Origin: Candidatus Krumholzibacteriota bacterium
GTDB lineage: Bacteria > Krumholzibacteriota > Krumholzibacteriia > JAJRXK01
Length of the DNA stretch: 64,000 nt
NCBI GenBank assembly: GCA_963727455.1
Contig: CAVSGG010000009.1
Span: 483,532 to 547,531 of the forward strand
Direction: 5' to 3'
Below, one piece after another: positions 1 through 64,000 of the stretch. Both the position numbers and the translations under genes were made by a program. The notes below the pieces were generated by a model. It made no database searches and was not told the DNA's origin. It saw only the letters and a list, made by a program, of their open reading frames with translations. The number at the start of each line of letters is the position of its first letter. Positions within the stretch are counted from its first letter, which is position 1.

Positions 1-559
1 AGATGAGGATTTCCTCTTCTCGCCTTCCCGGCAGAATGATCTCCCCGTAGCTCAGGCTTCCGTCCTTCAAACTGGAATCGATGAAGACCTCGTAGTCCCC
101 CTCCGACAAGCGCTCGCGTTGCCGATGGGACAAGCAAAATCCCCAGTTCTCCTGGTAGTACGAGGTCTTCCAGGGAATCCAATCCACTTGCTCGGGCAGT
201 GAATGCAAGTGCTTCTGAAGTTTCGACAGGGGCATGCGCTCGTGCATCGGAACCGAGTAGCCCATCAGATGTAGGTTACAGCGCGCGAAATCGACGACCT
301 TTTCCCCATCGGGTCCTTTGATCCACGCTTCTTTACAGTTCCATTCCTTCGGCACGGTCCAATCGAGGATCGGTGTTCCAGTCTTTACCTCGTGCAAATG
401 GAAGGGAAGCCCCTCTCCCAGGCGACTCAGAGTCGCCCGCAGTCCGTCCCCGGTGATGGACCGGGCCAGGGGATACAGTTCCGTCGCGAGCGCGTGCATC
501 GCACGACCCTCGTCTGCCCCACGAACGAGCGACCACTGCCTTGCCCGTGCCTGGTTCAT
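1..559 (-). CDS. DUF4910/DUF2172 aminopeptidase-like protein of polysaccharide clusters (3' end runs off the window)
   Basis: Not in the ORF track; translated by hand from the ATG at 559, which overlaps the rfbC stop (ATGA): ...ELYPLARSITGDGLRATL...GTPILDWTVPKEWN...NLHLMGYS...IPWKTSYYQENWGFCLS..., matching this family as I recall it. Confidence 0.85.
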   Translation of the reverse strand, partial: MNQARARQWSLVRGADEGRAMHALATELYPLARSITGDGLRATLSRLGEGLPFHLHEVKTGTPILDWTVPKEWNCKEAWIKGPDGEKVVDFARCNLHLMGYSVPMHERMPLSKLQKHLHSLPEQVDWIPWKTSYYQENWGFCLSHRQRERLSEGDYEVFIDSSLKDGSLSYGEIILPGRREEEILI

Positions 560-1104
560 CCTCTGCCCTTTTTCACCGGATGGTAATCGGGATAGTTCGC
601 ATCTCTCTCGTTGATCAGTTCGACCTCGATGGGTAGCTCGATTCCGAAGACTGGATCATTCCATCGGACACCGTGCGCATGATCCGGCGCGTAGCTATGT
701 GAAAGTTGATAGAACACTACCGTGTCGTCGAGGAGTGTGATGAAACCGTGGTAGCAACCTTTGGGAATGTAGAGCAGGCGGCGGTTCTCCTCGCTGAGTT
801 CGATCCCGAAGTGCTTCAAGTAGCTGGGTGATTCCGGCCTCAGGTCGAGAACGAGGTCGTAGAGCGCCCCCTTCTCGCAACGTACGAGTTTGGTCTCCTG
901 ATGTGGCGCCAGCTGGGCGTGAAGTCCACGAAATGTGCCGCGTTTCAGATTTCCCGAGATGTTGCACTGTTCGACCTGAGGATCCAGACCGTGCTCTTCG
1001 AACTCCTCCCGGCAGAAGGAGCGCGCGAAAAAGCCCCGCTCGTCCGCGTGCTTCTGCAACTCAATCCAGTACGCGCCTTCGACTGGAGTGGGATGGATGG
1101 TCAT
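556..1104 (-). CDS. rfbC: dTDP-4-dehydrorhamnose 3,5-epimerase family protein
   Basis: HADERGFFARSFC, GTFRGLH, KLVRC, LYIPKGCYHGF, GVRWNDP motifs; ATG at 1104 overlaps the upstream stop. Confidence 0.9.
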   Translation of the reverse strand: MTIHPTPVEGAYWIELQKHADERGFFARSFCREEFEEHGLDPQVEQCNISGNLKRGTFRGLHAQLAPHQETKLVRCEKGALYDLVLDLRPESPSYLKHFGIELSEENRRLLYIPKGCYHGFITLLDDTVVFYQLSHSYAPDHAHGVRWNDPVFGIELPIEVELINERDANYPDYHPVKKGRG

Positions 1105-2345
1105 GGAAGAACCTCGACTTTGGGGATGGGAACGACGAACGCCCCACCCCACTCTCGAATGAATGCATTCTGCTCGATGATCTCGTTCTTGAGATTCCAG
1201 GGCAGAATGAGGAGGTAATCGGGCTTTCTATCGGCGATGGCTTCGGGAGCTAGGATTGGAATGTGTGTGCCCGGCAGATACTTCCCGTGTTTGTGCGGGT
1301 TGCGATCCACGGTGAATTCGACGAGGTCGGTGCGAATTCCGCAGTAGTTGAGCAGGGTGTTGCCCTTGCCCGGGGCGCCGTAGCCGGCAACTCTCTTCCC
1401 CTTGCGGCGCGCATCGATGAGAAACTCCAGTAGATCCCGTTTCTGGGCATACACTCTCTCCTGAAACTCCCGGTAAGCCTCCAATCCGTCCAGTCCGGCT
1501 GCGGACTCCTGCAGTCGGAGCGCCTCCACGCTGTCTTCCTCGGGACGCGAGTCGTACTCGTGGCAAGCGTGAACCCGCAGCGAGCCTCCATGCGTGCCCA
1601 GCTCTTCGATATGAAGGGAGCGTAGTCCGTGGGCCTTGAAGATTCTCTCCAGGGCCAAAAGCGAGAAGTATGAATAGTGCTCGTGGTAGATAGTGTCGTA
1701 CTGATTCTGCTGCATCAAGCGCAAGAGGTGGGGAAACTCCAGGGTGATCGTACCGGTATCGGCGAGCAGGATCCGCATGCCTTCCACGAAGTCGTTGAGC
1801 TCGTGCACTTGGGCGAGCACGTTGTTGCCCACGATCAAATCGGCCTTGCCGCGACTTGCCGCCAGCTGTGCAGCGAATTTGCTGCCGAAGAACTCCGTGA
1901 GGGTCTCCACCCCTTTCTCCCGTGCCTCTACTGCCACGTTCTCTGCGGGATCGACTCCGAGGCAGGGGATTCCCTGCTTGACGAAATGCTGGAGCAGATA
2001 GCCGTCGTTGCTGGCCACCTCCACCACGAGACTGTCCTGGTTCAGACCCAGACGTTGCGTCATCGTCTCCGTATAACGGCGCGCGTGCTCCACCCAGGAA
2101 GTGGAATAGGCCGAAAAATAGGCGTAGTCGCGAAAGATCTCGTCCGGCGCCACGACTTCCTCGAGTTGAACCAGATAGCATCGCCTGCAGACGTAGACCA
2201 CCAGGGGATAAAAGGGCTCCATCGAGTGGATTTGCTCCACCGAGAGAAAGCTCTCGCAGGGAGGGGACATCCCCAAGTCGACGAAGATTTCGCCGAGGGG
2301 TTCTCCGCAAGAACGACAGACAGATGCCGACTTTTTCTCGTTCAA
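1101..2345 (-). CDS. NDP-hexose C-methyltransferase (Zn-binding N-terminus + class I SAM methyltransferase)
   Basis: CRSCG...CRRCYLVQL Zn site, VEVASNDGYLL, YDTIYHEHYSYFS, GYGAPGKGNTLLNYCG, LPWNLK; TTG start after GAGGAG. Confidence 0.9.
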   Translation of the reverse strand: MNEKKSASVCRSCGEPLGEIFVDLGMSPPCESFLSVEQIHSMEPFYPLVVYVCRRCYLVQLEEVVAPDEIFRDYAYFSAYSTSWVEHARRYTETMTQRLGLNQDSLVVEVASNDGYLLQHFVKQGIPCLGVDPAENVAVEAREKGVETLTEFFGSKFAAQLAASRGKADLIVGNNVLAQVHELNDFVEGMRILLADTGTITLEFPHLLRLMQQNQYDTIYHEHYSYFSLLALERIFKAHGLRSLHIEELGTHGGSLRVHACHEYDSRPEEDSVEALRLQESAAGLDGLEAYREFQERVYAQKRDLLEFLIDARRKGKRVAGYGAPGKGNTLLNYCGIRTDLVEFTVDRNPHKHGKYLPGTHIPILAPEAIADRKPDYLLILPWNLKNEIIEQNAFIREWGGAFVVPIPKVEVLP

Positions 2346-2355
2346 GGTCAACTCC

Positions 2356-3405
2356 TCAATCGGCCGGGATTGCCTTCTTCGTCCAACGCAGTTCGTTGTC
2401 CAAGTAACCTTCACTCAACAACATGCGCACATGATCGATGCGGTTGTAGGTGGGACCCTCGAATTCCTCGAGTTTCAGGCCGTGGCTTGCATAGGCCTCC
2501 AGCAGTTCGCGTGCGCCCTTCCTGGCATCCCACCTGGGTTGGAACGCGGGAAGCCGCTCCTGGATCTTGCTCACGTCCACCTGGTAGTTGCGAGCGTCCG
2601 CGGAGGCGCCTTCGGCCAATTCCAGCTCGCAACCCGGCTGCGCCTCTTTGACGATCTCCGCCAGCTGTCGAATCCGATAGTTCTCCCCCGGAGGAGCCAC
2701 GTTGAAGGCTTCGGCTCGAACCGTCTCGCTGGGCGCGGCCAGAACCGCCGCGAAGGCGCGGGCCATGTCCTCCACGTGAATCAAAGGGCGCCAGGGCGAT
2801 CCGTCGCTCTTCAGGTGCACTTTCCCCGTGGTGTAGGCCCAGGCCGAGAGGTTGTTCAACACGATGTCGAAACGGAGCCGCGGCGACACCCCATAGGCAG
2901 TGGCGAAGCGGAGGAAGGTCGGCGTAAAGGTATCGGTGGCCAGCCCGGCGATCTCCTGCTCGGCTTTGACTTTCGATTGCGAGTAAGGAGTCAGCGGACG
3001 CAGCGGCGCATCCTCCTTGGCGGGCCGGTCGTCTCCCGCGCCATAGTTGCTACAGGTGGACGCGAAAACGAAGCGCCTGACGCCAGCCTCGCGCGCCGCC
3101 CTCGCCACTCGCACCGCGCCCTCGTGGTTGATGGCCCAGGTCAGCTGTGGGTTGAGGTTGCCCAAAGGATCGTTGGAAAGCGCGGCCAGGTGAATGACCG
3201 CCTCCACCCGTGTGAAATCCGCAGCGACGGCATCCCGCACGTCTTTTTCCACCGCGGGAATTTCGAGCGGGTTCTTTCCGTAGCTGCACCTGCGGTAGAG
3301 GTCGATGTCCATGCCGTACATTTCGTGCCCCAGGCTCTGCAGGTGCGGAACCAGCACGGAGCCGACGTAACCGCGATGACCGGTGATCAGGATGCGCATT
3401 CTCAT
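2356..3405 (-). CDS. NAD-dependent epimerase/dehydratase (extended SDR)
   Basis: ITGHRGYVG, HLAALSNDP, YSQSK (YxxxK), RFATAYGVSPRLRFD. Confidence 0.9.
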   Translation of the reverse strand: MRMRILITGHRGYVGSVLVPHLQSLGHEMYGMDIDLYRRCSYGKNPLEIPAVEKDVRDAVAADFTRVEAVIHLAALSNDPLGNLNPQLTWAINHEGAVRVARAAREAGVRRFVFASTCSNYGAGDDRPAKEDAPLRPLTPYSQSKVKAEQEIAGLATDTFTPTFLRFATAYGVSPRLRFDIVLNNLSAWAYTTGKVHLKSDGSPWRPLIHVEDMARAFAAVLAAPSETVRAEAFNVAPPGENYRIRQLAEIVKEAQPGCELELAEGASADARNYQVDVSKIQERLPAFQPRWDARKGARELLEAYASHGLKLEEFEGPTYNRIDHVRMLLSEGYLDNELRWTKKAIPAD

Positions 3406-4604
3406 CTGCTCCCTATTTCTCGCTTCTGGTCCACAAGGCGGGGATGGCAGTTCACCGCTCCTCGCACCTCGATGCCCGAGCTCACGTAGAAAGTGAGCGC
3501 GGGAACCAAGCTGTCGTAGTTGTGCTCCACGTCGTAACGATAGGCGTGGGCGCCGAAATAGTAGGTTCCTTGCGCCAGGTGCAGGTCCAAACGGAAAGTG
3601 CAGCGGTAGACCTCGCCCGGCTCGAGATCGACCGGGGGGTTGCCCATTCTCTCGGTAGATGTGTTGAAGAGGTTGTATTGACTCTCGTCCAGCAGATCGA
3701 GCACCACTGCGACCTTGGCGCAGAACTCGCGCGCGTAGAGCTCGACCTCCACGTCCACCGTCTCTCCGGATTTGAAATGAACTCCGTCGCCACTGGGCGT
3801 GGATAGCCGCACCGCGCGAACTTCCACCGGCCCCTCACTCGTTCGACGATCTCCGCTGGCCTGGGCGAGATACTCGGAAATGACCTCATCGGAAGGTCCC
3901 AGTGCCGCGACTTTCCCTCCCACCAGCAACATGCTCCGTGAACAGAGCTCCGCTACCGCGCGCAAGCTATGGGACACGAAGAGCACGGTCACACCGCCGC
4001 TCAAAACCTCGCTCATTCTCTGCAGGCACTTTCGTTGGAACACCAGGTCGCCCACGCTCAACACCTCATCCACCACCAGCACGTCGGGGTCGACATGTGC
4101 AGCCACGGAGAATCCCAGGCGAGCGTACATCCCCGAGGAATACCTTTTCACCGGCGTATCGAGAAACTCCGCCAGACCGGAGAACTCAACGATCTCATCG
4201 AATTTGGCTTCGATCTCTCTCTTCTTCATTCCCAGGATGGAGCCGTTCAGATAGATGTTCTCGCGTCCGGTGAGATCGGGGTGGAATCCCGCTCCGACCT
4301 CGATCAGAGCGGAAAGGGTTCCGTTGACGGTCAGCGAGCCCTTGGTGGGAACCAGGATTCCGCTCAAGAGTTTGAGAATCGTCGATTTCCCCGCTCCATT
4401 GGGTCCGATGATCCCGAAGGCCTCGCCCTTCTTCACTTCCATGCACACGTCGTCGAGCGCCCAGAACTCTTCGCTCTTGAGCCCGGTTCCCCGCTTCAGA
4501 AAGCTGCCGGTCAAAGCAGGAATGAGGTCCCTCAGGGAATCGTGGATCTCCCCGCGGCGGAATTTCTTGCTGACGTGATCCAACTTGAGGGCAATCTCGC
4601 TCAT
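3402..4604 (-). CDS. wzt: Polysaccharide ABC exporter ATP-binding subunit with C-terminal Wzt_C domain
   Basis: Walker A GPNGAGKST, YSSGMYARLGF signature, VVDEVLSVGD, plus a ~150-aa C-terminal beta domain. Confidence 0.92.
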   Translation of the reverse strand: MSEIALKLDHVSKKFRRGEIHDSLRDLIPALTGSFLKRGTGLKSEEFWALDDVCMEVKKGEAFGIIGPNGAGKSTILKLLSGILVPTKGSLTVNGTLSALIEVGAGFHPDLTGRENIYLNGSILGMKKREIEAKFDEIVEFSGLAEFLDTPVKRYSSGMYARLGFSVAAHVDPDVLVVDEVLSVGDLVFQRKCLQRMSEVLSGGVTVLFVSHSLRAVAELCSRSMLLVGGKVAALGPSDEVISEYLAQASGDRRTSEGPVEVRAVRLSTPSGDGVHFKSGETVDVEVELYAREFCAKVAVVLDLLDESQYNLFNTSTERMGNPPVDLEPGEVYRCTFRLDLHLAQGTYYFGAHAYRYDVEHNYDSLVPALTFYVSSGIEVRGAVNCHPRLVDQKREIGSR

Positions 4605-4613
4605 GGCATTCTC

Positions 4614-5399
4614 CTAGATATTCTCGGCGAATGCCGGCTCGGATCGCTTGAAGAAGGCATAGCCTGCCGTGAGAACGACCAGCGCCAATACCGCACTGTA
4701 GAGAATCCACGGCAATTGCGGCTCCTGGTGCTTCACGATCACCGCGTCGATTCCCTCCAGAAGCGGCGCCACGGGATTCAAGAGGAGCACTTTGGACCAC
4801 TTGCCGAAAAGACTCACGTCATAGAACACGGGCGTGAAGAAGATGGCAAAGGTCAGGATGACCTCCACGAGATACTTCACGTCTCTGAAGAACAGGGCTG
4901 AGGCCGAAAGGAAAATTCCCAGACCTGCGACAAGAATGACCATCAGCAACATGAGCACGGGAACCCAAAGTAGGTGTACCGACACTCCCACCCTCACTAC
5001 GGTCAGCAGCACCAGGAGCACTCCGGACGCTACCGCGAAGTCGAGAAGTTGGGAGAGCACCGCAGCTAGAGGGAAGATCTCCTTGGGAAAGTAAATCCGC
5101 GTCACGAGGTTCGTGTTGGAGATGAGACTCCCTGTAGCGAAGCGCAGAGACGATACGAAGAAGGCCCAGGGCACGGCGCGAATCGAGATGGAGGCGATGG
5201 CAGCTGCATCGAAGCGAGAGCCCGAGAGCTTTGCTGCGGCGTATTTCACGAGTATCCCGGCCGACACCACGATCATGGGCATGAACACGGCCCACAGCAC
5301 GCCCATGATCGACTGCTTGTACTTGACCCGGATCTCGCGCCAGGTGAGGCTTCGCAGAAGCTCGCGATACCGGTAGAGTTCTCGCAGATGCTCAACCAT
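4614..5399 (-). CDS. wzm: Polysaccharide ABC exporter permease
   Basis: REIRVKYKQSIMGVLW, NLVTRIYFPKEIFP, FFTPVFY, LLNPVA; hydrophobic; next to wzt. Confidence 0.92.
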   Translation of the reverse strand: MVEHLRELYRYRELLRSLTWREIRVKYKQSIMGVLWAVFMPMIVVSAGILVKYAAAKLSGSRFDAAAIASISIRAVPWAFFVSSLRFATGSLISNTNLVTRIYFPKEIFPLAAVLSQLLDFAVASGVLLVLLTVVRVGVSVHLLWVPVLMLLMVILVAGLGIFLSASALFFRDVKYLVEVILTFAIFFTPVFYDVSLFGKWSKVLLLNPVAPLLEGIDAVIVKHQEPQLPWILYSAVLALVVLTAGYAFFKRSEPAFAENI

Positions 5400-5494
5400 C
5401 GAATCACCCTTCTGGGCTGGAAGCCGGGACCGATGCCTAATCGTGGACACCCCTGGTCAAACTTGCCTTGCCGGCCCCATCGCCAGCGAGGAAC

Positions 5495-6859
5495 TCAACG
5501 CAACGAGCGCGCGAACAACCGTTCCAAACGAATGCGGTAGGCGGTCACGGTGGCGCGCAAATTTTCGCGGCACTGCTCGTGCTCGCGCTGAAGCCGGTGA
5601 AAATTCTCCAAGAGACTTCCGGGTTCGAACTCGGCGATGTCTTCCCGGTAGGCCCAAAGGCCCAGTTCACGGGCAAGCGAGTCCACCTTGGGATCGTAGG
5701 ACAGAGGGAGCACGGGCTTTCCAAGTCCCGCCGCCAATAGGAAGCCATGGAGGCGGCTCGCCACCATGCTCTCGGCACGATTCACCACTTGCAAGAACTC
5801 TTCAACCGTTTCCGTGCGGGGAGTTTCCAGACGGGAGCTCAACTCCGGATGATCGGCTCCGATCTTCTTTGCGATCCACTCCACCGTCTTGATGTCAGGG
5901 TTGTCGCTCGACACGAGTAACACACGATTTCCTTCTCCCAAAAGGGCGCTCACGAACTCGCTCAGGCCCTCCAGGTAACGCCGATGGGCCTCTTCGTCGC
6001 GACGCGGCCAGACGCTGGGATCGCACCACGCCATGGGTCCCACGGCCACCACCTTCTTCTCGCCCCGGGTCCAGTTCGCGGGATCGAGGCCGTCGTAAGC
6101 AAATGCCAGATCGGGCTCCACCCTCGCGTGCTCTACCAGGTGGAGCTCGAGCGCGCGCTGCAGGGAGTTCTCGTCACGAAAACAAACGAAGTGGGCCTGA
6201 CAAAGCGCGATGCGCGCGAAGAGACGGCTCACGGAGTCTTCCAGGGCACAAACGCCCACGCTGAGTACCAGAAACCGCACGCCGACCGAGCGACAGAGAA
6301 GAGACCACTTGGCCAGGGTCCACGGGTGACCCCACGCTCCACCCCATTCGGCGTCCACCTGACCGCCGCCGGAGACCAGCACCAAGTCGAATTCCCGCAA
6401 CTTGCGCCGCATGCGTCGCAGGTAGGCCTGGTCATAGTAGACGCGGCGCAGGAGCTCCTCGGCCTGCGGCCCCAGCTTGGCCAAGGCGGCCCTGGCCAAC
6501 GAGGGCCCGGCGGTCGGCGAGCTCGGTTTCGGCGCGGATGGGGGCTCAGAGCCGAACTCGTTCTCCGACTCCTCGTTCCAGCCCACTGCCACCGAATAGC
6601 CGGGAACCACGGAGAAGCCGGAGAGAAGATCGGCCTGGATGTCGTGCCGGATTCGGGTGTCGGCTGGATTGAGGGAAAAAACGCAAATTTCGGCGCCTGG
6701 CCGATAGCGGCGGATGGCCTGGATGACCGCATCTTGAATGGCGGCATCCCCCAAGTTGCCCCAACCCGAAGGCGTGAGAAGACCCACTCGCGCGGAACGC
6801 GGTTTACCACGCTCCACTCGAACTTCTTCGATCGCCATCGGTGCCTCCACCGCGATCAT
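5495..6859 (-). CDS. Polysaccharide pyruvyl transferase family protein
   Basis: GWGNLGDAAI, VSGGGQ, FRDENS, PDLAF, ASRLHG, SYDPKV motifs. Confidence 0.85.
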   Translation of the reverse strand: MIAVEAPMAIEEVRVERGKPRSARVGLLTPSGWGNLGDAAIQDAVIQAIRRYRPGAEICVFSLNPADTRIRHDIQADLLSGFSVVPGYSVAVGWNEESENEFGSEPPSAPKPSSPTAGPSLARAALAKLGPQAEELLRRVYYDQAYLRRMRRKLREFDLVLVSGGGQVDAEWGGAWGHPWTLAKWSLLCRSVGVRFLVLSVGVCALEDSVSRLFARIALCQAHFVCFRDENSLQRALELHLVEHARVEPDLAFAYDGLDPANWTRGEKKVVAVGPMAWCDPSVWPRRDEEAHRRYLEGLSEFVSALLGEGNRVLLVSSDNPDIKTVEWIAKKIGADHPELSSRLETPRTETVEEFLQVVNRAESMVASRLHGFLLAAGLGKPVLPLSYDPKVDSLARELGLWAYREDIAEFEPGSLLENFHRLQREHEQCRENLRATVTAYRIRLERLFARSLR

Positions 6860-7126
6860 TTCTACTCCCTCGTGGCGCGAAAACACTAGCAGTGTTGCAC
6901 GATTTGGACCAGAGATCGATTGCACGCGATTCCCTGAATTCCGCCGTATGGTGCGATGATTCCCCGCAATATCTCGCACGCGGATGCCAAGGAAGTTCTG
7001 AACGATCTCGGATGGACCCGACGCTTGCCGATGAGTCTCTGAGGGCAGTCATTGGTGCTTTTCTTCACCTGCGGGGAGGCAGCACTGCTTGACCCCTCGT
7101 CATCCCCGCTCTAGCCTGGAACGGAG

Positions 7127-8719
<1,593 letters not shown>

Positions 8720-8749
8720 GAATTCCATCCGGGGCGCGGGAAACTCTAT

Positions 8750-9667
8750 TTATTTCCAGGGATCTTCGCCGTTGATCGCGGTGCGCGCGAAGTTGGGAAG
8801 GGAAAAGGCCGCCCGGTGGATCTCTGGATTGTAGTAGCGGCAGGAGCGCGCGACCTCGCGCGCGCGGAGTTCGTCGAAGTAGGCGTCGTACGGACCATCG
8901 TTGCTGGCGTAGGCCCAACTCCAGCAACCGCTCGGATAGGTGGGAATGAACCCGAGAAAGAAGTCGACGAAGCGGAAGGCCGTGCTCAATTCCGCTCGGA
9001 TTCGGCCCACGACTTCCGGAGCGTAGAACGGGGTTTCGGTTTGCGCCACCATCACTCCGCCGGGTCTGAGGCACTTCGCCACACGCGTGTAGAACTCGTG
9101 GCGAAAGAGATTCACCGCCGGCCCGATGGGATCGGTGCTGTCCACGATCACGAGATCGTATTCTGCTGGATGTTCTTCCACATGTGCGACCCCGTCCGCG
9201 AACGCCAACTCCACGCGCGGGTCGGCCGTCACTTTCTCCACCCAGGGAAAATGCTCTTTGCACACCTCGGTGACCCGCTCGTCGATTTCGCACAGGATGG
9301 CGCGCTCGACGCTGGGATGCTTGAGGATTTCGCGGAGACAGCCACAATCGCCGCCGCCGATGACAAGCACCCTCTTGGGAGCCTTGATCCCACACAGGGG
9401 GACGTGCGTGATCATCTCGTGGTACACGAACTCGTCGCGCTCGGTGAGCATGATAAGATCGTCCAGAAAGAGAATGCGGCCGAAGAACTCACTCTCACAA
9501 ACCGCGATCTTCTGGTATTCGGACTGTTCTTCGTGGAGCAGAGCGGAGACGCGTAGACCGAGTCGAACCGCCCCGAATCCTTCCTCGATGTGCCAGCCCT
9601 CGGAACGGCCGCCGCGCATCTCGCCGCTCATTTCGATAGGCTCATGGTGGCGAGAATCAGCGGTCAA
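8750..9667 (-). CDS. speE: Spermidine synthase (polyamine aminopropyltransferase)
   Basis: DEFVYHEMITH, VLVIGGGDCG, EID, YDLVIVDSTDPIGPA, PTYPSGCW, YYNPEIHRAAFSLP. Confidence 0.93.
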   Translation of the reverse strand: MTADSRHHEPIEMSGEMRGGRSEGWHIEEGFGAVRLGLRVSALLHEEQSEYQKIAVCESEFFGRILFLDDLIMLTERDEFVYHEMITHVPLCGIKAPKRVLVIGGGDCGCLREILKHPSVERAILCEIDERVTEVCKEHFPWVEKVTADPRVELAFADGVAHVEEHPAEYDLVIVDSTDPIGPAVNLFRHEFYTRVAKCLRPGGVMVAQTETPFYAPEVVGRIRAELSTAFRFVDFFLGFIPTYPSGCWSWAYASNDGPYDAYFDELRAREVARSCRYYNPEIHRAAFSLPNFARTAINGEDPWK

Positions 9668-9673
9668 CTGGAC

Positions 9674-10123
9674 TCAGACTCCTTGCGCGACACTGACGGC
9701 GGCGATGGGCTGCATCTCCGGCAGCTTCGTGATCACGCTGACGTCTTCCGGCAAAAGCATTCCGTGGCGATCGAGATCCTCCGGAAGTCCCCGTAGGATC
9801 TCTTGCACACGATAGCTCTTGGCCTGAAGGACCTGTGCGAGGAACTCGAAACCCGGCCTGGGGTCGAGCCCACCGCAGGTGTAGATGTCCACCGCGACGT
9901 AGCCTCGTTCCGGCCAGGTATGGATGGAGAGGTGAGATTCGGCAATGACGACCGTACCGCTCGCGCCCTGAGGAGAGAAAGAATGGAAGGTCTCTCCCAA
10001 TACCGTGGCACCCACCGTCTTCGCGGCGCGGATCATGTAGCCACGCAGCTGATCGACATCATCGAGTGCGCTACCCGTACAGCCGTAATACTCGGCAATC
10101 AGGTGACGTCCAATGGTCTTCAC
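9674..10123 (-). CDS. speD: S-adenosylmethionine decarboxylase proenzyme (class 1b)
   Basis: GRHLIAE, FSPQG, IAESHLSIHTWPE (Glu-Ser self-cleavage site), DIYTCG; directly upstream of speE. Confidence 0.92.
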   Translation of the reverse strand: MKTIGRHLIAEYYGCTGSALDDVDQLRGYMIRAAKTVGATVLGETFHSFSPQGASGTVVIAESHLSIHTWPERGYVAVDIYTCGGLDPRPGFEFLAQVLQAKSYRVQEILRGLPEDLDRHGMLLPEDVSVITKLPEMQPIAAVSVAQGV

Positions 10124-10248
10124 GAATTTTCACTCCGGAGCAAAATGTGAAGGGCAAATGTTCCTTCGGGCCGCTCTTCAGCGGGCCCGGACGTGAAACC
10201 ACCAATCGGATCGTGAGGAAGGGGACCTCCGGTCGAAATTGGCTCACA

Positions 10249-10277
10249 AGGCTAGAAAATGCCTAGGGCAGTGTCAA
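10249..10277 (-). promoter_or_regulatory. Putative sigma70 promoter of speD-speE
   Basis: Minus strand reads TTGACA-17 nt-TAGCCT about 125 nt upstream of the speD start. Confidence 0.65.
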
Positions 10278-10397
10278 GGAGCTGCGAGGCGAATTGTCAG
10301 CAAAAAATGCCCTGGCGGAGGAAGCTTGGGACCGGGGCCGCGCTGAGCCTATACTGTGCTCCGGCGATCGTGCCACCAATCTCTCGGGAGGATCCTC

Positions 10398-10787
10398 TTG
10401 GAACTGCGCATTCCCGTCTCTGCCGGCGAGCTGCTGGACAAGATCTCGATTCTGAGAATCAAGGAGGCGAGGATCTCGGACGAGTCCAAGCTGGCCAACG
10501 TACGCAAGGAGCTGCTGCTCCTGCAGAGTGTGGCGGAAGGCCTCCCGATCGAAGAATCACAACTCTCCCTCTGGCTTTCCGCCCTGCGGGAGGTCAACGA
10601 GTCCTTGTGGGAGATCGAGGACGAGATCCGCGGCTGCGAGGCCCGTGGCGACTTTCAAGACACCTTCATCTCCCTTGCCCGCGCTGTGTACCGCAAGAAC
10701 GACGAGCGCTCGCGGATCAAGAGGGAGATCAATGAGGCGACGGGCTCTGCGATCATGGAAGAAAAATCCTACGTCGACCCCAAATAG
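10398..10787 (+). CDS. DUF6165-like small helical protein
   Basis: IPVSAGELLDKISILRIK...VNESLWEIEDEIR...LARAVYRKNDERSRIKREIN...EEKSY; TTG start after GGAGG. Confidence 0.75.
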   Translation: MELRIPVSAGELLDKISILRIKEARISDESKLANVRKELLLLQSVAEGLPIEESQLSLWLSALREVNESLWEIEDEIRGCEARGDFQDTFISLARAVYRKNDERSRIKREINEATGSAIMEEKSYVDPK

Positions 10788-10814
10788 CCAGGACTCTCGC
10801 GTGAGCACTCACGC

Positions 10815-11570
10815 ATGAAATTGCTCCTCTACAGCGGCCTCTGGATCTCCGCCATCGCGGTCGCTCTCACCGCCGCGGTCGCCACTGCCCTTCATGTAGG
10901 CCTACCCGCCGTCCTCTATGCTCTCATCGCCACGGGCAGCTTCACCGTCTACAACTTCGACCATTTGAAAGGCCTGCGTGCCGATGCCGCGACAAAGCCG
11001 CGGCGCGGTCGCTTCGTCCGCAGTCACCGCCAACTCTTGCTCCTGGCCGGCCTGATCGGCTTTTTGGGGACCGCAATCCTGGGTCTGCTCGCCGGTTGGA
11101 AGATTGCCTTCCTCTTGCTCTTCGTCTTCCTACTCTCCTTGGTGCACCACTGGGCGAAGCGGCTACCCATGGTCAAGCCTCTCTACATCGCACTGGCATG
11201 GTTGGGTGTCGTGGGGGGAATCCCGACCCTCCGGGGCGGATTGGCCCTCTTGGCCGTGACGCGCGATTTCGCTCCTGTGGGTTTGGCCTTGTTCGCGAAC
11301 GTCCTGGCTTGCGATGCCGCTGACCGCGAGGCCGAGGCCCAGTGGCTCGGAGAAAGAACGGCCTGGAACGCCGCTCTCGTTCTCTCGGCGGCCGGCGCCG
11401 CCTCCGCAGTCTTGCTGAAAGGAGATCCCCGATTTTTGGGCGTGATCCCTCTACTGCTGTTCTTCTCTCTTCTCCCGCGGCGTGACCATGAGACCTACGT
11501 CGCAACCTTCGTCGACGGATCACTGCTCGTCGGAGCGCTGGTGGCCCTGGTCCTCATGAAAGTGAGCTGA
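10815..11570 (+). CDS. UbiA-like prenyltransferase family membrane protein
   Basis: About 8 TM helices; Asp-containing motifs YNFDH and NVLACDAADREAE. Confidence 0.55.
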   Translation: MKLLLYSGLWISAIAVALTAAVATALHVGLPAVLYALIATGSFTVYNFDHLKGLRADAATKPRRGRFVRSHRQLLLLAGLIGFLGTAILGLLAGWKIAFLLLFVFLLSLVHHWAKRLPMVKPLYIALAWLGVVGGIPTLRGGLALLAVTRDFAPVGLALFANVLACDAADREAEAQWLGERTAWNAALVLSAAGAASAVLLKGDPRFLGVIPLLLFFSLLPRRDHETYVATFVDGSLLVGALVALVLMKVS

Positions 11571-13734
11571 TGGGCAGGGTGCGCACACGCTTGCCACAGG
11601 CCGCGAATACGGCGTTGCCCACCGCCGGCGCCAGGGGCGGAAGCGGCGGTTCCCCGATTCCGCCGGGAGAACGTTCACTCCGCACGAAGTCCACGCTCAC
11701 TCTTGGGGTTTCCGCGATCGTGAGCAAGGGATAGTCGCGAAAGTCCACCTCGCGCGTGCGTCCATTGGAAAAACTCAGCCGATGCTTCAGGACCGAACTC
11801 AGAGCGTAGACGACACCCCCCTCGCACTGCGCCTTGACCAGATCGGGGTGAACCACGATTCCACAGTCCAGGGCACACCACAGCTCGTGCACGCGGAGCT
11901 TGCCCGAGGAGAGCAGCTCGACGTGCGCAACCTCCGCGCAATAGGTCTGACAGGAGCCGTAGGCATTGGCTGCGATGCCCAGACCGTGTCCTTTGGGCAT
12001 GCTCCTTCCCCAATTCGCCATCTTTGCCGCCAGCTTCAGGACCGCGATCAGGCGCTGGGGTTCGAGGTTCTCGCCGTCGCCCTCGAAGGGCGGACGCTCT
12101 TTCAGCAGCTCGAGCCGGTACTCTAGAGGATCGCGCCCCGCCGCGTGCGCCAACTCGTCGAGAAAGCACTCGGTGACAAACGCGTTGTTCACCCTCGCAA
12201 CTCCGCGCATCGCGCCCAAGCGCAGAGGAGCTGGCACCTTGGTATACGCCACGCGTACATTCTCGATAGCGTAGGGAAGATCCACCGCGCCCTGAATCTC
12301 GTAGGCCTCGGGGTGAGAGGTGCGTGGCGACCAACTGGCCGAAATCGACGGCCCGGCAATGTGGTGGCTCCACGCTCGCGGCATTCCTCGATCGTCAAGG
12401 CAGGCACGAAGTCGATGCCGGTTTGCCGGCCGATACACGCCGTGCCGGAAGTTGTCCTCGCGGGTGTTCACCAGTTGCAGAGGCACCTTGGCCTTCCGCG
12501 CGACCACTGCCGTCTCCACGACTACGTCCGGGTAGATCCGGCGTCCGAAGCCACTGCCGATGAGAGTCACGTGAACGGTCACTCTGTCCTCCGACAGCCC
12601 GAGGCGGTGAGCGACTTCCCTGCGCGCCCAGTTCGGAAACTGCGTAGGCGCCCAGATCTCCGCCTCCGATTCGCTCACTTTGGCCGTACAGTTGAGCGGG
12701 ATCATTGGAGCCTGATCCAGGAAGGGGAGCTCGTATTTTGCCTCCAGGACATTCGCCGCCTTCTTGAGCTCCGCTGCAGCGTCGTGGTCCTCCCGAACGG
12801 CCTCGCCGCGCTCGCGAAGCGCTTCGTCCATGCGCCGCTCCAGTTCCTTGCTCGAGAACCGCTTCGCCTTTCCTTCGCGCCACTTCACGTGCAGAGCTTC
12901 GCGGCCCTGGAAGGCTGCCCAGGTATTCTCCGCAATGACCGCCACGCCCTCGTCCACGGCGAAGACCTCGAGCACCCCCGGGACTTTCTTCGCGGCCTTC
13001 TCGTCGTACTCTCGCAGCTGTGCTCCCTGAGTGGGGGGACGCTCCAGCGAGCCGTAGCGCATGCCCGGAAGCCGGGTGTCCTGCCCGAGACGGGCGCGGC
13101 CCTGTACGATGTCCTCCCCGTCGTAACGGGGGGGATCGGTCCCGATGATGGAGAAGTCCTGAGGGCTCTTCAGCGTGGGATTGGGCGGCAACTCGAGTCC
13201 TCTGGCCTCCTCGGCCAGCTCGCCATAGCTGAGCTTTTGCCCATTTGGCCCCACGACGAAACCGGCTTCGGTGCGGCAACGGCTCTGCCCCACTCCCAGG
13301 CGGCGCGCTCCGGCCTGAAGCAGCATGAGGCGCGCAGAAGCTCCCGCTTGCCGCAAGAGCTGATAGGAACGAAAGACGCTCTGGCTACCCGCCGTCCCCA
13401 TGAAATAGCGAGCATCGGCGTCTCCCTGTTCCACCGTGATCGTCGAAGGATCGGCGTCCAGTTCGTCCGCCAGAATCATCGGCAGCGCGGTACGAACTCC
13501 CTGCCCCATTTCCGAGCGGACGACCCTGATGATCACCCGGTTCTCAGGCGAGACACGCACGAAGAGATCGGGGTCCTCCTTCTGTGCTTCTACAAGCGGG
13601 CTCAAGAGCCCGCCCACGTGACGCGGCAGGGTGAGCGCCAACACCAACCCGGTGCCCCCGATGGCGCTGAGCGCCAGAAATCCTCGCCGAGAGAGCACTC
13701 GCTTGCCGTTCTGGTCGTTCCCTCGCTCGCTCAT
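11554..13734 (-). CDS. iorB: Xanthine-oxidase-family molybdopterin subunit (isoquinoline 1-oxidoreductase beta-like), Tat-exported
   Basis: SRRGFLAL twin-arginine signal, RSEMGQGVRTAL, GSGFGRR, GGIGEPPLPP; start overlaps the iorA stop (TGATG). Confidence 0.88.
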   Translation of the reverse strand: MSERGNDQNGKRVLSRRGFLALSAIGGTGLVLALTLPRHVGGLLSPLVEAQKEDPDLFVRVSPENRVIIRVVRSEMGQGVRTALPMILADELDADPSTITVEQGDADARYFMGTAGSQSVFRSYQLLRQAGASARLMLLQAGARRLGVGQSRCRTEAGFVVGPNGQKLSYGELAEEARGLELPPNPTLKSPQDFSIIGTDPPRYDGEDIVQGRARLGQDTRLPGMRYGSLERPPTQGAQLREYDEKAAKKVPGVLEVFAVDEGVAVIAENTWAAFQGREALHVKWREGKAKRFSSKELERRMDEALRERGEAVREDHDAAAELKKAANVLEAKYELPFLDQAPMIPLNCTAKVSESEAEIWAPTQFPNWARREVAHRLGLSEDRVTVHVTLIGSGFGRRIYPDVVVETAVVARKAKVPLQLVNTREDNFRHGVYRPANRHRLRACLDDRGMPRAWSHHIAGPSISASWSPRTSHPEAYEIQGAVDLPYAIENVRVAYTKVPAPLRLGAMRGVARVNNAFVTECFLDELAHAAGRDPLEYRLELLKERPPFEGDGENLEPQRLIAVLKLAAKMANWGRSMPKGHGLGIAANAYGSCQTYCAEVAHVELLSSGKLRVHELWCALDCGIVVHPDLVKAQCEGGVVYALSSVLKHRLSFSNGRTREVDFRDYPLLTIAETPRVSVDFVRSERSPGGIGEPPLPPLAPAVGNAVFAACGKRVRTLPISSLS

Positions 13735-14192
13735 CACTTCGCCTCGCGCGCCACGCGGTGAATTGCTCGCCGCACCCGTTGATAGGTTCCGCAGCGGCAG
13801 AGATTGGCGCCGAGCTTGCGGTCGATCTCCGCATCGGTGGGATCTGGGTTGTCTTGGAGCAGAGCGGCGACGGTAAGGATCATGCCCGATTGACAGGCCC
13901 CACATTGTGACACCTGCTCCTCCAACCACGCCTGCTGAACGGGATGAAGTGACTCTTCAGCCAAGCCCTCGATCGTAAGAATCTCTTTGCCTTTGACTTC
14001 GCTAAGTGTGGTGATGCAGGAGCGTCGTGGGCGACCGTCGATCAGGACCGTGCAGGCTCCGCAGTCCCCCTGGCCGCAACCGAATCTGGTACCGGTGAAC
14101 TGAAGCGCGTCTCGTAGGACCCAGAGCAGGGGCATGTCCGATGGGAGGTCCACCGCATGTTCCTGGCCGTTCACTTTCAGAAGATGTTTCAT
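13734..14192 (-). CDS. iorA: (2Fe-2S)-binding small subunit (IorA/CoxS-like)
   Basis: GCGQGDCGACTV...SC, QCGACQSG, NLCRCGTY. Confidence 0.9.
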   Translation of the reverse strand: MKHLLKVNGQEHAVDLPSDMPLLWVLRDALQFTGTRFGCGQGDCGACTVLIDGRPRRSCITTLSEVKGKEILTIEGLAEESLHPVQQAWLEEQVSQCGACQSGMILTVAALLQDNPDPTDAEIDRKLGANLCRCGTYQRVRRAIHRVAREAK

Positions 14193-14212
14193 GGGCTCCC
14201 CATCCTCCCCCC

Positions 14213-15706
14213 TCAGCTCGTGAGCGAGACTTCTTGGGGAAAGACCTGCGCGGGATGCGCATTCGCCAGCTGCCGTGTAAAATCGGTATCGAGCTGCCGG
14301 CGGGGACTCGTCACTTCTAAGTCGCGGTAGAATTCACAGCGGTCCACGATCTCTCCGAGCGCGAGCAAGAGCAGAATCGGAAAGCTAAACTCTTTTCCCC
14401 CCCACCACCAAAGTGCCGCCGGGAATAGAATCCCGCCAGAGATGCGCAAGAGTCCGAGCCAGTGCGACCCCTTTCGCTTGCCGCTCTGGTGCCTACTCTT
14501 GCGGGCAAGATACGATACGAGTTTCACCAGGAGAATGCTCGCTACGATCGGAGCCGAGCCTCCCGCCAGCGCGAACACCAAGAGACCGGTGACAAATACC
14601 TGCGCGCTGTGCCATTGCAAGCCCTTCGCACCGGTAACCTGGTAGACCCTGTCCATGGAGAAGAGAGCGGCGAAACCGCTGAAGGCCGCTCCCCAGCAGG
14701 TGATGGCAGCCAGGGGAAAGCCCAGCCAGGCGGCGAGGGCGAGAGCCACGAACGCGGAATAGAAGAAAATCTCGCGGCTCAACCAACTGTGGCGCAGGTT
14801 GAGGATGCTACGGTAGGCACGGGCCTTCCGGCCCAGATGCAGGGTGCTCAGTCCCATCCCCGCCAGGGCGAGGGCCATGAAGGCAAAAGGAGTCAGCGCG
14901 AACCGCGAGGGGGCTTGCATTCCGAGCCAATCCAGTCGCGGACCCGCGACGAAAGCGCCCATCCATCCCGCCAGGAACGCCGCGAGCAGGGTGAAGGCGG
15001 CCAGGGGCCACTCGGAACGAAGCGTGATGCGGGAGAACGATGGTTTCGCGTGCGCAATGGCGCCCCTGTCGATCGCCTCCGGCGCCATGGCGGGAGAGAG
15101 TCTGCCTTCTTGCAGGGGCGTGAAGCGGATGGCGGGCCGGGCCGCTGTTTGCGGAAAGCCGGGGGCTTCTTCCTGCGGTGTCTTCCCCTCACCGTTGGAA
15201 CGGCTAGCGGAGTCGACGACGAGCCCCTTCGAGCCCGCTTTCAGCCGCCGCCACTCACCACTCTCGTCGAGCTCCCCCAACTGCAGAGCGGTGGTCGGAC
15301 ATTGCGCCACGCATCCCGGTAGGTGGCCTTCCTTCTGACGCTCGTTGCAGAAGGTACACTTCTCCACCACCCCCATGGAGGGGTTGAAGGCGGGAGCGTC
15401 GTAGGGACAGGCCCAAGTGCAGTACTTGCAACCCATGCAATGGTCCGGATCCAGAAGGACCGCGCCGGTGAACTCGTCCTTGGAATAGGCGAGCGCCGGA
15501 CAGTGCTTCTGACAGGGCGCATCCTCGCAGTGATTGCACGCTAGCGACAAATGGAAGAGAGGGATGCCCGGATGACGATTCTGGTTGTAGGTTTCCACGC
15601 GCCGCCAGCTCGATCCCCACGCCAACTCGTTCTCGATCGCGCAGGCGACCACGCAGGCTTCGCAGCCCGTACACTTGTTGAGATCCAGGTGAAAGGAGCG
15701 TTGCAT
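14213..15706 (-). CDS. Fusion of a DmsB-like Fe-S subunit and a DmsC/YnfH-like membrane anchor
   Basis: CTGCEACVVAC, CNHCEDAPC, CMGCKYCTWACPY, KCTFC...PGCVAQCP, then SEWPLAAFTLL, STLHLG, NLRHSWLSREI and multiple TMs. Confidence 0.85.
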   Translation of the reverse strand: MQRSFHLDLNKCTGCEACVVACAIENELAWGSSWRRVETYNQNRHPGIPLFHLSLACNHCEDAPCQKHCPALAYSKDEFTGAVLLDPDHCMGCKYCTWACPYDAPAFNPSMGVVEKCTFCNERQKEGHLPGCVAQCPTTALQLGELDESGEWRRLKAGSKGLVVDSASRSNGEGKTPQEEAPGFPQTAARPAIRFTPLQEGRLSPAMAPEAIDRGAIAHAKPSFSRITLRSEWPLAAFTLLAAFLAGWMGAFVAGPRLDWLGMQAPSRFALTPFAFMALALAGMGLSTLHLGRKARAYRSILNLRHSWLSREIFFYSAFVALALAAWLGFPLAAITCWGAAFSGFAALFSMDRVYQVTGAKGLQWHSAQVFVTGLLVFALAGGSAPIVASILLVKLVSYLARKSRHQSGKRKGSHWLGLLRISGGILFPAALWWWGGKEFSFPILLLLALGEIVDRCEFYRDLEVTSPRRQLDTDFTRQLANAHPAQVFPQEVSLTS

Positions 15707-15709
15707 GCT

Positions 15710-17800
15710 CTACCCGCGCTGCGTCGAGGCTTCGACCTCGACCCGGTTCTCGTGGAAGGCCGCGCCATGCCCCATATCGGTTTCGCGGCCGCGTGACAGA
15801 AAGTTGACCGTCCCCCCTTCGCTGATCCACCAACCGTTCGTCATGCACACGCAGCCCCCTTTCAGCCCGGAGTCGAACTGCACGGAAAGCTCCAGGCTTC
15901 CGCGCCGGTTGAACACCCGCACTTTGCTGCCCTGCGCAATCCCACGCTCCAGTGCGTCCAGGGGATGCATCTGCAGAACGGGACCGGGACTGAACTGGCG
16001 TATGGCCTCCAGATTGTTGAACTGCGAGTGAATCCGGTTCTTGGTGTTGGGCGTCATGAAATACAGGGGGTACTCTCTTACCTCGTTCCCGTCCCTGCAG
16101 CTTCGATTCGACGGGTTCTTGGTAAGTCGGTAGAGCATCCACCTCCCACCGGAGGTGCGGCCTCGGTCGACAGCAACTCGATCTTCCCGATGGCGTCTTG
16201 AACACTCCATCCGCGAATGCGATTTCCTGATGGCCGGGGGCCAGAACGGGACCCTCGGACAATTTTTCCAGAGACAACTCGGGGAATGGGTCGCAGGCGG
16301 GCTCGAAGGTACTCGGCGACGGACGCGTCATCGGGGGCAGGAATCACCCCTTCGAATCGTGAAGCGGGAATGGAGAGCCGCTGGGCCAGATGCCAGTAGA
16401 TCTCCGATTCGGGTTTTACTTCGCCCGGGGGTTCGAGCACTTTTTGCTTGAATTGAATGTAGGGGTGCCAGTAGGCGTTGATCACGTCGCTCTGCTCGAA
16501 CATCGACTTGGCGGGCAGGATGAGATCGGCCTCGCGCGCGGTGTCCGTCATGAACTGCTCCACCACTACCCTGAAATCCAGTGCCCGAAAAGCCTCGCGC
16601 ACTTTGTTCGTGTCCGGGTTCTGTGTAACCGGATTGCCGCGCTCCACCCACGCGACTCGCAATGGTGGATCACTACACCGCAGCATTTCCTCGCCCAGTC
16701 TCGCGGTGGAAATTCCCACTCGTACCACGCCATCTGGGTTCTCCGGGCGGATAGAACGCAATCGGGTCCTTCACTGCGTCGAAAATGTGACTTTGCAGGT
16801 CGGCGAAGATCCAACCCGCCCCCTTCTTGCCGATGTTTCCGGTGAGGGCAAGAAGCGCGATGATGGCGCGCATGGTCTGTCCGCTGTTCGAATAGCGCTG
16901 CATGCCAAAGCCGGCGTTGATCGTCGCAGGCGTGATGGTGCCGAGGAGCCGGGCCAACTCGCGGATCTGCTCCTCTGGAATGCAGCAGATGCGAGCAGCC
17001 CATTCCGGCGGACACTCCCTATCCGCTCGGCGAACTCGGCGAATCCCATGACCTGCCGCGCGATGAACTCGCAATCGAGCCAGTTCTCTCGCACCAGAAT
17101 GATGCGCCACTGCGAGCGCGAGCGCGCCATCCGTGCCTGGCCGGGGTTGCAGGAGCAGATCGGCACGTTCCGCGGTCTCCGTTCGCCGCGGATCGATGAC
17201 GACCAATTTGGCCCCATTTTGCAGCGCCCGGTTCACGAAGACGGTCTGATGCACGTTGGTCTCGGCCGCGTTTTTTCCCCACATGAGGATGAGTCGGGCG
17301 TTCTCGATGTCCCAAGGAGCATTGTGTTTGTTCTCACCCAATGTCAACCGGGTGGCCTCCAGTCCTGCCGGCCAGCACAGGTCTCCAAAAGTGGTGGTAC
17401 AGCCACCGAAGAGCCGCCAGAACGCCATGCCGACTCCGTTCATGAGACCCTTGGTGCCGCTCGCCGAGTAATAGAGGACGCTCTGCGGGCCAAACTCCTT
17501 CCGAGTCGTTCTAAGTTTGTCGGTGATCAGGTCGAACGCCGTCTCCCAGCCGACCCTTTCGAACGCTTCGCTTCCTCTCCTTCTGAGTAGCGGGTGCAGG
17601 ATCCTCTCCGGAGAGGAAACGCGTTCGAGGTAACTGAGTCCCTTGAGGCAGGGCCCTTCGGGGGTAGCTCGATTGAGGGGATGGGCCTCGATACGGCGCA
17701 GACGTCCCCCCCGGACTTCCACCCTCAAGCTACAGGTGCTGTAACAGTTGCGTGGACATGCGGTGGTGAAGATACCGTCGGATTCCCGAGGGGAGTTCAT
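15710..17800 (-). CDS. DMSO-reductase-family (bis-MGD) molybdopterin oxidoreductase catalytic subunit; several frameshifts
   Basis: Fragments TACPRNCYSTC...CLKG, GDLCWPAG, WGKNAAET, VIDPR, FMTDTAREADLILPAKS, RIHSQF...MHPLDA...VNFL joined across frames; no Tat signal. Confidence 0.85.
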
Positions 17801-18630
17801 CGTACTGGTGCTTGCCCCTTCACGATCTCGTCGAGGAATTCCTCCACCACTTTCCAATTTGGCTCGACGTCTCCATTCACTCTACTGGATACCAGCATGG
17901 AGGAGCCGTGAACTCCGTGCGCAGCGACGTAGGTTTGAAAGCCCAGGGTCTTGAAATCGTCGAGTTGCTGGACTGCCGCCGCGCGCTGCATTTCGGAGAA
18001 CGGCCGCAAGACGAGGACCTTGGTCTTGATCAGCTTGGCATAAGTGTTGGGTGAACAGTCTCCCATGGCCTCACCCGCAGCGGGGGAAAACGCCAGCACA
18101 CCGCTCAGATCCTCGGGATGTTCGGCGGCCAGACGAAGTACCAATGCCGCGCTGTAGCTGCTTCCCCAAGCGATTCGCGGCCCTGCGTTTCCCTGCTCGA
18201 TCGCCCAGGCCAGCGCAGCCTCGAGATCGGGATACGCCTGGCAGTAACTGTACTCCCGCTGGTCCTTCAAGTTCTGCACGGTACGGTTGACTCCGCCGAA
18301 GCGATCGCCTCCACTCCTCTGGTCCACGGCCAGGATGTTGAATCCCTTGCCGAGCAAACGCGAGATGATGGGACCGTACTCCCCTCGCGCATTTGCACCG
18401 GCCTGATGAAAGAGCAGAATGAGCGGACCGTGGTGATCTTCCTTCAGCCAGTGGGCATCGGCGTAGACTGTCACGCCATCCTCTGCGTTGAAGGTGACCT
18501 CCTGTCCGGTGCGATCGATGCGCGAGGGGCCAGCGTTCCTGGGCGCATCGGTCTTCTGCCTACACGCGGTGGACGCACAAAGAAGAAGTACGGGCAGCAG
18601 GGCGAGCTTCACTGAGAAACGAGCTTTCAT
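17797..18630 (-). CDS. Alpha/beta hydrolase, probable lipoprotein
   Basis: Signal ending STAC, LLFHQAG, AVDQRSGG, WGSSYSA nucleophile elbow, HGSS; stop overlaps the Mo-enzyme start. Confidence 0.8.
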   Translation of the reverse strand: MKARFSVKLALLPVLLLCASTACRQKTDAPRNAGPSRIDRTGQEVTFNAEDGVTVYADAHWLKEDHHGPLILLFHQAGANARGEYGPIISRLLGKGFNILAVDQRSGGDRFGGVNRTVQNLKDQREYSYCQAYPDLEAALAWAIEQGNAGPRIAWGSSYSAALVLRLAAEHPEDLSGVLAFSPAAGEAMGDCSPNTYAKLIKTKVLVLRPFSEMQRAAAVQQLDDFKTLGFQTYVAAHGVHGSSMLVSSRVNGDVEPNWKVVEEFLDEIVKGQAPVR

Positions 18631-18698
18631 GACGCATCCCTCCCCATGGATTGTGGGAGCGAGCATAGGTTCCACCTTCGACTCCATCAAGCCGGGGA

Positions 18699-19233
18699 TT
18701 GTCCCTTGCTCCCTCCTGCAAAAATTCGGAGAATGTCTCCCGCTGGATTTCGCGTGGGAGGTGCCCGTTTGGGGATTCTACGCAGCTATCTGGAGTCGTG
18801 GTCGCGCGCGCCACTAATTTCCTGCTGCGCAAACGCCAGGGCGAACATTTCAGCCGCGCCCTGCCGCGCCAACTGATCCTTCTGGCTATCGTACTGCTCG
18901 TAACGCTCGTCGCGGTGCTCGTCATGCTCATCGGCGACCCTTCCCGCAAGGGAATCTTCAGCCTATTGAGTATCGGACTGACCGCCATGGTGGCGATCTC
19001 CTCGACCACTCTGGTCTCGAACGCGATGGCCGGGATCATGCTCCGCGCGGTAAAGAGTTTTCACGATGGAGATTTCATCCGCGCGAAGGGCGCCCCCGCC
19101 GCAGCGTACACAGCTCGAGCGCGAACTTGCAGCGCGGCAGAAGGAGTACGAGACTCTCCAGCGAGAGCTGGAGGAAGCATTGAAGGAAGCAAAGCAAGGG
19201 GAAGAAGATGAGTCCCCTGAGCCAGATTCCTAA
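18699..19233 (+). pseudogene. MscS-family mechanosensitive channel with most of the cytoplasmic domain missing (deletion or assembly gap); start approximate
   Basis: TM part ending ISSTTLVSNAMAGIMLRAVKSFHDGDFIR jumps near 19085 to a coiled-coil tail in another frame (QLERELAARQKEYETLQRELEEALKEAK...PDS*). Confidence 0.6.
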
Positions 19234-19373
19234 CTGACACAATTTCGCAGACAGGACCCTCCTTATCTGGGAGAATGGCCGTCAAGTCCCAGAATCCACT
19301 GGACTGTGCGAATCGAAAACTCACTTCCCCGCGAGGTGCGGGAAATCACTCACCATCGTTAAGTGAGGACGGA

Positions 19374-20535
19374 ATGATCAACGAACTCTATACCCCCAAG
19401 CAACTCGAACTCAGAGAGCAGGCACGCGGCCTCGCCGAGGAAGTGATGCGCCCGGTAGCGGCCAAGTATGACGTGGAGCAGAGTTATCCCTGGGAGGTGC
19501 AAAAGGCCATTCGCGCCGCGGGGCTCTCGGGAGTCTGGATCCCCAAGGAGTACGGCGGTCTCGGTGGCGGAGTTTTGGATTTGTGCCTGGTCGTCGAGGA
19601 ATTCTCCCGCGCCTGCGGTGGGATGGGCGTGGGCTACGCGGTCAATGCTCTGGGGTCTTTCCCGATTTTACTCAGCGGAACTGAGGACCAGAAGAAGCGC
19701 TGGCTGCCCGACATCGCCGCCGGGGAAAAGTTGATTTCCTTCGGACTCTCGGAAAAGGCATCGGGCAGTGACGCGGCGAGCATGACCACCCGTGCCGAGA
19801 AGAAGGGCGAGAACTACCTCCTCAACGGAGAGAAGAAGTGGAATACCGGCGGATCGGTGGCATCCCTCAATACCGTCTTCGCGGTCACCAATCCCGATCG
19901 CGGCGCACGAGGGATCTCTGGACTCGTGGTCGAGAAGGGGATGCCCGGTTACGAAGTAGGAAAAATCGAGGACAAAATGGGGATCCGCTGCGTGCCAGTC
20001 GTGGAGATCCACTTCAAAGACGTCGAGGTGCCCGCCGCGAATCTCTTGGGGGGAGTTGAGGGACAGGGTTTCAAACAAGCGATGATCACTCTGGATCGCG
20101 CCCGCCCCGGGGTTGCCTCGCAGGCAGTGGGGCTGGCACAAGGAGCCTCTGGACCTCGCTGTCGAGTACACTTCCGAGCGCAAGCAATTCGGGCAATCGG
20201 TCAGTTCCTTCCAGGGAATTCAGTGGATGCTGGCCGACATGGCCACCCAAATCGAAGCTGCACGTACTCTGGTTCATACCGCCGCGCGCGCGATCGATGC
20301 GGGGAGCCGCAAAATCACCAAACTGTCCGCGATGTGTAAGCTCATGGCCACTGACGTGGCGATGAAAGTGACGACGGACTGCGTCCAGCTCTTCGGTGGA
20401 TACGGCTACTGCAAGGATTACCCCATCGAGAAGTACATGCGTGACGCAAAGATCACGCAGATCTACGAGGGGACGAACCAGATTCAGCGTTTGGTGATCG
20501 CGCGGAGTATCATGCGCGAGGCGGCCAGTTCCTAG
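19374..20535 (+). CDS. Acyl-CoA dehydrogenase (one frameshift near 20140)
   Basis: FGLSEKASGSDA, LNGEKKWNT, KMGIR, RKQFGQ, QLFGGYGY, RDAKITQIYEGTNQIQR. Confidence 0.93.
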
Positions 20536-20536
20536 A

Positions 20537-21260
20537 TCAGTTCGGCGCCGAGCGTTTCGCGTAGTTTGCGTACTCGATTCGAATTCGCAGGTCCTTGTCC
20601 ACGAACTCGAGCTTCGTCGTGCGCGGCACCTCACTGCCGTCGGCAAGGACTTGGAAGAGAGTCTCGGCCCTCACCGCTTCGCCATCGATCCAGGACTGGT
20701 AACTCATCTTGAGCACCCGACCGGTCTCCGGTTGGATCCACTGCGTGAGCAGATCGTCATCTCGCATGGCACTGCGAGTGGTGAGTTCCCAATCGCCCTG
20801 CATCCCCGGAACCTCGCTGATGATGACTGCACTGCGAGCTACCTGGTCACGCATCTGCTTGCCCGAGCAAAACGCATAGCTCGCGACGAAGGTACTGGCC
20901 TGTTTCAGCGCATCGCGGGAAAGGAGGGCGATGTTGTCTCGGATGCGCCGCTTCATGCCCGTCCGGTGTTTCCCGTGGACTTTACTCTCCTGCACGCTGC
21001 GGGAGACCTCGCCGGCCTGAGGAAGGTAGATTCCTCGAGGTTTCGGTCAGCCGGTCCAGCCCTCCGTAGTTCACGGTCGCGACCTCGGTCCATTGAAGCT
21101 GTTTGGTGGTGCCGAGGCTCCCGCTCCAGACCTCCTCGATTTTCGGCGCAAGCTTGTAGGGGTTGGGAATGGCCCCGCGCGTCTGTGCGGCGGCAGCTAC
21201 CACGGCCCACATGCTCAGAGCACCGAAGAAGACGAAGGCTCTCCGAGGAGCAGAGTTCAT
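20537..21260 (-). CDS. Hypothetical exported protein (frameshift near 20990)
   Basis: Signal-like N-terminus MNSAPRRAFVFFGALSMWAVVAAAA; beta-rich C-terminal fragment in a second frame. Confidence 0.5.
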
Positions 21261-21418
21261 GAGCAATCTCACGATCCGTCCGAAGCACGAACAGGCGTAG
21301 CGAATTCCCTGCCGCGGCCAGGAACACTGCAATTGAACCTGCGAAATCCGTACCAAGAGCTGAGGAAGAACGGGAAGCCACGCTCCCTCACGCGCCACTG
21401 CGAAGCTCCGAGCTGCCG

Positions 21419-21452
21419 AAAAAAAAGCCCCGCTCCCAAAAGGGAGCGGGGC
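21419..21452 (-). terminator. Rho-independent terminator of the RRM gene
   Basis: Perfect 11-bp stem GCCCCGCTCCC/GGGAGCGGGGC with a 4-nt loop, followed by T8 on the minus strand. Confidence 0.9.
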
Positions 21453-21483
21453 ATCATCGACTCACATCGTGAGTGGAGTGCTC

Positions 21484-21793
21484 TTACCAGCGATCACGAC
21501 GACCGCCGCCACCGCCAACCACCACCGAAACCTCCACCGCCGCCACGGCGGGGACGCTCCTGGGCCTCATTGACGCGCAGGGCGCGTCCACCCATCTCGT
21601 AGCCGTTCAGGGCGCTAATGGCAGCCTGCGCAGCATCGTCATCCATCTCCACGAATCCGAATCCGCGGGGACGGCCAGTCTCACGGTCATTGATCAGAGC
21701 CACCGAGTGCACTGCACCGTGTTGACTAAATAGTTCATTGACCTCAGCATCCGTAGCACTAAAGGGCAGGTTGCCTACATAAAGCTTCTTCAC
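21484..21793 (-). CDS. RRM RNA-binding protein with glycine-rich tail
   Basis: RNP2 LYVGNL, RNP1 RGFGFVEM, LRVNEAQER; removing one base in the Gly repeat gives GGGRRDRW* ending at 21484. Confidence 0.92.
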
Positions 21794-22452
21794 GTTCTTT
21801 CGTCTCCATCAACCGGCTCCGCCGGTCCATCTGAGGCGCTCGGGGTCGCCGGACTATCCGGAAGAACCCATACGCCTCATGCTCATCCAGCGAATTGCCG
21901 GACACATTCTCCCGCCAATCGGGAGAATTTCGGGCTCGGAAGCTCTCCGAGCAAAACTCGGGATTCGGCTACGAAGAGATCCACGCGAGGGTGGAAAGTG
22001 GCGGGAACTCGAGGCATTGACTCGATCGACCCTACTCCATAACCAATCTCCGCAGGCGTCAAAGAGGCCCGCTCTTACACCCATGAGCATAGCGAGCTTG
22101 GCCATTTTCGCAAATTCTTTGTGGCCCCTCTGGCCCGTGGGACCGGGCATTTGGAGCCATCCTGCTCCGGCCCCACCCCTGCCGCGGAGGGCCGGGGCCC
22201 ACAGGAGCGCCGTCCTTTCCTCAATCTGCGCTTCTTCTCTCGCCCGTCCCCGCATGGCCGCCCCCTGGTCCAGCCCGTGACCCTAATCAAAATACGGACT
22301 GCTTCCTGGCCGCGGTCGGCCGCCTCGCCGAAAGGCCTTCGCCCGGCCGGCCGGCTTTGGAGCGCGACTCCACTGCGCGCGCACATTCCCAGAGAGTCCC
22401 TCGATACACTTTCAGCTTTGCTCTTTAACTTTGCCCAACCCGATGATAACAG

Positions 22453-24939
22453 TTGAAGCGCGCCACGAGAGTGAGATCGACGACCGCCGCACATCTTCGA
22501 GGGTTGTTCGTGCTCTTCTCCCATCATCCCGCACAGTCCTCACGCCGCACCCCGGCGGTGCGCAGGGTCGGGCCTGCGCTGAGGCACTTGCCGCTTCTGA
22601 TTTTCATCGTCGGAGCCGCCGCCACGATCGCACTGTGGTCGGTGATCGATGGCAGCGAAGACAGGAGAATTCAGCAAGAGACCCGCGTCACTGCCCAGCA
22701 AATCCGGCGACGTCTGGAATCCTGGATCGATACCAGGACCGCTGCGGTCGATTACCTCTGCAGCCGCCAATTCACCGATAGCACCGATGTGCGGCTCAAC
22801 TTCCGCTCCACCGCCTTGCATTTCGTGCAGCTTTATCAGGGTGTCCAAGCTCTGAACTTCATCGACAATCGGGGGATCATTCGCATCGTCTATCCCGAGA
22901 GCACCAATGCGGAGGCATCTGGGCCAGGATCTCCGAAGCGACCCGCGTCCGGAGGTCACCGAGGCACTCAAGCGGGCCGAAGCGAGCGGTTCCCTCAGCC
23001 GAACTCCCGTCATCGACCTCTTTCAAGGAGGAAAGGGCTTCGCAACCTACGAGCCGCTTCGCAACGGGACCGGAGAGCAGTTGGGCTTTGCCAACTGCGT
23101 CTTCCGGATCAACGATCTGATGGACAGCTGTTTGTCCGAACCGGAGTTGCGCGATCGTTTCCGCTTCGAAGTTCTCGATTCCTTCGGCCATCGGGCCTAT
23201 CTCCACCCTCTCGATGACAAGGAGGAACAGTGGCCCCTGGCCGTAGCTCTGCAAGTTCGCGTAGTGGACCGACCGTGGACGATGCGTTTTGCTCCGATGC
23301 CCGACGTACATCTCGAACCAACACTCCATCGCCGACGAGCTCCTGATGTTGGTGGGCTTGATCTTGATCACCACGGTTTCCCTCATGGTGAGTGCTCTTC
23401 TTAGCCGACACGAGGCCCTGGCCGTGAGTCAAGCCAACTATAAGCTGCTCGTGGAGAATCAGAGCGATATGGTGGTGAAGATGGACCCGCAGGGTCGCTT
23501 TCTCTACTTGAGCCCGAGTTGCTTTCAGGTATTCGGTAAGTCCGAAGAGGAGATTTGTTGGATACGGAATTTACTTCTCTGATCCACGCGGAGGAACATG
23601 ACGGTTTGTCTCGCGCATTCGAGAGCCTGAAACAGCCGCCGCATGCCAGCTACATCGAGCAACGAACCATGACTAAAGAGGGATGGCGATGGTTGTCGTG
23701 GTCCATGATCTCGGTACTCGATGATGAAGGCGCGGTGCAGGAGATCATCGGAGTCGGCAACGATATCACGCAAACGACGCGAACTCGAGGAACAGCTCAT
23801 TCAGTCGCAGAAGCTGCAGGCGGTCGGACAACTCGCCGGCGGAGTCGCTCATGACTTCAACAACATCCTCCAGGCCATGATTGGTTACCTGGAGTTTGCG
23901 AACGCCGAGGTTCCCGAAGAATCACCCGCCAAGAAAGATCTGAATCAGGTTCAAAAGTGGGATCGAGAGAGCGATTCAATTGACGCGTCAATTGCTCGCT
24001 TTCAGCCGCAGACAAGCTCTCGACACCGAGATACTCAGAGTTGAACGAGGTCTGCCGGGAGATCATCGGGATGCTCCGCCGCATGGTGGGGGAATCGGTG
24101 GAAATCCGTTTCGAGGCCGACCCCCATTGTCCCAAGGTCTATGCGGACCGAAGTCAACTGGGGCAGGTCCTGATGAATCTCTGCGTCAATGCGAGAGATG
24201 CAATGAACGGGAAGGGAGTCATCACGATCCAAACCGGGCGGGTGCTCGCCGATCAGAGTTTTTTGAAGGAACATCCTGGTGTCCCGTCTGGGACTTCACG
24301 CCTACATGAAGGTCAGCGACGATGGCTGCGGAATTCCGCGCTCGGTCCAAAAGCACGTCTTCGAACCCTTCTTCACCACCAAGGATGTTGGAGCAGGTAC
24401 CGGTATCGGATTATCGACGGTGTATGGGATCGTCCAGCAACACGATGGCACGATCGATCTTCAGAGTGAACCTGGAGTGGGAACCGAGATTACCATCTAT
24501 CTACCCGCGTCCGACGGCGTAGTAGATCCCCCGTTCCGCGGACACCGGTGAACTCTCTCCAGGGAGTGGCGAGACCATTTTGGTGACGGAGGACGACCGC
24601 CTCGTCAGAGAAGTCGCACTGCGTGTCCTCGAACGCAGCGGCTATCGCGTTCTGGAAGCTTCCAACGGAAAGGAAGCCCTCGAGCTGTTCGAGCAACACC
24701 GCGAGGAAATCGCGCTCACCATCTTGGACGCGGTCATGCCGGAAATGGGCGGAAGGGAGACGAGCGAGCGGATCCGCGAGATGAAACCCGATGCGCGAAT
24801 TCTCTTCGTATCGGGCTACAATCCGCGCGAGGTGGACGGTGAACTGGTCCTCGGGGACAACGACGAGATGTTGATGAAGCCGTACCTTGCCGAGACTTTT
24901 CTCGCGCGCGTGCATGAGATCTTGAGCCACGAGTCCTAG
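22453..24939 (+). CDS. Hybrid sensor histidine kinase (TM, CHASE-like periplasmic domain, PAS, HisKA, HATPase, receiver); several frameshifts, start approximate
   Basis: LVENQSDMVVKMDPQGRFLYLSPS (PAS), GGVAHDFNNIL (H box), QVLMNLCVNARDAM, DDGCG, FEPFFTTK, GTGIGL, LDAVMPEMGG, KPY. Confidence 0.88.
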
Positions 24940-25678
24940 GCGCGTCTCCCTAACACATAGAGTCCCAGGTCATCGCTCTCTCCGTCGCTCCGGTAGCGTT
25001 CTTTGACTCTTAGACCGGCTTGCTCGCACAAATTCAGCAGTTCCCCCTCTTCGAAGGAATGCACGTATCGCAGAGCTCTGCCACCGCGCCGCCAATCTTG
25101 CAGGATATCTCCCTTTTCGACTTCGCTCTGATTCAGACCAAGCTGCGACCATGGAACCACGCGCCGCGCAAAGCGCTCGAGATGCAGACATTGCCAGACT
25201 GAAATCGCCCAGCATCCCTCGACCGCCAAGAGCGTGGAACATTCCCTTAGAAAGCGAAGACGCTGCAACTGGCCCGGGTATGTGATGCAGAACGGAAAAG
25301 AGGACCATGGCCTGAAAGCCACCCTTGGGCCGGACCAAGTTCTCGGCCCAACCCTGCCCCGTCAGGTCGGCCTGCACGAGTTGGAAGTTCTCGCCAGCAC
25401 ATGGTGCCAGAGCGAGAAGCTCGGCGCAGGCGTCCAGGCCCAAGTAGAATCCCGTAAAGCCCCCGGGCTGCGGGTCCCACGCTCCCCTCGAGCAGCCTTC
25501 GACCCACTCGCGCATCTCCGCATCCGAGGTCGATGAGGCTCTCGAAGCTGCCCAAGGAAGAGAGAGCGCGCACGATGCCGGGCTGAAGACGTGTCCGCGA
25601 ATCGGAGAATTCTGCCGCGTACCGGCGGTAGAGCCCTAAATTCAGCGCGATCAACTTTCGACGGATGGACCCTTGCAC
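24936..25678 (-). CDS. Class I SAM methyltransferase, Trm9/ALKBH8-like (frameshifted)
   Basis: Reconstructed: YRRYAAEFSDSR...IDLGCGDAR...GLD...AD...FSVLHHIPG...SVWQ...DILQDW...RYVHSFEEGEL..L...AGL. Confidence 0.75.
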
Positions 25679-25763
25679 TAGTATCCCTTTATACTGCCCT
25701 GAGATGCGCACACCGACGAACGTGCCCTCTCCCCGATTCCCTCTTCGCCAGGCACCCAAGACC

Positions 25764-27467
25764 ATGGCCAAGCCGGCTCCACTCACCCGACTCGAACTCC
25801 ATCGCTATCGCGAGCCCCTTCGCGCCATATCTGAAGCGAGGTCGCCGCGCTCGAGGAGATGAGTGAGAAGCGCCTGGCTACCATCCTGCGCCGCCATCCG
25901 CGGGATGGCAACGGCGTCTTCAGTAAGAACCACCTCGTGGCCGGCTATCGCCTGTTGGCCGAGGCCGGCGAAATCGCTCCCGATGAAGAGCTACTGCGGC
26001 GTATCCAGATGCGGCCGGTGCGAACTTCGAGCGGCGTCACTCCGGTTACCGTGCTCACCAAGCCCTATCCATGTCCGGGCCGCTGCATCTTTTGCCCTAC
26101 CGATCTGCGAATGCCCAAGAGCTATCTCCGCGACGAACCCGGCGCCATGCGCGCGGAACAGCACCATTTCGATCCCTACGAGCAGACCGCAGGTAGAATC
26201 GCCGCGTTCTACAGCAACGGACATCCCGCGGACAAGATTGAACTCTTGGTGTTGGGCGGAACTTGGTCCAGCTATCCGCGCGAGTATCAGGAGTACTTCA
26301 TCCGGCGCTGTCTGGACGCCATGAACGAGGTCGGCCAGCCAGCGGATTCAAGTTCACCCGGAGGAGCAGCCGGGAACAGCGACGCAGCCTCGAACAGGCA
26401 CAGCGGCGCAACGAGAGGGCGGCTTGCCGCAACGTGGGGCTGGTGCTGGAGACACGGCCCGATCACGTGAGCCTGGAGGAGGTACGTCACCTGCGTCGAC
26501 TGGGGGCGACCAAGATACAATTGGGCGCCCAATCACTGGACGATCGAATCCTGCAGCTCAATCAACGCGGCCATACGGTGGAGGACACGCGCGTGGCCAT
26601 GACGAGATTGCGCGCGGCCGGATTCAAGCTGGTTCTTCACTGGATGCCAAATCTGTACGGAGCCACCGCGGCGAGCGACCTGGAGGATTTTCGGAAGTTG
26701 TTCAGCGATCCGGCCCTGCGGCCCGACGAACTCAAAATCTATCCCACCACGCTCCTGCAGAATGCCGCTCTTTACGAAGTCTGGTTGAAGGGCAACTACC
26801 TTCCCTACGACGATGAGACCCTCATCGAGCTGGTCATCGCCTGCAAGGAACTCGTGCCTCGCTACTGCCGAATCAACCGTATCTACCGCGACATACCCTC
26901 GACCAACGTCGTCGCCGGCTGCAAAATCACGAACTTGCGACAGAAGGTGGCCGACGATCATGAGGCAGTCGAGGCGCCGCTGCCGGTGTCTCCGCTGCCG
27001 GGAGGTGAGAGAATCGGGTCGTAGCAGGCCGAGAATCTCGCCCTCAACGAGCTGCGCTATCGCTGCCGTGAGAGCGAGGAGCATTTTCTCTCCTTCGACG
27101 ATTCCGGGGACCATTGCGCCGGATACCTGCGACTTTCCCTGCCCGACCATCCCGGGCATGCGGGAGGGCAAAGGCTCGGCCTGGCCGAGTTGGAAGGTTG
27201 CGCACTCGTCCGTGAGATTCACGTCTACGGCCCCGCCTTACCATCGGGACGGGAGGCCGGCGATTCCTGGATCGCGGCCAGCCAACATCGCGGACTGGGA
27301 CGAAAGCTTCTTGGCACGGGCGGAAGAAACTCGCCTGCGAGCAGGGCTACTCCCGGATGGCCATCATCGCTTCGGTGGGAACTCAGCGCGTACTACCGAA
27401 GCCACGGATACCGGCTCGAGGGAAGCTACATGGTCAAGAGTCTGCGGTCTAAAGCAGCCCAAACTGA
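25764..27467 (+). CDS. elp3: Elp3-family radical SAM/GNAT tRNA U34 carboxymethylation enzyme (frameshifted; ends approximate)
   Basis: PVRTSSGVTPVTVLTKPYPCPGRCIFCP, PKSY..DEPG..RA, KIELLVLGGTW, ETRPD, QLGAQS, HWMPNL, PDELKIYPT, RINRIYRDIP, CRCLRCRE, VREIHVYG, QHRGLG, YYRSHGY. Confidence 0.9.
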
Positions 27468-27468
27468 C

Positions 27469-28935
27469 TCAGAAGTACCCGATCGAATGCAGGCTCTGCT
27501 CGGTCTTCGGATCGAGGTGGTCCACCGGTTCCACACTCTCCGTGCCGGTGGCGATCCACAGCCCGATTTGTTTGCGCAAAGGCGCGATCTCCGGCGGCAC
27601 TTCGTTCGCGGCCACGAGATCGTGCTTTTCCTGGGGATCCGCCATCAGATCATAGAGCTGGTAACTGCTCTCGTAGACGCGGTAGATCCACTTGTACTTG
27701 CCGGCACGGAGTCCAAATTCCGGCACGATACTGTGGGTGTTGCGCAGGAAGACCTTTCTCTTCTCGAAGTTCTCGTGCGTCCCGCGATCAGGGGCAAAAG
27801 GCTGTCCCCTTCAGTCCATCGGGAGGGGATGATCTGGAAAAGATCGAGATAGGTGGGAAGAGGATCCACCAGGGAGACCGGCTGCTTCACGTGTTGCCCG
27901 AGAACTCCGGCGCTCCGGGAATGTGCATGATGAAGGGAATTCGCATGAACTCTTCGTAGATGTGCCGGCCGTGCGCGTAAACCCCATGCTCCCAAAACGC
28001 CTCCCCGTGGTCCGCGATCACGAGGAAGACGGTGTTGTCCCAACGTCCGCTCTTCTTCAGAGCATCGATGACTTCTCCCACTTTGGAATCGACATAGGCC
28101 AGATTCCCATCATAGAGCGCGCGGATCATCTCTTGACGGTGCCGACTGGGCGGGTCGAGGCGGTATCGCAAGAAGGTTGCGCGCATTCGCGTCGACGCTG
28201 TCCGCCGCCACCGGATCGAACTTGCGCGCAAATTCGTCGGGCGGCGTATAGGGAGTGTGCGGCTCGAGAAAATGGAGATAGGCAAAGACCTGCTGATCCC
28301 CCCACGACTTCATGTCGTTCTCGAAGGCTTCGACGGTACGTTGGGCGAGGTGCTCGGTCGAATCGGGGACCGCTTCATTGTCGTAGATCTCGTAGAATTT
28401 CGTGAAGCCCCGATCGAATCCGAAATCGGGCCCGAACCAGGGATTTCCGGAAATTCGCGATCCGGCGGCTGAACTTGGGAGCCAGTAGCTCCGCCATGAG
28501 ATTGGTGTTCTCGCCTACCTTGAACGGGGCATCGACGATGCCCTTCAATCCCTGCTTCTCGGCAAGAAAGGGATAGCTCGAGGTGAGCATCGCGTATACC
28601 GAATGTCCCGTCGATGCCGCCTCGGTATAGGCGGTATCAAAGACCAGACTCTTCGCGGCCAATGCATCGATGTTGGGCGTCGTGTTCCGATCGTAGCCCG
28701 CGAATCCGAAGTGTCCGTAGCCACCCGCGTCGAGCAAAACCATGATCAGGTTCTTGCCTCGCACCGCATCGCGCAGCCGGTGCATCTTTGCCTCTTGGGG
28801 ATTGCGAACCAGGCCGCAAGAACCGAGGAACGAGCGCGGCCGTGAGAAGCAGCGGGAGTCCGAAGAAGCCGAAGAGGGAGAGCCGGCGCGAAAAGGCTGC
28901 AGGGTTGGCGGAATACTCGCCGGAGAGGCGATCAT
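27469..28935 (-). CDS. Sulfatase-like alkaline-phosphatase-superfamily lipoprotein, copy 1 (frameshifted)
   Basis: LGSC lipobox, NLIMVLLDA, GYDRNTTPNID, AYTEAASTGHS, YLHFLEPHTPY, YDGNLAYVD, IADHGEAF, C-terminal LHSIGYF. Confidence 0.85.
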
Positions 28936-28980
28936 CGCGAATCTCCTGAAATGGACGGTAATCGAGAGCCTTGCCGAATC

Positions 28981-29010
28981 ATGATATTCAGCCCCGCGCT
29001 CCAGCGGCAA
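28981..29010 (-). promoter_or_regulatory. Putative promoter of sulfatase-like copy 1
   Basis: Minus strand TTGCCG-18 nt-TATCAT; the same hexamers occur upstream of copy 2. Confidence 0.55.
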
Positions 29011-29081
29011 GGAGACGCAAGACGGCCCCCTTCAGAGGATAGCATCGTCCCGCTGCGAGGGTGTGCAAACTCCAAGCTCAA

Positions 29082-30550
29082 TCAAAAGTAACCGATCGCA
29101 TGCAACCTCTGCTCGGTCTTCGGGTCCAATTTCTCGACCGGTTGGATACGATGTGTGCCGGTGGCAATCCAGAGCCCGATCTGCTTGCGCAGAGGCGCGG
29201 CCTCGGGCGGCACTTTGCCCTCCGCCATCAGATCGTGCTGTTCGTGGGGATCTTCCATCGAGGTCGTAGAGCTGGTAGCTGCTCTCGCGCACACGATAAA
29301 TCCACTTGTAACGGCCCGCGCGTACACCGAACTCCGGAACCGTTCGGTGAGTGTTCCGCATGAAGATCTTACGCGTCTCGAAGTCCTTGGTAGCACCCAC
29401 GATGAGAGGAAGCAAACTGTCGCCCTTCAGGCTGTCCGGTGGAGTAATCTCGAAGAGATCCAGGAAGGTGGGCAAGAGATCGACCAAGGAAACCGGCTGC
29501 TTGATGTGGCGGCCCATGAGTTCTTGATCGCCCGGGAACGTGCACGATGAAGGGGATACGCACGAACTCCTCGTAGATGTGGTGGCCGTGCTCATAGACT
29601 CCATGCTGCCAGAACGCCTCGCCGTGGTCCGCGATCACCAGAAACACGGTATCGTTCCAGTGCCCGCTTTCCTCAGAGCCTCGATCACTTCCCCGAGCTT
29701 TCGAATCCACATAGGCAAGATTGCCGTCGTAGAGGGCGCGGATCATCTTCTGCCTGCGCTGGCTTGGCGGGATCGAAACGATAGCGCAAGAGACTCTGAG
29801 AGCTGGCGTCGATGCTATCCGCCGCGACCGGATCGAACTTGCGCGCGAATGCCCTGGGGGGTTCGTACGGGGAATGCGGTTCCAGAAAATGGAGGTACGC
29901 GAAGACTGGCTCCGCTTCCCCACGAACTCAATTCTGTCTTGAACGCATCGACGGTACGAGCGGCGAGATGTTCGGTCGAATCGGGCACCGCTTCGTTGTC
30001 GTAGATCTCGTGGAACTGAGTGAAGCCGCGATCGAAACCGAACTCGGGTCCGATCCAGGCGTTCGAAGAGAACGCAACTCGCCGTGGGAACTTCGGCGCC
30101 AGAAGCGCCGGCATCAACTGCGGTGTGCTCGTCGATCTTGAAGGGAGCGTCTCGAATCCCTTTCAGTCCCTGCCGCTCGGCGAGAAAGGGGTAGCTGGAA
30201 GTGAACATCGCGTAGACCGAGGGGCCCGTCGAGGACGCCTCGGTATAGGCGGTGTCGAAGACCAGGCTCTTCTCGGCCAGGGCGTCGACATTGGGAGTAG
30301 TGTTGCGATCATAGCCAGCATAACCGAAGTGGCCGTAGGCTGCGGCATCGAGGAGCACGAGCACGAGATTTTTGCCTTGCACTTCATCGCGCAAATTCTT
30401 CATGGCCGCGTCTTCGCGATTGTTCCCGAGGCCGCAGGAGACGAGGGTGAGGGGAGCGAGCAGCAGGAGCAACAGACGCACGCCGCGCGTGGCAAGGCAA
30501 TGGCGCGCCGTTGCCACGGCCTTGGCGGGTTCGAGCCGAGGAACCTTCAT
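29082..30550 (-). CDS. Sulfatase-like alkaline-phosphatase-superfamily lipoprotein, copy 2 (frameshifted)
   Basis: LVSC lipobox, NLVLVLLDA, GYDRNTTPNVD, AYTEASSTGPS, YDGNLAYVD, IADHGEAF, C-terminal LHAIGYF; collinear paralog of copy 1. Confidence 0.85.
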
Positions 30551-30598
30551 CTCTGATCTCCGAGGATTCCGGTGGGAATGCCGTCTGGCTGCCTGTCC

Positions 30599-30627
30599 AT
30601 GATATCCAGCCCTCTGCGGCTCGGCAA
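30599..30627 (-). promoter_or_regulatory. Putative promoter of sulfatase-like copy 2
   Basis: Minus strand TTGCCG-17 nt-TATCAT. Confidence 0.55.
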
Positions 30628-30656
30628 GGCAACCAGCTCGCGGGGCACGGGGGCTT

Positions 30657-31468
30657 TCAGCGAGATTGTGAGAGCTGCTGCGCCCGCTCATGCGCTGCCA
30701 GAATCGCCTCCGTGAGTGTCCGCTCGAAATCGCCCTCCTTCAGTCTTTCGAACGCGGCCTCGGTGGTGCCTCCCTTCGAGCTGACGGCAGCGACAAGCTC
30801 TTCCAAACTCTCAGACGACTGGTTGAGCAGGTGAAATGAGCCCTGCATGGTCTGCTTGACCAGCATGGCCGATACCGATTCGTCCAAGCCCATTCTCATG
30901 CCCGCCCGGATCATGATCCTGATGATGTGGAAGAAGTACGCCGGGCCGCTCCCGCTCAGGGCGGTCACCGCGTCGAGCTGGCTTTCTTCGCCCAAGAGGA
31001 TGGTCCGGCCGGTCGTGGACAGAAGACTGTCGATGACGCTGATGCGGTGCAGATTGACGATCTCGGTCGCGATGAAGGCGGTCACTCCCATGCCGAGTTG
31101 GGTCGGTGTATTGGGCATGGCCCGGACAATCGCGTCGTGCTGCAGTTTCTCTTGAAGGGTGGCGATGGTGATTCCGGCCATGACCGAGAGCAGAACGTGG
31201 TCCGGGCGAAGTACCTTTGCTCAGCGGAGGAGCGATGTTGGAGAAGTCCTGCGGCTTCACCGCAAGCACGAGCACGCCGTAGTCCGCGATACTCTCGTCG
31301 ATTCCCGGAACGGCTCTTCCCAGCTCGAGTGCGGTCAAGCTTCTTCGCATGCTCTTCGTTCTTGGCGACGAGAAGCAGATTCTCCTTGGTCACCAGATTG
31401 AAACGCAGGAACGAGCGGGCATAGCTCAAGCCCATGTTGCCGCAACCGATGATGGCGATTCGGAACAT
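30657..31468 (-). CDS. proC: Pyrroline-5-carboxylate reductase (frameshifted)
   Basis: IIGCGNMG, LAVKPQ, MAGI, RAMPNTP, TALSGSGPAY, VSSKGGTTEAA. Confidence 0.93.
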
Positions 31469-31591
31469 CCTTGCGATCCTTCCGAGAAGGGGTTCGTGGT
31501 GATATACTAGCCAAGAGTACAAAAAATCGGCGCCGGGTGAGGGAAGTTCTTTCCCCCGTTCATCCGCTCGTGAGTGAAGGAGGTTGCTGGT

Positions 31592-32163
31592 ATGGGACTC
31601 GATACTCTCGTGTTGCTCGTTCTGGCTGTGGTCCCGTCAGCCGTCATTCCATCCCCAGTCACGAGCCCGAGCACGATTGGCCGCTACGGATCAATGCCTC
31701 TATGCGATCGAGGACGGAGCCAATTATGTGGAGGGCTGTTTCGATCCCTGCGAGTGTCCGATCATGGCGCAGACCGGACTGGAGGGTTCCTTCCTCCTCA
31801 CGGCGCGCGGGTACGGATGGCCAGTTCGTGGACTACGAGTTGAGCCAGCTGAGCTGGCTGGTCATGTGGCAGGGCGAGGTGTTTCATCGCATCGAAGGGA
31901 CTGGAGCTTTTCAGGCTTGACGAGAGCGGCAAGCGGCAGCAGCTTCTTCTGAATCTCAGCTTCGACGGCGACGTCCGCTCGCTTTCGATAGCGGCGTGGT
32001 CCCACTCGACGCTGAGTTTCCTGAGCTGGATGTGACGGTCTCGATGAATGGCATGTACTGCTACGATCGTGTAGTTCATCTCCTCGCGGCGCAGAACGGA
32101 AAGATTGGGGTGGAGAACGAGTCGGCATGGGGCGCGCTGAAGGCCCGCTTTCTGGAGCACTAG
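31592..32163 (+). CDS. Exported Cys-containing hypothetical protein ending in a WGxLK-type motif (frameshifted)
   Basis: Signal MGLDTLVLLVLAVVPSA; fragments EGCFDPCECPI and SMNGMYCYD; ends GVENESAWGALKARFLEH* (hand-translated). Confidence 0.65.
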
Positions 32164-32164
32164 A

Positions 32165-33177
32165 GTGCAACGAGCCTCTGCGGATTTGCCTTCTCACGAC
32201 CCAGAGATCTCGACGCCGATCCCTTTCCCGCCGATGACTGGCCCTGCGATCCGCGCCCCTATCTCCCCGAGGCGAAGTGGACGGTCGCGACTCTGAAGAA
32301 GAAAAGCTGCGTGGAGCAGGTATCGTGGCTCGTGCGCGAGGACTTCGATCTCTTCTTCAACCTCTGCGATGGCGCGGCCGACCAAGATATGCCCGGAATC
32401 GAAGTGGTCAGGGTGCTGGAGGATGCCGGGGTGCCATTCACCGGGGCCAGCTCGGAATTCTACGAGCCCTCGCAGGGAGGACATGAAGGAGGCCTGCCGC
32501 CGCGAGGGAATCCCCACTCCCTCATACGTGGTCGCAAGAAATGAGGAAGACGTCGAACGCGCGGCCAACACCCTCTCCTTTCCCCTCTTCGTCAAGCACC
32601 ACTCCAGCTACGCCAGCGTCGACCTCAGCCGGGCTTCACGCGTGAGACTCGCGCCGGATTGATCCGGCAGGCGGAAAAATCATGTCACGACACGGCGCGG
32701 CACTCATCGAGGAGTACGTCGACGGAGTCGAATGCACGGTGCTGGTGGCGGAGAATCCGGAGCGATCCGCAAAGCCCCACCACCTACACGCCCATGCAGT
32801 ACCGCTTTCCCCAGGGAGAGAGCTTCAAGCACGAGAAGATGAAGTGGGTCGAGTACGACAGGCTGTCTTCGTTCCCGGTAACTGACCCACTGCTCGAAGC
32901 TCGTCTGCGCGATGTCTCGGCGCGCTTTTTCGTCGCGCTCAAAGGGGCCAGCTTCGGGCGCTGCGACTTGCGCGTCGATGCTGGGGGAACTCCGTTCATG
33001 CTGGAAATCAACCCCAACTGCGGAATCTACTATCCGGCAACGGATCCAGGAAGCGCCGATCTCTGTCTTTTTCAGGATCCTGCGGGGCACGAGGGCTTCA
33101 CGCGCCAGTTGGTGCGCGCCGCTTTCGCTCGCCGTGATGCGAAGCTGCAAGCCCCAAAACCCTCGGCCATCCTCTAG
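32165..33177 (+). CDS. ATP-grasp ligase, D-Ala-D-Ala-ligase-like (frameshifted; start approximate)
   Basis: FFNLCDGA, GVPFTG, FPLFVKH..SYAS, ALIEEYVDGVECT, GRCDLRVD, LEINPNCG. Confidence 0.75.
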
Positions 33178-34119
33178 AACTCGATCCGCATTCCCACCGG
33201 CAGATGATCGCTCAGGTACTGGATGTATTCGCTACTGCCGCCATAGAGCGACTTGTTCGGCTGGAGGGTCTCCACATCGGTGGAAGTCTTGGCGAAGGCG
33301 CTAAAGAGCTCGTCGGTGATCAAAATGTGATCCAGGTGAGAGCCTCCCTTTGAGGCTATAGGAGAATACGCTGGTGGCGCCAGTCGCGATGGACATGTCC
33401 GCGAATTCGAAGTGCGTGGGGTCGCTGAGGAAGGCCTCGAAGACATTGTTCTGGGCTGCATCAGTCAAGCTGTCGTTCATGTCGCCCACCACGATTACGC
33501 GCTGGTTGGGCAGGTTGTCGTTGATGTAAGCGGCCAAAAGCTCGCAGGCCTGTTGTCGGCGGAATTCCTCGTCCCACTCGTCGCCGCTGGCGATGGTGCC
33601 ATCCCCACAGCACTTCAGGTGATTGTCGATGATCACCAGCGGCGTTCCCTGGAAATCGCAGCGCATCAGCAGGGGGCTGCGCGGGAAAATCCTACTCTCT
33701 GAGGTGAAAAGCTCCTCGAAGCTCACGTTGCTCACACTCGAGATCTTGTAGATGAAGGCCAGTTTCATGTATCTGGAGGAGCCGGGAGCCAGGTGACCAG
33801 TGTAGCCATCCAACTCGTCCAACACAGCCTGGAAGGCCGTCGGGTCTTCGATCTCCTGAAGAGCTGCCACGTCGGGGTCGAGCGCGCTCAGGGCCTTGGC
33901 CAGGTAGTGGGGAGTCTGGGAATTCTTGGGGAAGGTCTGGAGGTTCCAGGTGACGAGATCGAAGCTGCTATCGTCGCCAAAAGTCAGTCCGGGGAAGAGC
34001 TCATTCCCGCCGGGAGGCGGCGCCGCGGGAGTGATGGCCTCCTTCCCGCTACAGCCAAAAAGGGTAAGAATCAGCGCCAGCGCGCCCCAAATCAGGGCAG
34101 TTCTGCGAATCGAAAACAT
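33174..34119 (-). CDS. Endonuclease/exonuclease/phosphatase family lipoprotein (frameshift near the C-terminus)
   Basis: LFGC lipobox, TWNL, ALQEI, NHLKCC, VGDMND, LDHI, SDHLPV. Confidence 0.87.
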
Positions 34120-34198
34120 CTGAGAATCCAACTCCAATATCGTGGTCGGCTCAATCTGGTTCTAATTATAGTCAAAGCCAAGCAGAAAGGGGAGAGCC

Positions 34199-34710
34199 AT
34201 GCCAAGCGATCGAAGTGGTGCGGGCCGACATCACCACCCTCGAGGTGGACGCGATCGTCAACGCTGCCAACACGAGCCTGCTCGGTGGAGGAGGGGTCGA
34301 TGGCGCCATTCACCGGGCCGCAGGGCCGCAATTGCTCGAGGAATGCCGAAATTTAGGCGGATGCCCCACCGGCGGGGCACGCATTACCCGGGGCTTATGA
34401 ACTGCCCGCCAAATGGGTGATCCACACCGTGGGACCGGTATACCATGGCGGCCAGGCCGGCGAGGCGGAGTTGCTCGCAAGCTGCTACCGGGACAGCCTG
34501 CGACTGGCGCGAGAGGCCGGGGCAAAGACGGTGGCCTTCCCCATGATCAGCTGTGGGGTCTACGCTTACCCTGCCGATCGCGCCTCGCGCATCGCGGCCG
34601 GAACCGTCCGCGGCGAACTACAGGAGCACGAGCTGCCGGAGCGTGTCCTGCTCGTGGCCTTCAGCGAAGCCGATCTGCGGGTGCTTCGAGCCGCCCTGGA
34701 GCCGAACTGA
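34199..34710 (+). CDS. Macro domain O-acetyl-ADP-ribose deacetylase (YmdB-like; frameshifted)
   Basis: [55 protein letters not shown]. Confidence 0.9.
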
Positions 34711-35368
34711 GCCTCTCCTTTCTCAGCCGATCCATCCGATTCTGCAACCACGCCGTCCACTCGGGCAGGCCCTCGCCGGTACGAGCCGATACCTTCAGAA
34801 GGGGAGCTGAGGTGTTGACGCGTTTCAAATCCTCCAGGACGTTATCGAGCGAGAAATCGAGAACCTCCAGAAGATCGATCTTGTTCAGCAGAATGACGTC
34901 CGCCGATTGAAAAAGCGTCGGGTACTTGGCGACCTTGTCGTCGCCCTCGGGAACGCTCAAGAGAATGCAGCGTGCGTGCTCTCCCAGGTCATGGCTGGCC
35001 GGACAGACCATGTTTCCCACGTTCTCGATGAAGAGATATTCGACTTCATCCAGTTTCAGTGCGTCGAGTCCGTCCGCGACCTCGCTCGCCGAGAGGTGGC
35101 ACCCCCTGCCCGTGTTGATCTGGACGGTTTCGCGCGCCACTCCCTCCAGCCGGTCCGCGTCGCGCGTGGTCTGCAGGTCGCCCACCAGCACCGCTGAGGG
35201 GCTACCGAGGGCGGGGATCGTCTTCTGAAGGAGCGTGGTCTTTCCAGAACCGGGCGCGCTCATCAGGTTCAGACCCAGGATCCCCCGCTCCGAAAGACGG
35301 CGTCGGTTGACGGCGGCCACTGCGTCGTTGGCCTTCAGAACGCTTTGCACCACTTTCACGAGTGTCAT
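34661..35368 (-). CDS. hypB: Hydrogenase nickel incorporation GTPase
   Basis: SAPGSGKTTLL, QINTGRGCHL, IENVGNMVCPA, PEGDDKVAKYP, NKIDL. Confidence 0.95.
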   Translation of the reverse strand: MTLVKVVQSVLKANDAVAAVNRRRLSERGILGLNLMSAPGSGKTTLLQKTIPALGSPSAVLVGDLQTTRDADRLEGVARETVQINTGRGCHLSASEVADGLDALKLDEVEYLFIENVGNMVCPASHDLGEHARCILLSVPEGDDKVAKYPTLFQSADVILLNKIDLLEVLDFSLDNVLEDLKRVNTSAPLLKVSARTGEGLPEWTAWLQNRMDRLRKERLSSAPGRLEAPADRLR

Positions 35369-35369
35369 C

Positions 35370-35720
35370 TCAATTCTCCCTCTCTCCTTCTAAAGACATC
35401 AGAATCATCTCGTTTCCTGCGACCAGCTCGGCTTCGGCTCGGCCGCAACTTGGACAGCGATATTCGTCGAGCGCCGCCGGATATTCGTTTGCGCAGGATC
35501 GGCAATGGGCGCGGATGGGCACTTCTTTCGTGTTCAGCCTCGCGTCTGCGGCAAGAGTGTCCCGGCTGGCCGCGGCAAACGCGGCCCGGAGCGCTTCGGG
35601 AACCACCAGAAGTTGCAGACCGAGATCGACGTGAACCTCCGTGATCCGGCTCAGAGAGTGCAGTCGGGCCTGCTCGAGAACTTGATCGAGCAGGGAGATG
35701 GCGAAGGCTGCTTCGTGCAT
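35370..35720 (-). CDS. hypA: Hydrogenase nickel metallochaperone
   Basis: N-terminal MHE; CRSC and CPSC Zn motifs. Confidence 0.93.
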   Translation of the reverse strand: MHEAAFAISLLDQVLEQARLHSLSRITEVHVDLGLQLLVVPEALRAAFAAASRDTLAADARLNTKEVPIRAHCRSCANEYPAALDEYRCPSCGRAEAELVAGNEMILMSLEGEREN

Positions 35721-35746
35721 GGTTTGCCTCGTATTTTTCTCCGGCC

Positions 35747-36760
35747 TCAGCAGATCCTGGGCAGTGCTTCTCCGTGAGGACGCGTGACGATACGGCGTCC
35801 CCGGATGCTCGTGATCAACTCGACCAGCGGAGGCTGTGCCTCGACGAGCTCGCCGATGATCGCCGCCTCACGCCCCAAGGGCTGAGCTCGGAGCAGGCCA
35901 AGAGCCTGTTCCACCGCTGCCGCACTGCACACGGCCACCACCTTTCCCTCGTTGGCCACCCCCAGGGGATCGAGCCCCAAGCAGTTCGGCGGCGTGACGG
36001 GTGTTTCCGTGCAGCGGGATTTTCTCTTCGTAAACCTCGACGCCCAGCTTGCTGCCCTCCGCGATGTCGACCAGGACTCCGGCCAGTCCGCCTCGCGTGG
36101 GGTCGCGCAGGAAACGAAGCTGCGGGCCCAGCGAGCAGAGCGCGGAGCACAGCCGGTTCAGAGGAGCGACGTCGCTTTGCAATCGCGTGGAGAGTTCGAG
36201 CCCCTCCCGGGCCGCCATGATGGTCAGTCCATGATCGGCGATGGGGCCACTGATGAGAATGCGGTCCCCCGCTCGAATCGAGTGCAGATCGAGGCGGAGC
36301 TTTGGATCGACGATTCCCACCCCCGAAGTGGAAATGAACAGGCCGTCTCCCCGCTGACGTTGAATGACCTTGGTATCGCCCGTGGCTACGAACACTCCGG
36401 CCCTCTTGGCCGAATTCGCGATCGATTCCATCACACGATCGAGAGTGGCCAGAGGCAATCCCTCCTCCAGAATGAGAGTCTGGGTGAGGGCCACCGGCCG
36501 CGCTCCCATCACGCTCAGGTCGTTCACCGTCCCACACACTGAGAGGCTCCCGATGTCGCCTCCGTTGAAGAACAAGCGGCTGCACCACCGACGCGTCCGT
36601 GCTCAAGACATACCCGCCCCGCGGGCAGATCGAGCAACGCCCCGTCGGCGAAAGGATCCAGCGCCGGGTTGGAGAGCCAGGGGGCGATACGCTCGCGCAG
36701 GAGCTGATTCATGAGTTCCCCGCCGCCACCATGGGCCAATTGAACGAGTTCTTCCTTCAC
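35747..36760 (-). CDS. hypE: Carbamoyl dehydratase (frameshifted)
   Basis: LAHGGGG, GGDIGSLSVCGTVND, TGDTKV, RDPTRGG, ANEGK, C-terminal LPRIC. Confidence 0.93.
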
Positions 36761-37923
36761 CGCGACCTGCTTTCGGATCGGGCTGGGTCTACCGCTGCGG
36801 GCATACCCAGAGCGGGACGCTCCCTCACGGTGCGGGATGAAGCCTCGCGCACCGTGGCGCCGGCGTACTTGAACCAGGCGGCACAGCTGCCCTCCGAGGA
36901 GACCATGCAGGGTCCCACCGGGTCCGATGGGGTACACGCGACACGAAAGAGCGGGCAAGCGTCCGGCGTGATCTTGCCACAGATCACTTCTCCGCAGCGG
37001 CATCCCGGCGGATGGCTGAATCCGCTTCGAGCGAGAGTCCGAAGCGCTGTGCGGCATCGTAGTCGGCGAACGCCGTCGCGCAACTGCAGGACCGGATTCG
37101 GGCAGGACTCCCAGGGCGCGCCAGGTGGTATCACTCGGCTCGAAGACTCTGTCGATGAGCTCCAGCGCGAGGCGATTGCCTTCGGGCCGAACCGCGACGG
37201 GATAGCAATTTTCCACGGCGGGGCGGCCGCTAAGCGCCATGGCGACCAATCTTTCGATGGCGCACAGCATGCTCTCCGCTTCGAAACCAGCCACTACACA
37301 CGCTTTGCCATAGACGTTCGGCGATAGTCTCATAGACTCGCGTTCCAATGACCACGCTCGACGTGTCCCGGGCAGAGGAAACCGTCTAGGGGCAGGCTCG
37401 GGTCCTCCAGAAGAGCGTGCATGGCGGGGAGCACTCTCTTGTGTCCCACCAGGAGAGAGAAGTTTCGTAGTCCGGCCGCGCGCGCCTCCAGTACCGCCAG
37501 CGCCGAGGCGGGAGTCGTGGTCTCGAACCCGAGAGCGAGAAACACCACCTGTTCCCCGGGATGCTCCATCGCATAGCGGACCGCCGACCGTGCCGAATAC
37601 ACCACCTCCACACGCGCTCCCATCGCGCGCGACTCCGCGAGCGAGAGACTCGTTCCCGGCACGCGCATCATGTCTCCGTAGCTGAGTATGCTGACCCCCT
37701 CTCTCAAAGCCAATTCGCAGGCGGCATCGAGATATCCCACCGGGGTGACGCACACCGGGCAGCCAGGACCTGAGACCAAGCGCAGGGAAGCGGGCAAGAG
37801 AGATTTCACGCCGCTTCGAAACAGAGATACCGTATGGGTGCCACAGATCTCCATGAAGCTCAGCGCACGTTTCCCTTGCACTGCGGCCTCGATCGATGCG
37901 GCAATATCCCGAGGTGTTCTCAT
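36757..37923 (-). CDS. hypD: Hydrogenase maturation Fe-S protein (frameshifted)
   Basis: MEICGTHT, GPGCPVCV, GFETT, PGH, CRCGEVICG...CPLF...CTP..P.GPCMVSSEGSCAA. Confidence 0.93.
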
Positions 37924-38198
37924 CGCAGTTCTCTCTCGCCCTCTGGTTCGGGACTCTGGCCCATGAGCACCCCGGCTTCGCGCAAATAGCTCCAGGTCCT
38001 CGACGCCTCCTCCGCATCGAGTTCTTCCAAGGCCATTCCGGCGTGGACCAGGACCCACGAGCCCACTTCCGCTGAGGGAACCAGCACCAGGGAGACCCTC
38101 GTCTTCGTTCCCAGAAAGTCCACGAGACCTTCGGGCCCCAAGGCGCCAGCCGGATTCTCATCGATGGAAATCACCCGGCCCGGTACTGCCAAGCACAT
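37920..38198 (-). CDS. hypC: Hydrogenase maturation chaperone
   Basis: MCLAVPG, VLVHAGMA. Confidence 0.95.
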   Translation of the reverse strand: MCLAVPGRVISIDENPAGALGPEGLVDFLGTKTRVSLVLVPSAEVGSWVLVHAGMALEELDAEEASRTWSYLREAGVLMGQSPEPEGERELR

Positions 38199-38207
38199 GA
38201 GAACCTC

Positions 38208-40504
38208 CTACACCTGTGCCGCGGCCACGAGAGCCTGCCCGAAGGAAAGCCCCCCGTCGCCGCAAGGAAGCTGCTGGTGCCGGTAGACCTCCAAGCCCGA
38301 GGCACTGAGTGCATCAGCGAGCTCGTGTAACAGGATGCGATTGACGAAGCAGCCCCCCGAGAGCACGACCTTTCGTATCCCGGTTTGGCGCGCGCAGTTT
38401 CGCGTCGCTTCGGCAAACAGCTCGCACACCCCACGGTGGAAAGCGCGCGCGCAGGCAGGCAACTCCGCCCCCTCTTCCCTCGCGCGCAAGAGATCCAACA
38501 CGAGTGCAACCCCGTTCATTTCCCAAAGACCACTCTCGTTTCGCGCCACCCTGGTTTTGGTCTTGGGCCAGCTTCGGGCCTGTCGCGCACTTACTTCCAG
38601 ACTGACAGCCGCCTCTCCCTCGTAACGATTGTGACCACACACGCCCAACAAGAAAGCCGCTGCGTCGAAGAGTCTCCCCAAACTCGAACAGGGGACGGCC
38701 GTGTCCGCTTGCAGCATCTGCTTGGTGGCTGTCTGCGTGAGAAGCGGATCCGGCCTGTCGATCCAGCGGGGAAGGGCCTGAACCCAGTCCTTCGAAAAAG
38801 CTCGAAAGAGAAGCGCGGCACCACTACGCCAGGGCTGAAGCGCGGCCGCATCACCGCCGAAGAGAGGAAGCTGCGTTAGGTGGGCCAGACGCTCGAAATT
38901 ATTGTAGCGCGCCAGGAGGATCTCTCCGCCCCAGATCGTCCCATCCGTTCCGTAGCCAGTGCCATCACAGATGATGGCCAGAACCGGCCCCTTAAGATGA
39001 TTCTCTGCCATACAGGACACGGCGTGCGCGTGGTGGTGTTGCACTTCCACCAAGTCCACACCCAAAGAGCGCGCGAACTTCGAACTGTGATAGAGAGGAT
39101 GTAGGTCGCACGCGTAGCGCTGCGGGTCGACCCGCAAGAGTTCCTGCAAGCGCCGACCGGCATCGAGAAACTTGCGATAGGCGCGGGGATTCTCGAGGTC
39201 GCCGATGTGCTCGGAGAGTACCGCGCTTCTTTCCTTCAAAAGACAAATCGTGGACTTCAGGTCGCCGCCAAAGGCCATGACGGGCTCGCGGGCATGTTTC
39301 GAGCACACGATGGGATCCGGCACGAATCCACGGGCGCGGCGCAGCACGCTGGGCTTTTCATTCTGCTGAGAGAGCAGCACGGAGTCATCGATCGGCCGTA
39401 CGATGGGCCGGTCGTGCAGAAGGAAGGCGTCGACCATACCCTTCAGGCGCTGTAGGGCGCCTTCGTTGGTGAAACACAGCGGTTCGTTGGTGGTGTTGGC
39501 GGAGGTCATGACGAGCGGCAGAGTGCACTCGTTGAGCAGCAGTCGATGCAGGGGTGTGTAGGGCAAGAGCAATCCGAGGAGATCGCTGACTCCGTAGACG
39601 CTGGGAGCAATGCGAGCCTGTGAACTTCTCTGCACCAGGAGAATGGGTGCTGCGATGGACACCAGAGCTTGCTCATCCAGCCGGCTGAGCGTGGCATAGC
39701 TGCGCGCGGCCTCAAGATTCTCTACCATGACCGCGAGCGGCTTTGCCTCGCGTCCCTTGCGAGTTCGCAGACGATTCACGGTATCCTCGTCGTCCGCCCG
39801 GCACGCGAGATGAAATCCACCCAGACCCTTGATTGCGAGGATCTTTCCCTCTTGCAGGATGACGCGCACTATCTCGCAGAGGATCTATGGAGGGAAGGAC
39901 AGTGCCCTCACTGTCGCTCAGCCAAAGTCTGGGACCGCACTCGGGACAGGCATTGGGTTGAGCGTGGAATCGCCGATGGGCGGAGTCGTCATACTCGGCC
40001 TGGCATCGAGGGCACATCCTAAAATCTGCCATGCTCGTTCGCGCGCGGTCGTAAGGTACTTCCTCGATGATGCTGTAGCGCGGGCCCGCAGTTCGTGCAG
40101 TTGGTGAAGGCATAGCGGTAGCGACGGTCCTTCGGATCAAGACATTCTGCAAGACACTCGGGACAGACCGCGGCATCGGGAGTGATGTCCATTTCTTGCT
40201 TCTGCAGCCACACCGATTCGGCCACCGCAAATCCGCCGCTCCTTGGCAGGGAAGTCGGTTCACCTCGATGTCGATGATGCGCGCGAGTGGCGGGAGTTCG
40301 CCAAAGAGTCGTCGACGGAAGGAATCGAGATTGGCGGAAGATCCCTCGATTTCGAGGAATACGCCACCCGAGTCGTTGCCCACGAATCCCCGCAAGTCCA
40401 AGGACTGGGCCAGCCGCACCACGAAGGGACGAAAGCCGACCCCCTGTACGCGTCCGCGCACGCGCAGATGCAAACGTTGCGCAAGTAGTGCTGTTAGGTC
40501 CCAT
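38208..40504 (-). CDS. hypF: Carbamoyltransferase (frameshifted; start approximate)
   Basis: [15 protein letters not shown]...[13 protein letters not shown]...[41 protein letters not shown]. Confidence 0.93.
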
Positions 40505-40508
40505 GGTA

Positions 40509-41213
40509 TCACCAGCCCAAAAAGAGCATGCCTCCGCCGCAGACACTCAGAGTCACTCCCGCGAGGACCTGGCCCCAGCGATGCAGCCATCTCGCGGGTA
40601 GGACGCGCAATCCAGCCGATAGAGAGCTCACGAGCACCAACATGGTGCCGATCGTAACCAACGCGAAAATGGTGGTGACCAAGATCAGCTGGCGAGGTTT
40701 GCTCGTGCGGCCGGCACCATCACGATGGGAATCAGGGGCTCGCAGGGGCCGAACACGAAGATGGTGAAGAGGACCCATGGGTGTGATTTTGCCGTCTCCG
40801 TGGGCGTGCGTGTGGCCAGCCACGTGACTGTGAGAATGTGTATGTCGCGTGCCGTCTGAGTGGATGTGAGAATGCGTGTGGGTGCGCGACCTGAGCATGC
40901 GCCAGAGCGCCACAACCGTGTAGGTGCATCCGAAGATGAACAGCAGCCACGCAGCCACCTGCCCACGAGATGACTCGGTCGCGCTGAGTTTGAAGATGGA
41001 GAGCCCGAAAGCCACTCCGACGAGTCCCAAGACGATCGAGCTCCCGACATGTCCTAGCCCGCACACTGCGGTCAGGCCCAGAGTCCGCGGCAGTGACCAG
41101 GACTTGGCGCGTCCGATGGCGATGAAGGGCAGATAGTGATCGGGTCCGGTAAGGGTGTGGAGCAACGCTACACTCGCCGAGACCATGCACAGAGACAAGA
41201 GTTCAGGGTTCAT
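40509..41213 (-). CDS. His-rich nickel/cobalt permease-like membrane protein (UreH/HoxN-like; frameshifted)
   Basis: HTLTGPDH motif, [32 protein letters not shown] loop, PCEP; lies inside the hydrogenase locus. Confidence 0.78.
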
Positions 41214-41743
41214 GGCTTCGACCTCACCTCCCCGTTCGCTCCCTCGTGAAGCACGATCTGAGCCGAGGCGGCAAGAAGGAGTTTCTCCACCCCACCGCCC
41301 TCGAAGACCTCCTGCAAGAACTCGATCGCCTTCGCCAGATTCTCCGGCGCTCCCGCGAGAGAGCTATTCCCCGTAGGAATGAAATTCGTAGCCGCGAATG
41401 CCCAGGAGAAAAGCACGCGGAGTGACGCCGAGCGCCTCGCGCGCAGTCGCAAGTACCGTAGCCGCGTCACACATGTGCGAGGTGAAATGGGAGTCTCGTC
41501 TTCGCCTCGACTACTTCCACCGTGAATGGCGAGGGTGCGTCTATCGACGCATCGACGAAGATGACGGTTTCGTGCCTCGCCACGATCCAGGCGTCCTCCA
41601 CCGTGAGTTGATAGTCGCTCTCCACAGCTGAGCTGTGGTAGTGCGAGAACTTCGAAAGCCCGCGCACAGGCCGGACCCAAACCATCATCGAGACGACCCG
41701 GATTGCCGTATGCGTAGAGCAAATAGGGTCGCTTGGCATCCAT
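41210..41743 (-). CDS. hoxW: Hydrogenase maturation endopeptidase (frameshifted)
   Basis: YGNPGRLDDGLG, YQLTVED, VIFVDA; directly after hoxH. Confidence 0.85.
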   Translation of the reverse strand: MDAKRPYLLYAYGNPGRLDDGLGPACARAFEVLALPQLSCGERLSTHGGGRLDRGEARNRHLRRCVDRRTLAIHGGSSRGEDETPISPRTCVTRLRYLRLRARRSASLRVLFSWAFAATNFIPTGNSSLAGAPENLAKAIEFLQEVFEGGGVEKLLLAASAQIVLHEGANGEVRSKP

Positions 41744-41746
41744 GGC

Positions 41747-43177
41747 TCATGCCTTCTTGCGTCGTGCGATCACGTTCCCGTGCCCATCCACGAGTTCAAC
41801 GATGAGCGGCATCTGCCCCAGCGAATGGGTCGCACAGGACAGGCAGGGATCGTAGGCCCGAATCGCGACTTCCACGTGATTGAGCAGGCCCTCGTTGATC
41901 TCACGGCCGGTAAGGTACTTTTCCGCCACGTCCGACACGGCGCGGTTCATGGCCTCGTTGTTGGAAGTGGTGGAGACGATGAGATTGGCCATCGTCACCT
42001 GATCGTTCTCGTCCACCCGGTAGTGATGGAAGAGAGTTCCCCGGGGAGCCTCGAGAATGGCCGACCCCTTCTCCCCGGAACTCCCCCTTCACCACGAGAT
42101 CTTCTCCCTGCAAATCAGGATCGTTCAGCAGATCTCGGATCATGCTCGATGCAATGCAGAAGTTCGATCATCCGCGCCCAGTGATAGGCAAGGCTCAGGT
42201 TGTTCGGCATTGCCGCCGCTGACCGCCATGAATTCCTCGCGGGCAGCATCCGCCTCGGGGGTTCCCATGCGATCGCAGAGATTCACGCGCGCAAGTGGCC
42301 CCACCCGGTACCATCCCTTCCTCGGCCCCAAGGAGCGAATGAAGGGAAATTTCATGTACGACCACGAACGAACTTCCTCCGCGATATACTCGGCATAGTC
42401 CTGCGGATTCATTCTCTGAAAGATGATGGAACCCCTAGCGTCGATGGCCTTCAGTTTGCCGTCGTAAAGGTCGAGGGTTCCTGATTCGTCTACCAAACCC
42501 AGGTGGTTGGAGTCGAAGGCAGCAAACTGCGAGGCCGTCTCGAGGTGCGACAGCGTATAGTCCCGCGCGATGTTCACCGCGCTTCTCGACCACTCCATCT
42601 GCTGATCGATCGACGAAAGAAAGTGGTCCCTCTCCTCGATGGAGAGATTCTTGTTGACCCCGCCGGGAATGGAGCCTGTCCCGTGAATCCTCTTCCCTGC
42701 CGTGGCTTCGATGATCTCCTGTCCGTAGCGGCGCATCATGATCCCCTGCGTCGCAAGCTGCGGATACTCCTGGGCAACTCCGATGACGTTGCGCTTCGCC
42801 ACCTCTCCATCGAATCCAAAAAGAAGATCGGGAGACGCGAGATGGAAGAAATGCAAAGCGTGACTCTGGTAGATCTGCCCGTAGTGCATGAGCCGGCGAA
42901 TCTTCTCGGCAGTTGGCGTGATCTTCTCGGCACCGATGACGTAGTCCATGGCCTTCGAAGCAGCCAGATGATGGCTCACCGGACAGATGCCACAAAGTCT
43001 TTGCACCAGGACTGGAACTTCCCAATAGGGCCGGCCTTGGATGAAGCGTTCGAAACCGCGGAATTCCACCACGTGAAGGCGCGCCTGATCGACGTTCCCC
43101 CTGTCATCGAGGTGAATCGTGACCTTCCCGTGACCCTCCACCCTCGTGACCGGTTCGATGACCACTCTGGTGTTCAT
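41747..43177 (-). CDS. hoxH: NAD-reducing [NiFe]-hydrogenase large subunit, group 3d (frameshifted near the 3' end)
   Basis: EPVTRVEGHGK, L1 RLCGICPVSH, YRVGPLAR, L2 AYDPCLSCATH followed by a cleavable tail. Confidence 0.93.
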
Positions 43178-43248
43178 TCTTGCATCCCCGTGTTTTTGCT
43201 TACAAACTTTCGAGCCTGCGCTCTGACGCCCAGTCTCGAAACGATGAT

Positions 43249-43803
43249 TCAGTCGTACTTGATCAGTTCGTACGGAAGCTCGACATCCTCGTGCGATAGC
43301 AACGCCGTCAGAACCTTCCACAGAGTCTCGGCCGAGGGAGGGCATCCCATGATGTGATAGTCGACCTTGACCACTTCATGGCAGGGAATGACTCGATTCA
43401 GAAGCAGAGGAATCTCTTGATCGTTGGGAATCGTGCCGCTGGGGTTGTAGACGGTGGGGCCACTTTGATAGGCCTCGTCGAGACATTCCTTCAGTGCGAT
43501 GGGATTGCGTAGGGCCGGGATTCCGCCGGTCCGCGCGCACTCGCCCACCGAGACGAGAATCTCACAGTGCTGGCGGATTTGCTGCAGCACGTGCACGTTC
43601 TCGTCGTTGGAGCATCCCCCTTCCACCAGCCCAATGGTGCAATGATCGTGGAATTCCTTGATGTCGTCGATGGGACAGCGGTCGAAATCCGCGATCTCCA
43701 CCAGGTCCAACAAACGCTCGTCGATATCCAGGAGCGACATGTGGCAGCCAAAGCAGCCGGCCAGGGAGGTGGTAGCGATACGCGGCTTCACTTTCGTGAT
43801 CAT
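43249..43803 (-). CDS. hoxY: NAD-reducing hydrogenase small subunit
   Basis: LAGCFGCHMS, VEGGC, VGECARTGG, GCPP; short one-cluster form. Confidence 0.92.
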   Translation of the reverse strand: MITKVKPRIATTSLAGCFGCHMSLLDIDERLLDLVEIADFDRCPIDDIKEFHDHCTIGLVEGGCSNDENVHVLQQIRQHCEILVSVGECARTGGIPALRNPIALKECLDEAYQSGPTVYNPSGTIPNDQEIPLLLNRVIPCHEVVKVDYHIMGCPPSAETLWKVLTALLSHEDVELPYELIKYD

Positions 43804-44507
43804 GAGGACTGAACCTCCGGCTTCGCCGACTCGATTTCCGAGCCGATGGGCGTGTGATCGAAACGGCGCTTTCCCACCGGTACGGTGAATGCACTGCCTT
43901 TGCGTAGAATCGCGCCCACCGGACAAGCCTCCACCGCCGCTTCCGCGCTTTCGCGGTCCATGTTCTCGGTCACCACCACGCGCTTGCCCTTCCCGCGCCC
44001 GATGAACTCGAACGCCGCCCCGCGGTGGCGCTCCCTCGCCGTCTCCACACAGCGGCCGCAGAGGATGCAGCGGTTGTGGTCTACGTAGAAGTGGGGATGC
44101 TCAGCGTCCACGCTGCGCAAGGGGAATTGATAGGGAAAGCGCACCTTCTCGATGCCGAAGCGGTACGCAAGAGCCTGTAGCTCGCAGTTGCCGCTCTTCT
44201 CGCAGCAAGGGCAGAAATGGTTGCCCTCGGCGAACAGCATCTCCACGATCATGCGCCGCATCTGGCGCAGCTCGTCCGATTCGATCTCCACCCGCGCGTC
44301 CTCGGTGGCCGGTTGCGTACAGGAAGCCATGAAGCGCCCGTTCACCTTTACCATACAGACGCGGCAAGCGCCCGTCGGGTGCAATTCCTGGAATGCGCAG
44401 AGATGGGGCACGTAGATCCCGTTGTCTTCAGCGGCTTCCAGAATGCTCCTCCCCTTCTCGGTTCGAACCTTCTTTCCATCGATGCGGAAGGTGATTTTCT
44501 CAGCCAC
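43800..44507 (-). CDS. hoxU: Diaphorase Fe-S subunit
   Basis: PHLC...GACRVCMV...ASC, HFCPCCEKSGNCELQ, CILCGRCV, CPVGA. Confidence 0.92.
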   Translation of the reverse strand: MAEKITFRIDGKKVRTEKGRSILEAAEDNGIYVPHLCAFQELHPTGACRVCMVKVNGRFMASCTQPATEDARVEIESDELRQMRRMIVEMLFAEGNHFCPCCEKSGNCELQALAYRFGIEKVRFPYQFPLRSVDAEHPHFYVDHNRCILCGRCVETARERHRGAAFEFIGRGKGKRVVVTENMDRESAEAAVEACPVGAILRKGSAFTVPVGKRRFDHTPIGSEIESAKPEVQSS

Positions 44508-46305
44508 GATCGCCCTCCTCACCCAGATGCGCCGATCGCCGCCCCGCCAAAGCAGCGGCTTGCGAAGTTGCAGCAGCCAAGTCGAATCCCCTTTCGACGC
44601 CGAGCTTGCTCTTGTAGAGCTCGGGAAAGTTCTCCATTGTACTCGTCACCGGATTGTGAGAGGTCTGGCCCAAGCCGCAGCGACTTGCGGCACCCATGAC
44701 GGTCGCCAGCGAGCGCAGCAGTTCGAGATCCTCTCGCTTTCCCCAGCCCGCGCGTACTCGCTGCACGAGTTGCAGAATCACTTCGTTCCCGAAGCGGCAA
44801 GGCGTGCAGTATCCGCAGCTCTCCTCGCAGAAGAACTGCATGTAGTGCTCCACCATTGCCAATAGATCGCGCGAGTGATTGAAGATTATGATGGCTCCGC
44901 TAGTGGCTAGATCGTCGAAGGCGATGCGCCGGTCGAAACCAGCTTTCGAAATGAACTGACCCGAGGGACCTCCAACCAGGACCGCTCGGGTATTTTCCGC
45001 TCCCGACTTCTTCAGCACTTCGCGGAGGCTGGTTCCGTATTCGAACTCGTAGACCCCCGGCCATGAGCAATCTCCGCACACGCTCAGAAGCTTCGTTCCG
45101 GGAGACGATTCGGTGCCCAGTGATCGGAACCACTCGCTTCCCTTGAGCACGATGCGCGTCGCGGCGCACAGCGTTTCCACGTTGTTTACTACGGTGGGTT
45201 GGTCGCGATAGCCCTTCTCGGCCGGGAAGGGCGGTTTCGTCTTGGGATCTCCGCGCCTTCCCTCACAGCTCGAGATCAGCGCGGTCTCCTCTCCACAGAC
45301 ATAAGAGCCGGCGCCCATCTGAATCCGGATGTCGAAATCGAAACCCCTCACTCCAGCGATGGAAGGACCCAAAAGTCCTTCGTCGCGATACTCCTGAAGG
45401 CTCGCCTCGAGGAAGCGGCGGAGGTACTGGTACTCGCCCCGCAAATACACGATGCCGGTATCTGCGCCAATGGCCCTAGCCGAGATGATCATCCCCTCGA
45501 TGAACAGACCCGGGTACTCGGTGAGAAGCACGCGGTCCTTGAAGGTCCCCGGCTCTCCCTCATCCGCGTTGCAGATCACGGTCTTTTGTGAACCGCTGGC
45601 CACTGCGGCGAATTTCCACTTCGTTCCGGTCGGGAAGGCTGCACCGCCTCGACCACGCAAACCGGATTCTTCCAGGAGTTTTATAACCTGGCCCGGCTCC
45701 ATTCGCGCCACCTTGCGCACGGCCTCACCCTTGGGCCAGGGCGTCAGAATCGCGGGTCCCGCCTTCTCGATGTGGTTTTGCACCATGCTGCGCACGAGCG
45801 GGGAGGCATTGTTCCCATCTCCCACTGAGCACAGAATGGCGGCTGGATCCTTGGTCTTCCGCAGTGTATCCACGAGTTCGGGCACGCTCTCCGGCCTCAG
45901 ATTCGTCACGGGAACGCTGCCGATGAGAGCGGCCGGGGCCTGATCGCTCATGCCGATACACGGGGTCCACTGCAGACCGAAGAGCCCATCCTCAGTGACT
46001 GATCCCATGGGGATCCCCAGCTCGCGTTCGAATACGCGGGCTACGTCCTCCACCTTCGCCATGCGATCGACGACGTCGTTGCACAGACGGATGGGAATGT
46101 GGCCCCGCGGATGATCGCTCAGGAAAGCGTAGAAGGAGACTGCACTCTCCACCTCCACAGGCTCGCACGACACGGACTCGGCAATTGCAAGCGCGCTGTC
46201 TTTCGAGATGCAACCGAGTGAGGTCTGAACCTCCCGGACGATATCCATCAATCGCGTTCGGTCGTTTCCGTACCGGGCGCAGATCGAGGAAATTGGATCC
46301 GCCAT
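44500..46305 (-). CDS. hoxF: Diaphorase FMN/NADH subunit (NuoE-like domain fused to NuoF-like domain)
   Basis: SFYAF, CIGMSDQAPA, GLRGRGGAAFPTG, NADEGEPGTFKDR, YVCGEETAL, ESCGYCTPCR, CGLG. Confidence 0.93.
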   Translation of the reverse strand: MADPISSICARYGNDRTRLMDIVREVQTSLGCISKDSALAIAESVSCEPVEVESAVSFYAFLSDHPRGHIPIRLCNDVVDRMAKVEDVARVFERELGIPMGSVTEDGLFGLQWTPCIGMSDQAPAALIGSVPVTNLRPESVPELVDTLRKTKDPAAILCSVGDGNNASPLVRSMVQNHIEKAGPAILTPWPKGEAVRKVARMEPGQVIKLLEESGLRGRGGAAFPTGTKWKFAAVASGSQKTVICNADEGEPGTFKDRVLLTEYPGLFIEGMIISARAIGADTGIVYLRGEYQYLRRFLEASLQEYRDEGLLGPSIAGVRGFDFDIRIQMGAGSYVCGEETALISSCEGRRGDPKTKPPFPAEKGYRDQPTVVNNVETLCAATRIVLKGSEWFRSLGTESSPGTKLLSVCGDCSWPGVYEFEYGTSLREVLKKSGAENTRAVLVGGPSGQFISKAGFDRRIAFDDLATSGAIIIFNHSRDLLAMVEHYMQFFCEESCGYCTPCRFGNEVILQLVQRVRAGWGKREDLELLRSLATVMGAASRCGLGQTSHNPVTSTMENFPELYKSKLGVERGFDLAAATSQAAALAGRRSAHLGEEGDRG

Positions 46306-46425
46306 GGGATCACCCCCGCGATTTCGAGGCCTAGAAACTCGTCTTCGCGGCCAATCTGTGTCCGGGATCGGGAGCTAACAAACGAAAAAACAGCAATTTA
46401 GCGAGCTAATGTTCGTTCAAGTCGA

Positions 46426-48024
46426 CTAGGAATCCGCGCCTGCCACCCGCGCTTGGGGAAGAGCCGCTGCCACGCTGGAGGCCACCTGGAGATTCCCCTC
46501 GCGCGAGGATTTCAAGTACGCGCGGGAATCGTGTTCCAACGCTCCCTGTGGCAGCCACTGCCAGAGGGCACCCAATTCACGCTGTACGGCGTCGCGGTAG
46601 AAAGCGGGTATGCGATCGCTTTCCCCCTCGAAGAAGGCCCGCAACTGTGGATCCCGATCAAGTTCTTTTCTGAGGTGCTGGAAGTAATGAAGCCGGCCGA
46701 GTCCTTCTGACGACACTCCGCGTACTAGATTCATCCAGCGGGGAATGGCGCCCCGGTTGGCCAGGAAACGCCTACCCATGTTCTTCCATGAGAAGGTGTA
46801 GCGGGTCAGGTCGATGACGTGATCGTAGAACTCAGTCCATTCGTAGTTGAGCGGCGCGACGTTCATGGCGTGGTTGTTGTCGAGGAAGTGGAAGGGGAAC
46901 GCTCGTACGCGGCCGCTCAACTGTAGCTCCAAATTGAGCGGTGCTGCGCGCCCAAATGCCGTCAACAACGAGTACCCCGGGAATGCGCCCGGCGTGAGAT
47001 CGATGAATTTCTTGGTCAGTTCGAATGGCTCGGCTCCACGGTCGCAGTCAAGGCCCAGCACGAAATTGGCCTGCACGTAAGGAATGTAGCGCATGATCAT
47101 TCGAATGTGCTCGGAGATGTGAAGCACTCGCTCTTCCGCCTGACGACTTCCGCAGCGCGACTTGTTGCCCAGATCGAACCAGGACTCCACTCCCGGTAGA
47201 AGCGCTCGGAATCCATTCCGCTTCAACCGCTTGACGTGGGGTTCGGTGAGGAGGGATAGAGAACTCTCTGCCACAAACTCGATACTGCCCGGAGGCACCG
47301 CCTCCTCGATGGCATCGAGATAATCGTCGAAGCGGACCCCGAAGTTGGGATCGTGCCATCCGACTTTGGGGTGTTTCATGCGCGTGCGAAGGAACTTCAG
47401 GTCATTCTTGAGCGCATCGAAGGCCAGAGGCTTGTAGTCAACGGTGGAGTCGATACAGAACGCGCAAGTATAAGGACATCCCAAGCTACCGATCATCGGA
47501 ACGATCTTCAGCAAAGGCGCCTTGCGTAGGATCGCCTCCATGAAGGGCCAGCGTTGCTGAAGGCTGGGCAGTTCCTGTGGTTGCTGCTCGGCGGAGAGAT
47601 GAATGCCACTGGGACGATGGGGCGAGCAGTCCAAGAGAACATCCTGCACCAGTTTTCGATCCGTGAAGCCGAAGACGTAATCGAAGTACTGCAGGCAGTC
47701 CTCCGGATAGCAGCGCGCGTGCGGTCCCCCAATGGCGGTAACGGCTCCCTGGGAACGGAAGTAATTGCTGAGCGCGTAAGCCAGCTGAGCGGACTGCGTG
47801 AAACTACTGAGAAATACCAAATCGCAGTCTCGCGGGAGCTCCTTCTCCAGATCTTCCAGCCCCGTGTAACAGACAAACTCGACTTGGTGCCCTTGTTCCT
47901 GACACCAGACCGCGACGACCTGCGGCATGATGGCGGCGAGATTGGCGTGCATGACGCGCGCGTAGAGTGCTCGAGTGGGACCTTTGTGAGCTAAGTCGAC
48001 GATACCGACACGGAGCTTTCGCAA
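46426..48024 (-). CDS. Cobalamin-binding radical SAM protein of unknown function
   Basis: N-terminal B12-binding-like domain (GGPHAR), SLGCPYTCAFC, HDPNFG, GVES, FVLGLD. Confidence 0.8.
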   Translation of the reverse strand: MRKLRVGIVDLAHKGPTRALYARVMHANLAAIMPQVVAVWCQEQGHQVEFVCYTGLEDLEKELPRDCDLVFLSSFTQSAQLAYALSNYFRSQGAVTAIGGPHARCYPEDCLQYFDYVFGFTDRKLVQDVLLDCSPHRPSGIHLSAEQQPQELPSLQQRWPFMEAILRKAPLLKIVPMIGSLGCPYTCAFCIDSTVDYKPLAFDALKNDLKFLRTRMKHPKVGWHDPNFGVRFDDYLDAIEEAVPPGSIEFVAESSLSLLTEPHVKRLKRNGFRALLPGVESWFDLGNKSRCGSRQAEERVLHISEHIRMIMRYIPYVQANFVLGLDCDRGAEPFELTKKFIDLTPGAFPGYSLLTAFGRAAPLNLELQLSGRVRAFPFHFLDNNHAMNVAPLNYEWTEFYDHVIDLTRYTFSWKNMGRRFLANRGAIPRWMNLVRGVSSEGLGRLHYFQHLRKELDRDPQLRAFFEGESDRIPAFYRDAVQRELGALWQWLPQGALEHDSRAYLKSSREGNLQVASSVAAALPQARVAGADS

Positions 48025-48563
48025 ACTATTCCCCCGATTCTGCAGCCGTGAGCGATGGCCACCGCGGGTGAAGCGTCGACGACGCAACCCCTTCCGATCG
48101 CGAGACGGATGGATCTGCGAGTCCTTCCGTACGCCTTACGCAATCCTGCGATGCTCGTGATCCGGAAATGGATCACTTGGGTCCCGGGGGAGCTCCGAGA
48201 TCACTCTTGAGACGGGAGCCAAACTGTGGTGTTGCGTACGAGCAAAGTAGCAGAGCAGAAGCCTCGCCGCGATTGAATTCGCTAACAAGGACGAAAGCCG
48301 GAAGAGGACAGCTGCGATCTCCTGGGCTCCAGACCCTGGAAAAATACAATAGATTCAGAGCGTTTACTCGTGAATAACCAAGCATGAGGCAAAATGAGGC
48401 GGCGGTGCGTTCGCCGTATCCCCCCTGGTCCCCAGAAGGTTTTCAAGTGTAGCATTGGCCTGCGTATTCTGGGCATGACGGTTGCACGGAAGCCCAGGCC
48501 AATGCAGTCGGGTCCGCGATTCTGGATTCGAAGGCCAGATCCACCCATCTGACGGGTTCCCGA

Positions 48564-49490
48564 ATGAGCCACTCAGCTTCTGTCACTTCCTCCACGGACC
48601 GCATTCCATCCCACGTTGCGCCCCCCCGGCGCGGGGTTTCTCCTGCCTTCCTCACGAACCTCTTTTTCGTGGGTCTAAGCATCCTCGGCGCCCCCTACTA
48701 TTTGGCGCCTCTCGCGCAGCGGGTTCGCCATCCCTTCCACGCCTGGCTCAGGCCTTCGGGCTATGTGGGGCAGAGCGCCGGCATCCTGCTCTTTCTCGGC
48801 TTCCTGTTCCTCTGGCTCTATCCGCTGCGCAAGCGAGCGCGCTGGATGTCCTTCAGCGGGTCGGTGGGAAAGTGGCTCGACGTCCACATCGTGGTGGGTT
48901 TGACCCTTCCCATCCTCGGTGCGGTTCACGCGTCCTGGCGCTTCAATGGCCTGATCGGATTGGGCTATCTGGCCATGCTCATCGTCGTGGCCAGCGGCAT
49001 CGTCGGTCGCTACATCTACTCGCGCATTCCCCGTTCGCGAAAGGGAGTAGCTCTCGGGCTGGACGAAGCCACGAAGCAACGCATGCAGCTGCTCGTGGAG
49101 CTTGCCAACGTCACCGGTCTGGAAAGAGATGTCGTTTCGAGCGTGCTGGCGGCCAGCCCCGTACCGACACGCGGTCTCGGTCTCCGCGGAACCCTCCTGC
49201 AGATGGTGCGTGACGACTTTGCACGACGAAAAGCCGCGCGTGAAATCGTTCGCCGCTGGAAGAACTTGGGGCCCGATCGGCCGCCACTGGATCGTCAAGC
49301 ATTGCGCAGCTTGCTGCGCAATGCGCGACGGCAGATGGCTCTGAGCCAGCAAGTGCGCCTCCTTGACGCGACGCAGGGCCTCTTCCGGTTCTGGCACGTT
49401 GCCCACCTGCCGGTGGCGATCACGGCTGCCATCGCAGTGACCATTCACGTCGTGGTGGCCGTTCTCTTCGGCGCCACCTGGTTCTACTAG
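48564..49490 (+). CDS. Integral membrane protein with paired TM histidines (heme b / ferric-reductase-TM-like)
   Basis: About 5 TMs; WLDVHIVVGLTLPILGAVH and FWHVAHLPVAITAAIAVTIH give two His pairs, each 14 residues apart. Confidence 0.7.
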   Translation: MSHSASVTSSTDRIPSHVAPPRRGVSPAFLTNLFFVGLSILGAPYYLAPLAQRVRHPFHAWLRPSGYVGQSAGILLFLGFLFLWLYPLRKRARWMSFSGSVGKWLDVHIVVGLTLPILGAVHASWRFNGLIGLGYLAMLIVVASGIVGRYIYSRIPRSRKGVALGLDEATKQRMQLLVELANVTGLERDVVSSVLAASPVPTRGLGLRGTLLQMVRDDFARRKAAREIVRRWKNLGPDRPPLDRQALRSLLRNARRQMALSQQVRLLDATQGLFRFWHVAHLPVAITAAIAVTIHVVVAVLFGATWFY

Positions 49491-49500
49491 GATCACCGCC

Positions 49501-50898
49501 ATGCTCTGGACCACCCTTGCATTCGTGCTTTTCACCGTGGCCTTCGCCACCTGGCACGTGCGTCGACAGAGCTCGAGGGCAGTGGCGCGCTGTCCGCGTT
49601 GCAAAGCCGTCCTTCCCTCGGGCGCCACCCAGTGTAGTTCCTGTGGTGTCCCGCTCTCCGCCTTCGAGGTGGTCGCCGCCGCCGTATCTTCCGCCGAGAC
49701 CGAGTCGCCACAGGGGCGTCCCCACGCCATCGTGCGCGCCGATCTCTGCGTGGGCTGCTCCACCTGCGTCGATGCCTGCCCTGAAGAGGGAGCCCTGCAC
49801 CTTCAGTCGAAGCTGGCCGTGGTCGACCTGGCCCGCTGCGTGGGGCATGGCGACTGTGCCAGGGCCTGTCCGGTGGGAGCGATCGTGGTCAGCGCCGGCG
49901 GTTCAGTCCAGCGCGTCGAAGTGCCTCAGGTCGATGTGAACTTCCAGAGCAACGTACCCGGCCTGTACATCGTGGGAGAATTGGGCGGACGCGGACTCAT
50001 CAAGAACGCGATCAACGAGGGCCGAATCGCGGCCGAACACGTGGCCGCTACCCTCCATGGTGAAGAGGCTCGTGGGGAGGATGTCTATGACGTGGCCATC
50101 GTGGGTTCCGGCCCGGCCGGACTCAGCGCCGGACTCGAGGCCAAGCGCCAGGGGCTAAACTACGTGCTTCTGGAGCAGGGCACCCTCGCCGATTCCATCC
50201 GCAAGTATCCGCGACACAAGTTGTTGATGGCAGAACCCATCAACGTCCCGCTCTACGGAGACCTGTGGATCTCCGACACCACCAAGGAGGCTCTGCTGAA
50301 GGCCTGGGAGGCCATCATCGAGACCACCGGCCTGCAGGTGAACACCAGCTGCCGGGTGGAGAACGCGCAGCCGCGGAATGGTCACTTCGAGCTCGAACTC
50401 AAGGAAGGAAGTCTGCGCGCCCGCTGTGTCATTTTGGCCATGGGGCGCCGAGGAACTCCCCGTCGCCTGCAAGTTCCTGGAGAAGAGGGCGAACACGTCT
50501 TCTACGACATCGTGGAGATGGAGGCCTTCGTGGGCCGGAAAGTGATCGTGGTGGGCGGCGGGGACAGCGCCATCGAATCGGCCCTTGGACTTTGCAACCA
50601 AGAGGGCTGCGAGGTCACTCTGTCCTACCGGGGAGACCGCTTCACTCGCGTGAAGGAGCGCAACCTCGCCAAACTCGAGAGAGCCGTCGCCGACCAGCGC
50701 CTCACGGTGCTCATGCAAAGTCGTTTGCGTCGTATTCAATCCAAGCGAGTGGAGATCGAAGTCGAAGGACAATTGCGGGAGCTTCCCGCCGACGATGTCA
50801 TCGTCCGCATTGGAGGAGAGCCCCCCTCGAGCTTCTTGTCCAAAGTCGGTGTCGCGATGGTGAACAAGGACATCCCCCTGGTGAGCTCGGAGGTCTGA
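49501..50898 (+). CDS. Membrane-anchored ferredoxin + FAD/NAD(P)H oxidoreductase (TrxR/YpdA-like, permuted motif order)
   Basis: N-terminal TM, CPRC..CSSC, CVGCSTCVDACP, CVGHGDCARACP, SNVPGLYIVGE, VGSGPAG, VGGGDSA..SYR. Confidence 0.85.
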   Translation: MLWTTLAFVLFTVAFATWHVRRQSSRAVARCPRCKAVLPSGATQCSSCGVPLSAFEVVAAAVSSAETESPQGRPHAIVRADLCVGCSTCVDACPEEGALHLQSKLAVVDLARCVGHGDCARACPVGAIVVSAGGSVQRVEVPQVDVNFQSNVPGLYIVGELGGRGLIKNAINEGRIAAEHVAATLHGEEARGEDVYDVAIVGSGPAGLSAGLEAKRQGLNYVLLEQGTLADSIRKYPRHKLLMAEPINVPLYGDLWISDTTKEALLKAWEAIIETTGLQVNTSCRVENAQPRNGHFELELKEGSLRARCVILAMGRRGTPRRLQVPGEEGEHVFYDIVEMEAFVGRKVIVVGGGDSAIESALGLCNQEGCEVTLSYRGDRFTRVKERNLAKLERAVADQRLTVLMQSRLRRIQSKRVEIEVEGQLRELPADDVIVRIGGEPPSSFLSKVGVAMVNKDIPLVSSEV

Positions 50899-52689
50899 GT
50901 GCTTCGCCGCCCGTTCATGATGCTCCCTCTATTTCTGAGCTGCGCCTTCATCTCCCCGGCGTTGGCTCAGATCTCTCCCGGCCCGCTCTCCTCGGCGCAC
51001 GCCTCTTTGGAAGGCAATCGCAATTGCACGCAGTGTCACGGCCTCAAGCAGGAGAGCATCCAGGAGCACTGCCTGAAGTGCCACGCGGGAGTCGCCTTCT
51101 TGCTCGAACAGGGTCGGGGCTTTCATGCCCATCTGGGGAGCGTCGAATGCGAGAAATGCCATCCCGAGCATGCGGGGACGGATTTCACACTCATCGAGTG
51201 GCCCGAGGGCTCGGCCGACAAGTTCAAGCACGAATCGACCGGCTGGGCCCTGGCGGGAGCCCACGCTCGCGCCAAATGCGGGGCCTGCCACCGTCCGAAA
51301 TTTCAAACCGGCCCGGCGGCGGTCAAAGAGCCGGCCGGCTCCATCCACGAGGGCAAGAGTTGGCTGGGACTCGAAACAGACTGCACGCACTGCCATAAGG
51401 ATCCCCACGAGGGTTCGCTGGGAAAGGACTGCGCGCACTGTCACGGGCAGGAGGCCTGGCGCCCGGTCTCGAACTTCGACCACGCGCGAACCACCTATCC
51501 CCTGGATGGCCGGCACGCGCAGCTCAAATGCGCGCAATGCCACCAGAACCAGCAGCTCGGAGCCAAGACCGATTCAAACGGAAAGGTGGTTCCGCTCTAT
51601 CGTCCCCTACCCCATCAGGACTGTCAGCCCTGTCACTCCGATCCGCATCAGGGCCGCTTCCAGGGAAAGTGCAGCGGGTGCCACACCACGGCAGGGTTCA
51701 AGCTGGCCAGCACGAGCGGCTTCAACCACACATTGACCTCCTTCCCACTGCGCGGAGAACACGCGAAACTGCGCTGCGAGAAATGCCACGATCCGCAATC
51801 AGCCTGGGGCAAACGGCCTGCACACGATCGCTGCGACCGTTGTCACCGCAATCCCCACGCGGAGCAAGTTCTCAGCGTGAAGGGCGTCAGGCCTGACTGT
51901 GCGGCGTGTCATGACGAAACGAGTTGGAAGAAGTCGAACTTCGACCTCACGCGACATGCGAAGACTGCATTCGCGCTCACGGGCGCTCACGCCAAGCTGA
52001 GTTGCGGCAAGTGTCATCGCGCCGCCGAGGGTGAGACGCCGGATCCCGCCTGGGGCCCCGCGCACGTCCGCTTGCGCATGGAATCCAAGCGCTGCCTGGA
52101 TTGCCATGCACCGGCCCACGGAAAGGAGATCGATCCCTCGCGGGACTGCACGGAATGCCATGGGGTGGACGCGTGGCGTCCTTCTCGTGTGGATGCCAAG
52201 GCGCACGCAGCGCTGGGGTGGCCATTGGAGGGACGGCATGGCGAGATCCAGTGTGGAAGCTGTCACCTGCCGCGCGGCTCGAAGAATGTCTCCACGGGTC
52301 TGGATGCCGACCTGGCCGGTACCAAATGGCTCTTTACCTCCTTGGGACGACCCTGCGCCGAATGCCACCTCGACCCTCACGAGGGGCGCTATGCGAAGAG
52401 CGCGGACTGGAGCGCGAAGAACCCCTGCCGTCGCTGCCACTCCATGAGAACCTTCAGTCCCTCGACCATCGGAGTCGAGGATCACGCCGCTTTCGGCTTC
52501 AAGCTGGAAGGCGCTCACCGCACCGTTCCCTGCTTCGCATGTCACCGCGAGCTAGCTCAAGCACCGGCAACTTCGAGTCTCGTCGCGAGCAAAGCGTCGC
52601 CCAGAAAACTCGCCTTCAAAGACAAGCGACGAGCCTGCCGGGATTGTCACACTTCGGCCACACTCCCCTCCTCTGGAGTTCGACAATGA
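50899..52689 (+). CDS. Exported multiheme cytochrome c, 20 CxxCH motifs
   Basis: Signal peptide ending PALA; 20 CxxCH counted by hand; repeated H..T.F/WPL.G.H modules. Confidence 0.93.
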   Translation: MLRRPFMMLPLFLSCAFISPALAQISPGPLSSAHASLEGNRNCTQCHGLKQESIQEHCLKCHAGVAFLLEQGRGFHAHLGSVECEKCHPEHAGTDFTLIEWPEGSADKFKHESTGWALAGAHARAKCGACHRPKFQTGPAAVKEPAGSIHEGKSWLGLETDCTHCHKDPHEGSLGKDCAHCHGQEAWRPVSNFDHARTTYPLDGRHAQLKCAQCHQNQQLGAKTDSNGKVVPLYRPLPHQDCQPCHSDPHQGRFQGKCSGCHTTAGFKLASTSGFNHTLTSFPLRGEHAKLRCEKCHDPQSAWGKRPAHDRCDRCHRNPHAEQVLSVKGVRPDCAACHDETSWKKSNFDLTRHAKTAFALTGAHAKLSCGKCHRAAEGETPDPAWGPAHVRLRMESKRCLDCHAPAHGKEIDPSRDCTECHGVDAWRPSRVDAKAHAALGWPLEGRHGEIQCGSCHLPRGSKNVSTGLDADLAGTKWLFTSLGRPCAECHLDPHEGRYAKSADWSAKNPCRRCHSMRTFSPSTIGVEDHAAFGFKLEGAHRTVPCFACHRELAQAPATSSLVASKASPRKLAFKDKRRACRDCHTSATLPSSGVRQ

Positions 52690-53707
52690 AAAGTCTCTGG
52701 CTCTTGCTCCTTCTCGTCCTGCTCGCTAATTCGGCACGAGCCGAATCGCCTCACGGACCCATGAAAGCGGACTGTGGAAGCTGCCATGGCGCCGATGACT
52801 GGTCGAAAGTCGAAATCCCCGCGGACTTCAATCACAACGAGTTTGATTTTCAATTGCGTGGCGCGCACAAGGGAATTCCCTGCAAACAGTGCCATGAGAG
52901 TCTGGTTTTCAGCGATGCGCCGCAGGATTGCTCGGGTTGCCATGCTGACGTTCACCAGGGTGAGTTCGGCCTGGACTGTGATCGTTGTCACGGGACGCGC
53001 AGTTTCATCGATCGAGGCGATCAATTACGGCTCCACCGCAGCACGCGTTTCCCTCTGAGGGGTAGCCACTACACTCAGGACTGCGAATCGTGTCATCCGT
53101 CCTCTGCCGGAGGACAGCTTGTCTACGTGAATACGCCGACTGAATGCGTGAGTTGTCATCGCGATGACTACGAAGCGGCCAAGAGCCCCGATCATGTCAT
53201 GGGCAACTTCTCGCAGGACTGCGAACTGTGTCATTCGCCCACCCTGTGGCGAGGTGCGAGCTTCAACCACGCCTCGACCGGCTTCCCTCTCGACGGCGCA
53301 CACAAACCCTTGGACTGCTCCGAGTGCCACACCAGCGGGAGCTTCTCCGGTTTGGATCCCGCGTGCTATTCCTGCCACGAGCAGGACTACCTTTCTACCA
53401 ACGATCCCGATCATCAATCCATGGGTTTCGGCACCAGCTGTGAACAATGCCACAACACCACGCGCTGGGATGACGCGAACTTCGATCACGACGGGCTGTT
53501 CTTCCCCATCTACTCCGGACGGCATCAGGGCACGTGGAACGATTGTACGGACTGCCACGTCAACGCTTCGAATTACGCTGTGTTCTCCTGCATCGACTGT
53601 CATGCGCACAGCGATCAAGCCGAGTCGATGCGGATCACAGCGAAGTTCGAGGCAACTACATCTACGAGAGCAATGCCTGTTATGACTGTCATCCGAGGGG
53701 AAGATAG
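52686..53707 (+). CDS. Exported multiheme cytochrome c, 13 CxxCH motifs (frameshift before the last heme)
   Basis: Signal MKSLWLLLLLVLLANSARA; 12 CxxCH in frame plus ...ESNACYDCHPRGR* in the shifted frame; ATGA overlap with the upstream gene. Confidence 0.9.
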
Positions 53708-53709
53708 CC

Positions 53710-55277
53710 ATGCGTCACTCGCTAGCCCTCATTCTCGCGCTGTTACTCGCGCTTTTGCGCGATCCCCGCGTCGGGGGCCTCCATCGCCAAGATCAGCTAT
53801 CTCACGAGCTCCACCGTCTACATCGATGCGGGGAATGCTCAGGGTATTGCCGAAGGGGATTCCGTGGAGGTCTGGCGAGGCGGCCAGCGGCTCGGGATCA
53901 CTGGTGGTGGACTACACTTCACAAACTCGCTCTACCTGTCCGTTGAAAGAGGTGTCCTTCCAAGCGCGGGTGGGGGACGAAATCCATTTCGTGCCGGGAG
54001 AGGTCCGCGATCACAGGCTGCACCGGTGGTGATCGAGGAAGAGGTGCCGAGGAAATCAAGAACAAGCCCTGTGGAAGGGCCGCGTGGGAGCGAGCTTTCT
54101 CGGAGTGCGAACCCGTGAGGATTTCGGCCAGGACTTCGACCAGCCCGCCGGGGATCTCAGGATCAGCGGAAGGCATCTCGCCCAAGACCATTTGGAGCTG
54201 GAAATCGATGCGCGAGCTCGCCATACCTACAGACGGCCCACCGAAGGCGCCAAGGTCGAACACGGCATTGAACCGCGTCTATCGCGCTTCGCTTGGCATG
54301 GTCGCCACCCGCTTCGCCCTCGGGCATCGTATTGGGACGTCAATCCTCTCCCGAACTTCGAATCTCAGTATTTTCGACGGCGCGTCCGCCACCTTGCGCC
54401 ACGAGCGATGGAGTGGCGGACTGACCGGGGGAGTTCAACCCACGCTCGGCGATCTCGAATTTTCGACCGAGGTGATGGAGTTGGGTGCGTTCTATCGCAG
54501 GCAAGCGCCAAGGGATCCAGAGAGCGCGCTGGAATCTTGACCCTGGCCGGGATCGCCTCCTACCGTAAGAGCGAAATCAACCGCGAATATCTGTACCTCC
54601 AGGGTTCCTGGGCCGATCCCCAGTGGTCCCTTTTCGCTTCGCAGGAATTGGATCTCAATCGCGGATGGAAGACGCAACTTCGATAGCAAGCGTGATTTCT
54701 CCCACCGCGAGCTACCTCTTTGCGCGTTATCGGGTTCGACGCGAGCTGCGGCTCAAGGCGGGCTTTGACAATCGACATCGGGTGAGGCTGTGGACCGATC
54801 GGGAAACGCCGGAGACCCTTTTCGATGAAACCTACCGCCAGGGATATTGGGTGGGCGCCGATTCACGTCTGGGGCGATCATGGAACTTGGGAATGGACTT
54901 CCGGGGCAGCTCCGGGGGAACAGCTGGGAGCGCCACCGTGATCAGCCTTCGCGCCAGTTGGCTCGATCTGCGCCGACTGCCGGTGGAAATCGGGGGGCGC
55001 TTCAGCCGCTTCGGCAACGATAGCTACAATGGAATCCTGGCCTCTCTGAATCTGGGCTGGGAGCTCAACTCCACTCTTGCGCCTCGATGGTGAAGGTGGG
55101 CTTCGCAGGGAAAACCACGACGGCTTCGTCGTGGATCAGACCGACCAGCACTGGCTCGGCCTTAGGGCAGAAGCCGCATTGCAGGCGGGGTGGTACCTGG
55201 ATTTCTCGGGAGAGTGGACCCGTGGCGGTATTGACGCGTCCGATCTGTTCTACTCTTCCCTGAACTACCGCTTTTAG
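53710..55277 (+). CDS. Outer-membrane beta-barrel protein with an N-terminal beta domain (several frameshifts)
   Basis: Signal peptide; VYIDAG...GDSVEV domain; alternating beta strands (YLYLQGSW, LRLKAGFD, WNLGMDF, WYLDFSGEW); C-terminal SLNYRF with terminal Phe. Confidence 0.72.
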
Positions 55278-55479
55278 CGCTCGGCCCTCTGGCCAAAGCC
55301 GAATGCTCTCCCGCGAGCCCCTGGGACAAGCGGGTTCTTGTATCCGTCTTGGACTTCAAGTGCTAGCATTTTCCCATTGGTTCAAATCCTGACCATCTCC
55401 CGAGCCCGCCCGCACGTCTCCTCGTGCTCCCAAGGGCCTTCGCGGGAGATGTCTCGCCAAGTTCATTCGGGAGGATTTC

Positions 55480-55665
55480 ATGAAAAAGTATCTCGCCTCT
55501 CTGGGGACGGTTGTGGCGTATGTGGGGATGATCGTCTGTCTGGCAGCGGTAGCGGGCCGGTTCTACGGAGCAAAAACAGTCTTGGGCTATCAAGCCGTGA
55601 ATTTCTTCATGTTGGGAATCGGCCTCATGGTCTGGTCCTGTTGGGCCAAGTTGGAATCGCGCTGA
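55480..55665 (+). CDS. Small two-TM membrane protein (61 aa)
   Basis: GGAGG RBS before the ATG; two hydrophobic segments. Confidence 0.65.
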   Translation: MKKYLASLGTVVAYVGMIVCLAAVAGRFYGAKTVLGYQAVNFFMLGIGLMVWSCWAKLESR

Positions 55666-55742
55666 GACCTGATGGAAACGGCTGCCGCTGAGAAATGCTA
55701 CGGCGGCAGCCGACACTCCCCCTCGAAGCAAACCTCGCTCAC

Positions 55743-56330
55743 ATGAGGAAAGAAGAGAAAATCGTCGATCGCTTGAAGTTTCACTGGGCCACCCCCTCCC
55801 GCTGGAAGGACCTGGAGAAGCTCTTCGGGGAGCGCGGTGCCTGTGGGGGCTGCTGGTGCATGGTGTGGCGCCTGTCGAGCAAGGACTGGCATGCTGGCAA
55901 GGGGGGAGCGAACAAACGCGCCCTCAAACGCTTGGTGAGCAAGGGAGAGCGCCCCGGTGTTCTGGCCTACTTGGGAAAGGAAGCCATCGCCTGGTGCGCG
56001 ATCGCCCCGCGGAGCGAGTACTCCTATCTGGCCCGTTCGCGTGTCCTGCGAGCCATTGACGACGAACCCGTGTGGTCCATCTCCTGTCTCTTCATTCTGA
56101 AGCCCTATCGCCGCCAGGGAGTTTCGGTGGCTCTACTTCAGGCCGCAGTCGAGCTCGCCAAGAAGCGGGGAGCCAAAATCGTCGAGGGTTACCCGAGTTT
56201 GCCGAAGATGGAGAAAATTCCCGATACCTTCGTGTGGACCGGACTCCCCTCCGCCTTCCAGAAATCCGGTTTCAGCGAAGCGGCCCGCCATTCCCCGACT
56301 CGTCCCATCATGCGCCGCCGGTCGGACTGA
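55743..56330 (+). CDS. GNAT family N-acetyltransferase
   Basis: GACGGCWCM, WCAIAPR, WSISCLFI, RRQGVS motif A, VEGYP. Confidence 0.87.
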   Translation: MRKEEKIVDRLKFHWATPSRWKDLEKLFGERGACGGCWCMVWRLSSKDWHAGKGGANKRALKRLVSKGERPGVLAYLGKEAIAWCAIAPRSEYSYLARSRVLRAIDDEPVWSISCLFILKPYRRQGVSVALLQAAVELAKKRGAKIVEGYPSLPKMEKIPDTFVWTGLPSAFQKSGFSEAARHSPTRPIMRRRSD

Positions 56331-56352
56331 GCTCACCCGGCGAATCTGTAGA

Positions 56353-56895
56353 ATGTCGCTTCCAAGTCCCTCACAACCCATCCTGAAGTGGATTCGCTGC
56401 ACGGTCGACCCGGACCAGCGTCAGGCATTCGACAGGGCGCAGCGCGCCTGGTCCATGCTGCACGAAGTCGAGGGGTTCTTGGCTCAGACCGGGGGCTGGG
56501 ATTCAGAGCGCCAAAATGAAGCGGGAGTTCTCGCCCTCTGGCGCAGACCTGAGCACTACCAAGCATTCATGGACCGTGTCCACGACCGCGTGGTCGCCGC
56601 CTCGGGTCAGGACCGCAGCTATAGGCGGATACGGATTGAACTGTTCAGGCTCGCAGCCAGCGGGACCCCTCTCGCGAGGGAACTTTCCGAGGTCTTCACC
56701 CGCGCGCAGTCGATCCACCTCGCCCCACTGCCCGCTTGCGCCATCCGCGTCACCCTGCAATGGGGCGAAGCGAAGGAGGAAGATTTCATCGCAAGCCCGA
56801 GCGCGTCCGAGGGATCATCGCTCTCGACGGAGACAATCAGCCGCGATTCGCTCTTGCGCGTCGAGCCCGCCTGGCGAGTTCGAAGCTCAGATTGA
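56353..56895 (+). CDS. DUF4937/YdbC-like (ABM-fold) protein
   Basis: LKWIRCTV...F..AQ..W...GFLAQTGGW...FMDRVHD. Confidence 0.6.
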   Translation: MSLPSPSQPILKWIRCTVDPDQRQAFDRAQRAWSMLHEVEGFLAQTGGWDSERQNEAGVLALWRRPEHYQAFMDRVHDRVVAASGQDRSYRRIRIELFRLAASGTPLARELSEVFTRAQSIHLAPLPACAIRVTLQWGEAKEEDFIASPSASEGSSLSTETISRDSLLRVEPAWRVRSSD

Positions 56896-56953
56896 GCCTT
56901 GCCGCCACACGAGGCTTGGACTTAGAGTGCCAGCAGAGCCCAGGGAGACGTCC

Positions 56954-57995
56954 GTGACCCGCGAACATCTCAACCGTACCCCCGCCGAATCCGAACATGC
57001 CCTGCGCGCGCTGCGCTGGTTTCTGGTCATCGCCATGATCATCGTGATCGGTGTGACGGGCTATCGTCTGATCGAGGGCTGGAGCTGGCTGGAGTCCATC
57101 TATATGGTGGCGATCACCATGAGCACGGTGGGATTTGGCGAAACCAGACCGCTGAGCGACGCCGGTGCATCTCTTCACAATCTTCTTCATCATGCTCTCG
57201 GTCGGAACCATCGGTTTCGCACTGGCTCAACTCGTCAATTTCGCGCTCGAAGGGCATATCGGAGGCTTCCGGAGGGAGCGGCGAATGCAAAAGAAGATCG
57301 ACAAGCTCAGCGAACACATCATCGTCTGCGGTTTCGGCCGCGTGGGGCAAGAGGTCGTCAGCGAACTTCGACTGCGCGGGGGAACCGGGATGATCATCGA
57401 CCTCAACCCACCCGTCGAGGAACTCGAGGGCGAGAACATCTGTTACCTCAGAGGGAACGCCTCAAGCGAGGAAGTTCTGCTCCAGGCCGGAATTCTGCGC
57501 GCCCGCTGTCTCATCGCGGCCATGGACAGCGACACCGAAAACGTCTTCACGGTGCTGACGGCTCGCACCCTCAACCCCGATCTCCAGCTCATCGCGCGCG
57601 CCAGCGAGCCCGGAACCAGCCGCAAGCTCATGATGGTGGGGGCCAATCGGGTCATCTCTCCCTACGTGACCAGTGGCAGGCGCATGGCTGCGATGGCCAT
57701 GCAACCCGAGGTCGTCGATTTTCTGGAACAGTTCAACCAGCCTCTCGACGAAATCGGACTCGAGCTGGGGAAGGTCGAAGTTACGCCAAACTGCGAGCTA
57801 GACCAACACAGCCTGGCCGAGGTCGACTTGCGGCGGCGCAGCGGGGCCATGGTCCTGGCCGTCTACACTTCTGATGGAGTGGTCTTCAATCCCGATGCTC
57901 ACATGCAGCTGGAATCGGGGCAGCGCCTCATGGTACTCGGCAGCCGTCAGCAGCTCATCAAATTGAAGGAGATGGCAGCCGGCGCCAAATCCTAG
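56954..57995 (+). CDS. Two-TM potassium channel with RCK/TrkA domains (frameshift near 57170)
   Basis: Filter TMSTVGFGE, HIIVCGFGRVG, D.ENVF, GANRVISPY, TrkA-C FNPD. Confidence 0.9.
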
Positions 57996-58125
57996 CGTTT
58001 CTTCGGAAAAACAGTTCTGAATATCGTGAAGTGCGTGTGTCGAAATTGAAGCTCGACCCCCGGTCAATCAGTCAGAGCGCAAGTCCACCCATCCTCTATA
58101 TTGTGCCCTCCCCCAATTCCCCCCA

Positions 58126-58719
58126 ATGAAGGACGCTGACGTGATCAGATTTTCCAGAAAGCTACCAATGCTCGCACTCTCGTGGAGCGTGCTTTTCCTG
58201 GTGATGTTCTCGGCCGGCAACTCGTCTGCCGCCGACGAGGAGCAAGGCGAGAAGGCCGCGCCAGCTCCCTCGGCGAATGAGCAGATCGTGAGCCTCGAGG
58301 GAATGTGCGCTCAAAACGCGGAAGCGATGGCTGCTGCGGATTCTGCGAAGTCGCTCTATGAGAGACTCGGTGGCAGGGAGGGCATCCACAAGATCGTTGC
58401 CGAGGTCGTGCGACTCCACGGCCAGAACAAGGACTTCGACCGTTTCATGGACGAGGTCGACACGAAGCATCTCATCGAGGGCGTGACGCAATTCATGGTC
58501 TCGGCTACCGGGGGCCCCGGCGATTACGAAGGACCGAGCCTGGCTGAATCGCACGCCCATCTCAAATTGACCAATGCCGAATTTCTCTCGGCGGGCCACG
58601 ATGTCATGCAGGGGATGAAGAACATGGGTTGCAAAGAGGCAGAGATCAACGAGCTCATCTGCATGTTCGTCTCGCTACGTGATCAAGTCGTGATCGATTC
58701 TGACAAGGAACTCGATTGA
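58126..58719 (+). CDS. Group I truncated hemoglobin with an N-terminal signal peptide
   Basis: SLYERLGG, QFMVSATGGP..YEG, proximal His in AESHAHL, LTNAEF; preceded by a hydrophobic signal ending SSA. Confidence 0.8.
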   Translation: MKDADVIRFSRKLPMLALSWSVLFLVMFSAGNSSAADEEQGEKAAPAPSANEQIVSLEGMCAQNAEAMAAADSAKSLYERLGGREGIHKIVAEVVRLHGQNKDFDRFMDEVDTKHLIEGVTQFMVSATGGPGDYEGPSLAESHAHLKLTNAEFLSAGHDVMQGMKNMGCKEAEINELICMFVSLRDQVVIDSDKELD

Positions 58720-58725
58720 CTTTCC

Positions 58726-58752
58726 GGGTTGCCCCGCCCCGCGGGGCAACCC
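58726..58752. terminator. GC-rich hairpin between convergent genes (possible bidirectional terminator)
   Basis: Perfect 12-bp stem GGGTTGCCCCGC/GCGGGGCAACCC with a 3-nt loop; U tracts are weak. Confidence 0.55.
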
Positions 58753-58765
58753 CCAACTCTCGCTC

Positions 58766-59315
58766 TTACTCGTCCTGACGCTTGTAGTATCCGACGAATA
58801 GCTTCTTCCAGGTCTCTCCACCGTCACGCGAAGCCCGCCAAGTCTGCCGTACGCGTCCATCGTCCAGCTTTTCCCAAGTGATCTCGTGGTCGACCATTCC
58901 CTTTGCCATCCCGCGCGGGGAGCTGTCCCTTGAGCACCATATTCCCGTTTTCGTCGAGACCCCCATCGAGCAACAGCAACAGGCCGTGGTCGCCGATCCA
59001 GGTCTGATGCCAGACTCCGCGACGCTTGTCGTACATGTTGAAGCTGTGCCCCTTCGATCCCTCGGCTCCCACCCAATTCTCCTCGATCGCGCACTTGCCC
59101 AGCACCCGCTCCACCCGATTCGTCCCCTGGAACTTTCCGTCCTCGTCAGTGACCCGCCAGTTTCCCAGCCAAAAATCGAACTGAGAATATTCGGGATCCG
59201 TGCACGGAGGGGGCGGCGTCTTTTCTGCCTGTGCGTCTTCCTGCGCGCGCGAGAAGCTGGCCGCGAAAATGATGCAACAGAATAGAGCTAGGGACACTTG
59301 CGAACGGAACTTCAT
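58766..59315 (-). CDS. Exported beta-rich hypothetical protein (DUF1579-like; frameshifted)
   Basis: Signal peptide; CTDPEYSQFDFWLGNW, CAIEENW, WHQTW, VRQTW..S.DGGETW. Confidence 0.65.
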
Positions 59316-59340
59316 CGTTACCTCCAAAAGGGGGAATCCA

Positions 59341-60003
59341 TCATCTGTTTCTTCTGTGCTGGGAGCGGATCTTCTCACGTTGTTTCTGTACGGCCTCGAT
59401 GTGGTCTTTCCAGATCTCCTTCTGATCCGTGTCGAGGAACTCGAGGATGACCTCGTTGGATTCCCTCATTTCCTTGCGCAGACTGTCCATTGCGCCCTGA
59501 TCGCGCGTATGGCGGACGCTCTCTCGCAGGGCCCTCAAGCGCAAGCGGGAGCGGCGCAGGACCGGGTAGATCTTTCGGCACTGATCCAGGGTAAGGGACA
59601 GCGTGGTGTCCATCTGCAGAAGCTGAGGATCCAGCCACCACTCATTTTCCTTGTCGACGAGAGTCTGATAGCTGGCGGCCTGCGGCGGGCTCAAGAGAGC
59701 GAGTACGGAATCGTGGGTCTTCTGAGCGCGCTCCTCCATCTTCGACGAGTCGCCTCTCTCCTCAGGCGGTCCGGAGCCTTCACGATCGCCCTCCGGCCTC
59801 CGCTCACCCATGCTGGGGCGATCCTCGCGGGTCCGTTGTGCGAGCGAATCGAGGATCTGCTCGATCGCCTTGGCCTGATCACCCTCCAGTGAAAGCTGTG
59901 TGCTCAGATAGTTCACACGGCGCGCTACCGCATTCTCCAGTTCGGCCGCATTCGCCACGGTCGTAAGGGTGAGGAGGCAAAGAAGCGCAACGAATGCCTT
60001 CAT
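59341..60003 (-). CDS. Exported all-helical protein (Spy/CpxP-like repeats)
   Basis: Signal MKAFVALLCLLTLTTVANA; repeats LSLEGDQ/LSLTLDQ and LSPPQ/LDTDQ. Confidence 0.55.
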   Translation of the reverse strand: MKAFVALLCLLTLTTVANAAELENAVARRVNYLSTQLSLEGDQAKAIEQILDSLAQRTREDRPSMGERRPEGDREGSGPPEERGDSSKMEERAQKTHDSVLALLSPPQAASYQTLVDKENEWWLDPQLLQMDTTLSLTLDQCRKIYPVLRRSRLRLRALRESVRHTRDQGAMDSLRKEMRESNEVILEFLDTDQKEIWKDHIEAVQKQREKIRSQHRRNR

Positions 60004-60138
60004 CACGACGATCATCTCCAGTTTCCAGCGGGCGGATCTGCCCGAAAGCGTTGGTACAGACGGTCTTGTCAAGGAGACCACTCTTGGCCTTATAATGAAC
60101 GAAGACGCGCCCGAATTTTCCAGTACAAGCTCGTACAA

Positions 60139-61143
60139 TTGTGCTTCCATTTTCTCGGAGGTCCCAAATTGGTTAATAGCTCACGAATCCGGTTGTTCGC
60201 ATGTAGCGCAGGCCTGGCCCTTCTGTGTTCATTGAATTCATCGCTGCCGTCGCAGGCCGATACATCCGTCTCGGTTGGTGGAAAATGCAATGTCTACGGC
60301 GCCGGGCACGCGACTGCTCCTGGACCGGGGGGCAGCGTCACTGGCGGGTACGGCGGAGGGATTCTTCCTTTCGAGATCGCCCTCCCTTCGGGCACGGGAC
60401 GCAGTTGTACTTTCGACCTGAGCGGAACCATCGACTACGGTGGGTGTTGCCCACCGTCCGGCCCGGATGGCGCCGCGTTCACGAACATCCTCGAGGCGCC
60501 AGCATATGGCGGTATTGCTGGATGCGATCTTTCAACCCGCGCCCGCTATCTCACGGGAGTCTTTCTCGATGACAACGAGCCGGTGGACCCCGCGCCCGAC
60601 CGAATCATCTTCTCCGGCATCGATTTCGCCGAACTCAGTCCCGGTTTGCGGCAAGTCTTCTTCCTCGGAGATGGCTGGACGGGAGAGGGAGACGGAAACC
60701 TCCAGGTATTTCACATCCCCGATGGAGCGACCCGACTTTTCTTGGGCTACCAGGACCGTTGCAGCACCACCCCCAACGTGCCCGGCTGCTACGATGACAA
60801 TGGCGGCTTGGTGACGGGAACGGTGAGTTTCTCCCTTCCGACCTCCGCGACGCCTGGCGTCAATGTCTCGATGCGCCTGCAGCAAAACTTTCCCAACCCA
60901 TTCAACCCCAGAACCTCGATCTCCTTCACCATCACACAAGCTGGTCCTTACGAGCTCGAGATCTACTCCGCAAATGGTCAACTGGTGCGCCACGTACACC
61001 ACGGATGGCTCGAGCCCGGCCACTACACCCGCAATTGGGATGGATTGGATGCGGATGCTCAACCGGCAGCGAGTGGGATCTATTTTTGCCGGCTCAAGGG
61101 GCTTTACGAATCGAAGACGATGCGGATGGCCCTGCTGCGCTGA
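60139..61143 (+). CDS. Exported protein with a C-terminal FlgD-Ig domain
   Basis: Signal peptide; C-terminal LQQNFPNPFNPRTSISF...IYSANGQLVR...WDG.D...ASGIYFCRL...MALLR. Confidence 0.85.
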   Translation: MCFHFLGGPKLVNSSRIRLFACSAGLALLCSLNSSLPSQADTSVSVGGKCNVYGAGHATAPGPGGSVTGGYGGGILPFEIALPSGTGRSCTFDLSGTIDYGGCCPPSGPDGAAFTNILEAPAYGGIAGCDLSTRARYLTGVFLDDNEPVDPAPDRIIFSGIDFAELSPGLRQVFFLGDGWTGEGDGNLQVFHIPDGATRLFLGYQDRCSTTPNVPGCYDDNGGLVTGTVSFSLPTSATPGVNVSMRLQQNFPNPFNPRTSISFTITQAGPYELEIYSANGQLVRHVHHGWLEPGHYTRNWDGLDADAQPAASGIYFCRLKGLYESKTMRMALLR

Positions 61144-61306
61144 TCTCGTCGTCGATGATGGAGTCTTTCCCGTCGCCGTCGCCGTCGTGCATGAAGTGCC
61201 GGTAGAGCAACCAGGTGGCGACGCAGGAGAATCCGAAGAGGAGCGCGGGGACGATCCAGGCCCAGAACACGTTGGAGACCATGGGCTCTACCGGCAACTC
61301 ATTCAT
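61094..61306 (-). CDS. Small single-TM protein
   Basis: SNVFWAWIVPALLFGFSCVATWLLYRHF helix; start overlaps the upstream small ORF (ATGAATGA). Confidence 0.6.
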   Translation of the reverse strand: MNELPVEPMVSNVFWAWIVPALLFGFSCVATWLLYRHFMHDGDGDGKDSIIDDEISAAGPSASSSIRKAP

Positions 61307-61433
61307 CGCGGTCCTTTCGCTGCCGGTGGTGGGGTCCGCGCCGACGCCACGACCACCAGGCCAAGAGCAGCCCGGCGAACGACGCCACGTACGAAATGCT
61401 CATCCCGATGACGGTGGCCAGCGCACGATCCAT
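61299..61433 (-). CDS. 44-aa single-TM peptide (below the ORF-track cutoff)
   Basis: MDRALATVIGMSISYVASFAGLLLAWWSWRRRGPHHRQRKDRDE*; starts 1 nt after the symporter stop, with GGAGG upstream. Confidence 0.6.
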   Translation of the reverse strand: MDRALATVIGMSISYVASFAGLLLAWWSWRRRGPHHRQRKDRDE

Positions 61434-61434
61434 C

Positions 61435-63324
61435 TCAGCCCTCCGCCTTGTCCAGAGTCAGCGCCTCGTTTTCCAAAATGTAGCGGCTCTGGCGTTCCTC
61501 GTACTCCGCGGAGACGGCACGCATTTTGGGGTCGATGATCCACCAGAGCAGGACCATTCCCACGACCGCGGCCGCGAGCACGAAGAAGCCCTCGACGCGC
61601 AGAAGCAGCGACCAGGTCACTCCGATCATGAGGCAGGCCAGGACCAGTGGCGAGAGAACGATGACGAACCAGTCTTCGCGGGTCCAGCTTTCGGCCTCGG
61701 CCGCGCTCCAACGGCGGCGCACCAGCGCTCGCCCTTTGGCCGCGGCGGGTTCCTGCGCGGGAACCAAGCCGCGCCGAACTGCCTCGCGGTGGACCGGGCC
61801 CCAGAAACCCAAAGGGCGCGTCATCGAGTAGTAGCGCACCAGGTGATCCATCGGCTCGGCCGGCGTGAGCAGAGTGGCCGGGATGAGAATCACCGCGCCC
61901 AGTCCCAGCAGGATCCAGAACTGCATGTAGTCGGGAAGGCTGGGGATGAAATGGAGTTCGGGTAACACCCACACCACGAGCCAGCTCAGTCCGAGGTTCG
62001 CGATCCATCCCACCAGATAGCCCCAGGCGTTGAAACGCCACCAGATCACCTGCAGGATGTTGGGCAGCCAGACTCCGGCCATCATCAGCCACAGGGCAAA
62101 GATGAGCCAGCTGGTGATGTTCTCCATCATCAATCCATAGAAGAAGGAGCCGGCCAAAAGGGCAAAGGTGGCGATACGTCCCACTCGCACCAGCTCGGCG
62201 GGACCTGCCTGCGGCCGCAGGTAACGCTCCCATAGATCGCGCGTGAAGTAGAGGGCGCCGAGATTCAAGTGGCTCGAAATGGTGGAGAGGTGAATCGCGA
62301 GAATGGCTCCGAAGAAAACCCCGATCATGCCGGTGGGAAGAAGTTCGAAGCCCAGGCGGAACCAACCCAGTTCGTACTCGCTGGTCTTGGCGATGTGGGG
62401 CAGCATGGTGAAGAATCCCAGGATTCCCGCCGCCCAAAAGCCGTTGCGAATCATGGTGACCGCGCCGCCGGCCCAGATCCCGTAGGTCGCGTCACGCACC
62501 GTCTTGGCCGATTGGATGCGCTGCGCCTCCACGTACCAGTCGATACTTGTGCCCATGCCGAAACCGCCCACCACCGCGATGACCAGCATGGTAAGGCACC
62601 AGGCGATGGGGAAATCACCCCCGGTCCAGCCGGTAAAGGCGAAGGGATTGAGCCGCCAGCTCTCTCCGAGCGTCACAAGCTTGGCCCCGATGGCTGGCGC
62701 TCCGCCGGCCGCGTGCACTCCGAGCAGCGAGACCAGAACGATGGCGAAGATGGCGACGATTCCCTGCAGGAAGTCGCCCATCACCACTCCCCAATAGCCC
62801 GCGCCCAGAGTGTAGAGAGCCGTGATCACACCGGGGATCACCAAGCCGACCCAGAGGGGCCAGCCGAAGGCCAGCGCGCAGACCTTGCCCATGGCCATGC
62901 CCACCCAACCGAGGATGAACATGTTCATGAACACCTGCCAGCCCGCCATCCACCCGCGCAAGAGTTCGGCGCCCAATCCGTAGAAGCGCAGGGTCTGCCA
63001 TTCAGCTTGGGTGTAGGCGAGAGAACGGCGGAAGATGCGCGCCGAAACGAAGGCGCCGATTCCGGTCCAGGCCGTGAAGAAGGTGTACCAGAGACCGCGC
63101 AGACCGTGCTGGTAGATGACGCCGCTGATCCACATCGGAGTGTCGGTCGCGGTGTGGGTGCTGAAGACCGAGGCAGCGGGTAACCACCAGGGAAGTCCAC
63201 GACCGGCGAGGAAGAAATCGCTCTTGCCTCGGCGCGCGAGCCGGTAGAAGAGCGCGGCGCCGCCGACCATCAACAGCAGAAATGCCGTGGCCCAGAAGAT
63301 ATCGATCCAGGTGAATCGAATCAT
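61435..63324 (-). CDS. Sodium:solute symporter (SSS) family transporter
   Basis: DFFLAGRGLPWW, GYWGVVMGDFLQ, AQRIQSAK, LSTISSHLN; many TMs with two extra C-terminal helices. Confidence 0.9.
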   Translation of the reverse strand: MIRFTWIDIFWATAFLLLMVGGAALFYRLARRGKSDFFLAGRGLPWWLPAASVFSTHTATDTPMWISGVIYQHGLRGLWYTFFTAWTGIGAFVSARIFRRSLAYTQAEWQTLRFYGLGAELLRGWMAGWQVFMNMFILGWVGMAMGKVCALAFGWPLWVGLVIPGVITALYTLGAGYWGVVMGDFLQGIVAIFAIVLVSLLGVHAAGGAPAIGAKLVTLGESWRLNPFAFTGWTGGDFPIAWCLTMLVIAVVGGFGMGTSIDWYVEAQRIQSAKTVRDATYGIWAGGAVTMIRNGFWAAGILGFFTMLPHIAKTSEYELGWFRLGFELLPTGMIGVFFGAILAIHLSTISSHLNLGALYFTRDLWERYLRPQAGPAELVRVGRIATFALLAGSFFYGLMMENITSWLIFALWLMMAGVWLPNILQVIWWRFNAWGYLVGWIANLGLSWLVVWVLPELHFIPSLPDYMQFWILLGLGAVILIPATLLTPAEPMDHLVRYYSMTRPLGFWGPVHREAVRRGLVPAQEPAAAKGRALVRRRWSAAEAESWTREDWFVIVLSPLVLACLMIGVTWSLLLRVEGFFVLAAAVVGMVLLWWIIDPKMRAVSAEYEERQSRYILENEALTLDKAEG

Positions 63325-63412
63325 CGTGCTCCCGCCGCTCAGGCTAGGCCTCTCATCCGACCGGCGCCGATGGTAGCGGTCCCGCGCGCATCAAGCAACA
63401 AACTCCCACGGA

Positions 63413-64000
63413 ATGTCGTATATTCCAGTTCATCCCCCAAGGTGCCATGCTCGCCCTCATTTCTGACTTTATTCGTGTTCACGACGCCGCGCGGTTTCGA
63501 TGCGCTGTGGCGGGAATACAATTCCGCGGGGACTCCAGCGGGGCGCGAGACCGCCTGGACCCTACTGAAGAGCGAGGGCTGGCCTGCAGACTACGATTCG
63601 ACTCTGCAGCGGCTGCGCGCGCGCAGTTATCCGAGTTTCGTTCCTACCGGCGAACTGCACGAGGAGCGCGTGGACCAGGAGGGATTGCACTATCCCTACA
63701 CCGTCCTCGTGCCCAAGACCTACGATCCCAAACGATCCTATCCCCTGCGGATGATTCTTCACGGCTCCACGCGACATTCGGCCTGGCGAGACGGGGTGGA
63801 CCACTGGCGCAACAAGGACCCCTTTCGCAGCGCGAACATGATCACCGTATTTCCCGCGGCCTGGGAAGACGCCATGTGGTGGACGCAGCGTCAGGTCGAC
63901 AATCTCTCGGCCATCCTCGATCTCTTGCGCGCGCGCTACCACATCGATTCGAATCGCTGCAGCTTGATGGGATTGTCGGACGGCGGAACCGGGACCTTTT
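63413..64000 (+). CDS. Alpha/beta hydrolase (esterase/peptidase-like); partial, frameshifted, start uncertain
   Basis: Hand-translated: YTVLVPKTYDPKRSYPLRMILHG...RARYHIDSNRCSLMGLSDGGTG (GxSxG). Confidence 0.7.

Follow-up and report, generated by a model that had tools for sequence, protein, structure and literature searches.

Gene organization and sequence integrity

The window analysed here, a stretch of 64,000 nucleotides from a Candidatus Krumholzibacteriota genome (GCA_963727455.1, contig CAVSGG010000009.1), carries an operon of five genes, g1 to g5, which encode a putative two-haem membrane protein, an iron-sulfur flavoprotein, two exported multihaem cytochromes c and an outer-membrane beta-barrel (Table 1). 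A preliminary description had reported gaps of 10, 0, -4 and 2 nt between these genes and 20 plus 13 CXXCH motifs in the two cytochromes; the ORF coordinates bear out the spacing, and the motif counts match once the 13th motif of g4 is restored by frame correction. All five genes are present as it claimed, but g4 and g5 are not open as assembled, and that reading had presupposed frame correction. It had also asked for polishing, and the frame map now places one shift in g4 and at least seven in g5. A sigma-70 promoter scan of the stretch returned 0 sites with a consensus that may not suit this lineage, and terminator-like sites in the stretch showed no excess over shuffles.

Table 1. Genes of the operon, with window coordinates.
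Gene	Position	Strand	Length	Product and features
g1	48564..49490	+	308 aa	ORF; putative di-haem b cytochrome, PCC3/PCC4-type 'IMP'
g2	49501..50898	+	465 aa	ORF with Pfam domains; TM-anchored Fe-S flavoprotein
g3	50899..52689	+	596 aa	ORF; exported 20-CXXCH cytochrome c
g4	52686..53707	+	~340 aa	Exported cytochrome c, 13 CXXCH; ATG 52686, 4-nt overlap with the g3 stop; stop 53705-53707 after one frame change
g5	53710..55277	+	~520 aa	Outer-membrane beta-barrel gene; ATG 53710; stop 55275-55277; at least 7 frame changes

At least eight frame changes fall inside 53620-55090 and none in the preceding 5 kb. In g4, 12 CXXCH motifs lie in frame and a change near 53623 cuts off the last one (CYDCH) from them; contigs of three runs show one more T behind 53623, and adding it gives a g4 product of 340 aa with 13 motifs and the end ...CHPRGR. 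The pieces of g5 are spread over three frames, and six of them jointly span positions 28-531 of the 531 in a profile of the intact family. Four other metagenome runs supplied short-read contigs, 90-99% identical, with a 1-3 nt indel at every inferred shift; those in g5 lie at 53757, 53894, 54013-54063, 54263, 54525, 54675/54691 and 55073. Considering these indels together with other broken or partly matching genes of the window, namely HypF split into overlapping ORFs, a [NiFe] large subunit that matches Pfam profile positions 1-77 of 508 only, and sulfatase matches scattered over three ORFs, the shifts in g4 and g5 are probably assembly errors. The alternative that both genes are true pseudogenes with multiple frameshifts, leaving the outer half of the conduit dead in this genome, could appeal to the crowding of the changes after 5 kb free of them, to indel sites that are not homopolymers and to the patchy occurrence of the cluster inside the genus. 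It seems unlikely, given the contigs from other runs, the partial genes elsewhere in the window, the lack of in-frame stops inside the frame-consistent g4 and g5 pieces, the extent of the profile that the g5 pieces cover, and a source genome with a contamination score of 6.68% and duplicated regions.

Conservation of the gene set

Relatives of g1 were found in at least 579 and at least 580 species genomes in two scans, and the family comprises 4374 representatives at 50% clustering. Synteny was compared at 159 loci among the g1 matches listed (a first set of 80 and a second of 79), from Krumholzibacteriota, Eisenbacteria, Gemmatimonadota, Bacteroidota, Ignavibacteria and others; all 159 records are labelled MAG, and no cultured carrier appears among the matches listed. 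Co-occurrence in other genomes had been set beforehand as a test, and g2 indeed shares the locus with g1 in 77/80 loci of the first set and 76/79 of the second, that is, in 153 of the 159 listed loci and in several phyla. All five genes occur together in 54/80 and 48/79 loci, respectively (102 of the 159 listed). The linkage is kept in four gene orders (g1>g2>g3, divergent g2<g1, g2 after g5, and g2>g1>g3), and this conserved synteny excludes a chance grouping.

Incomplete loci number 26 in the first set and 31 in the second. Of those in the first set, 24 either have less than 2.4 kb of contig past the best g4 match or have no g4 match; one of the remaining two (L056) has 2.35 kb past the g4 match with a g4 ORF almost reaching the contig end, and in the other (L023) the g4-g5 pair is located elsewhere. 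Wherever enough contig remains past g4 in the first set, g5 is present, with the sole exception of a genome of the same genus as the source (G001). Loss of g4 and g5 in that genome was ruled out, the pair lying on the same contig ~210 kb from g1-g3. In three other genomes of the genus both g1 and g5 are absent, and one listed locus with 9 kb flanks on both sides (L141) holds g1 alone.

The inner-membrane protein and its flavoprotein partner

Five TM helices are predicted in g1, and its model, a confident helical bundle (pLDDT 89.9), places helices at residues 27-41, 67-91, 101-122, 129-152 and 267-301, with a helical cytoplasmic insert of ~110 residues between TM4 and TM5 and, by the positive-inside rule, the C-terminus outside. 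The motifs W104-x3-H108-x13-H122, S144-G-x-x-G148 and W277-x3-H281-x13-H295 recur in 65-66 of the 66 sequences compared, and the His residues of the two H-x13-H pairs, H108/H122 and H281/H295, are invariant (66/66). The His-paired membrane protein that had been claimed is thereby recovered with a four-His, two-haem signature. Searches of g1 against Pfam and NCBIfam gave no match; sub-threshold Pfam matches among its family were to DUF4405 (34/66), Ni_hydr_CYTB (24/66) and Ferric_reduct (PF01794; 22/66), the last with a best E of 0.006 and the cut-off never reached. The structural neighbours of the model include four-helix bundles with two haems; among the neighbours are the two-haem design 4D2 (Z 12.3), CybB (Z 10.9), FdnI (Z 9.5), the cytochrome b of hydrogenase-1 (Z 9.0), STEAP1 (Z 8.5) and SpNOX (Z 8.4), with scores in a range that, as the tool warns, is common for any helical bundles, and Foldseek returned no match to the PDB at E <= 0.001. 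Based on its conserved residues, g1 is a putative two-haem b cytochrome of the inner membrane.

In the product of g2, a TM anchor and a Cys4 zinc ribbon are combined with a ferredoxin domain of the 2x[4Fe-4S] type and with an FAD/NAD(P)H domain like that of thioredoxin reductase. The N-terminal hydrophobic helix and the CPRC...CSSC ribbon, the latter present in 38/66 sequences, are visible in the sequence, and Pfam assigned Pyr_redox_3 (E 6.6e-43), Pyr_redox_2, and Fer4_10 and other Fer4 dicluster families, so that the membrane-anchored ferredoxin/FAD/NAD(P)H protein of the preliminary description was likewise found. C83, C89, C93, C113, H116, C119 and C123 are invariant in 66/66 sequences, and all eight cluster ligands are invariant or near-invariant, an invariant His replacing the second Cys in one predicted Fe-S cluster. 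Both dinucleotide motifs, for FAD and for NAD(P)H, are complete, with GxGxxG (202-207), GGGD (352-355), R377 and R383 also invariant (66/66). By the positive-inside rule, g2 would start outside and, after a single helix followed by RRQSSR, have its redox domains in the cytoplasm, beside the conserved insert of g1.

The solved chains closest to g2 are YpdA/Bdr (7a76, 7a7b) and thioredoxin-reductase-like ferredoxin-NADP reductases. An identity with the bacillithiol-disulfide reductase YpdA/Bdr was not found, g2 scoring 173.6 bits against the TIGR04018 cut-off of 339.9. The Cys of the GGGPCG motif is a functional residue in YpdA/Bdr; the aligned position is Ala in g2, and Ala, Gly, Ser and Cys occupy it in 51, 9, 6 and 0 of 66 sequences, respectively.

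Prediction of a g1-g2 complex with two haems and two 4Fe-4S clusters included was uninformative (scores of 0.16 and 0.04, mark 0.32). A search for natural fusions among longer proteins gave 4 and 5 matches, of which only one (P0003) had flavoprotein domains, and this was rejected for a garbled, low-complexity middle that looks like frameshifted read-through. Separately, an Atlas cluster of 805 aa (56 members, Myxococcota the commonest) contains Pyr_redox_2/3 and Fer4_10 and shows a TM of 0.75 to the g1 model, which makes it a tentative candidate for a g1-g2 fusion.

Multihaem cytochromes and the outer-membrane barrel

The g3 product has a signal-peptide-like N-terminus and 20 CXXCH motifs, matched by Cytochrome_C7 (5 stretches) and Cytochrom_c3_2 in Pfam, and the same number of motifs occurs in four intact relatives; it is probably the wire that spans the periplasm. 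Homologues of g4 carry 10 to 68 haem motifs, mostly 13 or 16, and steps of three haems are common. Neither cytochrome has a lipobox in its sequence or a catalytic domain detectable by Pfam or NCBIfam, and cytochrome c maturation genes are present in the source genome. The fragments of g5 gave no Pfam or NCBIfam match. An intact homologue (L025:17244-18971) was modelled with a pLDDT of 84.8 and folds into a small beta domain at the N-terminus followed by a barrel of 22 strands, and the last residues of g5 itself read ...LNYRF, in agreement with the beta-barrel ending in YRF that had been proposed. In Foldseek, the barrel of this homologue matched usher and porin barrels with low TM-scores.

These features bear on a rival function, in which g1 and g2 export reducing power to the periplasm in the manner of MsrQ or DsbD, the cytochromes reduce soluble substrates and the barrel is a substrate porin. 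Cytochromes that lack a lipobox and a barrel whose best matches are ordinary ushers and porins at low TM-scores would suit such a scheme. On the other hand, g5 directly follows g4 on its 3' side (2 nt here) and is found throughout the first set given enough contig, G001 excepted, no catalytic domain is detectable in g3 or g4, and the range of 10-68 haems, with three-haem steps common, would be less expected of an enzyme than of a wire whose length varies, which leaves this scheme improbable.

Proposed electron path

The preliminary description had proposed a trans-envelope electron conduit, and by computation the parts list of one is present; none of the three outcomes that it had named as counter-evidence was encountered. 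The domains, motifs, folds and conserved gene linkage are shown here; we infer the binding of cofactors, a contact of g1 with g2, which way electrons flow, what accepts them and that quinones are bypassed. With a probability of roughly 55%, these genes specify a PCC3-like conduit of porin and cytochromes that brings along an input module of its own in the cytoplasm, and electrons flow through it outward from NAD(P)H. For this pathway, the FAD of g2 would be reduced by NAD(P)H at the cytoplasmic face, and the electrons would travel via both Fe-S clusters of this protein to the inner b-haem of g1 (His108/His281), then across the membrane to the outer b-haem (His122/His295) and on to the periplasmic 20-haem g3. 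Exit would proceed via g4 with its 13 haems, which would sit inside the 22-strand g5 barrel or dock on it, to an extracellular acceptor, for example a mineral of Fe(III) or Mn(IV), humics or another cell acting as partner. Since the export of electrons from NAD(P)H dissipates the membrane potential, the system would act as a NOX-like sink regenerating NAD(P)+ rather than as a coupling site.

The opposite direction was also considered, in which the conduit would draw electrons from an extracellular source (a cathode, reduced humics, Fe(II) or Mn(II)) and g1 would hand them to quinone or, via g2, to NAD(P)+. Fe(II) oxidisers were the first carriers in which PCC3 and PCC4 were found, an inward conduit was modelled for both, and in the text of He et al. 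(2017, PMC5566968) the membrane protein of these clusters is proposed to trade electrons with the pool of quinones in the metal-oxidising direction; multihaem wires are, moreover, reversible in principle. The listed carriers, however, belong mostly to lineages described as heterotrophs, judging from record titles and the description in PMC9769843, and no coupling subunit was found in the cluster. Electron transfer from such donors to NAD(P)+ would, on thermodynamic grounds, run uphill in redox and against an inside-negative membrane potential, and inward flow is accordingly considered improbable.

A more specific form of the outward reading is that the operon encodes a quinone-independent, two-membrane-spanning NAD(P)H:extracellular-acceptor oxidoreductase, which would amount to a bacterial NOX with a mineral, humic or partner-cell acceptor in place of oxygen; this is put forward tentatively. 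To our knowledge, all characterised routes of extracellular electron transfer in Gram-negative bacteria start at the quinol pool. A conduit fed by NAD(P)H, if true, would have a different entry point and would serve as a redox-balancing valve, not an energy-coupling respiratory chain, and it would offer an electron sink outside respiration to largely fermentative or organotrophic bacteria of Gemmatimonadota and the FCB phyla. Many lineages of soil, sediment and wastewater (Krumholzibacteriota, Eisenbacteria, Ignavibacteria, Bacteroidota and Gemmatimonadota) retain the gene set, so with the thousands of g1 representatives a biochemical result would bear on the share of Fe, Mn and humic reduction in these habitats that is due to organisms not regarded as metal reducers. 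Together g1 and g2 comprise 773 residues, a small module that is directly testable.

Comparison with known systems

In MtrCAB of Shewanella and in the Pcc system OmbB-OmaB-OmcB of Geobacter, a multihaem wire and a barrel cross the outer membrane, and the electrons come from quinol via CymA, ImcH or CbcL. The present operon likewise combines a multihaem cytochrome wire with an outer-membrane barrel. It differs from MtrCAB in that g3 reaches 41.7 bits against the DmsE/MtrA decahaem model TIGR03508 (cut-off 192.2), g3 and g4 are not lipoproteins, and the barrel has 22 strands, whereas that of MtrB has 26.

With NOX, ferric reductases (PF01794) and MsrQ, the g1-g2 pair shares two putative b-haem His pairs, 13 apart, on helices 3 and 5, and a path that would lead from cytoplasmic NAD(P)H through flavin and haems to the far side of the membrane. 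In contrast to the fused FNR-type flavoprotein of NOX, g2 is a separate polypeptide of the TrxR/YpdA-like kind with two dinucleotide domains and two Fe-S clusters, and g1 has five helices instead of six and falls below the Pfam cut-off.

In its motifs the operon resembles PCC3, a conduit predicted from genomes (He, Barco, Emerson & Roden 2017, PMC5566968; Hoover et al. 2023, PMC10734462). As given in the former, the PCC3/PCC4 inner-membrane protein has ~300 aa and five helices, of which helix 4 carries SGXXG and helices 3 and 5 each carry WX3HX13H; the PCC3 and PCC4 membrane proteins have no significant overall homology to each other. Each of these published motifs is found in g1, with its 308 aa and five helices. 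The PCC3 cluster further includes one long periplasmic cytochrome with a median of 21 haems (20 in g3), a second cytochrome, termed extracellular, that is repeat-rich and variable with a median of 34, to which g4 may correspond (13 motifs, 10-68 in its homologues), and an outer-membrane porin, represented here by a frame-broken g5 and the barrel of its intact homologue. This likeness is one of motifs and published descriptions. There are also differences: the PCC3 description in these papers mentions no flavoprotein, whereas g2 is linked in 153/159 listed loci; the PCC3 hosts they describe are Proteobacteria, whereas those here are Krumholzibacteriota, other FCB-group phyla and Gemmatimonadota, with none of the 159 listed loci proteobacterial; and the flow modelled by He et al. 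leads to quinone.

A pyridine-nucleotide module in the cytoplasm joined to a conduit has its counterpart in the ptd operon, in which a porin-cytochrome cluster is accompanied by an FAD/NAD(P) oxidoreductase, a 2x[4Fe-4S] protein and a ferric-reductase-like membrane protein (bioRxiv 10.1101/2023.11.21.568154). The ptdABCDEFG operon is PCC4 subgroup II of He et al. and a predicted system for which ptdAB transcripts were seen. As described there, the flavoprotein and Fe-S genes are separate, whereas they are fused in g2; the Ptd Fe-S protein carries a cyclic-nucleotide-binding domain; its three periplasmic cytochromes hold 5, 4 and 10 haems, compared with 20 and 13 motifs in the two found here; and the genes come in another order.

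That the arrangement is undescribed, as had been suggested, is not supported, given the fit of g1 to the PCC3/PCC4 motifs of He et al. and the ptd operon in print. The literature covered, with the supplements of He et al. and of the ptd report outside its scope, contained no account of the five-gene form or of the flavoprotein partner in these phyla. Judged by its motifs, the cluster is a variant of a predicted kind, that of PCC3 and the analogous Ptd/PCC4.

Gene organization of the cluster

The cluster consists of genes for a membrane protein (g1), an iron–sulfur flavoprotein (g2), a 20-heme cytochrome (g3), a 13-heme cytochrome (g4), and an outer-membrane barrel (g5), and belongs to a source genome (G000) of 3.46 Mb in 18 contigs with a completeness of 88.85% and a contamination of 6.68%, in which the window spans C9:483532-547531. 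The tight coupling reported in the preliminary description was confirmed from the ORF coordinates, with intergenic gaps of 10, 0, -4, and 2 nt, and counting of CXXCH likewise gave the 20 heme motifs attributed to g3. For g4, 12 of the 13 proposed motifs were in frame, but the thirteenth was reached only through the frame change near 53623. The C-terminus of g5 (...LNYRF) agreed with a barrel gene ending in YRF, but the gene ran through three frames with at least seven changes and formed no single ORF. Six consecutive window pieces covered positions 28–531 of the 531 in a g5 profile constructed from 41 intact homologues, so the gene content is complete and the frame alone is broken.

Features of the cluster and its surroundings (window coordinates)
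Feature	Position	Strand	Remark
[NiFe] hydrogenase large subunit, start only	42140-43345	-	profile positions 1-77/508
[NiFe] hydrogenase small subunit	43249-43926	-	Hox-like hydrogenase part
NuoG-like Fe-S subunit	43800-44522	-	Hox-like hydrogenase part
NuoE/NuoF-like fusion (diaphorase)	44500-46305	-	Hox-like hydrogenase part
B12-binding radical-SAM gene	46426-48087	-	upstream of g1
g1	48564-49490	+	ORF, 308 aa
g2	49501-50898	+	ORF, 465 aa
g3	50899-52689	+	ORF, 596 aa
g4	start 52686	+	frame change
g5	53710 to stop 55275-55277	+	spread over frames
GNAT acetyltransferase	55695-56330		downstream of cluster
DUF4937 protein	56353-56895		downstream of cluster
Ion-channel (Ion_trans_2) protein	56516-57874		downstream of cluster
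Bacterial-like globin	58126-58719		downstream of cluster

Origin of the frame breaks

Logan contigs from four metagenome runs (wetland and salt marsh) were compared with positions 52600–55400 of the window, which their pieces matched with 90–99% identity. Relative to the window, these contigs carried 1–3 nt indels at 53623, 53757, 53894, 54013, 54041, 54049, 54063, 54263, 54525, 54675, 54691, and 55073, plus four more, and the indel sites coincided with the g4/g5 frame changes earlier deduced from homologues. Scripted application of the 12 listed edits led to a g4 product of 340 aa with 13 motifs and the end CHPRGR, and merged g5 into two long pieces; the short-read assemblies were fragmented too, between 54060 and 55400.

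The frame breaks in g4 and g5 are probably consensus errors in a strain-variable region. An assembly error is favored because no stop codon interrupts the frame-consistent pieces, other window genes are likewise broken or partial against their Pfam profiles, the GC3 phase switches often between 16 and 33 kb of the window, and regions with identical scores are duplicated on contigs C8 and C9. It is unlikely that the copy in G000 has truly decayed, an explanation to which the indel sites without homopolymers and the origin of the compared Logan contigs from other strains lend some weight.

Elsewhere in the window, positions 16000–33500 held short ORFs with frequent GC3-phase switching, sulfatase matches split over three ORFs (28375–30691), an acyl-CoA dehydrogenase ORF without its C-terminal domain, a P5CR dimerization-domain match in an ORF (30657–31181) overlapping another ORF, and a partial molybdopterin oxidoreductase match, pointing to many assembly frame errors beyond g4 and g5. 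In addition, the cytochrome c maturation loci G000:C8:287216-292172 and G000:C9:26589-31545 had identical or near-identical scores and resemble a region present twice (a haplotig), in agreement with the contamination estimate.

Conservation of the five-gene set

The g1 query found matches in 18 of 41 related genomes; within the genus, G000 and G001 gave a match, and G002–G004 lacked one. Two scans of one-genome-per-species contigs yielded at least 579 and at least 580 confirmed g1 relatives, and the best 80 of each were combined into 159 distinct loci for synteny analysis. The first set (best 80 loci) included Krumholzibacteriota, Eisenbacteria, Gemmatimonadota, Latescibacteria- and Acidobacteria-labelled MAGs, and Bacteroidota, together with one representative each of Calditrichota, Marinimicrobia, and Ignavibacteria, while the second (79 loci) comprised Ignavibacteria and Bacteroidota.

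Similar clusters, whose existence the preliminary description had thought possible, recur across phyla, with all five genes present at 54/80 and 48/79 of these best loci. The flavoprotein gene accompanied g1 at 77 of the 80 first-set and 76 of the 79 second-set loci. In the first set, g2 followed g1 co-directionally at 58 loci, lay after g5 at one, and stood divergently upstream at 18, all from Gemmatimonadota; the second-set orders were g1>g2 (75 loci) and g2 after g5 (one locus), and a fourth arrangement, g2>g1>g3, was seen in more distant class-level relatives. Every contig of the three first-set loci without g2 ended at or before g4. The three corresponding second-set loci were two short ones (4.9 and 10 kb) and L141 from an Ignavibacteriaceae MAG, where the g1 homologue stood alone, its 9-kb flanks on both sides holding neither g2 nor cytochromes nor a barrel; L141 is the sole amply flanked locus among the 159 best that lacks the g1-g2 linkage. 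A g5 match was missing at 26 first-set loci, 24 of which had less than 2.4 kb of contig past the best g4 match or no g4 match; at L056, 2.35 kb followed the g4 match, but the g4 ORF nearly reached the contig end, and L023 is the G001 locus. The co-occurrence of g1–g5 is far above chance, and, based on the linkage conserved in the best loci, g2 belongs to the conserved set.

In G001 the cluster is split: g1–g3 are located at ~183–185 kb, with g2 and g3 frame-broken, and a 19-heme g4 with g5 at ~395–398 kb, ~210 kb away. This outer half corresponds to positions 11047–14322 of L103 (G001:C9:384000-400000), where g5 has one frame break. Identity between G001 and the window was 84% for g1, 71% for g3, and only ~42% for g4, indicating that the outer components (g4 and g5) evolve much faster or were exchanged.

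Membrane protein and flavoprotein

No Pfam or NCBIfam family matched g1, a member of a family with 4374 representatives in a 50%-clustered library (E ≤ 0.001). Across two alignments (13 and 66 sequences), its invariant residues include H108, H122, S144, G145, G148, W277, H281, and H295, and W104 was kept in 65/66 sequences. He et al. 2017 (PMC5566968) characterize the conserved inner-membrane protein of the predicted porin-cytochrome clusters PCC3 and PCC4 by a length of ~300 aa and by five helices, of which the fourth carries SGXXG and the third and fifth each carry WX3HX13H, and compare the protein with the ferric-reductase domain and cytochrome b. For g1, AlphaFold gave a confident model (pLDDT 89.9, pTM 0.81) with five long helices and a helical insert (166–265). 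Foldseek returned no match to this model at E ≤ 0.001. An exhaustive VIA search placed it near a designed two-heme bundle (7ah0; Z 12.3, rmsd 2.6, 101 aligned), E. coli superoxide oxidase CybB (Z 10.9), FdnI (Z 9.5), hydrogenase-1 cytochrome b (Z 9.0), STEAP1 (Z 8.5), and SpNOX (Z 8.4). These modeled neighbors are consistent with a putative di-heme cytochrome b and not decisive, since such Z values are usual among helical bundles. Sub-threshold Pfam matches across the family (DUF4405 in 34/66, Ni_hydr_CYTB in 24/66, Ferric_reduct in 22/66) point in the same direction.

Pfam assigned Pyr_redox_3 (E 6.6e-43), Pyr_redox_2, and several Fer4 dicluster families to g2, and the closest solved chains were YpdA/Bdr (7a76, 7a7b) and thioredoxin-reductase-like ferredoxin-NADP reductases. 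Assignment as a YpdA equivalog was rejected: the score of 173.6 bits falls short of the 339.9 cut-off, and none of the 66 sequences has the Cys of the GGGPCG motif. Invariant in 66/66 sequences were GxGxxG (202–207), GGGD (352–355), R377, and R383, as well as the cluster ligands C83, C89, C93, C113, H116, C119, and C123; position 86 was Cys in 58/66. The invariant His in the second motif, CxxHxxCxxxCP, suggests from the alignment a His-ligated or three-iron cluster. The His-ligated clusters of [NiFe] hydrogenases, which lie at exit points toward partner proteins, offer an analogy. In g2, RRQSSR comes after the N-terminal helix, and the C-terminus of g1 is predicted outside; together these give a topology consistent with g2 redox domains on the cytoplasmic side.

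Cytochromes and barrel

Both g3 and g4 have N-termini resembling signal peptides and no lipobox, and match only c7/c3-type multiheme modules in Pfam. The motif count was constant at 20 among g3 homologues, and g4 homologues (L024–L102) contained 10–68 motifs, most commonly 13 and 16, with 19, 22, 25, 28, 31, 34, 37, 40, 43, 52, 55, and 58 extending the three-step series. The many counts three apart imply that the g4 family gains and loses tri-heme c7-like modules, with g3 fixed at 20. Such variability is also the behavior of the repeat-rich PCC3 cytochromes, as far as described in the accessible text of He et al. 2017 (PMC5566968).

The proposed barrel fold of the last gene was supported by an intact 575-aa relative (L025:17244-18971), modeled from an alignment of 41 sequences as 22 strands preceded by a small beta domain at the N-terminus (pLDDT 84.8). 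Foldseek matched it to porins and to the usher pores PapC and FimD, though TM-scores were low. The model presents g5 as a large predicted outer-membrane barrel that has no near relative of solved structure. A less likely rival explanation assigns the cytochromes a periplasmic role and takes g5 for an ordinary porin.

Proposed electron path and genomic neighborhood

The path from NAD(P)H to the outside put forward in the preliminary description is the simplest and most likely reading of the cluster. NAD(P)H would reduce the FAD of g2, from which electrons would cross its two Fe-S clusters, pass the membrane over two putative b-hemes of g1, be carried outward by the 20 + 13 c-hemes of g3 and g4, and exit via the g5 barrel. 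In thermodynamic terms the outward direction is the easy one; inward flow through the same conduit is a less likely rival. Electrons moving outward would dissipate rather than build membrane potential, so that the system would serve redox balance, by analogy with NOX enzymes. The conduit may be quinone-independent; He et al. 2017 (PMC5566968) assumed a quinone link for membrane proteins of this kind.

On the minus strand, 36524–46305 holds the genes of a Hox-like NAD-linked [NiFe] hydrogenase and, after them, hyp maturation genes, with HypF split into two overlapping ORFs and HypD matching profile positions 201–279 only. The hydrogenase, as another NAD(P)H-linked redox module beside the conduit, hints at a redox-balancing neighborhood. 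The genes downstream (55695–58719) have no evident tie to the conduit.

Comparison with known systems

Assignment to the Mtr system was rejected because the DmsE-family model gave 41.7 bits, below its cut-off of 192.2. Of the five PCC3 traits definable from the accessible text of He et al. 2017, the fifth being sequence homology to proteobacterial PCC3 proteins, the comparison covered the other four, and at most these four were found in the cluster, a likeness by description and motifs. The cytochrome content of PCC4/Ptd, as far as described, does not fit the cluster. The preliminary description knew of no experimental account of the arrangement. Within the text open to full-text searches, no account was found of the five-gene form in FCB phyla or Gemmatimonadota, nor of the fused Fe-S flavoprotein g2 in these groups, and OmcS- and Cyc2-like genes were the only ones mentioned in the accessible parts of publications on iron cycling in Krumholzibacteria. 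A similar NAD(P)-linked combination is already in print, as far as its text was available, for the related ptd operon (bioRxiv 10.1101/2023.11.21.568154), in which a porin-cytochrome cluster is joined by genes for an FAD/NAD(P) oxidoreductase, a ferric-reductase-like membrane protein, and a 2x[4Fe-4S] protein. Porin-cytochrome clusters of the PCC3/PCC4 type are known but still purely predicted, and the five-gene form with g2 counts as a new form of them.
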